Assembly (NCBI RefSeq): GCF_000143415.4
Contig: NW_003314305.1
Location: 619,709-683,708 of the forward strand
Direction of reading: 5' to 3'
Source: Selaginella moellendorffii
Taxonomy: Eukaryota > Plantae > Lycopodiophyta
DNA: 64,000 bases
Shown: in pieces, positions 1 to 64,000 of the stretch
Numbering within the stretch: the stretch's first letter is position 1
Layout of the letters: each line of letters opens with the position of its first letter
Program-made: the position numbers and the translations under genes
Notes under the pieces: generated by a model
Told to the model about the DNA's origin: nothing
The model's database searches: none
What the model saw: only the letters and a program-made list of their open reading frames with translations

Positions 1-351
1 GCCGAGGAGAAGAGAGTGACCAAAGCAACAATCTGCGCTATGATTCCTGGGTGGCAATTGCACTCCGACGACGATCTTCTAATTTTTATGGAATACAGGA
101 AATCCTCTACTCTCATAAGCCAAGAGGACAAGGCAAGATCTTTGCTGTCATTTGAGGACCACAACGCCCCATCCGACGGCGCCGATTGACCAGATGACAA
201 TCGTAAAAAGTTCCCAAGGAACTTGAACCTGAGACCTCCTCTTAGCTGGTTTTAGGGTTGGACTGTGCGAGAGTTCATGCTTTGCAGCTGAGCAAAGTAA
301 GTTTCTTATAGCTGTAAATAGTTTTTTTACTAATTTCTCATATATCTTAAG

Positions 352-1732
352 AAAGAAATCGATGTTCTCAATTTCCCACCGAGCCAGTACAATCAAAACG
401 TTTTTAAGGCCAACAATCCCTTTGTGGTGGTACACGAGGTGTCCCCCCGTTTTATGCGAGCAATGGCCGGTGACAAAATTGGGGATGGCAAATCCATGGA
501 CCCGGCTGCTTTGCGTGCTGCCATGGAAGAGATTATCGACGCATCTCTTGATGCTGCAATGTAAGTGATGTTTGCATTCGGATCATGCGTTTCAAGTTCG
601 ATTTTATGCAGTTCTTACGAGCAGCCGACCACTGAAGTTGGCGGACGCATCGTTCACGGAGCTTTGACTCTCGACCTTTACAAACTGACCAAACCAGCAT
701 CTCCACTGCCGATTGATACACCGGGTGCAGTTGCTGCGGCTGCTACATCGGGGGCTACTGCCTCGGGGGCTTCTACATCGGATGAAAGTGCTGATGAGAT
801 TGAACCCGGAGAGACAGAGGAGGAAGAGGATTTCGAAGGCATCTCAGTTCTGGTTGAGGTAACATTCCATGCTGTTTAGTTTTATTTACAACTCTCTTTT
901 GCAGCACGTAGATGTGGATGAGAGGGCTTCAACAACGAGCTCCAATGAGGAGATTGAGCTCCATCATGAGGGAGACGATCCCGAAGATGTCACTGGCAAG
1001 GACAAAACGACGTATGAGTTTAAACTCCTGGTTCACGATCGACGAATCGCTGGCGACACTGGTGACAATCAGGTTACAGCTTTGGTTGTAGAATGTACGT
1101 GGGTAAGTGCTGGCCCTTGCCTTGCCTGAGCTAACGTCTCTGTTTCGTAAGGACTCGGCTACCAAAAATAAGATCTATCAGGCGGCAGCTTATGTTTCAA
1201 AAAAGGATGGAATTGCGAATATGAAGAAGGGCCGATTTGCACCAATATTTCTGCAAGCTTGGGGCAGAGATAATTGGATGTATGGAGCGTTTTTTCTTTT
1301 CGGCTACATCCAAGTGAAGAATAACCAGGTTGTGCGAGTGCGGAGGTAAGTGTTTTATGTGTTTTCCTTTTAGTTTGGTTGTTGACAATTTAATTTTGAT
1401 GCAGTACCAAAGGAGGCAAAAACTTTAAAAGAATGCTTCGAGTAGGAACTACCTTCCTACGGGAGCAGTCCAAGGATTTGTATACTACATATCCAGATGG
1501 AGAGTACGTCCATGGGATGCTCTATGTGCCTCGCAAGCTGTTTAAGATGCCGGATGTCTCAGTTGGCGGCTCTGGAGGCACCGACCACAGCAAGCTGTTC
1601 TTCCAGAGCTTGATCCGAATCATTGCTGGAGATGGTGCTCTCGCTTGGACCGAGAAGGACGTTCATGACATTATCGGCGTCAGAAACAAGGCCAAAGCCG
1701 ATCTCAAAGCTGCATTTTTTGGCAGCCCTTGA
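352..1732 (+). CDS. Uncharacterised protein, copy A of a tandem pair (multi-exon; 5' end unresolved)
   Basis: Exons bounded by GT..AG at about 561/611, 859/904, 1103 and 1346/1404. They translate to [15 protein letters not shown]...[21 protein letters not shown] / [14 protein letters not shown] / [10 protein letters not shown] / [14 protein letters not shown]...[12 protein letters not shown] / [16 protein letters not shown]...KAAFFGSP*, collinear with copy B and with matching intron positions. Confidence 0.7.
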
Positions 1733-1950
1733 CACTGATAAGCTGCCTGTAAGTTCTGGTCCTGACTACGTCCACCCCTGTCGGCTCAAGGTCCAGGAAG
1801 ACACTCCGAGGGACATGCTTTCCAGTCAACGTGTTGAAAGCATCGTTTCCACCTCCAACAGTTTTGTCGCTCGCCATCTGCTGCAAAAAATCCATGAAAG
1901 AAACCGGTTAGTCGTACAGTTTTCTAAGCTAATAGCTTCTATAAGCTATC
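1724..1950 (-). pseudogene. Inverted alpha-tubulin gene fragment (end of intron 1 plus part of exon 2) with small deletions
   Basis: Reverse complement reads [38 protein letters not shown]. It includes intron sequence (ctattagctta..gactaaccggtttcttt..tgcag) matching about 16030-16095 of the second/third tubulin genes. Confidence 0.9.
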
Positions 1951-2121
1951 AAAGAAAAGAACAAAAAAAAAAAAAAAAAAAAAACAGAGAGGAGTGTTCT
2001 AGAAGTCATCGAGTTTTCTAGCTCACAAAGGTAAAAAATCAAAAAAGAAAAAAAAAAGGATGTCTTGATCTTCTCAAGGAGTAGGATGGCATAGTTTTAG
2101 GATCTAGGGTTCTGCAATCTA

Positions 2122-3399
2122 ATGTTTACAGGCGGCGATTCTTCGGGGGACAAGCAAGTTCCCAGCCAATACAACCACAATGATTTTGTTGCAAACAATC
2201 CATTCGTTCGAGTGGTCGAGGAATTGCCGTTTCCTATTGTTTGCGACAAAATCGGGGACAACAGATCCATGGACCCGGGTGCTTTGCGTGCTGCCATGGG
2301 AGAGATTATCGACGCATCACTGGACGCTGCAGTGTAAGTCTCCATAATTCCATTGAGTTCATGCGAACGATTCCCTTGTGCAGTTCTTACAAAGAGCCTG
2401 GAAAGATCATGGTGCATGGAGCGTTAACGCTGGACCTTTACAAGATCACAAAACCGGATTCTATTCCGAGGGTTTCTCTAACACCTAGTCAAGTTCTTGA
2501 AATGAATGTGGATGGTGAAAGTCGAACACCAAGGTTAGCAGGAGGCGACGATGATCATCTTGAGAGCGTACTAGTTAACGCGGAAGTAAGTCTTTGCAAT
2601 GTTTTCCAGGTTTTCCTTGATCCATGGAATGCTTTTGCAGCACGTAAATGATATTGATAACTCTAATGAAACTCAAACCAAGCATGGCTTCCAGGTCTTG
2701 GTTCGTGACCGACGAGTTGAAACATTGGACAATCTGGTTACCGTTTTGATAGTCGAATGTACATGGGTAAGCCTTGTACTTGGAATGGTTAGCATGCTAT
2801 TGGTTTGTTCTTTAACCAGGACACTGCTACCAAAAATGAGATCTATCAAGCTGGAGCTTATATTTCCAATAAGGAGGGCATTGCAAATATGAGAAGGGGT
2901 CGTTTTGCTCCAATATTTCTGCAGGCTTGGGGCAACAACAACTGGATATATGGCGTGTATTTTCTTTTTGGCATCGTCAAAGTGGAGAACAATCGAGTTG
3001 TGAAAGTGTGGAGGTGAGTATAATGTTTCTTTTCGCTAATCAAAGTTGCGATTTTGTTTTTTCATTGGCAGTCATAGCAGGGGCGATGAGAACTTCGACA
3101 AAATGCTCAAGGATGGCACTGGTTTCCTGCGGAAACATTCCAAGGACTCGTATGCTATGTATCCAGACGGGGAGTATGTCCATGGGATGCTCTACGTGCC
3201 CCGCAAGGAGTTTACGCTGCCGGATGTGAGAGTTCCTGGATCTGGTTCTAGCGATCATACCAAGCTCTTCTTCCAGAGCTTGATCCGAATCGTTGCTGGA
3301 GATGGTGCTCTCGCTTTGACCGAGAAGGACGTTCGTGACATAATCGATGCCAGGAAAAAATCCGTAGATGATCTCAAAGCTGCATTTTTTGAGGAGTAG
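2122..3399 (+). CDS. Uncharacterised protein, copy B of a tandem pair (multi-exon; start uncertain)
   Basis: Same exon series as copy A (VPSQYNHNDFVANNPF...[21 protein letters not shown] / [10 protein letters not shown] / VLIVECTW / DTATKNEIYQAGAY / [16 protein letters not shown]...KAAFFEE*). Protein is conserved between copies despite DNA divergence. Confidence 0.7.
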
Positions 3400-3742
3400 A
3401 ATTGATAGGCTACTTCGATACAACTTTATACTTCAGGTTTTTCAAAGTTGAATGATAAAATTTATACATAGAATTATTTAATTAGTTTGGTCTGTAACGT
3501 TAATATTAATAATATAACATAAAATGTCCATTTAGGAAATGTTTACAAACCTTAAAATTTGTAAATGTGAATGTGGAAAGGATACAGAAAATGTACATAA
3601 ATATATTATTGTAATAAATTTTAATCAATAATAACAAGAATATATAATTTAATTGAATTAATTTTAGTGTAGTAATCAAAATGACAAAGTCGGGTGTTCG
3701 AATCCGGCAACAGGTAGGATCAAGCTTTGCATCTTTTGGGCG

Positions 3743-6700
3743 ATGGAGCCGGACGTGTGCATCGAGAATGGATGCAAGATCCGTGTGGTGGTGGTCGGCG
3801 TTGGATCGATGCCTCTCCATCGCCTCCGCGACTACACGGAGATGGTGACCCAGCACGCCCGGATCGAGCTCCAAGCCACCAGCAGCTTCTACAAGGAGGA
3901 CCAGAAGAGCCCATTTGGTCTCCAGCCCTGGGAGAATGGATGCCTGCGCTTCCAATTCGTGATTGGCAGGGCGAATCGAAGCCAGTGGGAGGATTTCCAG
4001 GCGCATCGCAAGGTCCATGGCTGCATTGGCGTGCTCCATTGCCCCGATGTGGCGGATCTGGACGCCGCGTATGAGAAATTCGTGGAGATTTGCAACGAGT
4101 ACCCGGCCGCGCAAACGAGGAGGTGCTTTGCCTTCTCTCCCACCCAAGAACAGGTATTTGCTCCTATTCCCTTCCTTACAGCATTTGCCCAGAAGCGGCA
4201 TTTTGGTGTTCTTCCTTTCTCTCTTTGTTTTCTCTTCCTTTACTTTGTCTTTGGGGTGGCTAGAACATACATTTCTTTCTAGCAGGCTTTACGAGCTCTC
4301 TCTTTTGGTTTGTGGGATTTGCTTGTTCTAGAAGGCTTTTGGCATACCAAAGTGTTTGCTTTCACTCTTTCTGGCATTTAGATTTCTTAGAACTTTTCTT
4401 TTCTGTCGTAGGCTTTGCTGTTGTTCTTCCTTGAACTGATGGATTCATTTAATCTCCATTTCATTTTTTTGGCATACCGAAGGGTTTCTTTCACTCTTTT
4501 GGCATTTAGAGTTCTTAGGAGTTTTCTTTGGCTTTGCTTTGTTCTTCTTTGAACTGATGGATTCGATCGTGAAAACTTTTAAATCAGGTGGAGCAGGATG
4601 ACAAGAAGAGGCAGCAGATGGTGCTGTTTCCTCCGGTTGACAAGCAAATGCTCAAGCATCACGTCGGAACTCTGATGCACGACTTTGCAGCATCGATCCT
4701 CATGGCTTTTGAAAGCCGAGTTCTTCTCGCGGAGCCCATGGGAGCGACGCTCACAACGCCAATGGACTCACACGTCTCGCTCAGCTCCGAAGAGGTGGGT
4801 GAAAGTTTTTTCTTGCTTGATCTATGGAAAAGAATGAAATGCTGATTGTTGGATCATCGACTCTTCGAAGGTTAGCAAAGCCAAACGGCGGAGGCTGGAG
4901 CGTGTCCAGAAGACAATGGGAGATTACAGTCTACTCGCTGGCTCTCCTGCCGATGCTATCTCGCATTACAACACCGCTATGGAGTTGTCAAGGCACACTG
5001 GTGATTCGCTTTGGAATGCTGGCGAGATCGAAGGCAGCATTTGCGCTCTTGTCGTAAGATCTCAAGTTCTTCTCGCCATCTTTCATCTTTGTTTCTGATA
5101 TATGAAGCTTGCAGGTAACCCCGGGTGTTGAATCAGACATACTTCTTGAGGATGAGGTGCGATATAAATACTACGAAGCCATTCAGCTATACAGGCGGTA
5201 TGTATCACTCGAAACTCGACACAATTCTCACTTTGTCTTTCTTCTTTTTCAGTTGTTCTGCATATATATTCGAAGTCGAGGCACAACTGAAACTGGCTCG
5301 CTTCCTCTGCCGGTAAAACCTTATGGATTTTCTAGGAACTAAAGGGAGACAAGATTTTGCCTTTGGTGCGCAGAAGGGAGCGTGGAAACGAGCTGTCGAG
5401 AGAAGTCTGCGAGCTTCTCAGCAACGCCGTGGAAGTCGGAAGAAACTTAACCGATGTCAACGACCAGGTTGTGTTGTTCGTGGAGGTGGCTCGCATTTTT
5501 GGGACTCTTGGTTACGAGCGAAAGTCTGCGTTCTTCTCCCGTCAAGTAGCCCATTACTATCAATCGCAAGAAACCACCAAGGCTGCAAACAGCGCACTGC
5601 AGCTTCTCTTGCTCGCTGCCAGATCCTACGGCGTGGAATACGTAAACAAGTCTTCGATCAAGGTAAGCTTTTAGTTCTTCTCGGAGAAACACTTTCAAAG
5701 TTTTCGAAGTTTTATTCCTATCCTTGTGTGTTCTCACTTGTGGTTTTTTCTTCTTGTAGCAAAAGGAGCCTGATCAAAGCGATTCATGCGAGACGTCACC
5801 AGAGGTAGTGTCAGGGGATTGGAACGCTCTGCAAATTAATGTGCTGGGTGATGTGTTAGCGGCCGCTGTCCGAGCAGGCGATCCATTACTTGCCTGGAGT
5901 GCTGGAGCGAGACTGTTGAGATATCACTACCCATACATCACACCTTTCGCTCAGGCCAGCTTGGTTGCCGCGCTCGTCAGTGCTTCTGCAAGGCTACCCC
6001 CTGGAACTCGCTGCTCAGTCCCTTCTCTCCCGTTTATAAGGTACAGAGCTCGTTGTTTTCGTAGCATCTCTAAGAGAGTTCTTTTCACCAGGTTGCTCTC
6101 GCTACCTTCGTGTCCATCGCAGCCACAAACAGAGATCATCCGGAAAGTTGCTGGAAAGAAAGAGTGGTGGATTGAATCCACGGCCTCGACTGGTCCTTTT
6201 ATCTACACTCCAATGTCAGCCACGGCGAGCAAAGCAAACAACACGGCCAGTGGCAACAGCAGCGGTAGCAGCAAGGATACTATCACTTGGGTGGTGGACG
6301 AGATGGTGGAAGTTCTCGTCGCTGTGGCAAACCCGTCTACGTTCCAAGTTACTGCCGAGTCCATAGCGCTCTCGGTCGATGGTGCTGCTTTCGAGGCTTC
6401 GCCAGTGTCACTCACACTGCCTCCCAACACATCGCAGATTCTAACTCTATCGGGAGTTCCGAGAGAAACAGGCAGTGTTACGGTACGGGGATGCTTTGTC
6501 AACTTCACTGGCGTGGTGACCGAGCATCTCTTTGAGGAAGTGGAAGAAATGGTGGCTCTGGCGGCCAAAGGCTCGACTTTGGTGGATCCCTTTCGAGGTG
6601 AACATCACAGGGACAAGTTTACACCAGCCGGGAGCATTCCGGTGGCACCACCGTTGCCTTTACTATCTGCTCACATCGTCGGCGGCGATGGAGACATAGT

Positions 6701-7972
6701 TATGCACGAAGGAGAAAGCCGTGAAGTCGAGATCGCGCTCGCCAATGCCGGGAGTGTGGCCGTTTTGCAAGCCAGCTTGAGCGTCAGCACGAAGCAAAAG
6801 GAGCATTCCATTCGTATCAACCACGAAGCTCTCGAGGCAGCACTCCCTCTAGCTCCAGGCGCTCGCGTTTTGGTCCCAGTGGAGATTCGAGCTGGTCTTG
6901 AAACAAATCCAGAGAACAATCGCGGAGTTCATCCACTTGTTCTCGTTCACTACGCAGGCAAGTTTTGTTCTCTTTCGCAAGAGCTTGTAGTACAAAGTTC
7001 TTATACTTCCTCTACTTCCAGGTCCAGAGAGCGATGATTCTACACCCCTAGGAAGGCAGCTCGCTCTTCCTTTGCAACTACACGTAAAAAAAGGACTCTC
7101 TTTGGTGCAAGCTCGTCTACTTTCCATGGAAGTTCCAGCTTTAGTCAACAGCACCGAAGAAAGATCACCACCACTGAGGATCGATCCTTACAGAGGATGC
7201 TGGAGTTTACAATTCTTGGAGCTGGAGCTATGGAATCCCGCTGAGGTTCCATTCGAGATACAGGTTAGTGTGGGTGACGAGAAGGAAGATGGAGGCTACA
7301 AAAGCAGCAGCCGGATTGATTGCAAGTGTAGCTCTCGCGTTCTCATACCTTTCGACAAGCTCGGGATCACTGGAAGCTCTGAAAGAGATGAGATCAAACC
7401 AGGGGAAGTCTCGACGAGCATCAACCAGGTGAAGTTCAGGTGGCAGTGGGGACGAAACAGCGTTGGCGAGCTCCAAGTTGCGGATGCCATTCGAGCAGCG
7501 GTCCAGGAGTCCATGTCACAGATTCTAGCGTCCAATCCTCTCACGTTTAACTTCCGGCTGGCGAGCGAGCAGAACAATGGCCAGCGCTCGGTAGAGGCTT
7601 GCGAGCTCACTCCAGTCGAGATGATCGTGACCAACAACACGAAAGATGAGATCTCCATGGAGCTGAGCGTCACTTGCCTGGACGTGACTTCGTCTAGTTG
7701 CCTAAATTCGGTAATGTGGTCTGGTAAGTTGGCACTTCCTCCTCGGTTTTGGTTGGACTGATCGTCGATCTTCTCGAGCAGGAAGCATGAGTGGGATTGA
7801 AGCCAGCATCAGTGCTTCGCAAGGCCAACACATTCACTCGTTCGAGCTGTGCTTTCTCGTTCCAGGTGAGTACAGTCTAGTCGGTGTTGCTCAAGTAAAC
7901 TCTGTTGGAAAGAAGCAACAACACAAAAGCCAGTGTTACAGCAGTCCTCCATTCACAATTCATGTGAGTTAA
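3743..7972 (+). CDS. TRS120: TRAPPII-specific subunit 120 (TRAPPC9 homolog), multi-exon
   Basis: N-terminus MEPDVCIE...SSFYKEDQKSPF..QPWENGCLRFQF, GDYSLLAGSP.DA..HY, EAQLKLARFL and ARLLSMEVPA all match plant TRS120. Confidence 0.93.
4337..4564 (+). repeat. Imperfect ~100-110 bp direct duplication within TRS120 intron 1
   Basis: ttttggcatacc...ttcactcttt..ggcatttaga...ggctttgct...ttgaactgatggattc occurs at about 4337-4446 and 4467-4564. Confidence 0.8.
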
Positions 7973-8072
7973 GCACTGCTTGCTGCTTGCTTGCTTGCAT
8001 GCTGGAGGAAAGAAACGAAAGAAAAACTGGATTTTTTTGTTCTTCTTGCGTTAAACGCTTACGAGTCTTGGG

Positions 8073-9151
8073 TCAGTGCCAGTCCTTTCTGATGTTAAAT
8101 GTGTAGTCCAGCTCCAGATAACATCTCTTGTCGTCATCTAGGAACTGTTTTGATCGAGTGAGAGTGAGTGAGAGCGATTGCGAAGTTTCGGGATCTCATT
8201 CATACCTTTGTCTTTGCCGAGTAAGAACCGCGAGCTAGAATCCCACAGGGTGTTGTCTCCTCGTCAGTGAAGTGAGTGTAAGGCTCTGCCCGGGGTCCAA
8301 AAGTTCCTAGCATTGTTCGAGTGTGATCCACTGTAAAAATCGCGTTTTGCTAAGTTTTAAGACGGGGAAAGATCTGAAAGAGCCAGCTTTGAGCTTTGTG
8401 CGTACCTCGAAGGCCATTCTTCCAGACAGTGTTCACGTACGTGAGGCCTGAGACGATGTTGTGACTGACAACGAAGGTGAAACAAAGCCGATAGCTCGAG
8501 CCTTCCTTGAGAGTGAACGCATGGCTCTTGGAAGCGAAGGGGAGCGAGAGTTTTAAGTGTGGACGGCCCTCGGCCTCGATTCCCAGCGTCAGGACTTTCA
8601 CGGCCGGCTCCATCTCGCCACCAGCAACACCTGTTTGAAGGAAAAAAATGGATTTTTGTGGAGAATTCGATCGAGGCTACAAACCATCCATGTCGAGGAG
8701 GAGATTCTTGTCAAGACCAAGGAGCTGTTCCTTCCACCTCCGCAAGCTTTCGTCCTCCTGGATGATTTGCTTCGTTAGCTCTTGGGGATGGAGGAAAAGC
8801 TTCGCTTACCTTGTCGAGCTCGAGGTGTTGCTTGAGTGAGATGATCGGGCCCAAGTTACTCGTCCCTCCTCCATCTTCTTCCTCGTCTTCTATCTCTCCT
8901 CCCACTTCTTCTTCTTCTTCCTCTTCGATGGAGTCCAAGTCGGAGTCGATGGACTCGGTGGTGTCGGAGAGCTGCCGCGTAGAAGCCATCGCAAACTCGT
9001 CGCTCTGGATGGACGAGGAGGACGATGAGGAGGAGGAGGAACAAGAGGAGGAAGAACTTGGCGGTGGAGTGGAGGCGGCGGAAGCTACATTGCCGCTGGA
9101 GGAGCTCGGTGGTGATGGCGGTGCTGCTGCCGCCAGGGCGACGAGAGACAT
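8073..9151 (-). CDS. Rho (ROP) GDP-dissociation inhibitor
   Basis: LGPIISLKQHLELDK/EDESLRRWKEQLLG, FTLKEGSSYRL.FTF.VS.NIVSGLTY.NTVWK, MLGTFGPRAEPY, EETTPCGILARGSYSAK, FLDDDKRCYLELDYTFNIRKDWH*. N-terminus is Ser- and acid-rich. Confidence 0.92.
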
Positions 9152-10067
9152 GATCAGGGAAGAGCGAGAGAACAGTCTTCTTGGGAGAAACCCACGAATC
9201 CTTACGGCCGTTTGGCAAGACCCAAGTGAAGAACAATGCAGCTAAGAGCGCCAGGCTCCAGTGCCACTCGCCATCATCAAAGCCTTCCCTCGCTCGACTC
9301 GACCCAGGAAAGGAAAAAAAAACTAGGAGAGAGAAAATAAACTCACACACTTGGAGCCATTGAGTAGTACTACATGATCCAACTTTAAGGTCCTGGCTAT
9401 GGTGTTCTTGCTTTGGGTTTTTTTCTCTTTTTTTTTCTTTTTTGCCGTTCTTCCTCCTAGCAAGCGGAGACAAAAGAAGAGATTGCAACTGAGAGCAACT
9501 CTTCGGAAAGAAAGAAGAGAAAGTAAACGAAGGAAAACAATTTCGCTGCAGTGGACAAACAAGAGATCACAAATGAGAGTGATTGAAGCTGCAACAGCAG
9601 CAACCTTGCTTGACTGCTGCTCAAAAAAAAAAGGAGAGAAAAAAAACCTGAAAAAACTGGGCATTTATGCACGAAAAAGTCGTTTTTGCTTGGCCCGTGA
9701 CTGACTCATGAACCAAAAAAAAATCCTTTTTTTCTCTCCACTTTTCTTCCTTCTTTCTCGCAGCAGTGTCACACAGACTGGCCGGCCAGCCATCAATTAA
9801 CACGACACTCTTATAGTTGCGTACGAACTTTACTCGTGAAATTCTTCCTCCTGATATCACACTCCGTTTGATCCGGATTTGGAAGCTTAACTTTTCACGG
9901 GACTAGTTGTTTGCATTGAATCAATCAATATCGTAATCGCAATCCATTAAAACAGCGAGCTCTCGATTTCTGTCCTTCCACCAGCGAAAGATCACCTCTC
10001 ATTTCCTCGGGAAAGAGAAAAGAGACTCTGTTCTCCCAACTTTTTGTTATCAAAACAATAGCGAAGG

Positions 10068-10860
10068 AAATGCTTCCAAAAATGCCCTCAAAGGGCATAG
10101 CACTTCTTTATTATGAAGATAATAAAGAATTTCAACAAGAAACTTACCAGTATGGCCACCTTGTTATCAGACAAGAGAAAAGTTCTTCTAAAACAAAGAA
10201 CTTACCAGTATGCCCCTCAACATTGGGCAGGGCCAACACACTGTTATCAAGACAAAAGTGAAGTTCTTCTCAGGCAAAAAACCTACCAGCATTGCAGAAG
10301 AAAGTTAAGAAAAACGCCCCCAATGGGCACTGGGCAGGGCCAACACTGGTATAGAGAAGGAAGTTCTTAAGACTTACTTAAGAATGCCCATTGAGGGCAT
10401 TGGGCACACTGTTATAGAAGTTCTTCTAAAACACCACCAAGCAAAAAAGTTACCCTCAATAGCCCAACACATTGTTATCAAGAAAGTTCTTCTAAAACAA
10501 AGCACTTATGAACTTTGGTAAGTTCATAACTTAAGAACTAATTAGGCAGTATGTTGGCCTAATTGTGGGAGGGTACATTCCAATGCCAAAACCAAATTGA
10601 GCCATAGCACACTGTTATCAAGACAATAGAGAAAATGCCCTCAATGGAGAAAGGAGTTCTAAAACAAAACAAAAAAAATTAAAACTTTATCAGTATGCCC
10701 ACAATGGGCATTGGGCAGGGCCAACACACTGTAATAAAGAAAGCAATTCTTCCAAGGGCCATCAAGACAATGGAGTTTTAAAACAAAGAAAGAATGTGCT
10801 GTTATCACCTAAAGAGAAAGTTCTACAAAGACTTGCCAGTATGCCCTCAATGGGCAGGGA
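10068..10860. repeat. Degenerate tandem array of ~60-120 bp units
   Basis: Recurring modules cttaccagtatgccctcaa(t)gggca(t)tgggcagggccaacacactgttatcaagaca...aagttcttctaaaacaaa, about 8 scrambled copies. Confidence 0.75.
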
Positions 10861-10865
10861 ATGAA

Positions 10866-10889
10866 AGAGAGAGAGAGAGAGAGAGAGAG
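10866..10889 (+). repeat. (AG)12 microsatellite just upstream of the UQCC1 ATG
   Basis: Read directly from the sequence. Confidence 0.9.
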
Positions 10890-10911
10890 TAGAGGTTAGG
10901 GCAAAGAGAGA

Positions 10912-12046
10912 ATGGCGCTACTTAGGCGAGGGTCTCTCCAGCTCCAGCGCGGCCTTGGGCCACCGGCGGCATGGTGGAGATTACGCGCGGCCATGGCGAC
11001 GGCGGCGGCCCCGGCGCCAGAGCAGGCAAGTCTCGAGGACGCATTTGGATACAAGATCAAGCCCTGCTCGCTCGCACTGCCGCCAGACTCCATGATCCGC
11101 TACGTGGAGCCCCATCCGGGCGGATTCCGGGGCCTGATGCTCAAGGTTCTTGGATTCTACAGCAAAGAGAGCACGCGAATTCGTGGAGCCAAGCGGCTGT
11201 ATGCGCGGATCACTAGCCAGGTCGAGAATCCGGAGCTCTATTCCAGTAAGTTGGTTTGATTTGCTTGTTGTTTGGTTGTTCTTTGCTCGTTCTTGACAGA
11301 TTTTTTTTTGTTCTTCTTTCTTTCCAGGCTTTGGACTTGAGAAGAAGTTCCGGACTGTCCACGCGATGCTTTTGCTGCACGTCTGGATGGTTCTTGTGAG
11401 GCTCCGGAATGAAGAGAAGGGAGCGAACATCGGGCAGACGATGTACGAGGTTTTCAATCTGGATTTGGAGCAAAGGATTTACAAAGAAGGGGTGCGTGAA
11501 TACTTTTCTTTCTCGCATTCTTTCTAAAAGATGGAATTTTGCTCTCGTTTCGCAGGTAAAGATGACAATGATAATCACCAAGTGGCTCAAGGAACTCGAG
11601 AAGAACTTCTATGGAGCCTCTGTAGCTTATGACAAAGCTCTAAGCGGATCTTCCATGAAAGAAGATTTGGAGCGTGCTCTTTGGAGGTATGCCAGTTCTT
11701 AGATGTTCAAGAACTTTGTTATTAACTCTTTTTCCACGACACAGAAATGTGTTTGCCGAAGACGACTCTCCAATGCCAAAATCCGGTCCTCAACTGGCTA
11801 ACGTGCAGGTCGAGTAGCGAGATCAAGTTTTATCTTCTCGAGTTCTAATGTCTCTCGCGATCTTTCAGGCTTTTGCGAGATATGTCCGCAGGGAACTTGC
11901 GTGCTTGGTAATAACCGGTGAGAGTTTCGCTCCTCGCTAGAAACCATTCGTCTGACACCGCTTTTCTTCTCGCAGAATCCGAGGACTTTAGGACCGGCAA
12001 CATTCGTTTCTCCACAGAATTCGAGGCTCTAAAAGAAGACCACTAA
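10912..12046 (+). CDS. Ubiquinol-cytochrome c reductase chaperone (CBP3/UQCC1 family), probably mitochondrial
   Basis: Arg-rich presequence; FGLEKKFRTVHAMLLLHVWMVLVRLR, KWLKELEKNFYGASVAYDKAL, ALWRNVF, ARYVRRELACL; final exon ESEDFRTGNIRF...DH*. Confidence 0.85.
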
Positions 12047-12225
12047 TTTCAAGTACGTTTTCTTAGAATCTGAGAATCTGCATGGATCGGCTGAAAGAAT
12101 GTGCTTGGTTTAAAGCTTTTTGCGGCTGGCTTAACATAAAATGGGAGGCGGTGTTTTTCCAGTATATAAATCAAGGCTCGTAAACCTCTCTTCGTCCTCC
12201 AGCCTCCAGCTTTTCGAGAGCGTCA

Positions 12226-12495
12226 ATGGGTGCTCCAGAAGTTCTTCCCAGCGACAGCAACGACGACAACAAGATGGTTCTCTGCGGCTGCTATTCCTTC
12301 TCGATCGCCAAGAAGAAGGATCACGACTGTGATCTCAAGGCTCTGATCCAGGAGGGGAAGAAGATGAACAAGGGAGATCACAGCCATGATCTCCAGGCGA
12401 AGAACAAGCCATCGACACCAGCATTCCCAGCAGCACCCTCAGCACCGATCATCGTTCCATACTTCCAGTCGTCTTCCAGATTGTTTCTCGCGTAA
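12226..12495 (+). CDS. Small uncharacterised plant protein (89 aa)
   Basis: TATATAAA at about 12164 and an intronless ORF. The C-terminal APIIVPYFQSSSRL resembles the APIVVxYFP..S.LSRL tail of a small plant protein family. Confidence 0.55.
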   Translation: MGAPEVLPSDSNDDNKMVLCGCYSFSIAKKKDHDCDLKALIQEGKKMNKGDHSHDLQAKNKPSTPAFPAAPSAPIIVPYFQSSSRLFLA

Positions 12496-12621
12496 CTTCT
12501 TCCAGCTCGAGAGAGATCGAGCGAGTTTTCCATCTTTGTTTCCAATGCGGCTTCTAGAACAATTTTGTGAGTGAGAGTGAGTTCCAATAAAAAAAATACA
12601 AAAAATTCGGTTTTTCTTTTT

Positions 12622-13406
12622 TCATCCTCGCTCTAGCCTGTGGAAAAAGTAGGACTTTACTTGCACGCCAAGAAAAAAACCAGATAGGAACTTACTTAAA
12701 AATTTCTTGGACAGATTTGACAATCTCCGTGGAGTTAGTCTCCACAACTTGGCCTCCCATCACTATTTCATCAAGAACAGTGTTTACCTGGAAGTGGTAA
12801 AAAAAAGAGTAAGATCACAAACAGAGAAAAAATGGATGATCACACCTTGTTGAAGTTAAATACAATGTCGAGTTCACAGACGTTCTTAAAGATGCTATCC
12901 AAAGTCTCCACAAAAACTATAGTTTTTCCGAGTGAATGAAACGGGATCTTCGAAGTAACAAAGTGTTACCTTGTATAAGATCGAGAATTCCCAGCTCGCT
13001 CTCTCCACTATCGATCACAAACACGAAATAGAGCGTCGCGAAATGCTTGTAAACTAGCTTCGTCCTCTGTCCAAGATCTTAGCTCTCCCTTCAAAAGAAA
13101 ATAAAGGAGGAGAGAAATGAAAACTTACAGCTCCAAAGATCTCATCCGCCTCGACAAAGTTACAAAAATGCTCCGCTCTGCTAGACAAACCTTCCCAAGA
13201 AAAACCATCACAAACCTCCAAGGCACGCTAAAGAAAATCTTACCAGAGTAGACCTTCCTCACAATCTCTTGCTGCTTCACTGGACTCTAAAAATTCCATC
13301 GATCGATCAGCAAGCGCTAGAAAAAACCAAATCCTACCAGCGATTTGTAAAACTTGGCGAGCCGCGGCTTCCCCTGCGTGTTCATCACGAGCACGGCATC
13401 AATCAT
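12622..13406 (-). CDS. AP3S: AP-3 complex subunit sigma (many micro-exons, absent from ORF track)
   Basis: Spliced translation [20 protein letters not shown].../[101 protein letters not shown]...LERG*. Confidence 0.9.
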
Positions 13407-13480
13407 CGCTCTTGTCTGCCCTAATTTGCCCCTTTGCCCTAAATATCAACGGTCATGGGTTCGAATCTTGGGAACTTCCA

Positions 13481-13504
13481 ATGCCGGCTGACAGTTCAGC
13501 CGGC
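13481..13504. promoter_or_regulatory. Conserved 18-bp tubulin upstream motif ATGCCGGCTGACAGTTCA (also at 15373-15390 and 17681-17698)
   Basis: Identical 18-mer about 215-260 bp upstream of all three TUA starts although TUA1 flanks are otherwise unrelated. At TUA1 it forms the inverted repeat GCCGGCTG-acagtt-CAGCCGGC. Confidence 0.55.
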
Positions 13505-13606
13505 CTTCCACTTCAGCTGAACATGGCGGTTATTTGACGGCGGTTAAAATCGTGACGCTGGGCGCGGGGGATTCTTAGCGCCATTCTCCCGATCACAAAA
13601 CCATAG

Positions 13607-19870
<6,264 letters not shown>

Positions 19871-20127
19871 CCGGCCTCCCGCTGATTTTTAAAAGTTTGA
19901 ATTCACATATATTGTTTTTCAAATTTTAAGAAGATTCGTTTAGGGCGATGCCGATTCTTTTCTTCGGCCCCGGCTCGATTCCAGTGAGCCCGGTTTTAGA
20001 GATTTTTAGGGTTCTAGCGCTGGAGGAAGGTCGCCGGGCGCTGGCGCCGTGGAATGTAAGCCGGAGCTGGGATCGCCGCATTGGTATTATGCTAGATCGC
20101 CGCGCAGGTGATCGGTAGATCCACGCA

Positions 20128-23100
20128 ATGGCGCTCAACATGAAGAGCCTGACGCAGGCGCTTGCCAAGACCGCCGCGGTGATCGAGAAGCACGTCCAGA
20201 GCACCGTCCAGGAGGTGACCGGGCCCAAGCCGCTCCAGGATTACGAGCTGGTTGAGCAGATCGGGTCGGGAGGTCCGGCCCTTGCGTGGAAGCTCTACTC
20301 GGGACGGCCAAGGAACAAGGCCGAGCACGCTCACAATCCTGAGGTCTGTGTGTGGGTTCTAGATAAGAAGCTCTTGTCGGAGACGAGGCAGAGGATTGGA
20401 ATCACCAAGGCGGCAGAGGATGCGTTTCTAGAGGTTGTGAGGGCTGATGCGGGGCAGATGCTCAAATTGAGGCATCCGGGAGTTCTTCGAGTGGTCCAGG
20501 CGCTGGACGAGAGCAAGACGGCAATGGCGATGGTGACGGAACCAATCTTTGCGGCGGTCGCGAATGTTCTTGGCAACTTGGAAAACGTTTCAAAGACACC
20601 TAAAGAGCTCAGAGGCTTGGTACGTATGCTGTTTCTTCTATAAGTGAAAAAGAGTAAATCTTCTTTGCAGGAGCTTGGGCTCTTGGAGATCAAACACGGA
20701 CTGCTCCAGCTAACGGAAACTCTGAGTTTCTTGCACAACAATGCGCAGCTTGTTCACAGAGCCATATCACCCGAGGTAGGCTGTGCATCACAGCAGCTTC
20801 TCATCAATTAATTCGGTTTTCTTCCGCAGTCAGTTTTTATCACATCCAGTGGATCCTGGAAGTTCGGCGGGTTTGGATTCGCAGCGACTGTAGAACAAAC
20901 TGCTGCTGAAGCTGGGGCGGGAGCATCTTTTCTCTATCCAGTACGTGTAACTCATACCAGTTTGCGTGAGAAGTGCTCATTGAGTATCCGTGTCTTCAGG
21001 AGTATGATGTGGACGAAGTTGTGATGCCTCTGCAACCACCATTGAATTATACCGCGCCAGAGCTAACGCGAAGTAATGGGAACCCGGGATCATGTTCTGA
21101 CATTTTCAGTTTGGGATGCCTTATATACCATCTCCTGTCTCGTGAACCTTTGGTGCTGTGCAAGAACAATCTAAGAGCGGTAAGGCCTCCAAGCATTGGC
21201 AGGTGATGTGAATGTCTAATCCATATGCTCTGCAGTACAAGGCCAAGGTACAGTATCTGGCTAGTGCAAGCTTTTCAAAGATTCCTCCCGAGCTTGTACA
21301 TGATTTGAAACGTATGCTGAGCCCGGCAGAGCTTTCCAGACCAACTGCCTCAGAATTCACTGGTACGCGTAGGTTTTTCTTGATAACCGTGATACCGATT
21401 TTTTCTCTCTGTTATTCATCAAGGTTCCCCATTCTTCCGAGAAGATACAAGACTGAGAGCACTAAGATTTTTGGATCATATGCTTGTAAGTTACTGCTAC
21501 TGTTTCGAAGAAATAACCAACTGGGATGGTTATAGGAACGAGACAACATCCAGAAATCTGACTTCTTAAAAGCGCTTTCAGGCATGTGGACGGAATTCGA
21601 TCCTCGTGTGCTCCGTTACAAGGTTTGCAGTCATACCCACGTGCGAATCCATGTTTTACTAACAGTTTGTAAGCCAGGTATTGCCGCCGCTTTGTTTGGA
21701 GCTGAGAAATGTGGTCATGCTTCCGATGGTGCTGCCAATGGTTCTTACAATTGCCGAGTCTCAGGTCTGTTTCCTTTTTTTTTTCCTATGTTGTAAAAGT
21801 ATATATATCGAGTTCACCTAGGGAGCTTAGTATACTGCTGCAGGAAAAGGCTGATTTTGAATCCTCGACTCTTCCAGCATTGCTCCCTGTCTTGAGCTCA
21901 GCAACTGGCGAATCTCTTTTATTGCTGGTTAAACATGCTGCGTTATTGATAAATAAGGTACAAGGTACTCTTGTGCACTTTTAAAGGTCTTTTGCCTTAA
22001 GCTTGTTCTTTTCACTTGTTCCAGGTTACCTCAGAACATCTATCGACGAGTGTTGTTCCAATGCTCGTTCGGGCATACGATGATCCAGATGCGAGGATGC
22101 AAGAGGAAGTGTTAAAACGTACAATTGGCATTGCGAAACAAATAGATTATCAGGTGGGTGTGTCAGCATCTCTTCTGGTAACCTCGTCACACTGGCTTGC
22201 AGATTCTTAAGCAGTCGATCTTACCCAGAATACACGGCCTGGCTTTGAAGACAACAATAGCTGCGGTAAGACTTTATGGTTTCTTTGAATTTTTCTTTTT
22301 CACACCGTGTTCCTTTCTGCAGGTTCGCGTAAATGCACTTTTGTGTCTGGGTGAGCTTGTCCCTCGACTGGATAAAAACTCATTCAAAGAAGTTTTACAA
22401 ACATTGCAACGATGTACCGCTGTGGATCATTCTGCTCCAACTCTAATGTGCACCCTGGGGGTTGCCGATGCCAGTTACAAACAAGTACTGTCTTGTTTCT
22501 TGCAAAGTTTACTGGACTCACTGCCTTGTCACAGTTTGGCGTGGAATTTGCTGCCGAACATTTGTTACCACTCTTGACACCACTATTGACGGCTCAACAG
22601 CTCAATCTCCAGCAATTCACGAAGTACATGCAGTTTGTGAAAGAAATATTGAGGTTCGCCAATCATTTCAATGCTATTCTAGGGACCCGCAGTTGATAAC
22701 AAGCTTCCTTTTCGGCAGGGAAATTGAAGAGAAGCGGGGACTCAAGGATGGCGAGGCAGCCAAAGAAGGGATCAGTATGAACGGAGGGCCCGCGTCAACC
22801 AAGGGAAACAGCTGGGACGCGGACTACTGGAGCTCGGGAGTTTCCAAAACGCAGGCGATTTCTTCGGCCACAAAATCTGAGCAAGTTGCCGCCATCTTCT
22901 CTTCCGCGACAACAACACCAGCAGAGAGTTCCATTTTCTCATCCACGACAAAGCCAGAGAAGCCTGTCTCGCCAGACTTTTCTACTCCAAATGCCAGGCC
23001 TCTCAACGAGAGAACTCCGACGCCAACAATTTCAGGGGGCATGCCTCTGGACTGGGAGTGGCCACCGAAAGCAGGCACAGGCACGGTTGGAGCTAGCACC

Positions 23101-23481
23101 ACTCAAAGCTTCTCGTCCGGGGCACCAGACGTGAGCAGTTCCTTTGGAGACGATTTCGATCCATTCGCAGATTGGCCTCCGCGAAACAGCTCTGGCAACG
23201 CGGTATACGGAGTGGCTTCCTCCCTGAGCAGCAGCAGCAGCATCAGCAGCATCAGCATCAACAACAACAAGAATCACAACAACAACGGCATTGCTACCAA
23301 GCTGGACGATTTCTTCTCGTCGCCAGGCCAGTCTCAGCCGCCACTCAAGCTCGCGCCACCGCCACCTCCAGCAGCATCGTCAGGGATGAGGGGCCGAGGA
23401 AGGAGTTCTCATTCTCTTCGCGGCGGCATTGGTGCTAACTCGAGAGCCTCGTTGAAGCAGCAACAGGATTTGTTGCAATAG
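20128..23481 (+). CDS. SCYL2: SCY1-like protein 2 (pseudokinase, HEAT repeats, disordered C-tail)
   Basis: [107 protein letters not shown]. Confidence 0.93.
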
Positions 23482-23720
23482 CAGGTCGCTTCTTTGAAAC
23501 TTGCGGAAAAAGTTTGACCTGTTTGTCCAAGAACTAAGAACCCTAAAAACAGAGATCAACGGTGAGGATTTGCCATGTGCTACACTATATAATGTTAACT
23601 TCTCCGCTTCTAGGTTTAGGTCGGCGCTTGGAAGGTGGCGCGGCAGGGCCAGTGCATCCAAGGTATGATCGCGCCGCGTTTTCGCTACTCCTTCTCGTGC
23701 CGCGTTTTCGCTACCAGGCA

Positions 23721-24687
23721 ATGGCGACATCCGAAGAGAAGCCCGAGGAGGAGGCTCCTCCTGTTCCCGGTCCCGACGAGATCGTGGTGCTTATCCAGTA
23801 CACGGAGAAAGATCTCACATTCGCTCATCTGGCCAAGAAGAGTGCGAAGGCTCATGATGTGATTGCTGCTTGTGCAGTCAAGGCTGCGAACATGATCTCA
23901 GCGGCTACTGGCATTGACCGGAAGGACCTCACACTGTACCCACCAGGTATGTAGTCCTTGCGAGATCACACACATTGGTAACTTCATTTTTCTATTGTTT
24001 TTTTCAGCTTTCCTCAATGCGGACAGGACTGTGAGCCAGTGGGCTGCGATTGCCCGTCCTCCTACTCTCATTGTTTCAACGTTGAAGAAGAAGGGCCTTG
24101 TTGCCCAGAAGGAGAGTCTCAGCAAGCAGTACAATGCTTCTCTTGATTTTGTGACCTCGCAGCTCAAGAATGCAGAGGACGCAAAGAAGGATGTAGAGGA
24201 CGCAAAGAAGGATCTGGAGGGCAAGTTAGAGACCAAAAACAGGCAGCTGGCCACTCAGCTGCAAACTAAGAACAGGCAGCTGGCCGAGAAGACCACACAC
24301 GTCAACAATCTCGAGAACCGGGTCGAGCAACTTCGTCAGGACTTTCAAGCAGCCATGAGCCAGCAAACCCGCGAGATCCAAGCTTTGAGGGTGGATAGCC
24401 AGGTTTTGACCCGGAAGGTTGAGGTTCTGACCCAGCAGAATGAGGTTCTGACCCGGAAGGTTGAGGTTCTGACCCGGAAGGTTGAGGTTCTGACCGAGCA
24501 GAATGAGGAGCTCAAGCAGCAGAGCTTACTGCTCTCTACAGTGACTCAGCAGGGCAGGGCTCTTGCTGATGCAAATCAGGTTCTCACAAATGAGAACCAG
24601 GCAACACGTGCTGAGGTGGCAGCCTTGATGAGCAGGGTGAACAAGCTGGAGACATACATCTATGGTGCTGATCGTGTCCTTCAGTAG
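23721..24687 (+). CDS. Uncharacterised coiled-coil protein (2 exons) with 21-bp EVLTRKV/EVLTQQN heptad repeats
   Basis: ATG at 23721, GT-AG intron at about 23948-24008, long heptad region, tandem 21-mers gaggttctgacccggaaggtt at about 24400-24510. Confidence 0.65.
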
Positions 24688-24819
24688 CGGTTCTTTGGGC
24701 TAGAGGTGGGTTGGCTAGACCGTTTATTTCTTTTTGGGCAGTGGCAGATAAACGGTGGGACTTTTGATGATGTAAATTTCGATCGATCGCGAGTTTAATC
24801 TTTTGGTTGTGCAAAAGTA

Positions 24820-25105
24820 ATCTCCTTTCTCCAGCATCTCCGCCAGCTGCTTCTCGCCCTCGTACACGTTGGGGATGCTGAAGACGATGTTGTCCCGAGT
24901 GACAAGGGCTGCCAGCCGAGTCTAGTGAAGCCACAACCTCGGGCTTTGCAAGGCCGGGTGCGATGGTGGTGACGATCCTCGCCAATCCTTCTTCAATGCC
25001 GTGAAAAGAGTATGTACGTGAAGCCATTCTCGTCCTCTGTCTTCCGAAAGAGCTGGATCGCCTGTCCGTCCTGGCAGTAGCCATTTTGCACGCGGCTCTC
25101 CTCCA
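24820..25105 (-). pseudogene. Decayed fragment of the P-class PPR gene
   Basis: ctccagcatctccgccagc.gcttctcgccctcgta and agagctggatcgcctg..cctggcagtagccatt match about 27505-27895, with deletions. Confidence 0.8.
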
Positions 25106-25279
25106 AGACCTCCAACTCGAGAAGAACAGTCACTGGTGCACACACGTCAACTCTTTGGAATTAAGTCATCTTTTCCTTCCCTTGAGAACTTTGCAAGCCT
25201 TTTGCACACCTGTAAAAACTTAAAGAATACAACCATAACCAGATCCATATTTTATATACCTCTCTTTTTCACGCCTTCC

Positions 25280-25990
25280 ACGAATGGCTTGTACGCCTTG
25301 ATGGCTGCCTCGCACAGAGCGTAAAATCCAAAACGCGAACTCTTGCCAAGACATCGGTCAAGGTTTCACACGAGATAACTTTCCCTTTGCCATGTCCACC
25401 TCGACTCAAAGCATGAACTTTCACGATCCAGATGCTCGTCTCGGCTTGCGACATTGTAAACTGCAAGTTTTGCTTGTCTTGGCGGCCTTTGTTTGCTTTG
25501 CTATAAGTCTTCCTTGCAGATTCGGGATGCTATGAGATTTGTTGAGGTGGTTTCGAATGAACCCGAAAAAGATGTGGTGGCGCACACTTTTGTCCAGCTT
25601 AGCAACTCACTTCAGCACATTTTCCAGCACCTCTCACAGTCTCGGTCGCGACTTTTCACCTTACTCTGACCTTGTAACCCAACAGCTCATGGATGCAAAG
25701 GGAGTGGCGAAGAAAGAGTTGGAAGGCGAGCTGAGCACGAAAACTATTTAGCTCGAATGACTTCAACAGTCGGCAAGGACAATTTCGAGTAGTGGCTGAC
25801 AGTATGAACCAGAAGCAGGAGATTGAAGGCTTTCAGTAACCAGGTTGAAGCGATAAGTGAGCATATCAAGATGATCAAACAGGAGAATGAGGAGATCAAA
25901 CAACAGAATGAGAATCTCAAGCATCTTACTCGCAAGATTCATGTCCTAAGTGAGCAATGTCAACGAGAGTGAGAAGCAGGAGAAGGAAAC
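25280..25990 (+). pseudogene. Degenerate paralog of the coiled-coil gene
   Basis: YSDLVTQQLMDAKGVAKKELEGELSTK and IKQENEEIKQQNENLKHLTRKI resemble LDFVTSQLKNAEDAKKDLEGKLETK / LTEQNEELKQQ, interrupted by stops and frameshifts. Confidence 0.55.
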
Positions 25991-26147
25991 CTGAGTAGCT
26001 TAAGTTATGTTGCTATTTTCTCTTCATTGATATGTAGCAATGCATTTCTATCTTCTTAAGCAAAGCTGTTTGGCAATCCTCCAGCAATTTGCTTTTCTCA
26101 CAGCCTTATTCGTGACAGCTTTCTGCTACACATGAGATTAGAAACGA

Positions 26148-26318
26148 TTACGGTCGCTTGTAGAACCCAGAAGCGGGAACTTCCAAATGAGGAACCTTGA
26201 TCACTCCGTACACCATCTTCGTCTCTTGGGCCATGGGGCGCATTGCAACACCATGAAAAGCAACATTAAGAACCACAACCAAGATTGCGACCACTATGAT
26301 CTGCAGCTTCTTCATCAT
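26148..26318 (-). CDS. Candidate small secreted peptide precursor (56 aa), IDA/PIP-like
   Basis: MMKK followed by a long hydrophobic stretch and GVA|MRP (signal-peptide-like); C-terminus YGVIKVPHLEVPASGFYKRP; TATA box and W-boxes upstream. Confidence 0.65.
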   Translation of the reverse strand: MMKKLQIIVVAILVVVLNVAFHGVAMRPMAQETKMVYGVIKVPHLEVPASGFYKRP

Positions 26319-26362
26319 GGTGAATGAATCCTCCTCCTTGCGAATGAATGAAGACACTCACA

Positions 26363-26502
26363 TTTTTTATAGGGACTAGTTTTGCTGTGTGTACGAAAGT
26401 AAATGTGCATGACTTACTTGTTTGACTGACTAAGTCGTAGTCAAAGACACTGTTCTAGTTAGTCAAACACCAGAGTCTAGTCCACGACACTGCTTCAGTC
26501 AA
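26363..26502 (-). promoter_or_regulatory. TATA box plus four perfect W-boxes (TTGACT) upstream of the peptide gene
   Basis: TATAAAAAA on the minus strand at 26371-26363. TTGACT/AGTCAA at 26422, 26439, 26461 and 26497. Confidence 0.65.
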
Positions 26503-26542
26503 ACTTTCAGTGTAACAACATCTAACCCAAGCAAAAAGAACT

Positions 26543-28684
26543 TTAAGAAGAAAAATTCCTGTTATTTCTTCGTTTCTTTCGTGCCTCGAGCTCTCTGATC
26601 ACGTCACCGATCAAGTCGTCAGGCACAAATCCACTATCGATCATCTCCCTGAGAGCTTCTTCCGCGTCATCTTCAGCTTCTTCTTCGCTTTTCTCTTCTC
26701 GATACTGGTGCTTGCAAAGCCCGTCGACGATCGTAGCACACATCTCGCTGCTGGGAATGAATCCCAGCGAGATGAGCTGCTTGAACAGCTCGTGCCCCTG
26801 GAAGATCTTCCCGGCCTTGCACAGCGCCTCCACCAAGATCTCGTAAGAGTTCACGTCGGGGATCCGGCCGCTCTCGATCATCTCCTGGAACAAGTCCTTG
26901 GCATCGCCCAGCCGTCCCTCGCCGCACAAGCGCTCCAAAAGAATGTTGTAAGTGGAGACGCTCGGGAGGAGCTCCTGCTGCTGCGAGGATTTCATCTCCT
27001 CGTACAACCCCCGGGCCTCGTCCACCATCTTCATCTTGCACAGCATCTCGATCACGCACGAGAGATCCACGGACGTGTAGCCAGCCGCTCGCATCTCCTT
27101 CACCAGCTCCAGCGCCTCGACAGCGTTTTTCCTCCGGCAGAGCTCCCTCAACAAAGTCGCATACGAGCACTGCAGAGGTCTGGAGCCTCTGGAAGCCATC
27201 GTCTTGAGTAGCCGGACGCCATCTTCCACCTTGTCCCCCACCACAATCCTCTTGACGAGCTGGTTGATAGATCCCGCCGATGGCAGCGGCAAGTCCCTGT
27301 CCACGAACTCGTCGACGAGCTCCAGAGCCTGCGCTACTTCTCCCCGTTTCGTGAAAGAGTCCAGCATCACCGACGCGATGACAGCATCCGGCTTGCACCC
27401 TTGCTCCATCATCCTCCGGAAGAGCCGATAAGCGTCGCCGTATCGACCAGCCTTGTCCAGGCAATCGACGAGCGAGCTGAAGCACACAACGTCCGGCTGG
27501 AGCTTCTTCTCCAGCATCTCCGCCAGCAGCTTCTCGCCCTCGTAGATCTTCCCGACTTTGCAGAACGCGTTGATGAGGATACTATAGACGACGTTGTCCG
27601 GTGAGCAAGACTTCTGGATCATCTCCTTCTTCACCACCATCGCATCGTCGACTCTCCCGGCCTTGCACAGCCCGAGAATGTACGTGCAGTACGTGACTAG
27701 ATTCGGCTCGCAGCCCTTCTCCTTCATCTCCAAAAACATCTCCCTCATCTCCTCCACTCCATCCTTCTTCTTCAATCCCGTGAGAAGAACGTTGTAAGCG
27801 TACGTGTTTGGAGGACAACCATACTCGCCCTCCATCTTCCGGAAGAGCTGGATCGCCTGCTCCATCTTCCCTCCATCCTGGCAGTAGCCATTCAAGATCC
27901 CAATGCATGACCCCAGCGGCGGCGCCACCTTCCTCCGGATCATCTCCTCGAAGAGCTCCACGGCCTCGTCAAAGTATCCATACTTCGCGAGGCCGCAAAC
28001 AATGTAGCTATAGCTCGAGGCCTTGGCAGTGAATCCTCGAGCATGGATCTCTTGGAAGAGATCGAAGGCCTCTTTCACCCTGTGATCCCTTCCCAGGCCC
28101 TCGATGAGCATGAGATACGTCGCGAGCTCCGGCACGACGTTCCTCTTTTGCATTTCGCGAAGCACACCAATCGCGTCGATGGATCGCTTGCCGCGGCAGA
28201 GGCCCATCATGACGCAGAGATAGGTGGCGAGATTGGCCGTGGTGGAGGCCGGGAGATCGCGCAAGAGCTTCACGGCGGCATCGAGATCCCCGGCCTGGAC
28301 GTAGGCGTTAGCGAGGATTCCATAGCTGGAGGCATCGGGCGGGGCGAGACTCTTGAGCTGGGAGTCGAAAATCCCGTGCGCTTCCCTGTGGCGGCCGTTC
28401 TTGATCAGCGCCACGAGCAGCGCGTTGCAGGCCTGGAATCCATGGCGAAATCCGGGCAGGCCGGACGCCCACGCGAAGCATTGGAGCGCGGCATTGGCGC
28501 TGGGAGACCTCTCGAGCGCCTTGCCCAGCGAGAAGGCGCTGGGCACAAAATCCAGCCCCCGTAGCGACGCATCTGGATCCCTGCTCGACAATGCCGCCAG
28601 CAGCGCCGCGCAGTGCTGCGAACCCTCGGGCGCTGCCGCCGACCTGGAGAGAACCGCGAGCGATCGCAATCCCCTTCTCAGCAT
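26543..28684 (-). CDS. P-class pentatricopeptide repeat protein (713 aa), probably mitochondrial
   Basis: Intronless; tandem 35-aa repeats (e.g. PNLVTYCTYILGLCKAGRVDDAMVVKKEMIQKSCSPD); MLRRGLRSLAVLSRS presequence. Confidence 0.93.
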   Translation of the reverse strand: MLRRGLRSLAVLSRSAAAPEGSQHCAALLAALSSRDPDASLRGLDFVPSAFSLGKALERSPSANAALQCFAWASGLPGFRHGFQACNALLVALIKNGRHREAHGIFDSQLKSLAPPDASSYGILANAYVQAGDLDAAVKLLRDLPASTTANLATYLCVMMGLCRGKRSIDAIGVLREMQKRNVVPELATYLMLIEGLGRDHRVKEAFDLFQEIHARGFTAKASSYSYIVCGLAKYGYFDEAVELFEEMIRRKVAPPLGSCIGILNGYCQDGGKMEQAIQLFRKMEGEYGCPPNTYAYNVLLTGLKKKDGVEEMREMFLEMKEKGCEPNLVTYCTYILGLCKAGRVDDAMVVKKEMIQKSCSPDNVVYSILINAFCKVGKIYEGEKLLAEMLEKKLQPDVVCFSSLVDCLDKAGRYGDAYRLFRRMMEQGCKPDAVIASVMLDSFTKRGEVAQALELVDEFVDRDLPLPSAGSINQLVKRIVVGDKVEDGVRLLKTMASRGSRPLQCSYATLLRELCRRKNAVEALELVKEMRAAGYTSVDLSCVIEMLCKMKMVDEARGLYEEMKSSQQQELLPSVSTYNILLERLCGEGRLGDAKDLFQEMIESGRIPDVNSYEILVEALCKAGKIFQGHELFKQLISLGFIPSSEMCATIVDGLCKHQYREEKSEEEAEDDAEEALREMIDSGFVPDDLIGDVIRELEARKKRRNNRNFSS

Positions 28685-28729
28685 TTCCCCAAATATCTTC
28701 GCGACCCCCAGAAGAACCCTAAAATCCCG

Positions 28730-30610
28730 ATGGACAAGAACGAGTGCCTCAAGCTCATCTTGGCGTGCAAATCCCTCCCAGCCGCCAAGGAGATCGATCG
28801 CAAGCTCCAGCCAGACCTAGTTCTTCCCCAAGATCTCTTCCTCCACAACAAGCTCATAGAGATGTATGGCAAATGCGGTAGCGCCCACCACGCCCTAGAA
28901 ATCTTCCACTCCATGTCATACAAGAACTCCTTTACCTGGGATATGACCCTCTTTGCGTGCTCCAGAAATGGGCATCTGGACGATGCCCAGAGGATATTCC
29001 AGGCAATGCCGCGGCACAATGTGGCGTCGTGTACCGCGATGCTTGCAGCATATGCCCACAACGGGCATATTCTCGAGGCCAAGGATGTCTTTGATTCCAT
29101 CCAGCAACCCGATCTCGCCGCGTGTAATGCCATGCTGGCGGCATATGCCCAGAACGGGCATGCTGAGCTGGCAAGCGCCCACTTCCGCCACATGGCCCAA
29201 TGGGACGTTGTCTCATGGACAACCGTGCTGTCCGCAGTTGCGCAGGAGGGGCATGTCATAGCCGCGAGGGAAATCTTCGATGACATGCCGTGCCGGAATC
29301 TCGTGTCGTGGACGGCCATGATGAACGCCTACGGCAGCACCGGCCAAATGGAGCGCGCCAAGTCGATGTTTGATGACATGGCGCTCCGGGACCTCGTGAC
29401 GTGGACTGCCATGGTGGCGGCATATGCCCGGGATGGGCATCCTGACGCGGCAAAGCAAATCTTTTCACAAATGCCAGAGTGGAACATGGTATCGTGGTCG
29501 GCCCTGCTAAACGCATATTCCCAGTCCGGCGCCACGGAATATGCCAAGACCCTGTTCGAGGAGATGCCGCAGCACAACTTAGTGACGTGGACGGCGCTGC
29601 TGTGCGTATACTCCCAGTCCTGGCATCTGGACGAAGCGCGAGAAATATTCCAGAAAATGCCCGAAAGAGACCAAGTTTCTTGGAACGCAATGCTGGCAGC
29701 ATTCTCGCAAAACGGATCAATCAGGGAATCTCAGTCGTGCTTTGATTCAATGCCGCAGCACAACCCAATCTCTTGGAGCTCGCTTCTCTCAGCATATGCC
29801 CAGTCCGGGCATCCCGAAGAATCGAAGAGAATTTTTGAGTCTATGCCGCAGCGAAGCCCCTCGTCCTGGATCTCGATGGTCGTCGCATATGCCCAGGCCG
29901 GGCACATCGACCACGCACAACATATGTTCGATGCAATGCCGCAGAGAGATCTCGTCGCATGGAACGCGATGCTCGCAGCGCACGCACTCAATGGTCGCAT
30001 CGAAGAAGTCGAGCGATTGTTTGAGCAAATGCCCGATCATGATCTTGTGTCATGGAACGCACTTCTCTCCTCGTATGCCCGGAACGGGCATATCGCCACG
30101 GCCAAGCGCATCTTTGATCGAATGCCCGAGGAGCGCAACCTTGTCTCCTGGAACTCGATGCTTGCCGCTTACACGTACAATGACCACTCGAGCGAAGCGC
30201 TCGATCTCTTTGCGGAAGGAAACGCGATCTTGCTTGACTCTCCGGATCGTCTCAGCTTCGTCTCGGTGCTCATCGCTTGCAGCCACCTGGGACGAGTTTT
30301 CCTGGCGAAGAGCTACTTTGCGTCGATGAGTGGCGACTTTGGCGTGCGGCCGGCGAGGCAGCACTACCGCTGCATGGTCGATCTCCTCGGCCGTGCTGGT
30401 TTTCTACGTGACGCCGAGAGCCTCGTCGCCACCATGCCGTTTGCTCCCGACTCTCTCGAGTGGAGGAGCTTGCTTGGAGCGTCGAGGAGCCACAGCGATG
30501 TCGATCATGGATCTCGAGCTGCGCAAGGAGTTCTCGATCTGGATCCGCGGGATGGAGCTGGCTACGTCCTCCTGGCCAACACCTTCGCCCTGCGAGACAA
30601 GCAAAGCTAA
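28730..30610 (+). CDS. PLS-class PPR protein (S/SS-rich array, E domain, no DYW); putative RNA-editing specificity factor
   Basis: First ATG at 28730 (MDKNECL); 31-aa repeats (DLVTWTAMVAAYARDGH..AAKQIFSQMPE); HYRCMVDLLGRAG.L.DAE.L..TMPFAPD..EWRSLLGA; YVLLAN. Confidence 0.92.
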   Translation: MDKNECLKLILACKSLPAAKEIDRKLQPDLVLPQDLFLHNKLIEMYGKCGSAHHALEIFHSMSYKNSFTWDMTLFACSRNGHLDDAQRIFQAMPRHNVASCTAMLAAYAHNGHILEAKDVFDSIQQPDLAACNAMLAAYAQNGHAELASAHFRHMAQWDVVSWTTVLSAVAQEGHVIAAREIFDDMPCRNLVSWTAMMNAYGSTGQMERAKSMFDDMALRDLVTWTAMVAAYARDGHPDAAKQIFSQMPEWNMVSWSALLNAYSQSGATEYAKTLFEEMPQHNLVTWTALLCVYSQSWHLDEAREIFQKMPERDQVSWNAMLAAFSQNGSIRESQSCFDSMPQHNPISWSSLLSAYAQSGHPEESKRIFESMPQRSPSSWISMVVAYAQAGHIDHAQHMFDAMPQRDLVAWNAMLAAHALNGRIEEVERLFEQMPDHDLVSWNALLSSYARNGHIATAKRIFDRMPEERNLVSWNSMLAAYTYNDHSSEALDLFAEGNAILLDSPDRLSFVSVLIACSHLGRVFLAKSYFASMSGDFGVRPARQHYRCMVDLLGRAGFLRDAESLVATMPFAPDSLEWRSLLGASRSHSDVDHGSRAAQGVLDLDPRDGAGYVLLANTFALRDKQS

Positions 30611-30646
30611 GTTACAACGTTTTCTTTCATCCATACCTGTGAATGA

Positions 30647-32323
30647 ATGGATCGAAAGGAGTGTCTCGAGCTCATTGAGTCTTGCCGGACGCTTCCCAAG
30701 GCCCGGGAGCTCCACGCTCGGATTCTCTCCAGCGGAGCCAGCCTCAGCTCCGACACTCTCATTCTCAACAAGCTCATCGAGATGTTCGGTGCTTGCGGCA
30801 GCATAGAGGACGCTTCCAAGATCTTCGCGTCCATGAACAACTCCAGGAACTCCTACTCTTGGGATTTTATGCTGGCCATCTTCTGCAGGAGCGGTGGAGC
30901 TGCAAATCTCTCCCGAGCCAAAGAACTTTACGACCAAATGCCGTCTCGGAGTTTGGTGGCCTCCACAACTATGCTGCTCGCGTATGCCCAGAACGGGCAT
31001 ATCGAAGAATCCAAAAAGGTCTTCGAAGGAATGCCGGGGAGGGACGTGATCTCCTGGAATGCCATGCTAGCTGCTTTCTCCGGTGCTGGAAGCCTGGAAG
31101 AGATGGAGCGAGTGTTTGCTGGTATGCCCGAGCCGGACTTGGTTTCATGGACCACCTTGCTCGCTGCGTATGCCCAGAGCGGGATCACCATAGCCGCCAA
31201 GAAAACTTTCGATGCTATGCCACAGCTGAATCTCGTTGCCTGGAATTCACTCCTGTCAGCCTATGGAAAGGGTGGTCAGATAGAAAACGCGAGAAGTACC
31301 TTTGAGGAGATGCCCGAGAGAGACCTCATCTCTTGGAACTCCATTCTTGGCGCTTGTGCCCAGATTGGTCATACCAAAGAAGCAAACGTCGTCTTTGCTG
31401 AGATGCCAAGGCGAGATCTGATATCCTGGACCACCATGCTCGTTGGTTATACCCAGCAGGAGAACTTAGCAGCGGCAAACCGAGTTTTCCAGAAAATGCC
31501 CCAGCATGATCTTGTTTCTTGCACCACTGTTCTTGCCGCAAATGCCCGAAACGGTCATCTGGAGAAATCGAAGCACCTGTTTGATCAAATGCCGCAGCGT
31601 GATGTGGTCTCCTGGAACGTCCTGCTGACAATGTACGGTGAGCATGAGCTCGCAAACGAAGCAAAGAAAATCTTCAAAGACATGCCGTACCATAGTCTCG
31701 CTTCCTGGAACTCACTCCTCTCGGCTCATCTCGTCGAGGGAGATTTCTACTCCGCCAGCCAGCTCTTTTCCCAAATGCCGCTCAAGGATTCCATATCCTG
31801 GACGACGATGCTACCTGCTCACGCCGGGAGAAACGATCGTCGCCTAGACACCACCAAGAAGCTGTTTGATACGATCCCATCACCGAGTCTGGTTTCCTGG
31901 AGTGTCCTGCTCAGCCTCTGTGCCCGGGAGAGGAACACGTTCCATTTCTTCCATGCGATGAAGCTTGTAGATGTTCCAGACGAGGCTTGCTTTCTCTCTG
32001 TCCTGCTCGCTTTCAGTCACGCCGGGGAAGTGTCCGAGTGTAGAGCCAACTTTATGTCGATGATCTCGGACTTTGGCATCCGGCCCACCAAGCAACACTA
32101 CTGGTGTATGATCGATGTTCTCGGGCGGGCGGGACGCTTGGTTGATGCTCGAGATCTCATCCTCTGCATGCCTTACATGCCAGATGCGTCCGAGTGGCGA
32201 TGCCTCCTTGCTGCCTGCAGGAGCCACAGAAACTATGAGGACGGAGCACTAGCTGCAAAGATGGTCAAGCAACTCGGCAAGCAAGATGCAGTAACTTACG
32301 TGTTCCTGGCAGGCAGCAAATGA
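30647..32323 (+). CDS. PLS-class PPR protein (S/SS-rich array, E domain, no DYW), tandem paralog
   Basis: MDRKECLELIESC start; 31-aa repeats; HYWCMIDVLGRAGRL.DARDLI..MPY.PD..EWRCLLAACRSH. Confidence 0.92.
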   Translation: MDRKECLELIESCRTLPKARELHARILSSGASLSSDTLILNKLIEMFGACGSIEDASKIFASMNNSRNSYSWDFMLAIFCRSGGAANLSRAKELYDQMPSRSLVASTTMLLAYAQNGHIEESKKVFEGMPGRDVISWNAMLAAFSGAGSLEEMERVFAGMPEPDLVSWTTLLAAYAQSGITIAAKKTFDAMPQLNLVAWNSLLSAYGKGGQIENARSTFEEMPERDLISWNSILGACAQIGHTKEANVVFAEMPRRDLISWTTMLVGYTQQENLAAANRVFQKMPQHDLVSCTTVLAANARNGHLEKSKHLFDQMPQRDVVSWNVLLTMYGEHELANEAKKIFKDMPYHSLASWNSLLSAHLVEGDFYSASQLFSQMPLKDSISWTTMLPAHAGRNDRRLDTTKKLFDTIPSPSLVSWSVLLSLCARERNTFHFFHAMKLVDVPDEACFLSVLLAFSHAGEVSECRANFMSMISDFGIRPTKQHYWCMIDVLGRAGRLVDARDLILCMPYMPDASEWRCLLAACRSHRNYEDGALAAKMVKQLGKQDAVTYVFLAGSK

Positions 32324-32384
32324 ATGAAACTTGTGAGAGCGAAAACGTACCTTGGTAGCTTTCACGGTGCTGCTGTTGACAAAC

Positions 32385-32601
32385 TTAGGCGGAACTGAAC
32401 TCTGCGAGCCACTTCTCGTGCCTTTCAATGTCTACCTTCGTACACTTCTTGAGATCTTGGACAGTGCCTCCTCAAAATCGCACATCGCATTTTCATGTTC
32501 TTTATCTCGTCCCTTGTCTTTGCAGCAATCTTTGACCGCATGCCATTCATGGATGCGTCTCGACAGATGTTCGTCAGGTCGTCTCCACTGTAGCCTTCTG
32601 T
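32385..32601 (-). pseudogene. Orphan katanin p60 C-terminal fragment with deletions and frameshifts
   Basis: Reads TEGYSGDDLTNICRDASMNGMRSKIAAKTRDEIKNMK / AMCDFEEALSKISRSV / DIERHEKWLAEFSSA*, the katanin p60 (KTN1) AAA-lid/Vps4_C end. Confidence 0.88.
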
Positions 32602-33114
32602 TCATTAGGTTACTTATTTGATATTAACATCTGCAGCCATATGGTGATACCAGGCATTGGAATAAAACAGGACTGAAAGTGCTCTTGTGAGTCTATACCT
32701 TCACGATCTTTAAGTTTATTCAAATTAATTCCCATCTGATTTCGTGGTTGGAAGAAATCCTTTACTCCAGCTAAGGTTGTCTGGAAAAAATCAAGCATCC
32801 AGAGAGGTCAAACCATGGTCCTCAAGCAGTCGTTTGTCTTGGGACACAAACCACAGGAATATTTTGAGATTATTTTATGGCCTCATTAAAGGTTAGCTTA
32901 AAGTTTGCTTCATTTATATCTAGTAGATCTTTGATATAGATCCTGATGTATCATTAATGATGATGGCTATAACAAAAAAGAAAAGACTCTTGATAATGTT
33001 ATCATGTGGCAAAAATGCTAAATTACTAAAGTTTAAAGCAACATTAAAAAGGTTAAAGATTTTACCAATTTTATTAAGGATTTCCAAATCAACCTTTAAA
33101 AGGCATTCCAGCTT

Positions 33115-34091
33115 TAAATCCCACAGATTATAAAATATTTTCAGAATATTCTTGTGGTTTATGTTATTCTTTTCTCCCTCATGAACCAGCCATGAACAGT
33201 AGTCTTGAGAAGCTAAATGAACCTTATAGAAGGGAGTTTGAGGCAATACAACCATGAAGAAAAGATGTGCAAATAGCAATACCAACATTGTAATAAACAG
33301 CCACAAAAGAAATAAATTAATACAGTCATAGAAATAAAAGAATGAGAATAAAACAAATGGCTCAAATTATATAATAATACAGCTATAGGACTCAATTCTC
33401 CCCTTCTTGAGGAATGTCATTCAACACTTGAAAGCACTCTCTTTATGTCATCTTTAGTTTCCCACATAGCTTCATCTATAAAATATCCATTCCACTAAAC
33501 AAACAATTTTTAACTTGTCTTTTAATGTGTTTTCAGCAATTTTTGAGCAAAAATATTAGCTACACCAGCCTTTTTAGCATCAATCTCTAAGACCTAGATG
33601 ATGAACTAATCCACGACATCACCAAAATGTAAACATGCTTCAAATTTGCTCACATGGAACATTGAATGAATCTTTAAACTATCTAACAAGTCCAAAGTGT
33701 AAGCAAGATCTCTCACATGCTGCAAAATTATCTAAAGCCCACAATACTATGAAGAAAACCTGAAGATGATGTGAAGAGAGTGTTTTCAAATTTTAGTTAT
33801 GACTTAGATGATATTCCCAAGAAAGGGGACAATTGAATTCTAAAGCCGTATTGTTATATAATTTGAGTTGTTTGTTATATTCTCATTCTTTTATTTTCAT
33901 AATTGTATTGTTATGTGAGAAATCTATATTGCTTTGACCTTTTGTCGCAATATTAATGTTGCTATTTGCACATCTTTTTTCTATGGTTGTATTGCATTAA
34001 ACTCCTTTTATGCAAAACTTATATAGGTTCTCAAAGTTGTCATTCATGAAGGAGAAATATTCTAAGAATATTTTATGACCTGTGGGATTTA
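33115..34091. repeat. Imperfect inverted repeat (arms about 33115-33420 and 33808-34091) in an AT-rich decayed ORF region
   Basis: For example aaagatgtgcaaatagcaa / ttgctatttgcacatcttt, ctcaaattatataa / ttatataatttgag, aaatcccacag / ctgtgggattt. Confidence 0.75.
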
Positions 34092-34092
34092 T

Positions 34093-34930
34093 GGTTAAGC
34101 AGATCAATTAGGCCATTTCCAGTACATTTGTCTAGGGCGTAGGACTATCCATTCAGTAACCCAGTATCAATCACAACCAAAATGATATCTCCAAACATTT
34201 CCAATGTCACCTCTTATGGTTTAGGTGTCCAAGGGGTACTTATATCATGGAAGATGAGGATTATCGCTAGCTCTATCTCTCATTTTTGTAAAGGTACAAA
34301 GCTAAGATTTAAGAATGAAATGAGGTTGTAAATGCATCTAAAGTAATCTTAGGATAGGTTTTTGCACTCTTCTATCTAATTAATACTACTGGTGGTATTG
34401 TCCTTGAGATTGATAATCTTATTGAGTGCTTCGTGGCAAATAGATTCCATCGATTTGCACTAAGACAATTTATCCTTCGTAGTCTAGACTAGATTATTTT
34501 GACTGGCCCATTAACACCAGTACAAACAGTGTTTAACATTCTCTTTAACATTTGGAGAGAACTGGCCAATCACCCACCACATCTTGATGATTTGGCAAAC
34601 TTAGACTGGGAATAGAAATTTCTATCCTTTACTCAATGCATTCCACTTTTTAGGCATTTTATTGAAACATAATAGATTCAATTTCTATGCCTTTTTGGAT
34701 AGAGAACAACAAAAGAACATGTTCCCTAAACTTACCATGAATTCTTTGGTTGCACTTAGAACAAATAGCATAAGTGAACCATTAATTAGATTTGTGTTCT
34801 ATTTGACAATTGGAAAATACAACACAAATTTCATATTCCCACAATAGGACAAACTCCATGGTTTGATAATAAAGGATTTTTTTTAAAAAAAGTCTTGTTT
34901 ACAGAAAACTCTATTATCCCATCAACATGA
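34093..34930 (+). mobile_element. Inverted, rearranged 3' fragments of the Penelope-like element
   Basis: 34093-34324 is the reverse complement of about 41766-42010, and 34326-34930 of about 42290-42896. The ORF KHNRFNFYAFLDREQQK mirrors KHNKFNFYAFLDREQQK. Confidence 0.75.
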
Positions 34931-36628
34931 TATGGGACATATGAGTAGACGTAGTATGGTAAAAAACAAAACTTTGGATTCTTTGCAGAATCTTGCGTTG
35001 AGAAACATGCTGTTTGGCTAGGCAAACCTAATTACAAGTTATATTTCTTCGACTTCATGGCCATGGAAAAGGTATGAAGCAATAGGGAAAACCTTAACAT
35101 TAGGGTTTTTAGCTTGTATCTGCCATTGCTGCATTCTCCAGGAGTGCATCCACAAGTAGAGCAAGTGGGCAACTGCAAGGTTGTGCACTGGCACAACCAC
35201 GTGCATTCCTCGCCCACACCAGGATCAACAGCTACTTTGTTGTGCATCACAAGAATGAGTAGTGCTAATGAAGTGTTTGTTTGGGTCTAGCTCAAAACGA
35301 GCTCACACCCACTACTAAGGTCGCAAGGAATCTTACTACCACTTTCTTGGCTGCACAAAAATAGGTACAAATGATTCAGTTTCTACATTTCTCTTCACCC
35401 CCAGCCTGTAAGAACTCTTTATGGCCAAAGCACCAAAACTTAATTCGGCAACACAAGGGGCTTTTATAGACTCTACTTAGGTAGTGTTTGTGATATTGAC
35501 TGATCCAATATCTAATTGCCCCCATAGAAAAAAGACAAAATGATAGTGACTGGACTAGATGGTGAAATTCATAAGGCAACGAAAAGCAATAAAGTTGAGC
35601 ATGTTCTCTAGATTTAGTCCTTGAAAGTCACTTGTGATTTGCAGCTCGGACATGTACCTGAGTACATTGGCTCACGAGCATCAGTCATGCAAGTAGGGTA
35701 ATTAGAATCTTGATGGATGTACATCGAGATTTGGAATGGAAGTGATTTGCACTTATTGTATTTTGTTGTTAGAAAAGTATCATCAACCCATATGATTTGG
35801 ATTTGAAGGCTCAAGAAATGAGCTGACAGATTTATGAGTAAGCCATTAGTGCCAATAAATGGATTTTCCATCTCATTTTGCATGGCAAGGAATCATAGTG
35901 GATATATCTAGAATGGATTTCCTTTTGATTTGATTTGATTAAAGTCAAGGAAGCGGAGGATCATAGGATTGTTCATCGATACAAGATCATCCATGTACCT
36001 AAATGTATATTTGAAAAGGCAGAGTAAATCATATCTGCCTAATCATGCAAGTCGAGTAAGAAAATTCTACTCAAAGTAAAAAAGGTACAAATTACACCAC
36101 AAAGATGAGCATGAGAAACCCATAGGGATTCCTCAAACCTATCTCTATACTCTGTTCCCCAAGTAGATGATGAAGTTGTTTAGTTTGATGACTTTCATTA
36201 GTTTCATTTTGGTAGCTTTTACGAATGAGTAGTGTAGAGGTTTCTATTCAGCCTCAAATTTGCCATTCTTATTTTGGATCAGAAAAAAAAAGGTCTTTTT
36301 GGAGGTGATTTTGGTGTGCGAAAGCTAAGTTGACAAGATGTGTCATAGGCATCATAAGGCCTTGGCTCCCTTCAAGGGAAATTATTTCACAGCACTTGGT
36401 TATATCTCTAGTATAGATCATTGTGATTCTATTAAGGGAATTTATTGTAAATTCTTGTGTAGATCCGAGTATTTAGCATGTGCTTATTTTTCCTCTAAAG
36501 AACTTTGCCTTTTAGGATAGCTGTTAGGATTATTGTGATTTCCAAGAAAACACATCCATCCACATTTATTAACCAGTGCATCTTGTTTTTATGCACTTTG
36601 TAGATTTCCATAAATATGGGAGATTTGG

Positions 36629-39388
36629 TGTAGTGCACCTGAATTTGGAGCCGAACTCCAAACCCGTTGCACTACGAAACGAGGGTCCGTTACAATCCCA
36701 CAAGCACCAACTCCCCGTATCCAGCACTTGCATGCAAAATGGTGTTAGACAGAGTCTGGCACAATTTTGGCATACCGGTGGCCTAACGCGAGGAGGAGGG
36801 TACCCCACCGACTAGAGTAGCGTGGAGCTTGGGCTTAGACCCAAGCCGGACACAGAACAAGGAGCGACACAGTTCAACGGGAGCCAAACTAATATCTCAG
36901 GTGGTCGGACATGCATTCCAACCACTATCCCTATTATATATTTGGAACCCCCTACAGCCCCCCCCCCCCCCCTCCCCTTAGGGAACACACGCTTTGGGCT
37001 TTCACCCCAAGCCTCCCTTAGTCCTTAGTATCAGGAGTTAGTCTTTGGGACAAGCTCGAAACTTACTAAATATGGAATGGCACTAGTGTGAGACACAAAA
37101 TCCCTAGGCCCCAAAGTGGAGCCGGAAGGGCGCCACGTGGTAGTGGCCGAAGTGAGAGCCAAACAAGCGTAACACGTTTGGACCAAAAGCTCCGACTTGA
37201 AAAGTCAAGAGCGGGAGTGGAACTCCCAACGAAGTGCTCGAGGAACGAGCACGAAGCGAGCAAAAAGCGAGGCTCCAAAAAGGGACCCAAAAGGACCAAC
37301 ACATGACATGTGGAAGTGTCCGAGATGGACTCGAGTTGGAGTCCGAAGTGGAGTCCGAGATGGACCCGAGTTGGAGTCCGAAGTGGAGTCCGAGATGGAC
37401 CCGAGTTGGAGTCCGAAGTGGAGTCCGAGGTGGACCCGAGTTGGAGTCCGAAGTGGAGTCCGAGATGGACCCGACATGGAGTCCAAGATGGACCCGAGAT
37501 GGAGTCCGAGATGGACCCGAGAAGGAGTCCGAGATGGAGTCCGAGATGGACCCGAGATGGAGTCCGAGATGGACCCGAGATGGAGTCCGAGAAGGAGTCC
37601 GAGATGGACCGAGACGGAGTCCGATATGGAGTCTGAGATGGACCCAAGATGGGGTCCTAGATGGAGTCCGAGATGGACCGAGACGGAGTCCGATATGGAG
37701 TCCGAGATGGACCCGAGATGGGGTCTGAGATGGAGTCCGAGATGGACCCGAGATGGAGTCCGAGATGGAACCGAGACCGAGACCGAGACCGAGACCGAGT
37801 CCGAGTCCGAAACCGGGACCGAGTCCGAGTCCGAGTCCGAGTTCGAGCCCGAGTCCGAGTCCGAATACTAATACAGGCAGTTGGGTGAAAGCCCAAAGCG
37901 ATCGTCCCTCAGGGGGGGGGGGGGGGGGGGGGGCCTCCCGGGGGTTCCCAAAATTTAATAGGGAGAGGGGGGGGGTTGGACCCCCGGGGACCCCGGAAGG
38001 GCTTTTTTGGCCCCGGAAGGACCCTTTTGGTCCCGGAAGGCCATCCCCCGGGTTGGGGGATGAGCTGACCCCTGGGAAGTCCAAGACTAGAGTGAATACG
38101 GACCGACAAGCGGGGTAGCTTGGTGAAGTGTTCAAGAGCCGGCTCTAGTTCCCCCGGGAGATCGACTGGCCGATGCTCCCAATCCAAGTGTGGGTGGCAC
38201 TACCTACTTGGATACCTGGTGTGGCTCAACGGAACCCGCTCTAAGCCCATGGCTAGAGCACCCAAGGGCAGAAGGCGAGGAGAGTACCCAGGTGGCACGC
38301 ATAAGGCCACGGTGTTCCGAAATGTTATCCCAAAGGCCCAGACTGTGGAAAGGAAGAGGAGCAGTCCTCTGGGGTAGTGACCAAGGACACAGTCGTGTGG
38401 TGAGGAAGTCCCAGAGGACCGTGGGACTTAGTGGTCGGGCCTGTGGGTCTCACTCCAGTGGCAGTGTTGGCAAACACGGCCAGGGGCAGAAAGGGACTTA
38501 GTGGGGACTGACAGAGGGATATTGGGGAAGGCTATTCCCCTTGTCGGTGGGCATCCTAAGGATGCTAAGGAGTGGATCTGAGATGACCATTCACAGATGG
38601 TTTGCCTAGTCTTGGAGAGCCAAGACGGTGATGCAAGTGGTATTGGACTACCAGTGTGGCAAAGGTGATTGGGCATGGCCTTAGCGTAACGGGCTGCTAT
38701 GTCGGTGGTACCTTTGAGTGTCGGTCATGGGATCGGACACGTGGAGCACTTGGACCAAGTGCAAATGTTGAGTGGCATGGATGCCATTCTCGGGGCTAGC
38801 AAGTCCCAAGTCCTGGATTGGACTTATGGAGGTTGTGAATGAGACTCCTCCAAGTGGTCAGAGGTGTGGTTAAGTGACTAAAGTAGAATGGAAAATTTAG
38901 TCGCTTACAGCTAGATTGCGAATTTGGACACGGGACGAACACCATTGTGTTCAAGCCAATCTCTACATTCCGTAGATATGCTAAATAAGCAAATCTAGAC
39001 ACTTTCCATAATTAGCATTTGGAACCGAAATAAGACTAACACTAAAGGCATGATAGCGAGGGTGTTTGGCAGACACGGTAAACTATCATTTAGTGATATT
39101 GAGGGACTAGTCTCAATATGTGGGGGTTCTTGATACTAGCAAGTGCAAGCCAATGACAGGAGTTTCTCAAATTAGGCCGAGTATGCTTAGCAAGAAACAC
39201 ATAAGGTTCCTACCTTATGTTTATCCGATTTAAGTACATGGTTATTGACCAGTTTCTCAATTAGCTCAAGTGGGAACAATAAAGGGAACCAACTGTACCG
39301 ACCTTTTGCCGTCATGGTAGTAAGGAAAGAGTGTCCATAAGGACTGGCCAACAAATATCTTTCGATACCCGAAGTCACATTTGCGACA
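36629..39388. mobile_element. Solo LTR-like insertion (2760 bp), TGT...ACA ends, 5-bp TSD TTTGG
   Basis: agaTTTGG|tgtagtgca...ttgcgaca|TTTGGtcattgaggcggg. The paralogous empty site at about 43872-43897 (agatctagttattgaggtgggaaatc) joins both flanks with a single copy of the target. Confidence 0.88.
37315..37865 (+). repeat. Complex minisatellite (GAGTCCGAGATG / GACCCGAGATG units grading to GAGACC/GAGTCC hexamers) inside the solo LTR
   Basis: Read directly; followed by a G22 run at 37912-37933 and further G/C tracts. Confidence 0.92.
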
Positions 39389-41148
39389 TTTGGTCATTGA
39401 GGCGGGAAATCCTATAAGAGTGAGTTGCCAAGTAGTTGTTTTACAACTATCTTGGGTGTTTTAGGAACAATATTGTCCGAAACCACAAGCGAGAAGGCTT
39501 CGTTGTTCATTAGTGCAAGTGCCTCCCCGCAGGCTAACACTTTGCAAAAGAATGTGTGTTGGCTGTTTTATCAGCCCCACTAATATATTAATGTTTATGC
39601 ACCCATTCTAGTTGCTATTGCACCTCGGGGGTGGTCATCACATCCATGGACGGGGTACTTTTGCAATGCTGTAATCCCATTCGAACCTAGTGATTTATAT
39701 GCTATTTAATTGTGGCTTCATTGCTTGGTTAGTTTCGGATATAAACCTCTGGGATTATACTGGCAATACAATCCTAAGCATCACAGATTTCAGGAATAAT
39801 TTTTGCCATCTTGAGTGGTTTTGGGGTGATGTGATTAAGACTTCTAGATGACAGCTATGAGTGCTTGTGAGCCAAAGATTTTTGGGTTTAGCATTCATAC
39901 ATGGCTAGTCTCATCAAAGTAGTTTACCCATGGCCATCGTTTGCATTCGCAAACTTGAGGTTCAAGGGTGTTCTAATTGCAAAAAACCTCTTTGGGTTTA
40001 TAAAAGTCATGCTTGATCTAGGGTTTATATATCTAGCCAAATGTGATGGGATCAAGGAAATCTATGTCCAGACTAATCAATTCCATACACTCTCCCATAA
40101 GAGTTCAGATATTGATCCTCTTGAATCTAGTACTGATATATCAGAGGTGGACAAATTTTCATTCGCTCTTTATTCCTTTTTTGACCAGCCATTTTCTTCT
40201 GGTCAAATGATGGGATGTAGTGTAGAGTACACTATATAAGCAATCATGAGAGCATTTTCATTAGATACCAATCATGGAAGAAGAAAATAGAAATTATTTA
40301 TTGCTGCTTTCTTGCACTAAGCCTCTTGTGTAACTTTTGTTTACTCAAGCTTGCATTGGCCTCAGACGTTTAGAGATTGATGGTGGTGTCCCAGTCTCCT
40401 ATGATGTCAACCTAAAAGATGTTTGTCCATCCTAACAATCAAGTTTCCGATTCAATGGTAAACCTCGTGACCTTGCTGGCGTGTGCTTTGAGGATGATGT
40501 AGGTGAAAAAGCACCATTACTTTCACTACCATTGCATCGTGAGGACATTGAAGATTTGTACTACTGGACAGGGATGAACTTACATATGTTCACCTTAGTC
40601 TGGCCATGCGGGATGAACTCTAGATTTAGGTTGGCTGGCTTTTTTGCCACCTCAATAGCAGTTGCTTGCATCCATTATTGAATTTGCAGGAAAGCAGCTA
40701 TCTGGAGGATTACCTGTGGATTAGTAGTGAGTAGGGACCTTCACATCCCTAGCAATCACAACAGTAGTACGGTCGAAGCTGATTCCATGTACATTGGTCC
40801 CCTTGTGATAGGTTCTAAGTTTTAATATTCAAAAATGCATCCCCATCACATCATCCATGGAAAGTAGTCTGCTTGAAAACTTCATCCGCAGTCTTTTGGA
40901 ATGGGATAGCCAGTTTATAAGCATAGTTCCCCAAAGTTGCATCTTGGTAGGACACTTCTAGTGTTTGTTTTGACCACTATATTGCATCTGTTCTTAGTAA
41001 AGCCGCCATCTGAATCTAGTTAGATGCCTCCAGAGGGGACATCGATTCGTAAGTGTCCAGAACTTATATGGTTTTGGAAGGCGGTGTGAAGTTGCATCAA
41101 GAACTCGTGTTGTGGCAAAAGGGAACTTCCATCCATTCAAATGTGTAC

Positions 41149-44100
41149 AGCTAGGCAAACCTAATTACAAGATATAACTATTCGCCTTCATGGCCATGAG
41201 TGCTAGATTTTCTCACACCGAAAGGTATGAAGCAACAAGGAAAACCCTAACATTAGAGTTTCTTGCTTGTATCCATTGCCACTACATTCTCCATGAGCAC
41301 GTCCACAAGCAAAGCAAGATTGGGCAGCTATAGGGCTATGCACTAGCACAACCACTTGCATTCCTCACCCATACCAGGATCAACAGCCACTTCATTGTGC
41401 ATCACAAGAATGAGCAATGCCAACAAAGTGTTTGTTTGGGTCTAGCTCAAAATGAACTCACACCCACTACTAAGGTTGTGAGGAATCTCACTACCTCTTT
41501 CTTGGCTGCACAAAAAAAGGTACAAATGATTCATTTTCTGTGTTTCTCCTCACCCTCGGCCTGTAGGAACTCTTTACGGCCAGAACGCCGGAACTTAACA
41601 TTGCAACACAAGGGGCTTTCATGCGACTGGACGGTGAGATTCATGAGGCAGCGGAAAGTAATCAAGTTGAGCATGTTCTCTAGATTTTGTCCTTGGATGT
41701 CACTTCTGATGTGCAGCTTGGACATGTACTTGAGTACATTGGCTCGTGAGCATTAGTTGTGCAAGTCTCATTTCATTCTTGAATCCTAGTTGTGTACCTT
41801 TACAAAAATGAGAGATAGAGCTACTTGAGCTTGCATTACTAATCCTCGTCTTCCATGATACAAGTATCCCTAGACACCCAAACCGTAGGAGGTGACATAG
41901 GAAATGTTTGGAGATATCGTTTTGGTCATGATAGGTACCAGGTTACGTGATGGATGATCCTATACCCCAGATGAATGTTCTGGAAATGGCCTAGTCAATC
42001 TGCTTAACCAAAAATACTTATGAGGGATAGCCGTGCTAGAGTGTGATACTTGGATACTAATACAGAATGCCACACAATTTCCTCCCACTTTCCCGCTGAA
42101 TTGGATATGGACTGATGTGTGGCCTTTTCAAGATTTCTAGCTACCTAAGATGATGGAGTACACAAACACTGATGATTTGTGGCTCCTGTCCTGGCTGTGT
42201 AGTACTTCCTATTGCTCCTAGCCACAAAGAAACTAGACCACTTGTGAGAGATCTTTGTGTACGAGAAAAAGATTGCAGACATGCCATTATCATGTTGATG
42301 GGATAACAAAGTTTTTTGTAAACAAGAGTTTTCTTTAAAACAAATCCTTTGTTATCAAATAGTAGAGTCTATCCCATTGTGGGAAGATGAAATTTGTATT
42401 GTATTTTCCAGTTGTCAAATAGAACATAAATCTAATCAATAGTTTGCTTATGCTATTTGTTCTAAGCACAACCAAGGAATTCATGGTAAGTTTGAAGAAA
42501 TTTTTCTTTTGTTGTTCTCTATCCAAAAAGGCATAGAAATTGAATTTATTATGTTTCAATAAAATACCCAAGGAGTGAAATGCATTGAGTAGAGGACAGA
42601 ATCTCCTACTCTCAACCTAAGTTTGCCAAATCATCAACATGTGGTGGGTGATTGGCCAGTTCTCTCCAAAAGTCAAAGAAAATGTCAAGCACTGTTTATA
42701 CTAGTGTCAATGGGCCATTCAAAATAATCTAGTGCAGACTACAAAGGATTAGTCATCTTAGTGCAAATTGATGGAATCCATTTGCCACAAAGCACTTAAC
42801 AAGATTATCAATCTCAAGGACAACACCACCAGTAATATTAATCATATAGAAGAGTGCAAAAACTTATCCCAAGATTATTTTAGATGCATTTACAATAGAG
42901 TAAATTAGAATCTCAATGGATGTATATCAAGATCCGGAATGGAAGTGATCTACACCTATCATACTTTGTTGTTAGAAAAGTACTATCAACCTATATGATC
43001 TAGATCTGAAGGCTTAGGAAATGAGTTGACAAATTAATGAGCAAGCCATTAGTGCCAATAAATGGATTGTCCATCTCATTTTGCATGGCAAAGAATTGTA
43101 GTAGATATATCTAGAATGGATTTCCTTCTGACTTGATTTGATCAGGGTCAAAGAAGTAAAGGATCATAGGATTGTTCATCGATACAAGATCATCCATATA
43201 TCTGAACGTATATTCAAAAAAGCAAAGTAAATCATACTAGCCTAATTATGCAAGTCGAGTAAAAAAGTTATACTTGGGTATAGGTTACACCATAAAGGTG
43301 AGCATAAGAAACCCATAGGGATTCCTCGAACCTGTCTCCATACTCTATTCCCCAAGCAAATATATGTGTGTCGGATGATGAAGTTGTTTAGTTTGATGAC
43401 TTTTGCTAGTTCCATTCTAGTAGCTTTTACCGATGAGTAGTGCAAAGGTTTCCATTCGGCCTCAAATTTGTCATTCTTTTTTTGGATTAAAAAAAAAAAC
43501 TTTTTGGAGGTGATTTTGGTGTGTGAAAGCTAGGTTGACAAAATGTGTTATAAGCATCATAAAGCTTTAGTCCCCTCAAGGGGAATTGTTTCATAGCATT
43601 TGGTTATATTTTTAGTATAGATCGTTGTGATTCTATCAGGGGAATTTATTATAAACTCTTGTGTAATCTAAGTATTTAGCATGTGCTTGTTTTTCCTCTA
43701 AAGAACTTTAGCTATACATAGAAATCATCAACTATGTTTTGTAGTGCCTCATGTATCCCTTTCAAAATAGCTGTTAAGCATATTGTGATTTTCGAGAAAA
43801 CACATCCATCCATGTTTGTTAACTAGTGCATCTTATTTTTATACACTTTATAGATTCCTATAAGGTATAGGAGATCTAGTTATTGAGGTGGGAAATCTTG
43901 TAAGAGTGGGTTGTTAAGTAGTTGTTTTACAACTATCTTAGGTGTTTTAGGGACATTATTGTCCAAAACTACAAGCGAGAAGTGTTCGTTGTTCATCCGC
44001 ACAAATGCTTCTTTGTAAGCTAACGCTTTGTAGAAGAATGTGGGTGTATTAACTACTTTATCAGCCTCACTAATATATAAATGTTTATACACCCATTCCA

Positions 44101-45085
44101 ATTGCCATTGTGTCTCAGGGGTGGTCATCACATCTATGGACAGGGTACTTTGGCAATTTTGTAATGCCATTTAAACTCGGTAATTTATGTGCTGTTTAAC
44201 AATAGCTTCATTGCTTGGCCAATTTCAAATGTAAATCTCTAGGATTATATTGGCAATGCAATCCTAAGCATTATAGATTTCAGGAATAATTTTTGCCATC
44301 TTAAGTGCTTTTGGGGTGATGTGATTAAGACATTTTAGATGACAACTACAAATGCTCATGAGCCAAGGATTTTTGGGTCTAACATTCATACATGGCCAGT
44401 CTCATTGAGATAGCTTACCTATGGCCATCATTTGCACTCTGAAACTTGAGGCTCAAGGGTGTCTCAATTGCAAAAAAAACTTCTTTGGATGCTTGATTTG
44501 GGGTTTATATCTCTAGACGGCATTAAGGAGATTTCTATCTAGACTAATCAATTCCATGCACTCTCTCATAAGAGTTTAAATATTAATCCTCTTGAATTCA
44601 ACATTGATATATTGGAGGTGGACAAATTTTTGTTCACTCTCCATTCCTTCTTTGACTAGCCATTTTCTTCCAGCCAAATGATAGATGTAGTGTAGAGTAT
44701 ATTGTGTAAGCAATCACAAGAGCATTTTCATTAGATACCAATCATGGAAGAAGAAAACAGAAATTATTTATCATTGCTTTCTTGTATTGAGCCTCTTGTA
44801 TAACTTCTATTTATTTGAGCTTGCATTGGCCTCAAATGTTTTAGAGATTGATGGTGGTGTGCTAATCTCCTATGCTGTCACCCCAGTAAACATTATCCAT
44901 CTTAGTGATTATGTTTTTAATTCAGTGGTAAGCCTCATGACCTTCGATAATGCTCCTCATGACACATTCTCCAGGAGTGCATCCACAAGCAAAGCAAGGT
45001 TGGGCAACTGCAAGGCTATGCACTAGCATAACCATGCACATTCCTTGCCCACACTAGGTTTAACAGCCACATCATTGTGCATCGC
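41149..45085 (-). mobile_element. Decayed Penelope-like retroelement, copy 2, with terminal direct repeats (pLTR-like)
   Basis: LNNFI..YICLGNRVWRQVRGIPMGFLCSPLWCNLY (43242-43445), TFRYMDDLVSMNNP at about 43165-43215, HLYISEADKVVNTPTF. Segment 41149-41765 is repeated at 35017-35692 and partly at 44960-45085. Confidence 0.78.
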
Positions 45086-45090
45086 ATTGG

Positions 45091-45704
45091 TTCGTCGCAC
45101 ATGCAAGATGAAACCAGCAAGATGAAAAAACTCAATTTTGCAAGTTAAATCCAAACCTTGAAGGGGGAATAAATGATTCAACTCCAGGGGTAAGAACAGT
45201 CTTTTCCACTTACACTAGGTCTCATGTAGCCAACTTCTTGTAGACGGAGGAAGAGCTCTCTAGGTTTGGTAGTTTCCTCAAGAATCCAACTTTTGATTGA
45301 GTGAGAGAGCATACAGGCCGCATTCAGGAGTAAGGTGTTGAATATCACTAGCTTGATCACTTACGTGCTACATGGACTGGGAGTGGTAATCTATTGGGGC
45401 TAGGAGTGGACATTTAAGTCTTTCTTCTCACTCAACTTTCAGTTGGTGGGGTTTGTACATTATCATTGTCCAGGTATGTCAGTTCGTTCATTTCTTAGAG
45501 AGTTCTTACTGTGGGTTTTCCGATACAGAGATCATCCAAGAAGGCCTGCCTCAACAACATTGCTGGTGATGGCACTTGGAGGAAAATCGTTTATGCTGTA
45601 GTGCTAGTGTTGGTCATTTTAACGCTGTTGCCGTTGTGGGATGGCTTGGCCACCCAAGAACCGGACTTGCTATCTATTTATGTGAAAGCTTCCAGGAGAA
45701 ACGA
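45091..45704 (+). repeat. Left arm of a ~600-bp inverted repeat (pairs with 48806-49370)
   Basis: gatgaaaaaactc..ttttgcaagttaaatc, acagtcttttccacttacac, gagtgagagagcatacaggccgcattc and tatttatgtgaaagcttccaggagaaacga are reverse complements of sequence in 48806-49370. Confidence 0.88.
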
Positions 45705-45715
45705 CGGTTTTTTCC

Positions 45716-48700
45716 CCAACGTGAACTCTTAGGTGGAGGCGCTGTGCAAGGCCAGGAAGATCTTCAAGGGACACGAGCTGTTCAAGCAGCTCATCTCTCT
45801 GGGATTCATTTCCAGCAGCGACATGTGCTACAATCGTCAACAGGCTTTGTAGGCACCAGTCTCAAGAAGAGAAAAGCGAAGAAGAATATGAAGATGATGC
45901 AGAAGAAGCTCTGAGGGAGATGATCGATAGTGGATTTGTGCCTGACGACTTGATCAGAGAAACAAAACGAAGAAATAACAGGAATTTTCTTAAAGATTTT
46001 GTTTCCTTGGATTAGACTTTGTTACACTGAAAGTTTGACTGAAGCAGGGTCTTGGACTAGACTCTGGTGTTTGACTAACCAGAGCAGTGTCTTTGACTAC
46101 GACTAAGTCAGTCAAACAAGTGAGTCATGCACGTTTACTTTCGTACACAGAGCAAACTAGTCACTATGAGTCTCTCCATTCATTCTCAAGGTTTTTACAC
46201 TTGGAGGAGGATTCATTCACCATGATGAGGAAGCTGCAGATCATAGTGGTCGATCTTGGTTGTGATTCTTAATATTGCTTTTCACGTCCCATAGCCAGGA
46301 AGATGGTGTACGGAGTGATCAAGGTTCCTCATTTGGAAGATCCCGTTCTTGGGCCTCAGGTCTTCTACAAGAGAAAGAAGTCACCGTAATCGTTTCTGTA
46401 GAACAAAGAATAAGGCTGTGAGAAAAACAAATTGCTTAAATACCAAAAGAAAAAATAACACCTAGTTTTAGAAACAGTAGCACCAAATCTTAAGCTACTC
46501 AGATTTCCATCTCCTGCTTCTCATTCTCGTTGACATTGCTCACTTAGGACGTGAATCTTGTGAGTTGATCATTCTCTTGTTTTATCTTTTCATTTTCTTG
46601 CTTGATCTTCTCATTCTCCTGTTTGATAATCTCATTCTCCAGCTTAATCATCTTGTTATGCTCACTTATCCTTTTAACATGGTGACTGAAAGCCTTAACT
46701 CTCCTGCTTCTGGTTCATACTGTCAGCCACTAATCCAAGCTCTCGAGATGCAGACTGTTGAAGTCATTCGTCTTGTTGGCCAGCTGAGTAGTTGTCGTGC
46801 TCAGCTTGCCTTGAAGGCCTTCCAACTCTTTTTTCGCCACTCCCTTTCCATCCATGAGCTGTTGGGTTACAAGGTCAGAGTAAGGTGAACAGTCGCGACC
46901 GAGACTGTGAAAGGAAAATCTGCTGAAGTGAGTGGCTCCTTTGCTATCACCCACTTCCAGCTTCCGCCAAGACAAGCAAAAGAATGTCACGAGCAACGAG
47001 ACGAGCATCTGGATCGTGGAGCTAACGGAAGTTCATGCTTTAACTCAAGGTGGACATCGCAAAGGGAAAGTTATCTCGTATGAAACATTGACCCAGCTTT
47101 TGCAAGAGATCATGCTTTGGATTTTACGCTCTGTGTGAGGCACCCATCTAAGGTGTGCAAACCATACGTGAAAAAGAGATGGATCTGGTTATGGTTGACC
47201 CATTATAGTTATGCAAAAGAGGAAGGAATAAACTTTTAGGGCATAGTGGAATCTAGCACATGGCAAATCCACACCGTTGATCTCAAACGGGTCAAACTTT
47301 TTAGTTTCAAAGAAGCGACCTGCTATTGCAACAAATCCTGTTGCTGCTGCTTCAACGAGGCTCTCGAGTTAGCACCAGTGCCGCAGAGAGAATGAGAACT
47401 CCTTCCTCGGCCCCTCATCCCTGACGATGCTGCTGTTGAGTGGCGGTTGAGACTGGCCTGGCGACAAGAAGAAATCGTCCAGCTTCGTTGCAATGCGGTT
47501 GTTGTGATTCTTCTTGTTGTTGATCGCTGCTGCTGCTGCTGCTGGTGTTGTTGCGGAAGAGTGACCGAAGAAATCGTCTGCGTTTTGGAAACTCCCAAGC
47601 GCCAGTAGTCCGTGGCCCAGATGTTTCCCTTGGTTGTCATACTGATCCCATCCCATCTTTGGCTGCCTCGCCATCCTTGAGTCCTCGCTTCCTTTCAATT
47701 TCCCTGCTGAAAAAGAAGCTTGTTATCAACTGCGGTCCCTCAAATAGCAATGAAATGATTGGGGAATTCCTTCACAAACTGCATGTACTTCATGAATTTC
47801 TGAAGTTTGAGCTGTTGTGGTAACACATGTTCGGCAGCAAATTCCACGCCAAACTATGACAAGAGAGTGAGTCCAGTAAAATTTATAAGGAACAAAAAAG
47901 TTTTCCGCGAAATCAGCCTCTTCCGCAAAGAGATCGAGCCGTCATTGTATGTGCAAGCGGCAAGCATCGAGTTCCAGGAGACAAGGTTGCGCTCCTCGGG
48001 CATTCGATCGAAGATGCGCTTGGCCGCAGCAATATGAGGATGTGCAAGGCTGGGACGATGGTGGTGAAGAAGGAGAGTCTTGCTCTCCGGACAACGTCGT
48101 CTATAGTATCCTCATCAACGCGTGCTGCAATGTCTGGGAAGATCTACGATGGCGAGAAGCTGCTGGCAGAGATGCTGGAGAAGAAGCTCCAGCCGGACGT
48201 GGTGTGCTTCAGCTCGCTCGTCGATTGCCTGGACAAGGCTGGTCGATACGGCGACGCTTATCGGCTCTTCCGGAGGATGGAGAAAGGGTGCAAGCCATCG
48301 CGTCGGTGATGCTGGACTCTTTCACGAAACGGGGAGAAGTAGCGCAGGCTCTGGAGCTCGTCGACGAGTTCGTGGACTTGCCGCTGCCATCGGCGGATCT
48401 TGAACCAGCTCGTCAAGACGATTGTGGTGGAAGATGGCGTCCGGCTACTCAAGACGATAGGGAGCTCTGCCGGAGGAAAAACGCTGGCGAGGCGCTGGAG
48501 CTGGTGAAGGAGATGCGAGCGGCTGGCTAAACGTCCGTGGATCTCTCGTGCGCGATCGAGATGCTGTGCAAGATGAAGATGGTGGAGGTTGTACGAGGAG
48601 ATGAAATCCTCGCAGCAGCAGGAGCTCCTCCCAAGCGTCTCCACTTACAATATTCTTTTGGAGAGCTTGTGCCGCGAGGGACGGCTGGGACTTGTTCCAG

Positions 48701-48806
48701 GAGATGATCGAGAGCCCCCGACGTGAACTCTTACGAGATCTTGGTGGAGGCGCTGTGCAAGGCCGGGAAGATCTTCCAGGGGCACGAGCTGTTCAAGCAG
48801 CTCATC
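45716..48806. pseudogene. Inverted, deletion-riddled, circularly permuted copy of the 22.5-30.2 kb block (PPR 3' end, peptide gene, coiled-coil relic, SCYL2 3' end, PLS-PPR piece, P-PPR middle)
   Basis: 45716-47880 corresponds to rc(26870 to 22500); 47915-48037 to rc(30220 to 30088); 48041-48806 to rc(27670 to 26770). All pieces are frameshifted. Confidence 0.88.
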
Positions 48807-49370
48807 GTTTCTCCTGGAAGCTTTCACATAAATAGATCGAGCGAGTCCGGGTTTCAATGCCAATGCCAAGCTGGGTGGCCAAGCCATCCCACAACGGCAA
48901 GAGCGTCAAAACGACCAACACCAGCGTCACAGCATAGGCGATTTGCCTCCAAGTGCCAACACCAGTAACGTCGTTGAGGCAGGCCTTCTCGGACGATCTC
49001 TGTATCGGAAAACACACAGTAAGAACTCTCTAAGAAACGAAAGAACCAACATTACCTGGAATGCGTGAAAGTTGAGTGAGAAGAAAGGCTTAAACGTTCC
49101 TAAGATTACGACTCCCAGTCCGAGTAGCAAGTAAGATCAAGCCAGTGGTATCAACACCTTACTCCCGAATGCGGCCTGTATGCTCTCTCACTCAATCCAA
49201 AGTTGGATTCTAGGTAAATTGCGAACCTGTCCGTCTACAAGAAGTCGGCTACACAAGACCTGGTGTAAGTGGAAAAGACTGTTGGACTTGAATCGGGCAT
49301 TTGTTCCCCTTCAAGGGAACTTGAAGATTTAACTTGCAAAATCGAGTTTTTTCATCCTGCTTGCCACGAA
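48806..49370 (-). repeat. Right arm of the inverted repeat, immediately downstream of MED4
   Basis: Reverse complement of the left arm; ends about 45 bp from the MED4 stop. Confidence 0.88.
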
Positions 49371-49415
49371 GTAAGTCTCAAGGAACTTAGAAAGAATGCC
49401 AACTTACTTGGTTCC

Positions 49416-50430
49416 TCACTCTTCCTCGGAACTTTGCTCCTCGTTGCTGTAGTCCGAGGCGTAGTCGTCCTCGAGCTCCGGATTTAGATCCAGCTGCACG
49501 AACGGCACCTGGATTACTCCTGGAGCCGGTGCCGCTGGACCTGGAGCTGGCGGTGCCACTTCCGGCAGTGGAACCGGATCTCCGGGCTTCCATCCGGGAG
49601 GCATCGGTGGGAGCTTGATTCCGGGAGGCAGTCCGGGAAGAGTAACCGGAGTGGAAGTAGAGGGCGTGAGCTTTCCTGCTGCTGCTTCTTTCGGTGGTGA
49701 TTTTTCCACCGTTGGCGACGGCAGCGATGGCGCTGGTGGCGGTGCGGTTGCCGGAGCTTTCAAGACGCCGAGATCCATGTCGCTGAAGTGGTAGAGCTGC
49801 GAAGCTCGCATTTGCTGCTCCTGAGGAGCCGGAGCCAGCACTCCGGGCTGACCGAGAAGATAATCCGGAGGAGCAAACGTCGTGTAGCTGATCCTATGAG
49901 CGTAGGAGACGAGCTCGGACACGTCCACCTCGGCGTCCATTGTCTTCCTCTCCTTGGATGGCCGCCTGTACTCCTCGAATTCCTCCAGCGTGAGCTCCAG
50001 GACCTGCTCCGCGTCCCTGACGCGCTTGGCAAACTCCCGGATCACCGCGTCCTTGGCCGCCACCGCCTCCGCGATGCGCTGCTTCTCCTGCTCCAGGCTC
50101 TGGAGCTCGGCAATCTCGGATACCGCGTCCGATAGAAGCGATTGATGCGAGTCGAGGAGCGCCAGGACGTCTTTGGTGCTATTGGCGACCAGGCCCTCGG
50201 CGGGCACGGGAGCTCCGGCCAGGAAAGGGGGGAAGAGGCTCTTGAGATGGCTGCCTTGCCACGATTTGCTGCCTGCATCGACCAAGTCTCGATCTGGAGA
50301 GGAAAGAGAAGCAAGACGCTTGCTTACCGGCTAGCTCGAGAAGGCGCACTGTAAGGCCCGCCATGTCCTGGAGCAAGACCTGCGCGCGCCTGTGCGGAGG
50401 AAGCGACTGGACCGCGCCTCCCTCTGCCAT
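49416..50430 (-). CDS. MED4: Mediator subunit 4 (2 exons)
   Basis: STKDVL, LSDAVSEIAEL, YAHRISYTTFAPP, PAPQEQQMRASQLYHFSDMDLG, PPMPPGWKPG.PVPLP, VIQVPFVQLDL, acidic tail. GT-AG intron from 50327, probably 55 nt. Confidence 0.92.
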
Positions 50431-50557
50431 GGCCCTAGGATCTAGCCAGGGACCAAAACTTTTCGCGCCAAATATTTGAGTTTGCCAAAAGCCCTAAATG
50501 CGAATCCAAAGACAAAGGGAAAAAGAAAGGTCTGCGTTCTTTTATAAAAATTCGATA

Positions 50558-51710
50558 TCACAAGTATATGACAGTGTCCAGACTACTACTCACCCTTGGT
50601 GACCACAAACTCACGAGAAAATTCGACTCTCTTGCTGATGTACTTCTTGGCTCTTCGGTGCATCCCGTTGCTTTTCGGGTACCATAGGAGATGCATGTCG
50701 GCCTCCAGACGAATGTTAAACCCGAGCTGAAACTTGGACGCCATGCTCGCAGGCAGATGCCACACAATAACAGGAAAGTCTTCCACGCTGATTTTTGTTC
50801 GTCCTCCTCGAAAAGGCGGCTAGAAAGAAAACGAATTTGAAAAGAATCAACCTTGAGGGAAATTGACCCGGAGTATGGTTTGGATGGATTATACTTCATG
50901 CCGTTGTGATTCCAGTGAAGTAATTTCCACTCGACCTTTGCAATGTTCCCTGAAGGTTCAACATGGATCGACTCGTACCCTATTGGCTCTTGGCGTGACT
51001 GCCCCCACTTCTTCTTGAATGTGAACGATACTGCCCATGAATTAAATCGAGCTCCAATCTCACCTTCGATGTTCTTGGTGAGAGTGCTAGAATTGGCATT
51101 AACACGGCTGCCGTTGTAGTCATAGATAGTAATGGCAGAGTTTTTCATCTCGCCAAGCTGTGGATTAATATGGAGTTTGATGCGGTATCCTAGAACCTTG
51201 GTGTTGATGATTACATCGTTGTCGTCCACACCGAGAAAGAAGTTCTTGATCTCCAGAGCCACCTCGGTGTTGGCGCAGCTCTCCCGTAAGGATGGGAGGA
51301 TCACCATCGAAGCATCCACGAGCTGCTGGCTCTTGGGCGATCGAAACATCCACGAGCTGCTGACTGCCCAAGAGCCAGCAGCTTGCTGTTGTCTCCACTC
51401 CACCCTTCCGAACCCACGAAGAAGATCGATTGTCTCCCTCTTGCATGAACTTTCATGCCACCATTTGCCCTGCCTTGGTCGGGCTCCGGCTTCCATATTG
51501 TTCTTGAACGTCTCTAGCAGTCGGTCTCCAAACCTCCGGATCGTCAGAATAGTTGTCTTCTCCAGAAAAGTCAATTGCCATGAATGGCTTTGAGGCCAGC
51601 CGAAGGAGAGCCAAGGCCTCCTGGAACCTCTTTGAACGCCTGCTTCTTGCCATCCAGCTGCTTGACAAGGTCCATTTCTTCTGCTAGCTCCTGGTATTTA
51701 AATGCCTGGC
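50558..51710 (-). CDS. Uncharacterised beta-strand-rich protein or pseudogene (frame changes near 51575 and 50820)
   Basis: 338-codon open frame with globular-looking composition; plausible coding continues in adjacent frames. Confidence 0.4.
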
Positions 51711-53500
51711 CTACATTTTGAGATAAGTAGTAACAAAAAAAAACAACAACGAATAACAACACCTTACTATATAATTACTATAATTGCATTGATTTATACA
51801 CATTAGCCACAAAATGCTAACATGCATTTGCTTCTCCATCATTTCTAAATGTAATGCTTATTTTGTATTACATTGTGAAGTCTGTTGGTTCAACTCAAAA
51901 GAAAGCTTATACCCTACCCAAGTTGCTTTTATGTTGATGAGATTCCTCAATTCTTTGCAAATCTTCTACAAGTCCTTTAACTTATAAATACTAGACCATC
52001 TTTCAGCATGCTGACTAGATTTTCATGGCACATTTCATTTACAAATACATTATATACCATTTCAGAGTCCCTACAATCCTCATTTCAAATCATGGTTACA
52101 CTTTCCTTGGGCAAGTCACACAATGGCTCCTCCAGCTCTTAGAGGTGCATGAAGAGTAGTAGTTACCACCCCAGTTGAATAGCTAAGCTAAGTCCAGCTT
52201 TAAGCTCGGGCATGGGATCTTCCCAAACTCAATGAGCAACACTGTGTAGCAACCAATCATGTGCAAGTACAAGGGACAGGGTGATCAATTCTGATGGGAT
52301 GACCTTTTCCCACTGGACAGTTTGTGATGCTAGGATTTTGCACCTTTTGCAAAATTCTCTCCCAGGTGGCTTGGGACTTTTTACTACTTTTCTACACTAT
52401 ATCATATATTCACCATATGCTTTATTCATCATTCAAGAAGCCATCCTGATGTTTGAGAGCATATTTACTCAAAGAATAATTTGAGAAAGAACAGACATTG
52501 TACCTCAAGTGCCACTGCAGCCAGTTCGAGCTCGTGATCAATCTTGGAAATCTTGCTTAAATCAGCATCCCCGGCCGAGGAGAGCCTAGGACGACCACGG
52601 GAAGCAGCCCTCTCCGGGAAAGCACCGGGCCGGACACAGCAGTCCGAACCAGAATCTACGTACTTGGTTCATCAGCTTCAACCTAGTTGTTGCAACGGCA
52701 CTTTGAATTTGAACTAAAAACAACATATAGACAGTATGTTGTGGTGCAAGCTCATCTAAGCCGGCATGGAGCACGACTAGTGTCCTCAACATGTTTAGTG
52801 CGAGCATTTTGATCACCAATTTGATTCCAAGAGAGAAAAACACTATACAGAAATCGCAACAACAACCGCCAGTTGTAGATTGTGATTATTCTCTGCAATC
52901 TGACGATGGAACAGCTCGAAACCATCATCTTCGCACTAACTCGGGAAGTCTTGGACGATTCACCACGCACTAGAAGATTGGGGGTTTTTTCTTAACTTTC
53001 TATTGACTTTCTATTGAGAACGCTGTTGCGCATCTACTGATGTGTTTGCTAACATACCTGAATATCGATGAACTCCTCTCGCTTGTAGTTGAAAAGAGCT
53101 TGAGAGGCTTGAGCGACCAAGCTTAAGCTTGCGACCTCTTCTCATATAACAAGAACTAAACAATGAAAGTCAAGCAGACCAAAACACTTTTTTTTTCCCC
53201 TGGAATCTTTTCACTTTGGAACGAGCTCGGGAACTTCCCTGCGACCATCACTCAGGCTGTTCATTTAGTGTGCAACCTCAGCATCTTGGAAAGGACAGGT
53301 GACATGTAGAAGTTTATTCCATTGTTAAAGTTATCGCTGACTGCCGCATCGTGAGCATGACTCACGAGATTGACGAAGATTTCTCTACAAGAAAATACGC
53401 GGGAGCTGGCTTCGTTGTGGCTTCATCTACACGACAATAAGAGTGACGCAGCAAGGTCAGTGTTCTCCCATTCTCGCAACAGCAGCAGCAAACGAGCAAG

Positions 53501-54943
53501 ATGGCAATGGCAGGTGGGTATTTCTCCCATCTCGGTTCGCTCATGGGCTTCATCATGATCCTCAACCAGATAGTTCCGCGCCACGTCTGGTTCCTTCTGG
53601 AGCTCAAGCTCAAGAGGTTTGTAACTTGGCTATGGTGGGAGACAGAGCTCTCAATCCCAGAGTACGTCCGCAACAACACCAACGAGATCTACGACCTGGT
53701 CGACCTCTACGTTGCTCACCTCACCGACACCAACACCAAGAGCTCGGCAAACAGGATCCAGTTCACGCGAGTGAAGAACGCCAGCAAGCCGAATTGCAAC
53801 CTCGCCAGGGGCGAGCGAGTGGAGGACAAGTTCAAAGGCGTCACATTCTCCTGGGTCTTCAACGTCACCGAGCCCTCCAACGGCAGAGGCTTCAGCTATT
53901 TTGATCGCAGTGGAGGAACACGCCGAGAGTACGTTGTCCAAGTTCACAGGAGGCACAAGTATACACTCTTGCCCGAGTACATGAGGGAAGTGATCAAGCT
54001 CGGAGAGAGCTTGAAGCACCAGAACCAAGACCGGCAGCTCTACACCAACATAGGAAAATCGGACGACTACAGGAACAAGCCGTGGAGATCGGTGCCTTTC
54101 AAGCATGCCTCGACGTTCTCGAGCCTGGCGCTGGATCCCGAGCTCAAGAACAAGATCGTCCAGGACCTGGATTCCTTCATGGCTGGTAAGGATTTCTTTG
54201 AGAGAGTTGGGAGGGCTTGGAAGCGGGGGTATCTCTTATACGGGCCTCCGGGGACTGGGAAGTCGTCACTCATCGCTGCCATAGCAAACTACACGCAGTA
54301 CGATGTCTATGACATGGAGCTAACGGAGGTGAAGAGCAATGCCGACTTGAGGAAGCTGCTCATGGGGATTTCCAACAAGGCGATCATCGTGATCGAGGAC
54401 ATTGACTGCTCGCTGGAGCTCAAGAAAAGGGGAAAGCCAGCCCCAGAGGAAGAAACCAGTGAAGAGTCCAAGGAGAAAGATGGAGCGTTGCCAGGGAAAC
54501 AAGCCAAGAAGAAAGATGAAGAGAGCAGCAGGGTCACACTTTCAGGGCTACTGAATTTCATCGATGGGCTGTGGTCTTGTAGCGGGAGCGAGAGGATCAT
54601 CATCTTTACGACAAATCACAAGGAAGATCTGGATCCCGCACTGCTGCGGTCGGGCAGGATGGACCTTCACATTTTGATGGGCTACTGTGGATTTGAGGCG
54701 TTCAAGGTGCTGGCGTGGACTCACCTTGAGATCTCGCAGAAGGGCGAGTTTGAGAAGGAGTTTGGAGAGATCGCGGAGCTGATCGCCAAGGTTGAGATCA
54801 CTCCTGCTGATATCGCGGAGGTGTTGATCCAGAACAGGAGGAACTCGAGAGGGGCTCTAGAGAAAGTGATTGAGGCTCTTCGGGAGCAGGCTGCAAAGAA
54901 AGATGAAGAAGAGGAGGGGGACGGTAAAAGCAAGCAGGAATGA
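53501..54943 (+). CDS. BCS1-like/ASD-type plant AAA ATPase (intronless)
   Basis: PFKHASTFSSLALDP, GRAWKRGYLLYGPPGTGKSS (Walker A), IIVIEDIDC (Walker B), VTLSGLLNFIDGLWS, FTTNH..LDPALLRSGRMD. Confidence 0.95.
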   Translation: MAMAGGYFSHLGSLMGFIMILNQIVPRHVWFLLELKLKRFVTWLWWETELSIPEYVRNNTNEIYDLVDLYVAHLTDTNTKSSANRIQFTRVKNASKPNCNLARGERVEDKFKGVTFSWVFNVTEPSNGRGFSYFDRSGGTRREYVVQVHRRHKYTLLPEYMREVIKLGESLKHQNQDRQLYTNIGKSDDYRNKPWRSVPFKHASTFSSLALDPELKNKIVQDLDSFMAGKDFFERVGRAWKRGYLLYGPPGTGKSSLIAAIANYTQYDVYDMELTEVKSNADLRKLLMGISNKAIIVIEDIDCSLELKKRGKPAPEEETSEESKEKDGALPGKQAKKKDEESSRVTLSGLLNFIDGLWSCSGSERIIIFTTNHKEDLDPALLRSGRMDLHILMGYCGFEAFKVLAWTHLEISQKGEFEKEFGEIAELIAKVEITPADIAEVLIQNRRNSRGALEKVIEALREQAAKKDEEEEGDGKSKQE

Positions 54944-55149
54944 TCAAACTTGCTTGCTCAAGGTTGATCAAGGTGCTTGCTGGCGTGGAGCCCACGTGGA
55001 ACTTCCGGGATTTATTCAAATGTTCTTTTCCCTCCAAAACTTACACTAATGAATGTTCCATCACTAAGCAATTTGTATTGTGACTTTAGCCAAAAAATTC
55101 CACTCGAAAACTATGTGGGAGATTACAATAAATGTTCCACACTCAAAAT

Positions 55150-56991
55150 CTATGTGGACGTTGACATTAGAGGGTATTTAACGCAAGTAGGATTGCAAGT
55201 TGGAAATCCACAATCTATATAGTGAGTTGACTGAGATCTTCCAAAATACCAATCTCCTACAGCTTTTGCTAATGACTGTAGAGCAAAGAAAAAAATATTA
55301 ATCACATAATTTAGATTTTATCTGGAAAAAAATTTATAAACCTTTCCATGTATTCTTGGTCTTGTCCATTTGATGTCTACCTCAAGTTGACAATGGCTAA
55401 AGCAAGAATCGATAAAGGTTCCCCAGCCTGCTCTAGATTGAGCATAGAAGAGACCATTCAGCAGATTTTGTCGGAATGCTTGAAAGTTCAAGATATGTTG
55501 TAATAAAAATGAGTTCATGAAATAATTATAGAGCTTCCTACCTTGCAAAGTTTTTGCATGGAAACAAAAAGAAGATTTCATGCAAGGGCTGTATTGCCTC
55601 CAGGAAATCTCTTTTACATTTTCAAGCTGTAGAAATTTGTTGAATAATAAGTTTGAAATTAAAAGGAGAATTACCTGCCAATTATCATATGCTGCATTAA
55701 CAAAAAACGTGGGCTGTCTTATGTAGCCCTGTGCTTGTTGTGGAAAGAAACACTAGGAAGGAAAATACTAACACTCAGATTAAGAAAAAAATTATAAATT
55801 AAAACCTGCACTGGATCTTTTGCCGAGGTACAAGCTCTAGCCAGAGTGTTTTGCAATTTCTGTTTTATGGCATATTAAGAAAATAAAACAAGATTATTAA
55901 GAAATTCCTGAAAAACCTGTAAATTCACCACTCCTTTGTAATAGTTGTACATGGCAAAGTTTCCTCTGATGCTTTGGCTGACAACTCAGGTGGGTGAGTT
56001 AAAATACAAATTTAAAGAGGAAATTACCCATTCACAAAGTAACCAGCATCACTCAAACATTTAACGTTGGCATTAGGTAGAAGATATTTGAACTCGTTAC
56101 AACGATGAACAACTCCAAGTCCTCCAGCAGAACACCCACTTAAAAGTGCCTATTAACCAACATAGAAATCAGCTAAATTATCAATTAGCAACCTGTTTAG
56201 CAGTGCTCAGTCCCTTGGTTTGCAGGTGCTTCACAACAGCTCTAAAAATTCTGAGTCCTCGAAAATATAGAGCCTGAAGAGAAACTAAAAAAGTATATGA
56301 ACACCAGCTTAAGAAAAATAATTATCTTAACTTGTCCAGACCAGTGCCTTACTGGAACAGCAACATCTGCACTGAAAGATCCTCCATCACAATAACGCAC
56401 ATATACATGGTTCCAGTTGTAGAAATCTTTTACAGCAAACAACATAATAATAATTAGGTGATTCATAAATTAATATCACTAACATACCTGGATTGGCAGA
56501 ATACTTGTTGCTAAGAATACCATTAAATAATATTTGATTGGACATGAGTTTCGAGCTTCCATGACTTGTCTTGGCTCGAGTGGCACAAGCGGATGAGCTT
56601 TCACACCAGCCTCCACCCTGTCATTCACATTCCTCCAATTTCAACTATACAGTATTAAATACACAAGATTGACTCACTTCCAAACGTATATGCCAGTTCT
56701 TCGCTCCAGAGCCAAAACCAGGCCTCAAATGATATGCTGGGGCGCTCCCATCCAAGCAAACTGCAAGAGAATTCATGGAACTTTGTTTGATCGAGAAAGG
56801 AAAAGCGCAAGAGAGAGACCTGCTCCAGATTGCCTGGCGTCTTGAAGAAGAGTGATGCCTACAGCATCTCCAGCTTTCTCCTGAGTGTAGTTTATAGCCT
56901 TCGTAAATGCCGCGTCTGGGAATGGGGTCAATCCAAACGAGAATCCAAATTGGAGGAGCAAACTTAGCAGAGCTGGAAATCTTATAAGCAT
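55150..56991 (-). CDS. Pectin acetylesterase (multi-exon, signal peptide)
   Basis: [19 protein letters not shown]...[67 protein letters not shown]. Confidence 0.92.
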
Positions 56992-57298
56992 TGCACTTTC
57001 GAAGAGAAGCACGAAAGCAAGCCAAACGCAAGAGAGGAAAGGATTCCTGGAAGAAGGATGAGAACAAATGAAACACCCGCTGGAAAGCACTGGCTAAATT
57101 CTATTCTTTCAGTCCACATCTAGTCTTTGGTGGAGAAAGGGACCGAATGAACGTCATGCCAACTTCCAAGAATGAAATAATTCTTTCTTAGCTTTGAAAT
57201 CTCTTGACAGTTTATATGTTACTAAAAGGTTGCCATGCACGGCATGGTTAAAATTTAATAATTGTTCCAAATAATCTTCGTGAAAATATAGTTAGTGA

Positions 57299-59314
57299 CT
57301 ACACAGGAGTAAGTATGTACATGGCTACATCGTGCGATTCAACTCTGGATGTAATACTGGAATTATACGTGCCCGTGCCTGGAAGCTCTTGACGCTAAGA
57401 AATTCACACCACTATTAGAAATCCTCCAAAGTTAATATAAAAATCGATGTTACGTACCTTCCAAACATCGCGGATCATCACTGAAACGTTACTAGGAATG
57501 CCAAGCGCAGCAAATTCGGCTGTGATATCAGCTGGATCACTGCCTCGATTGAGCATCAAGAGCGCAAATCTCCCGTTTGAGAGCGGGCCTCCCCACACCT
57601 GGATCAAAACTTGTGCATTTTCTTCTCCTCAATCACATCCACTCAAATTTACCTCTTGTTCTCCATCTCCCGCCACCTTTCTTCCTTGAACCCCTAGCGC
57701 ATCTATACAAAGACATAGAGAGAAAATGTACGGGCAAGAGAGAGGGATTTGGGCCTCACCTTGGTTGATTTGGATCACCTCTTTGTTCATGAGAATGGCC
57801 AGGTCCTGGGCCGCAATGTTCCGTACGTCGCAACCAATAATCAACGGTGCCTGTTCGTTTAGGTCAGATTCTTCCTTTCCCTCTCTTTTTTCCATTTGCC
57901 CTTACTTTCATGAGCGCCCACAAGCTGAAGTGCGTGCGCGATTCCTGGAAGCTCATGCCGCCATTGCCGATCTCCAGCATGTCCGGATCTGGTCGATCGA
58001 GGATTAGGCGCTCCAATCGAGGTAAGAAATCAAGGCATTCATGGATTATCGTGTACCATTCCATCCGCCCGGAGCGGCGTGCTCGGCCCACGCATTGTTC
58101 TTGTCCGCGATAGAAATCATCCTGCATTGTTTGTTTGGCGGAGTGATCGTTCTTTTGAGTGTAAAATCCTTCTTTTGGCCTTACGATTCCCATTTGTTCT
58201 GTATATCCCCGGTTGTTCTCCAGCTATTTCCGACGCTCGATGCCCATGTTGCTGGATCTTCCTGACCCCTGTCAACAAAAAAAATGGAAGAACTCAGCCG
58301 TCTCTCGCTTACATTTTTTTTTTCTCTTCGCAGTTTCTTACCATTCACACATTGAGAAGAAAATCGGCCGGCCTGCCGCACTAAGAGCGTCGCGCATTAT
58401 GGGGTATCTGTCCATCAAAGAAACGTAAGGATTCATTCTAGCCGAGCGATTTTTTATTACCGGATTCTCGGTGAGCTTCCATCGGTGTGACAATTGTCAT
58501 ACTTCAAGTAATCCACTCCCTGCGCAGCACAAAACTAACGCAACGTTTTGTCACGCAGGATCTACGTACCCATGCAGCAAAAGTTTTGGCGTCTTGATCT
58601 TCGTGATTCAAAGATCCTGGCTGTTCCTGGCACGTCAAGTATCTAAAGAATCAAGTTGATATAATCTGGTAAGCTCGTTTTTTACTTTCCAAAGTCTTAC
58701 CCAGCGTCCGAGTAAATCCCAAACTTGAGGTTCTTAGAATGCACGTAGTCAGCCAAGGCTTTGATTCCTGACGGGAATGTGGAGTTCCGTGCTTGAAGGT
58801 TTCCCTGCATTGAGAAGCAAAGTTACTAGCGAGAGTTTTAGCTGTAGAGATTTTTACCTCATTGTCTCGTGAAAGCTCCGCCCAGCAATCATCTAGATAT
58901 CAATTTTGTTAACTCGTTCGTGGCTCTTTGCAGGACCTTACCAATGTTTACATACTCGTAGCCAACATCTCTGAGGCCAGTAGACACAATCGCATCAGCT
59001 GTATAGAAAAAAAGAAGAAGAAGATCGATCAAACTGATACTATCAATCCTACGAGGTAAAGTTCTTTGCTACCGGTTGCTCGAATGATCTCCTCGTTGAT
59101 TCCACAGTGGAAGTAATTCCAGCTATTCCATCTGGCAAAACTCTACCTCAGCAGCAAGAAAAAACCAGGAACTCGAGAGAAAGAAGAGAGACCCCATTGG
59201 CGGTGTTCTTCCCAGCCCATTCTCCAGCAGCCGGTGACGCTCAAAAGAATCGCTGGATCGAACGAGATCCGTGAGAAGCAGCACCAGCAACACGAGATAA
59301 TTCTTGGCGGCCAT
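57299..59314 (-). CDS. Alpha-galactosidase (GH27), multi-exon, signal peptide
   Basis: [100 protein letters not shown]. Confidence 0.95.
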
Positions 59315-59712
59315 CGTTCTTGTTTCACGAGGTTTCGTCTTCTTTTTGTTGTTTGTCATGCCAGCCGGTTGATTCATGTGATTTTTGGAAGTAGTATGTG
59401 ACCCAGCGGAGCTGCCCATGCTTGACTTTAATAAATCTCGCAATCTAAGGTTGTAGTATAGCTATAAGAATTATAAGGGAATAAAGTATATTTTGAATAA
59501 TATAGTCTGGGAGTATTTTCTGTTTTGTGCTTCATTAATTAAAATTTGAGTGCTTAGTATTAATCATTATAGTTATAAATGTGGGAAAGAATTATAAGGG
59601 AATAAAATATATGCTTAGTGCAATACATAAATTTATATTAATTAAACTTTTCTTTGTAATTATATATAATAGTTATAATTATTCTTTTCTAGTTATCACC
59701 ACCTTTGTTCTT

Positions 59713-61443
59713 CTAGTAACTAAAAAGCATTGCCTCGGCGGTCTTGACAGCGCTGTCTTTGCCGGAGAATTTATCCACTATGGCGAGCGCAAACTCCATG
59801 GCCGTGCCCGGCCCCTGGCTCGTCGCAACCAATCCATCGATCACCACTCTCGCTTCCACCGCGCTCTGGTCCGAGAGCTTGCTCTGGAACGCTGGAAACG
59901 CCGTGGCTTTCTTTCCCTGCCAGGAAACCAGCTCAAGGAACAACACAAAAGCAAAGTCAAGAGTTTTGCGAGAAACTCACAGCGAGTATCTTGTTTGCTT
60001 CCAAAACGACTGCTGGAGAGGCACAGATGGCTCCGTAAACTCGGCTGTCTTTGGCCTGTCTCGCGAGTATGGATTGGAGCTCTTTGCTGTCCCTCAAGTG
60101 CTCTGCCCCAGGCATTCCACCCTGGAGAAGAGAATCAAAGTTTTCTCATACGGTCAGGCAAACCAAAGATGCTTACTGGCAAGAAGATCGCGTCAAAGTG
60201 AGCGGATGAAACTTCGCCGATGAGATTATCCGCCTCGATCTTCACTTTTCTCGATGCAACAATCTGTAACGTCTCCTCCACCGAGGCCACCACAACGCCC
60301 ATGCCAGCACGTCTTAGAACGTCGATGATTATCACGGCTTCCATCTCTTCAGAGCCGTTTGCTATCGGCACAAGAACCTGAAGAACGGATCAAAGAAACC
60401 GTCGATGAGGATCACGAGAAAAGTACCTGAGGCTTTGACGGTACTTTAGCTGCCCAAGCTGTTTGATTGAACTCTAATTTCGTCGGCTTTCCCTCGAGCA
60501 AAATCTGACCAAAACAAAACTTTGGAAGCTCAGAAAAAAAACGTGCGAGACAGCCTCCACCCACCAATCCCTTTGAAACTTCCTGTGTTTTTTCCTTGCC
60601 ATATAGCTGTTCAACTAAAGTGAGAGCAAACTCCATTGCAGTACCTGGACCTCGGCTTGTGACAACGAGCCCATCTTTCACAACTCTGGACTCTGCCGAG
60701 GATGGATCCGAGAGCTTGCTCACGAAACTTGGGTAGCATGTTGCCTGAGCAGAGAAACGTTAGAAAAACTCGTAAAACTGGTAAAAGCTCTCGCTAGATA
60801 GACTCGTTACCTTCAAGCCATTGAGAAGGCCCCACGATTCGAGCGCCACAGCCGGCGCCGCACAGATGGCAGCATAAGCTCGTTGTTCCTGAGCTTGACC
60901 TCGAGTTATGTCCTCGAGAGCTTTAGAATCACGCAAGTGTTCAGCTCCAGGCATCCCACCCTGAAACCAACCAAAAAAAAATCAGCTTTTGGGAACGAGG
61001 AGCAACGAAAACAACGTTCAACGTACAGGAAGAACAACAAGATCGTACTTTTCGTCCCCGCATTCCGATACGATCGCGTCCGCAACCAGCTTCACGCCTC
61101 TCGACGCCGTAACTTTGGGTTCCTGTCCGACAGAGGCCACAGTGACATGAGCTCCAGCTCGCCGGAGAACGTCGATGACAATCACGGCCTCCATTTCCTC
61201 CGTCCCATCCGCAACCGGCACAAGCACCTGAGACAAAGCGAACATAGATAATGCAAAGAACACACACACACACACAAGAAACAGTACCTTTTTCGGAGAC
61301 GCCATAGCAATAATTCTCACACACGACGAAGAACAGCTTCTTCTTCTTTTTGGGCGATCAGCGGAGAGGCCGAGATGCCCCCTCCCGCTAGAAAGCGCGA
61401 CGGCTCGGACGAGCCCAGGAGTGACAAGTGCCCTAACGGCCAT
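59713..61443 (-). CDS. DJ-1/PfpI family protein with two DJ-1 domains (DJ-1B-like), probable organellar transit peptide
   Basis: [50 protein letters not shown] and [14 protein letters not shown], repeated in a second domain. Confidence 0.93.
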
Positions 61444-61583
61444 TGGAGCACTGTTCGCTATACGTGGCCGATGCTCCAAGGGACAATAGAATAGAACGAA
61501 GCATCGAGCAAGCCGACCACCCTTGTTTTGTTTTGTAAACGATAAAGATCTGGAGAGACGAACACGCACTGTGAGCTCAGAGC

Positions 61584-63582
61584 ATGGATGCAGCGCTCAC
61601 AGCGGTGTACCTCTTTCTCTTTCACGCTGCTGCGCAGGATTTGTGTTCCAGGAAGTGCGGGAGCTTCACTGCCGACTATCCGTTTGGCTTCGATCGCGGA
61701 TGCGGGCCTCCGGAGTTTGAGCTCAACTGCAGCAGCGCAGGCAAGCCTCTCCTCCAGACCGTCGCTGGCCAGTTCGAGATCCTCGAGGCGACAGCAACGA
61801 CTTTGATCGTCGAAACTTCCAGGCTCAAGAGCAACTCGTGCACCGGAGCTGAGGCGTTCTTTGATGTCGGCTCCACTGCTCCATACACTCTGTCAGCAAA
61901 CAATGAGTTCTTCGCAAGAGGTTGTTCTGTAGAGGGTTCTTACACAGCAGATGCGGAGAGTACACAGCACTGTGAAACGGGCTGCCAACCCGGTCGCGAG
62001 CCGAATATCCGGAATCCTTTCTGTGAAGAACTCGAGTGCTGCATCCTGACTATTCCGTCTGGAAAACGCAGCGTTATCATCAAGAGCAGTGCTAACAACG
62101 GTACTAGCGACTGCGGCTACTCTAGCGTGATCTTTCCACCGAGCTACCAAGTAGTAACTTACGGGATTGAGTTGCTTTGGGCCATGCCAGGTAACTGCTC
62201 CACTTCTGCGCATCTGTGCTCTCTGAATGCTACGTGCTTGGATGCACCCCATCAACCTGGGTTTTTCAACTGCATTTGTAACACAGGATCAGGAAATGGC
62301 TTCTCGAATGGAACGGGCTGCTCAGGTAAGCAAAAAAATCTAGAATACCTTTCTTATCCCTCACCAGCACAAGATTCTTAAGTTGTTTTGTATAGCTGTA
62401 GTGGATCACTGTGCGAGCTCTCCCTGCTCGGAGGGAGCAATCTGCGTCAACGACCTAAACTCGTTTACATGCAAGTGTAGACAAGGATACAAAGGAAACG
62501 CTACCAGTGGCTGCAGGAAAACCGACGTCTTTCAGCACATCACGAGTGGACCTGTTCTTCTGGTCGTAGCTGCTGCGATACTAGCCGGCTCTATCTGCGT
62601 CTGCATCGTAAGAACGAAAAAGTTAGGCCGCAAGAAGGGCTTGTTTCCAAAGCTCGGAAGCCTCGCTCACCTCCAGCTCGAGTTCAAGCAGAACGCCACC
62701 TTCTTCTCCTTCGACGAGCTCTCGAGAGCAACGCAGAACTTCAAGGCCGAGCTCATGCTGGGAACCGGCAGCTTTGGCACAGTCTTCCAAGGAGTCCTGG
62801 ACGACGACACTCCAGTGGCGATCAAGAAAGCCAACAGCACCACAGGCCCCCGGATCCAGCAGTTCCTCAACGAAGTCACCATCCTCTCGCAGGTAAACCA
62901 CCGCAACCTCGTCAAGCTCCTCGGCTGCTGCCTGGAAACCGAAGTCCCACTCTTAGTCTTCGAGTTCGTCCCGAATGGAACTCTCTTCGAGCACTTACAG
63001 CACAGGAGATCTTCGATCCTCAGTTGGGAGAGACGCTTGCAAATCGCCATCGAGACCGCCGAGGCCATCTCCTATCTCCATTCCTCCGCGGCACAGCCGA
63101 TCTACCACCGCGACGTCAAGTCCACCAACATCCTCCTGGACGAGAAGTTCACTGCCAAGGTAGCGGACTTCGGGATATCGAAGTTAGTGAGCCTGGAAGC
63201 CACGCACGTCTCCACCACCGTGCATGGAACTCCAGGCTACATCGATCCACAGTACCAGCAAAACTATCAGCTTACCGACAAGAGCGACGTCTACAGCTTT
63301 GGAGTGGTGTTGCTGGAGCTCATCACGGGGCAAAAGCCTGTGGATTTCTCGCGGAACTCCTCGGACAAGAATCTCACCGCATTCTCGCTCGCTTACATCC
63401 AGAGCAGCCGGATCGAGGATATTATCGACAAGGGCCTGGAGCTGGGAGACGAGAGAGCCAAGATTTCGAGCATACAAGAGGTAGCAAACCTAGCGATCCG
63501 ATGCCTCGAGTTTAATCGGGAGAACAGGCCGGCGATGAGGAGTGTGGCCGAGGAGCTGATGAAGATCTCCGCCGCGTCGTGA
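61584..63582 (+). CDS. WAK: Wall-associated receptor kinase (GUB_WAK, EGF-like, TM, RD kinase), 2 exons
   Basis: CSRKCG...YPFG..GC, EGF-like cysteine spacing, TM segment, [57 protein letters not shown]. Confidence 0.94.
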
Positions 63583-63900
63583 TTGCCGCGATCAATCGCT
63601 CTGCCCATTTGAAATGCCAAACAAAGATCAAACTTTTTTAGGGCTCTTCAACACCTAGTTGCAAGAATATGCGGTGATAGCTCTCTCTTTTTTTCATTGT
63701 GATTTTCATTTGTATTAATTTAGATCAGTTCAAAGTAAAGTTAATGGGATGGAAGGGAATAAAAGCAAGTGTTACTTTTTCTTCTGTTATTTTCTTTGAA
63801 TGTTTCCAATAATAATGAAAGAACAGTGTCACCATTGTGGCAAATCTTTTATTTTATTAGATTTATTTAAAAGGGATAAACTGATTTGTGCTAATGCTCT

Positions 63901-63946
63901 AGAATCTTCTGGAATATCACCATTCTAGAATATTCTCGAATGTTCA
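63901..63946. promoter_or_regulatory. Heat-shock element cluster
   Basis: GAAtcTTCtgGAA (63902-63914) and a perfect 5-unit TTCtaGAAtaTTCtcGAAtgTTC (63923-63945). Confidence 0.7.
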
Positions 63947-64000
63947 TGGCTCTGTGGAGCAATCTCTTGGCCCCAGCATCGATCAAAAGTTTATTAGATC

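What the first reader, a model, noticed from the sequence alone, without database searches (positions are those of the whole stretch)
26148..26502. Candidate WRKY-regulated small secreted signalling peptide (IDA/PIP-like phytocytokine)
Seen: a 56-aa intronless ORF with a signal-peptide-like N-terminus ending GVA|MRP, a TATA box about 50 bp upstream, and four perfect TTGACT W-boxes within 81 bp. The C-terminus YGVIKVPHLEVPASGFYKRP aligns by eye with the IDA extended motif FGYLPKGVPIPPSAPSKRHN. Established: W-box clusters mark WRKY/defence-induced genes, and IDA/IDL/PIP precursors have this architecture and signal through LRR receptor kinases. Inference: an easily missed, divergent immune-peptide gene in a non-seed plant.
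Basis: partly seen in the sequence, partly recalled or inferred. Interest (0 to 1): 0.75.

Follow-up and report, generated by a model that had tools for sequence, protein, structure and literature searches.

The report
Unannotated spikemoss small secreted-peptide gene candidate
A 56-codon reading frame in the spikemoss Selaginella moellendorffii looks like a small defence-inducible secreted-peptide gene, but it shows no similarity to the IDA/PIP peptide hormones, has no relatives anywhere, and is not yet shown to be expressed.

Summary
A 56-aa intronless ORF lies on the minus strand (ATG 26318, stop 26148). Its N-terminus looks like a signal peptide: MMKK, then 17 hydrophobic residues, then HGVA|M. 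A TATAAAAAA box sits 53 nt upstream, and four perfect TTGACT boxes fall within 81 bp (26422-26502). No local shuffle produced such a cluster (0 of 500), and this is the only convincing signal-peptide-like ORF among 268 small ORFs in the window.

The window is Selaginella moellendorffii. The unit begins 41 nt after the stop codon of an intronless PPR gene and is not annotated at NCBI.

The IDA/PIP reading fails. The ORF has no SGPS core, no (K/R)(K/R)HN, no terminal HN and no GxGH. Its similarity to the IDA motif is below the average for shuffled sequences.

No protein family matches, and no relative turned up among 1.84 billion representative proteins. The only paralogue, at 46.0-46.4 kb, is an inverted, decayed copy with a frameshift, an early stop and no TATA box.

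Best reading (about 50%): a lineage-specific, W-box-driven gene for a small secreted or membrane-anchored peptide. Main rival (about 40%): a chance ORF in the 3' flank of the PPR gene. Expression could not be tested here.

Another first-reader note from this scan (s1-405368) reports similar peptide/PPR units elsewhere in this genome. I could not check it.

The parts
26148..26318 (-). 56-codon intronless ORF plus TAA stop; candidate pre-peptide
   Evidence: It starts at the first ATG after the TATA box, with A at -3. It is the only convincing signal-peptide-like ORF among 268 ATG-ORFs of 40-120 aa. Codon-usage score ranks 31 of 225; GC at codon positions 1/2/3 is 59/29/59%.
26244..26318 (-). 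Signal-peptide-like segment, residues 1-25: MMKK n-region, hydrophobic core, HGVA c-region
   Evidence: 9-mer hydropathy up to 3.99 and a single -3/-1 site, GVA|MRPM. Residues 5-25 form an uncharged run of 21, so a signal anchor is also possible.
26151..26243 (-). Putative mature part, 31 aa, no Cys, four Pro, ends YKRP
   Evidence: It contains no IDA, PIP, CEP or CLE motif and no DY motif.
26363..26371 (-). TATAAAAAA, 53 nt upstream of the ATG. It could instead be the poly(A) signal of the upstream PPR gene, 172 nt after that gene's stop.
   Evidence: A TATA[AT]A at -25 to -130 occurs for 16 of 268 small ORFs. It is deleted in copy B.
26422..26502 (.). Cluster of four exact TTGACT W-boxes (one + and three - in window coordinates)
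   Evidence: Four in 81 bp was reached in 0 of 500 shuffles. The cluster is built from a three-fold repeat of about 20 nt plus 10-14 nt inverted repeats.
26105..26110 (-). AATAAG, a possible polyadenylation signal about 40 nt after the stop
   Evidence: Read directly; inference only.
26543..28684 (-). Intronless 713-aa P-class PPR gene on the same strand; its stop codon lies 41 nt before the W-box cluster
   Evidence: It is 99% identical to the NCBI Selaginella moellendorffii PPR protein P0001, at locus L001.
46035..46115 (.). Copy B of the W-box cluster, mirror-image spacing (36, 22, 17 nt)
   Evidence: It belongs to an inverted segmental duplicate, 25276-26862 against 47173-45713.
46222..46389 (+). 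Copy B of the ORF, decayed: a 2-nt deletion leads to TAA at codon 17 (46270-46272), plus 13-nt and 6-nt deletions, two in-frame 9-nt differences near the C-terminus, and no TATA box

Best explanation
This is an unannotated gene candidate found only in Selaginella. It has a compact promoter made of four W-boxes and a TATA box, followed by a short transcript. The first AUG of that transcript opens a 56-aa pre-peptide.

The N-terminal 25 residues would direct the product into the secretory pathway. They would either be cleaved after GVA, releasing a 31-residue cationic, Cys-free peptide, or remain as a membrane anchor.

WRKY factors binding the W-boxes would make the gene inducible by stress or elicitors.

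Shown here: the sequence features, their order and spacing, and that together they exceed chance. Inferred: transcription, translation, secretion, WRKY control and any signalling or antimicrobial role.

It is not a member of the IDA/IDL or PIP/PIPL families.
For: The organism is Selaginella moellendorffii.

The features lie in canonical order and spacing: W-boxes at -104 to -184, TATA at -53, first AUG with A at -3, AATAAG about 40 nt after the stop.

Base rates among the 268 small ORFs in the window: 1-2 are signal-peptide-like, 16 have a TATA box, and 2 have three or more W-boxes within 300 nt upstream. This ORF alone has all three. Assuming independence, about 0.001 such ORFs are expected per window.

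The W-box cluster was reached in 0 of 500 shuffles.

Codon score is in the top 14% and GC3 exceeds GC2, at 59% against 29%.

In the decayed copy B the C-terminal half keeps the same frame and stop across two 9-nt differences.

The 1.5 kb between the annotated neighbours is empty in the NCBI annotation, so no other gene model competes for the region.
Against: No exact record of the ORF exists. No protein of 31-98 aa shares short words with it among 5.8 billion clusters. No hit at E<=0.001 was found among 1.84 billion representatives. There is no Pfam match.

The only paralogue is broken. Differences between copies A and B are mostly amino-acid-changing, judged by eye from the alignment.

Neither the W-box region nor the ORF is more conserved than the neighbouring sequence, between the copies or between the haplotypes.

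The unit lies 41-395 nt after the PPR stop codon, where that gene's 3' UTR may run. The 'TATA box' could be that gene's poly(A) signal.

The scan covered thousands of windows. A rough genome-wide estimate gives between a few tenths and about one chance occurrence of this combination of features.
Confidence: 0.5

Rival explanations
1. There is no gene. The ORF is a chance frame in the 3' UTR or 3' flank of the PPR gene. The W-box cluster arose by local duplication of a unit of about 20 nt and is either non-functional or serves something else. TATAAAAAA is the PPR poly(A) signal.
For: The cluster starts 41 nt after the PPR stop, and the TATA-like element lies 172 nt after it.

The cluster has a repeat and palindrome structure.

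The ORF is not annotated and has no relatives or records.

Copy B is decayed, and no excess conservation is seen.

Many ORFs of 30-70 aa occur by chance in this region.
Against: All gene-like features coincide in the right order on a single ORF, with an expectation of about 0.001 per window. The codon bias is mildly coding-like.
Confidence: 0.4
2. It is a divergent IDA/IDL or PIP/PIPL precursor sensed by HAESA/HSL/RLK7-type LRR receptor kinases.
For: Only the generic layout fits: a signal peptide, a short variable part and a Pro-containing C-terminus with a KR pair.
Against: It has no S[GAV]PS, no [RK][RK]HN, no terminal HN/HH and no GxGH.

The family definitions come from PMC4526919. PMC8462819 states that the C-terminal His-Asn contacts the receptor and is kept in SmIDA1-3, and that PIP/PIPLs arose in angiosperms.
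Confidence: 0.02
3. The conserved element is a non-coding RNA, a hairpin or a miniature transposon rather than a promoter plus coding frame.
For: 10-14 nt inverted repeats flank and lie within the cluster.
Against: No Rfam family matches at E<=1 over 25000-27000. The fold z-score is -1.47, and 15 of 200 shuffles fold at least as well. I saw no target-site duplication by eye, and the window holds only the two copies, both inside a larger segmental duplicate.
Confidence: 0.05

Closest known systems
[quoted passage not shown]
   Same: A small intronless precursor with an N-terminal signal peptide and a short, Pro-containing, Cys-free C-terminal part. PIPs are induced in defence.
   Different: It lacks the SGPS core, the (K/R)(K/R)HN tail or terminal HN, and GxGH. 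Its similarity to the IDA motif is below the shuffle mean. At 56 aa it is shorter than the Arabidopsis IDA/IDL proteins, which are listed as 77-103 aa in PMC4526919.
Lineage-specific stress-induced secreted peptides (phytocytokines) in general, such as Brassicaceae SCOOPs (recalled from my own knowledge, not tested here)
   Same: Small, fast-evolving genes restricted to one lineage, often missed by annotation. They combine a signal peptide with a short active C-terminus and have defence-type promoters.
   Different: No shared motif or homology was found. No family of paralogues was found either, only one decayed copy. There are no expression or activity data.
W-box arrays of WRKY-regulated defence promoters
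   Same: Several TTGACY boxes in both orientations lie close together, within 200 nt upstream of a TATA box. WRKY domains recognise TTGACY (PMC3834811).
   Different: Binding and inducibility are untested. The array lies in the 3' flank of another gene.

Membership tests
IDA/IDL | Core motif S(G/A/V)PS in the C-terminal peptide (PMC4526919) | tested here: not met
   no match. The nearest stretch is VPASGF.
IDA/IDL | (K/R)(K/R)HN after the core; the C-terminal His-Asn contacts the receptor (PMC4526919, PMC8462819) | tested here: not met
   no [RK][RK]HN and no terminal HN/HH. The protein ends in KRP.
IDA/IDL | Sequence similarity to the extended IDA motif above chance | tested here: not met
Local BLOSUM62 score is 17, and 1302 of 2000 shuffles score at least as high.
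PIP/PIPL | GxGH at the extreme C-terminus together with the SGPS core (PMC4526919) | tested here: not met
   neither motif is present.
IDA/IDL and PIP/PIPL | N-terminal signal peptide | tested here: inconclusive
   the heuristic n/h/c regions and the GVA|M site fit. SignalP was not available, and the 21-residue uncharged run could be a signal anchor.
Small post-translationally modified secreted peptides (generic kind) | A conserved C-terminal motif shared by paralogues or orthologues | tested here: not met
   no relatives. The only paralogue (copy B) is a pseudogene, although 41 nt of its C-terminal half are identical. Unannotated copies elsewhere in the genome could not be searched.
WRKY-regulated gene | W-boxes (TTGACY) in the promoter | tested here: met
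   four exact TTGACT boxes in 81 bp, at -104 to -184.
WRKY-regulated gene | WRKY binding and induction by stress or elicitor | not testable with these tools
   No expression or binding data were reachable.

The most novel reading that the evidence does not exclude
A newly arisen or fast-evolving defence peptide gene of a lycophyte, unrelated to any angiosperm peptide family. It would have formed in the 3' flank of a PPR gene together with a locally amplified W-box promoter. That would make it a rare case in which the birth of an immune-inducible secreted peptide, and the death of its duplicate, can be read from the sequence.
Probability: 0.2. Interest if true: 0.6.

Novelty: new variant of a known kind. 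Interest (0 to 1): 0.3.

Why it matters
Nearly all known secreted immune peptides of plants come from flowering plants. A confirmed W-box-driven orphan peptide in a lycophyte would show that such genes also arise in early vascular lineages, and it would be a simple gene to test.

As it stands it is only a well-formed candidate. The practical results are that it should not be counted as an IDA/PIP relative, and that a single RNA-seq check would decide whether it is worth pursuing.

Tried and rejected
- **Exact-sequence look-ups.** The ORF from both haplotypes gave nothing. The window's PPR protein and a 480-aa control ORF also gave nothing. Absence from the collection therefore says little about expression.
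- **Similarity searches.** The word-based search, the exhaustive HMMER search and Pfam found nothing. The best ESM Atlas score was 0.80, which is noise level.
- **Rfam and folding.** Rfam found nothing and the folding of the W-box region was not significant.
- **Route to further copies through PPR relatives.** P0002 is an alternative model of the same PPR gene and has no record. P0017/L002 corresponds to window 48.1-50.5 kb (PPR remnant plus a Med4 gene) and carries no copy of the ORF.
- **Excess conservation.** None was found between copies A and B or between haplotypes.
- **Miniature-transposon reading.** Rejected: no target-site duplication was seen, and there are only two copies, both inside a larger duplicate.
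- **Earlier notes.** A search by sequence found nothing.
- **Not run.** I did not scan the metagenome, prokaryote-genome or viral collections, because they hold no plant genomes. I did not run SignalP, which was unavailable. I searched no spliced or joined models.

Full report
**What is there**

A 56-codon ORF runs on the minus strand from the ATG at 26318 to the TAA at 26148-26150.

The N-terminus has two lysines, then a hydrophobic core (9-mer hydropathy up to 3.99), then HGVA. The only site that obeys the -3/-1 rule is GVA|MRPM, after residue 25. The remaining 31 residues have no cysteine, contain four prolines and end in YKRP.

TATAAAAAA lies at 26371-26363, 53 nt before the ATG. The ATG is the first one after a start site placed about 30 nt past the TATA box, and it has A at -3. 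AATAAG follows the stop by about 40 nt.

Four exact TTGACT boxes lie at 26422(+), 26439(-), 26461(-) and 26497(-). They span 81 bp, at -104 to -184 from the ATG.

**Is it more than chance?**

TTGACT is not enriched in the window as a whole: 32 copies against 45.9 expected. But four copies in 81 bp never arose in 500 block shuffles; the maximum was three, in 10 shuffles. Part of the cluster is a three-fold repeat of about 20 nt with 10-14 nt palindromes, so it grew by local duplication.

Among the 268 ATG-ORFs of 40-120 aa in the window:
- A simple signal-peptide heuristic passes two. Only this one is convincing.
- 16 have a TATA box at -25 to -130.
- Two have three or more W-boxes within 300 nt upstream: one with four boxes (this ORF) and one with three, which I take to be the ORF beside the copy B cluster.

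Assuming independence, about 0.001 ORFs per window should combine all three features. Over the several thousand windows of this genome scan, that rough estimate amounts to between a few tenths and about one chance case. The coincidence is therefore notable but not proof.

The codon-usage score ranks 31 of 225 control ORFs, and GC at codon positions 1/2/3 is 59/29/59%. This is mildly coding-like.

**Context**

The window is Selaginella moellendorffii. The 713-aa intronless PPR gene at 26543-28684(-) is 99% identical to an NCBI protein of that species. The matching locus is L001, on scaffold GL377567.1.

The W-box cluster starts only 41 nt after the PPR stop codon, on the same strand. The NCBI annotation has no gene between the PPR gene and the next model, a gap of about 1.5 kb that holds the ORF.

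This placement creates a real ambiguity. The W-boxes may lie inside the PPR 3' UTR, and the A-rich 'TATA box' could be that gene's polyadenylation signal.

On the other haplotype (L001) the ORF is intact, with one change (Met2 to Ile) and one change in the presumed 5' UTR. That is no less variation than in the neighbouring PPR coding sequence, so polymorphism says nothing about constraint.

**A second copy**

The W-box search showed a mirror-image cluster at 46035-46115. It belongs to an inverted, decayed segmental duplicate, 25276-26862 against 47173-45713, at 76.5% identity counting gaps. The duplicate also carries a remnant of the PPR C-terminus and the neighbouring coiled-coil sequence.

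In copy B:
- The TATA box is deleted.
- The ORF has a 2-nt deletion that leads to TAA at codon 17.
- There are further 13-nt and 6-nt deletions.
- The C-terminal half keeps 41 identical nucleotides, the same frame across two 9-nt differences, and the same stop.

Ungapped blocks are 85-97% identical throughout the duplicate, so the W-box region is not specially conserved. Copy B is a pseudogene. It shows only that the unit predates the duplication.

**Relatives and family membership**

- No exact record of the ORF from either haplotype.
- No protein of 31-98 aa shares three 5-residue words with it among 5.8 billion clusters.
- No hit at E<=0.001 among 1.84 billion representatives.
- No Pfam family.
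- Only noise-level neighbours in the ESM Atlas, best score 0.80.

IDA/IDL and PIP/PIPL are defined by the core S(G/A/V)PS. In IDLs it is followed by (K/R)(K/R)HN; in PIP/PIPLs the C-terminus ends in GxGH (PMC4526919). [quoted passage not shown] PIP/PIPLs are reported to have arisen in angiosperms (PMC8462819).

The ORF has none of these motifs. Membership is rejected.

**Other readings**

No Rfam family matches, and the RNA fold is not significant, with z = -1.47. I found no signs of a transposon.

**Verdict**

The most likely reading, at about 50%, is an unannotated, lineage-specific gene. A W-box/TATA promoter would drive a 56-aa precursor that enters the secretory pathway, either cleaved to a 31-residue cationic peptide or anchored by its N-terminus.

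The main rival, at about 40%, is a chance ORF in the PPR 3' flank beside a locally amplified W-box repeat.

Transcription, secretion, WRKY control and any signalling role are inferred, not shown. They could not be tested, because no plant transcript or whole-genome DNA resource was reachable here. The negative look-ups carry little weight: a control ORF and the window's own PPR protein were also absent from the collection.

An unchecked first-reader note from this scan (s1-405368) reports similar 50-aa peptide/W-box/PPR units on another piece of this genome. If these are related, the case for a real family would strengthen considerably.

No contig here looks human. I searched no spliced or joined models and referred no step.

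Noticed in passing
window 45100-49400 against 22500-30200: An inverted, rearranged and decayed duplicate of the block holding the PPR gene, the small ORF and the coiled-coil sequence. Ungapped blocks are 77-92% identical. PPR remnants lie at 45576-45990 and 48056-48806.
   Followed up: partly
window 14596-19869: A near-perfect tandem duplication: 14596-17561 matches 16904-19869 at 97.9%, with a period of about 2.3 kb. An older third copy lies at 13847-14551.
   Followed up: no
window 26543-32323: Three adjacent intronless PPR genes: a P-class gene of 713 aa on the minus strand, then a 665-aa PLS/E-motif ORF and a 558-aa ORF on the plus strand. The first two are head-to-head and their ORFs overlap by about 70 nt (28613-28684).
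   Followed up: partly
window 25276-25972 (+) and 46500-47173 (-): An unannotated coiled-coil ORF fragment (49 aa ending at 25972) converges on the small ORF. If it is expressed, its 3' UTR would overlap the small ORF in antisense. It matches no family above threshold.
   Followed up: partly
L002 4842-5857 (= window about 49.4-50.4 kb): An annotated Med4 (Mediator subunit 4) gene lies next to a 141-aa PPR remnant that NCBI annotates as a PPR protein. This haplotype pair is only about 92% identical, far below the 98% seen at L001.
   Followed up: no
window 32000-36000 and 42000-44000: AT-rich stretches (35-38% GC) that share repeats at 80-88% identity, for example 34326-34932 against 42895-42288. 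They are probably transposon-derived.
   Followed up: no
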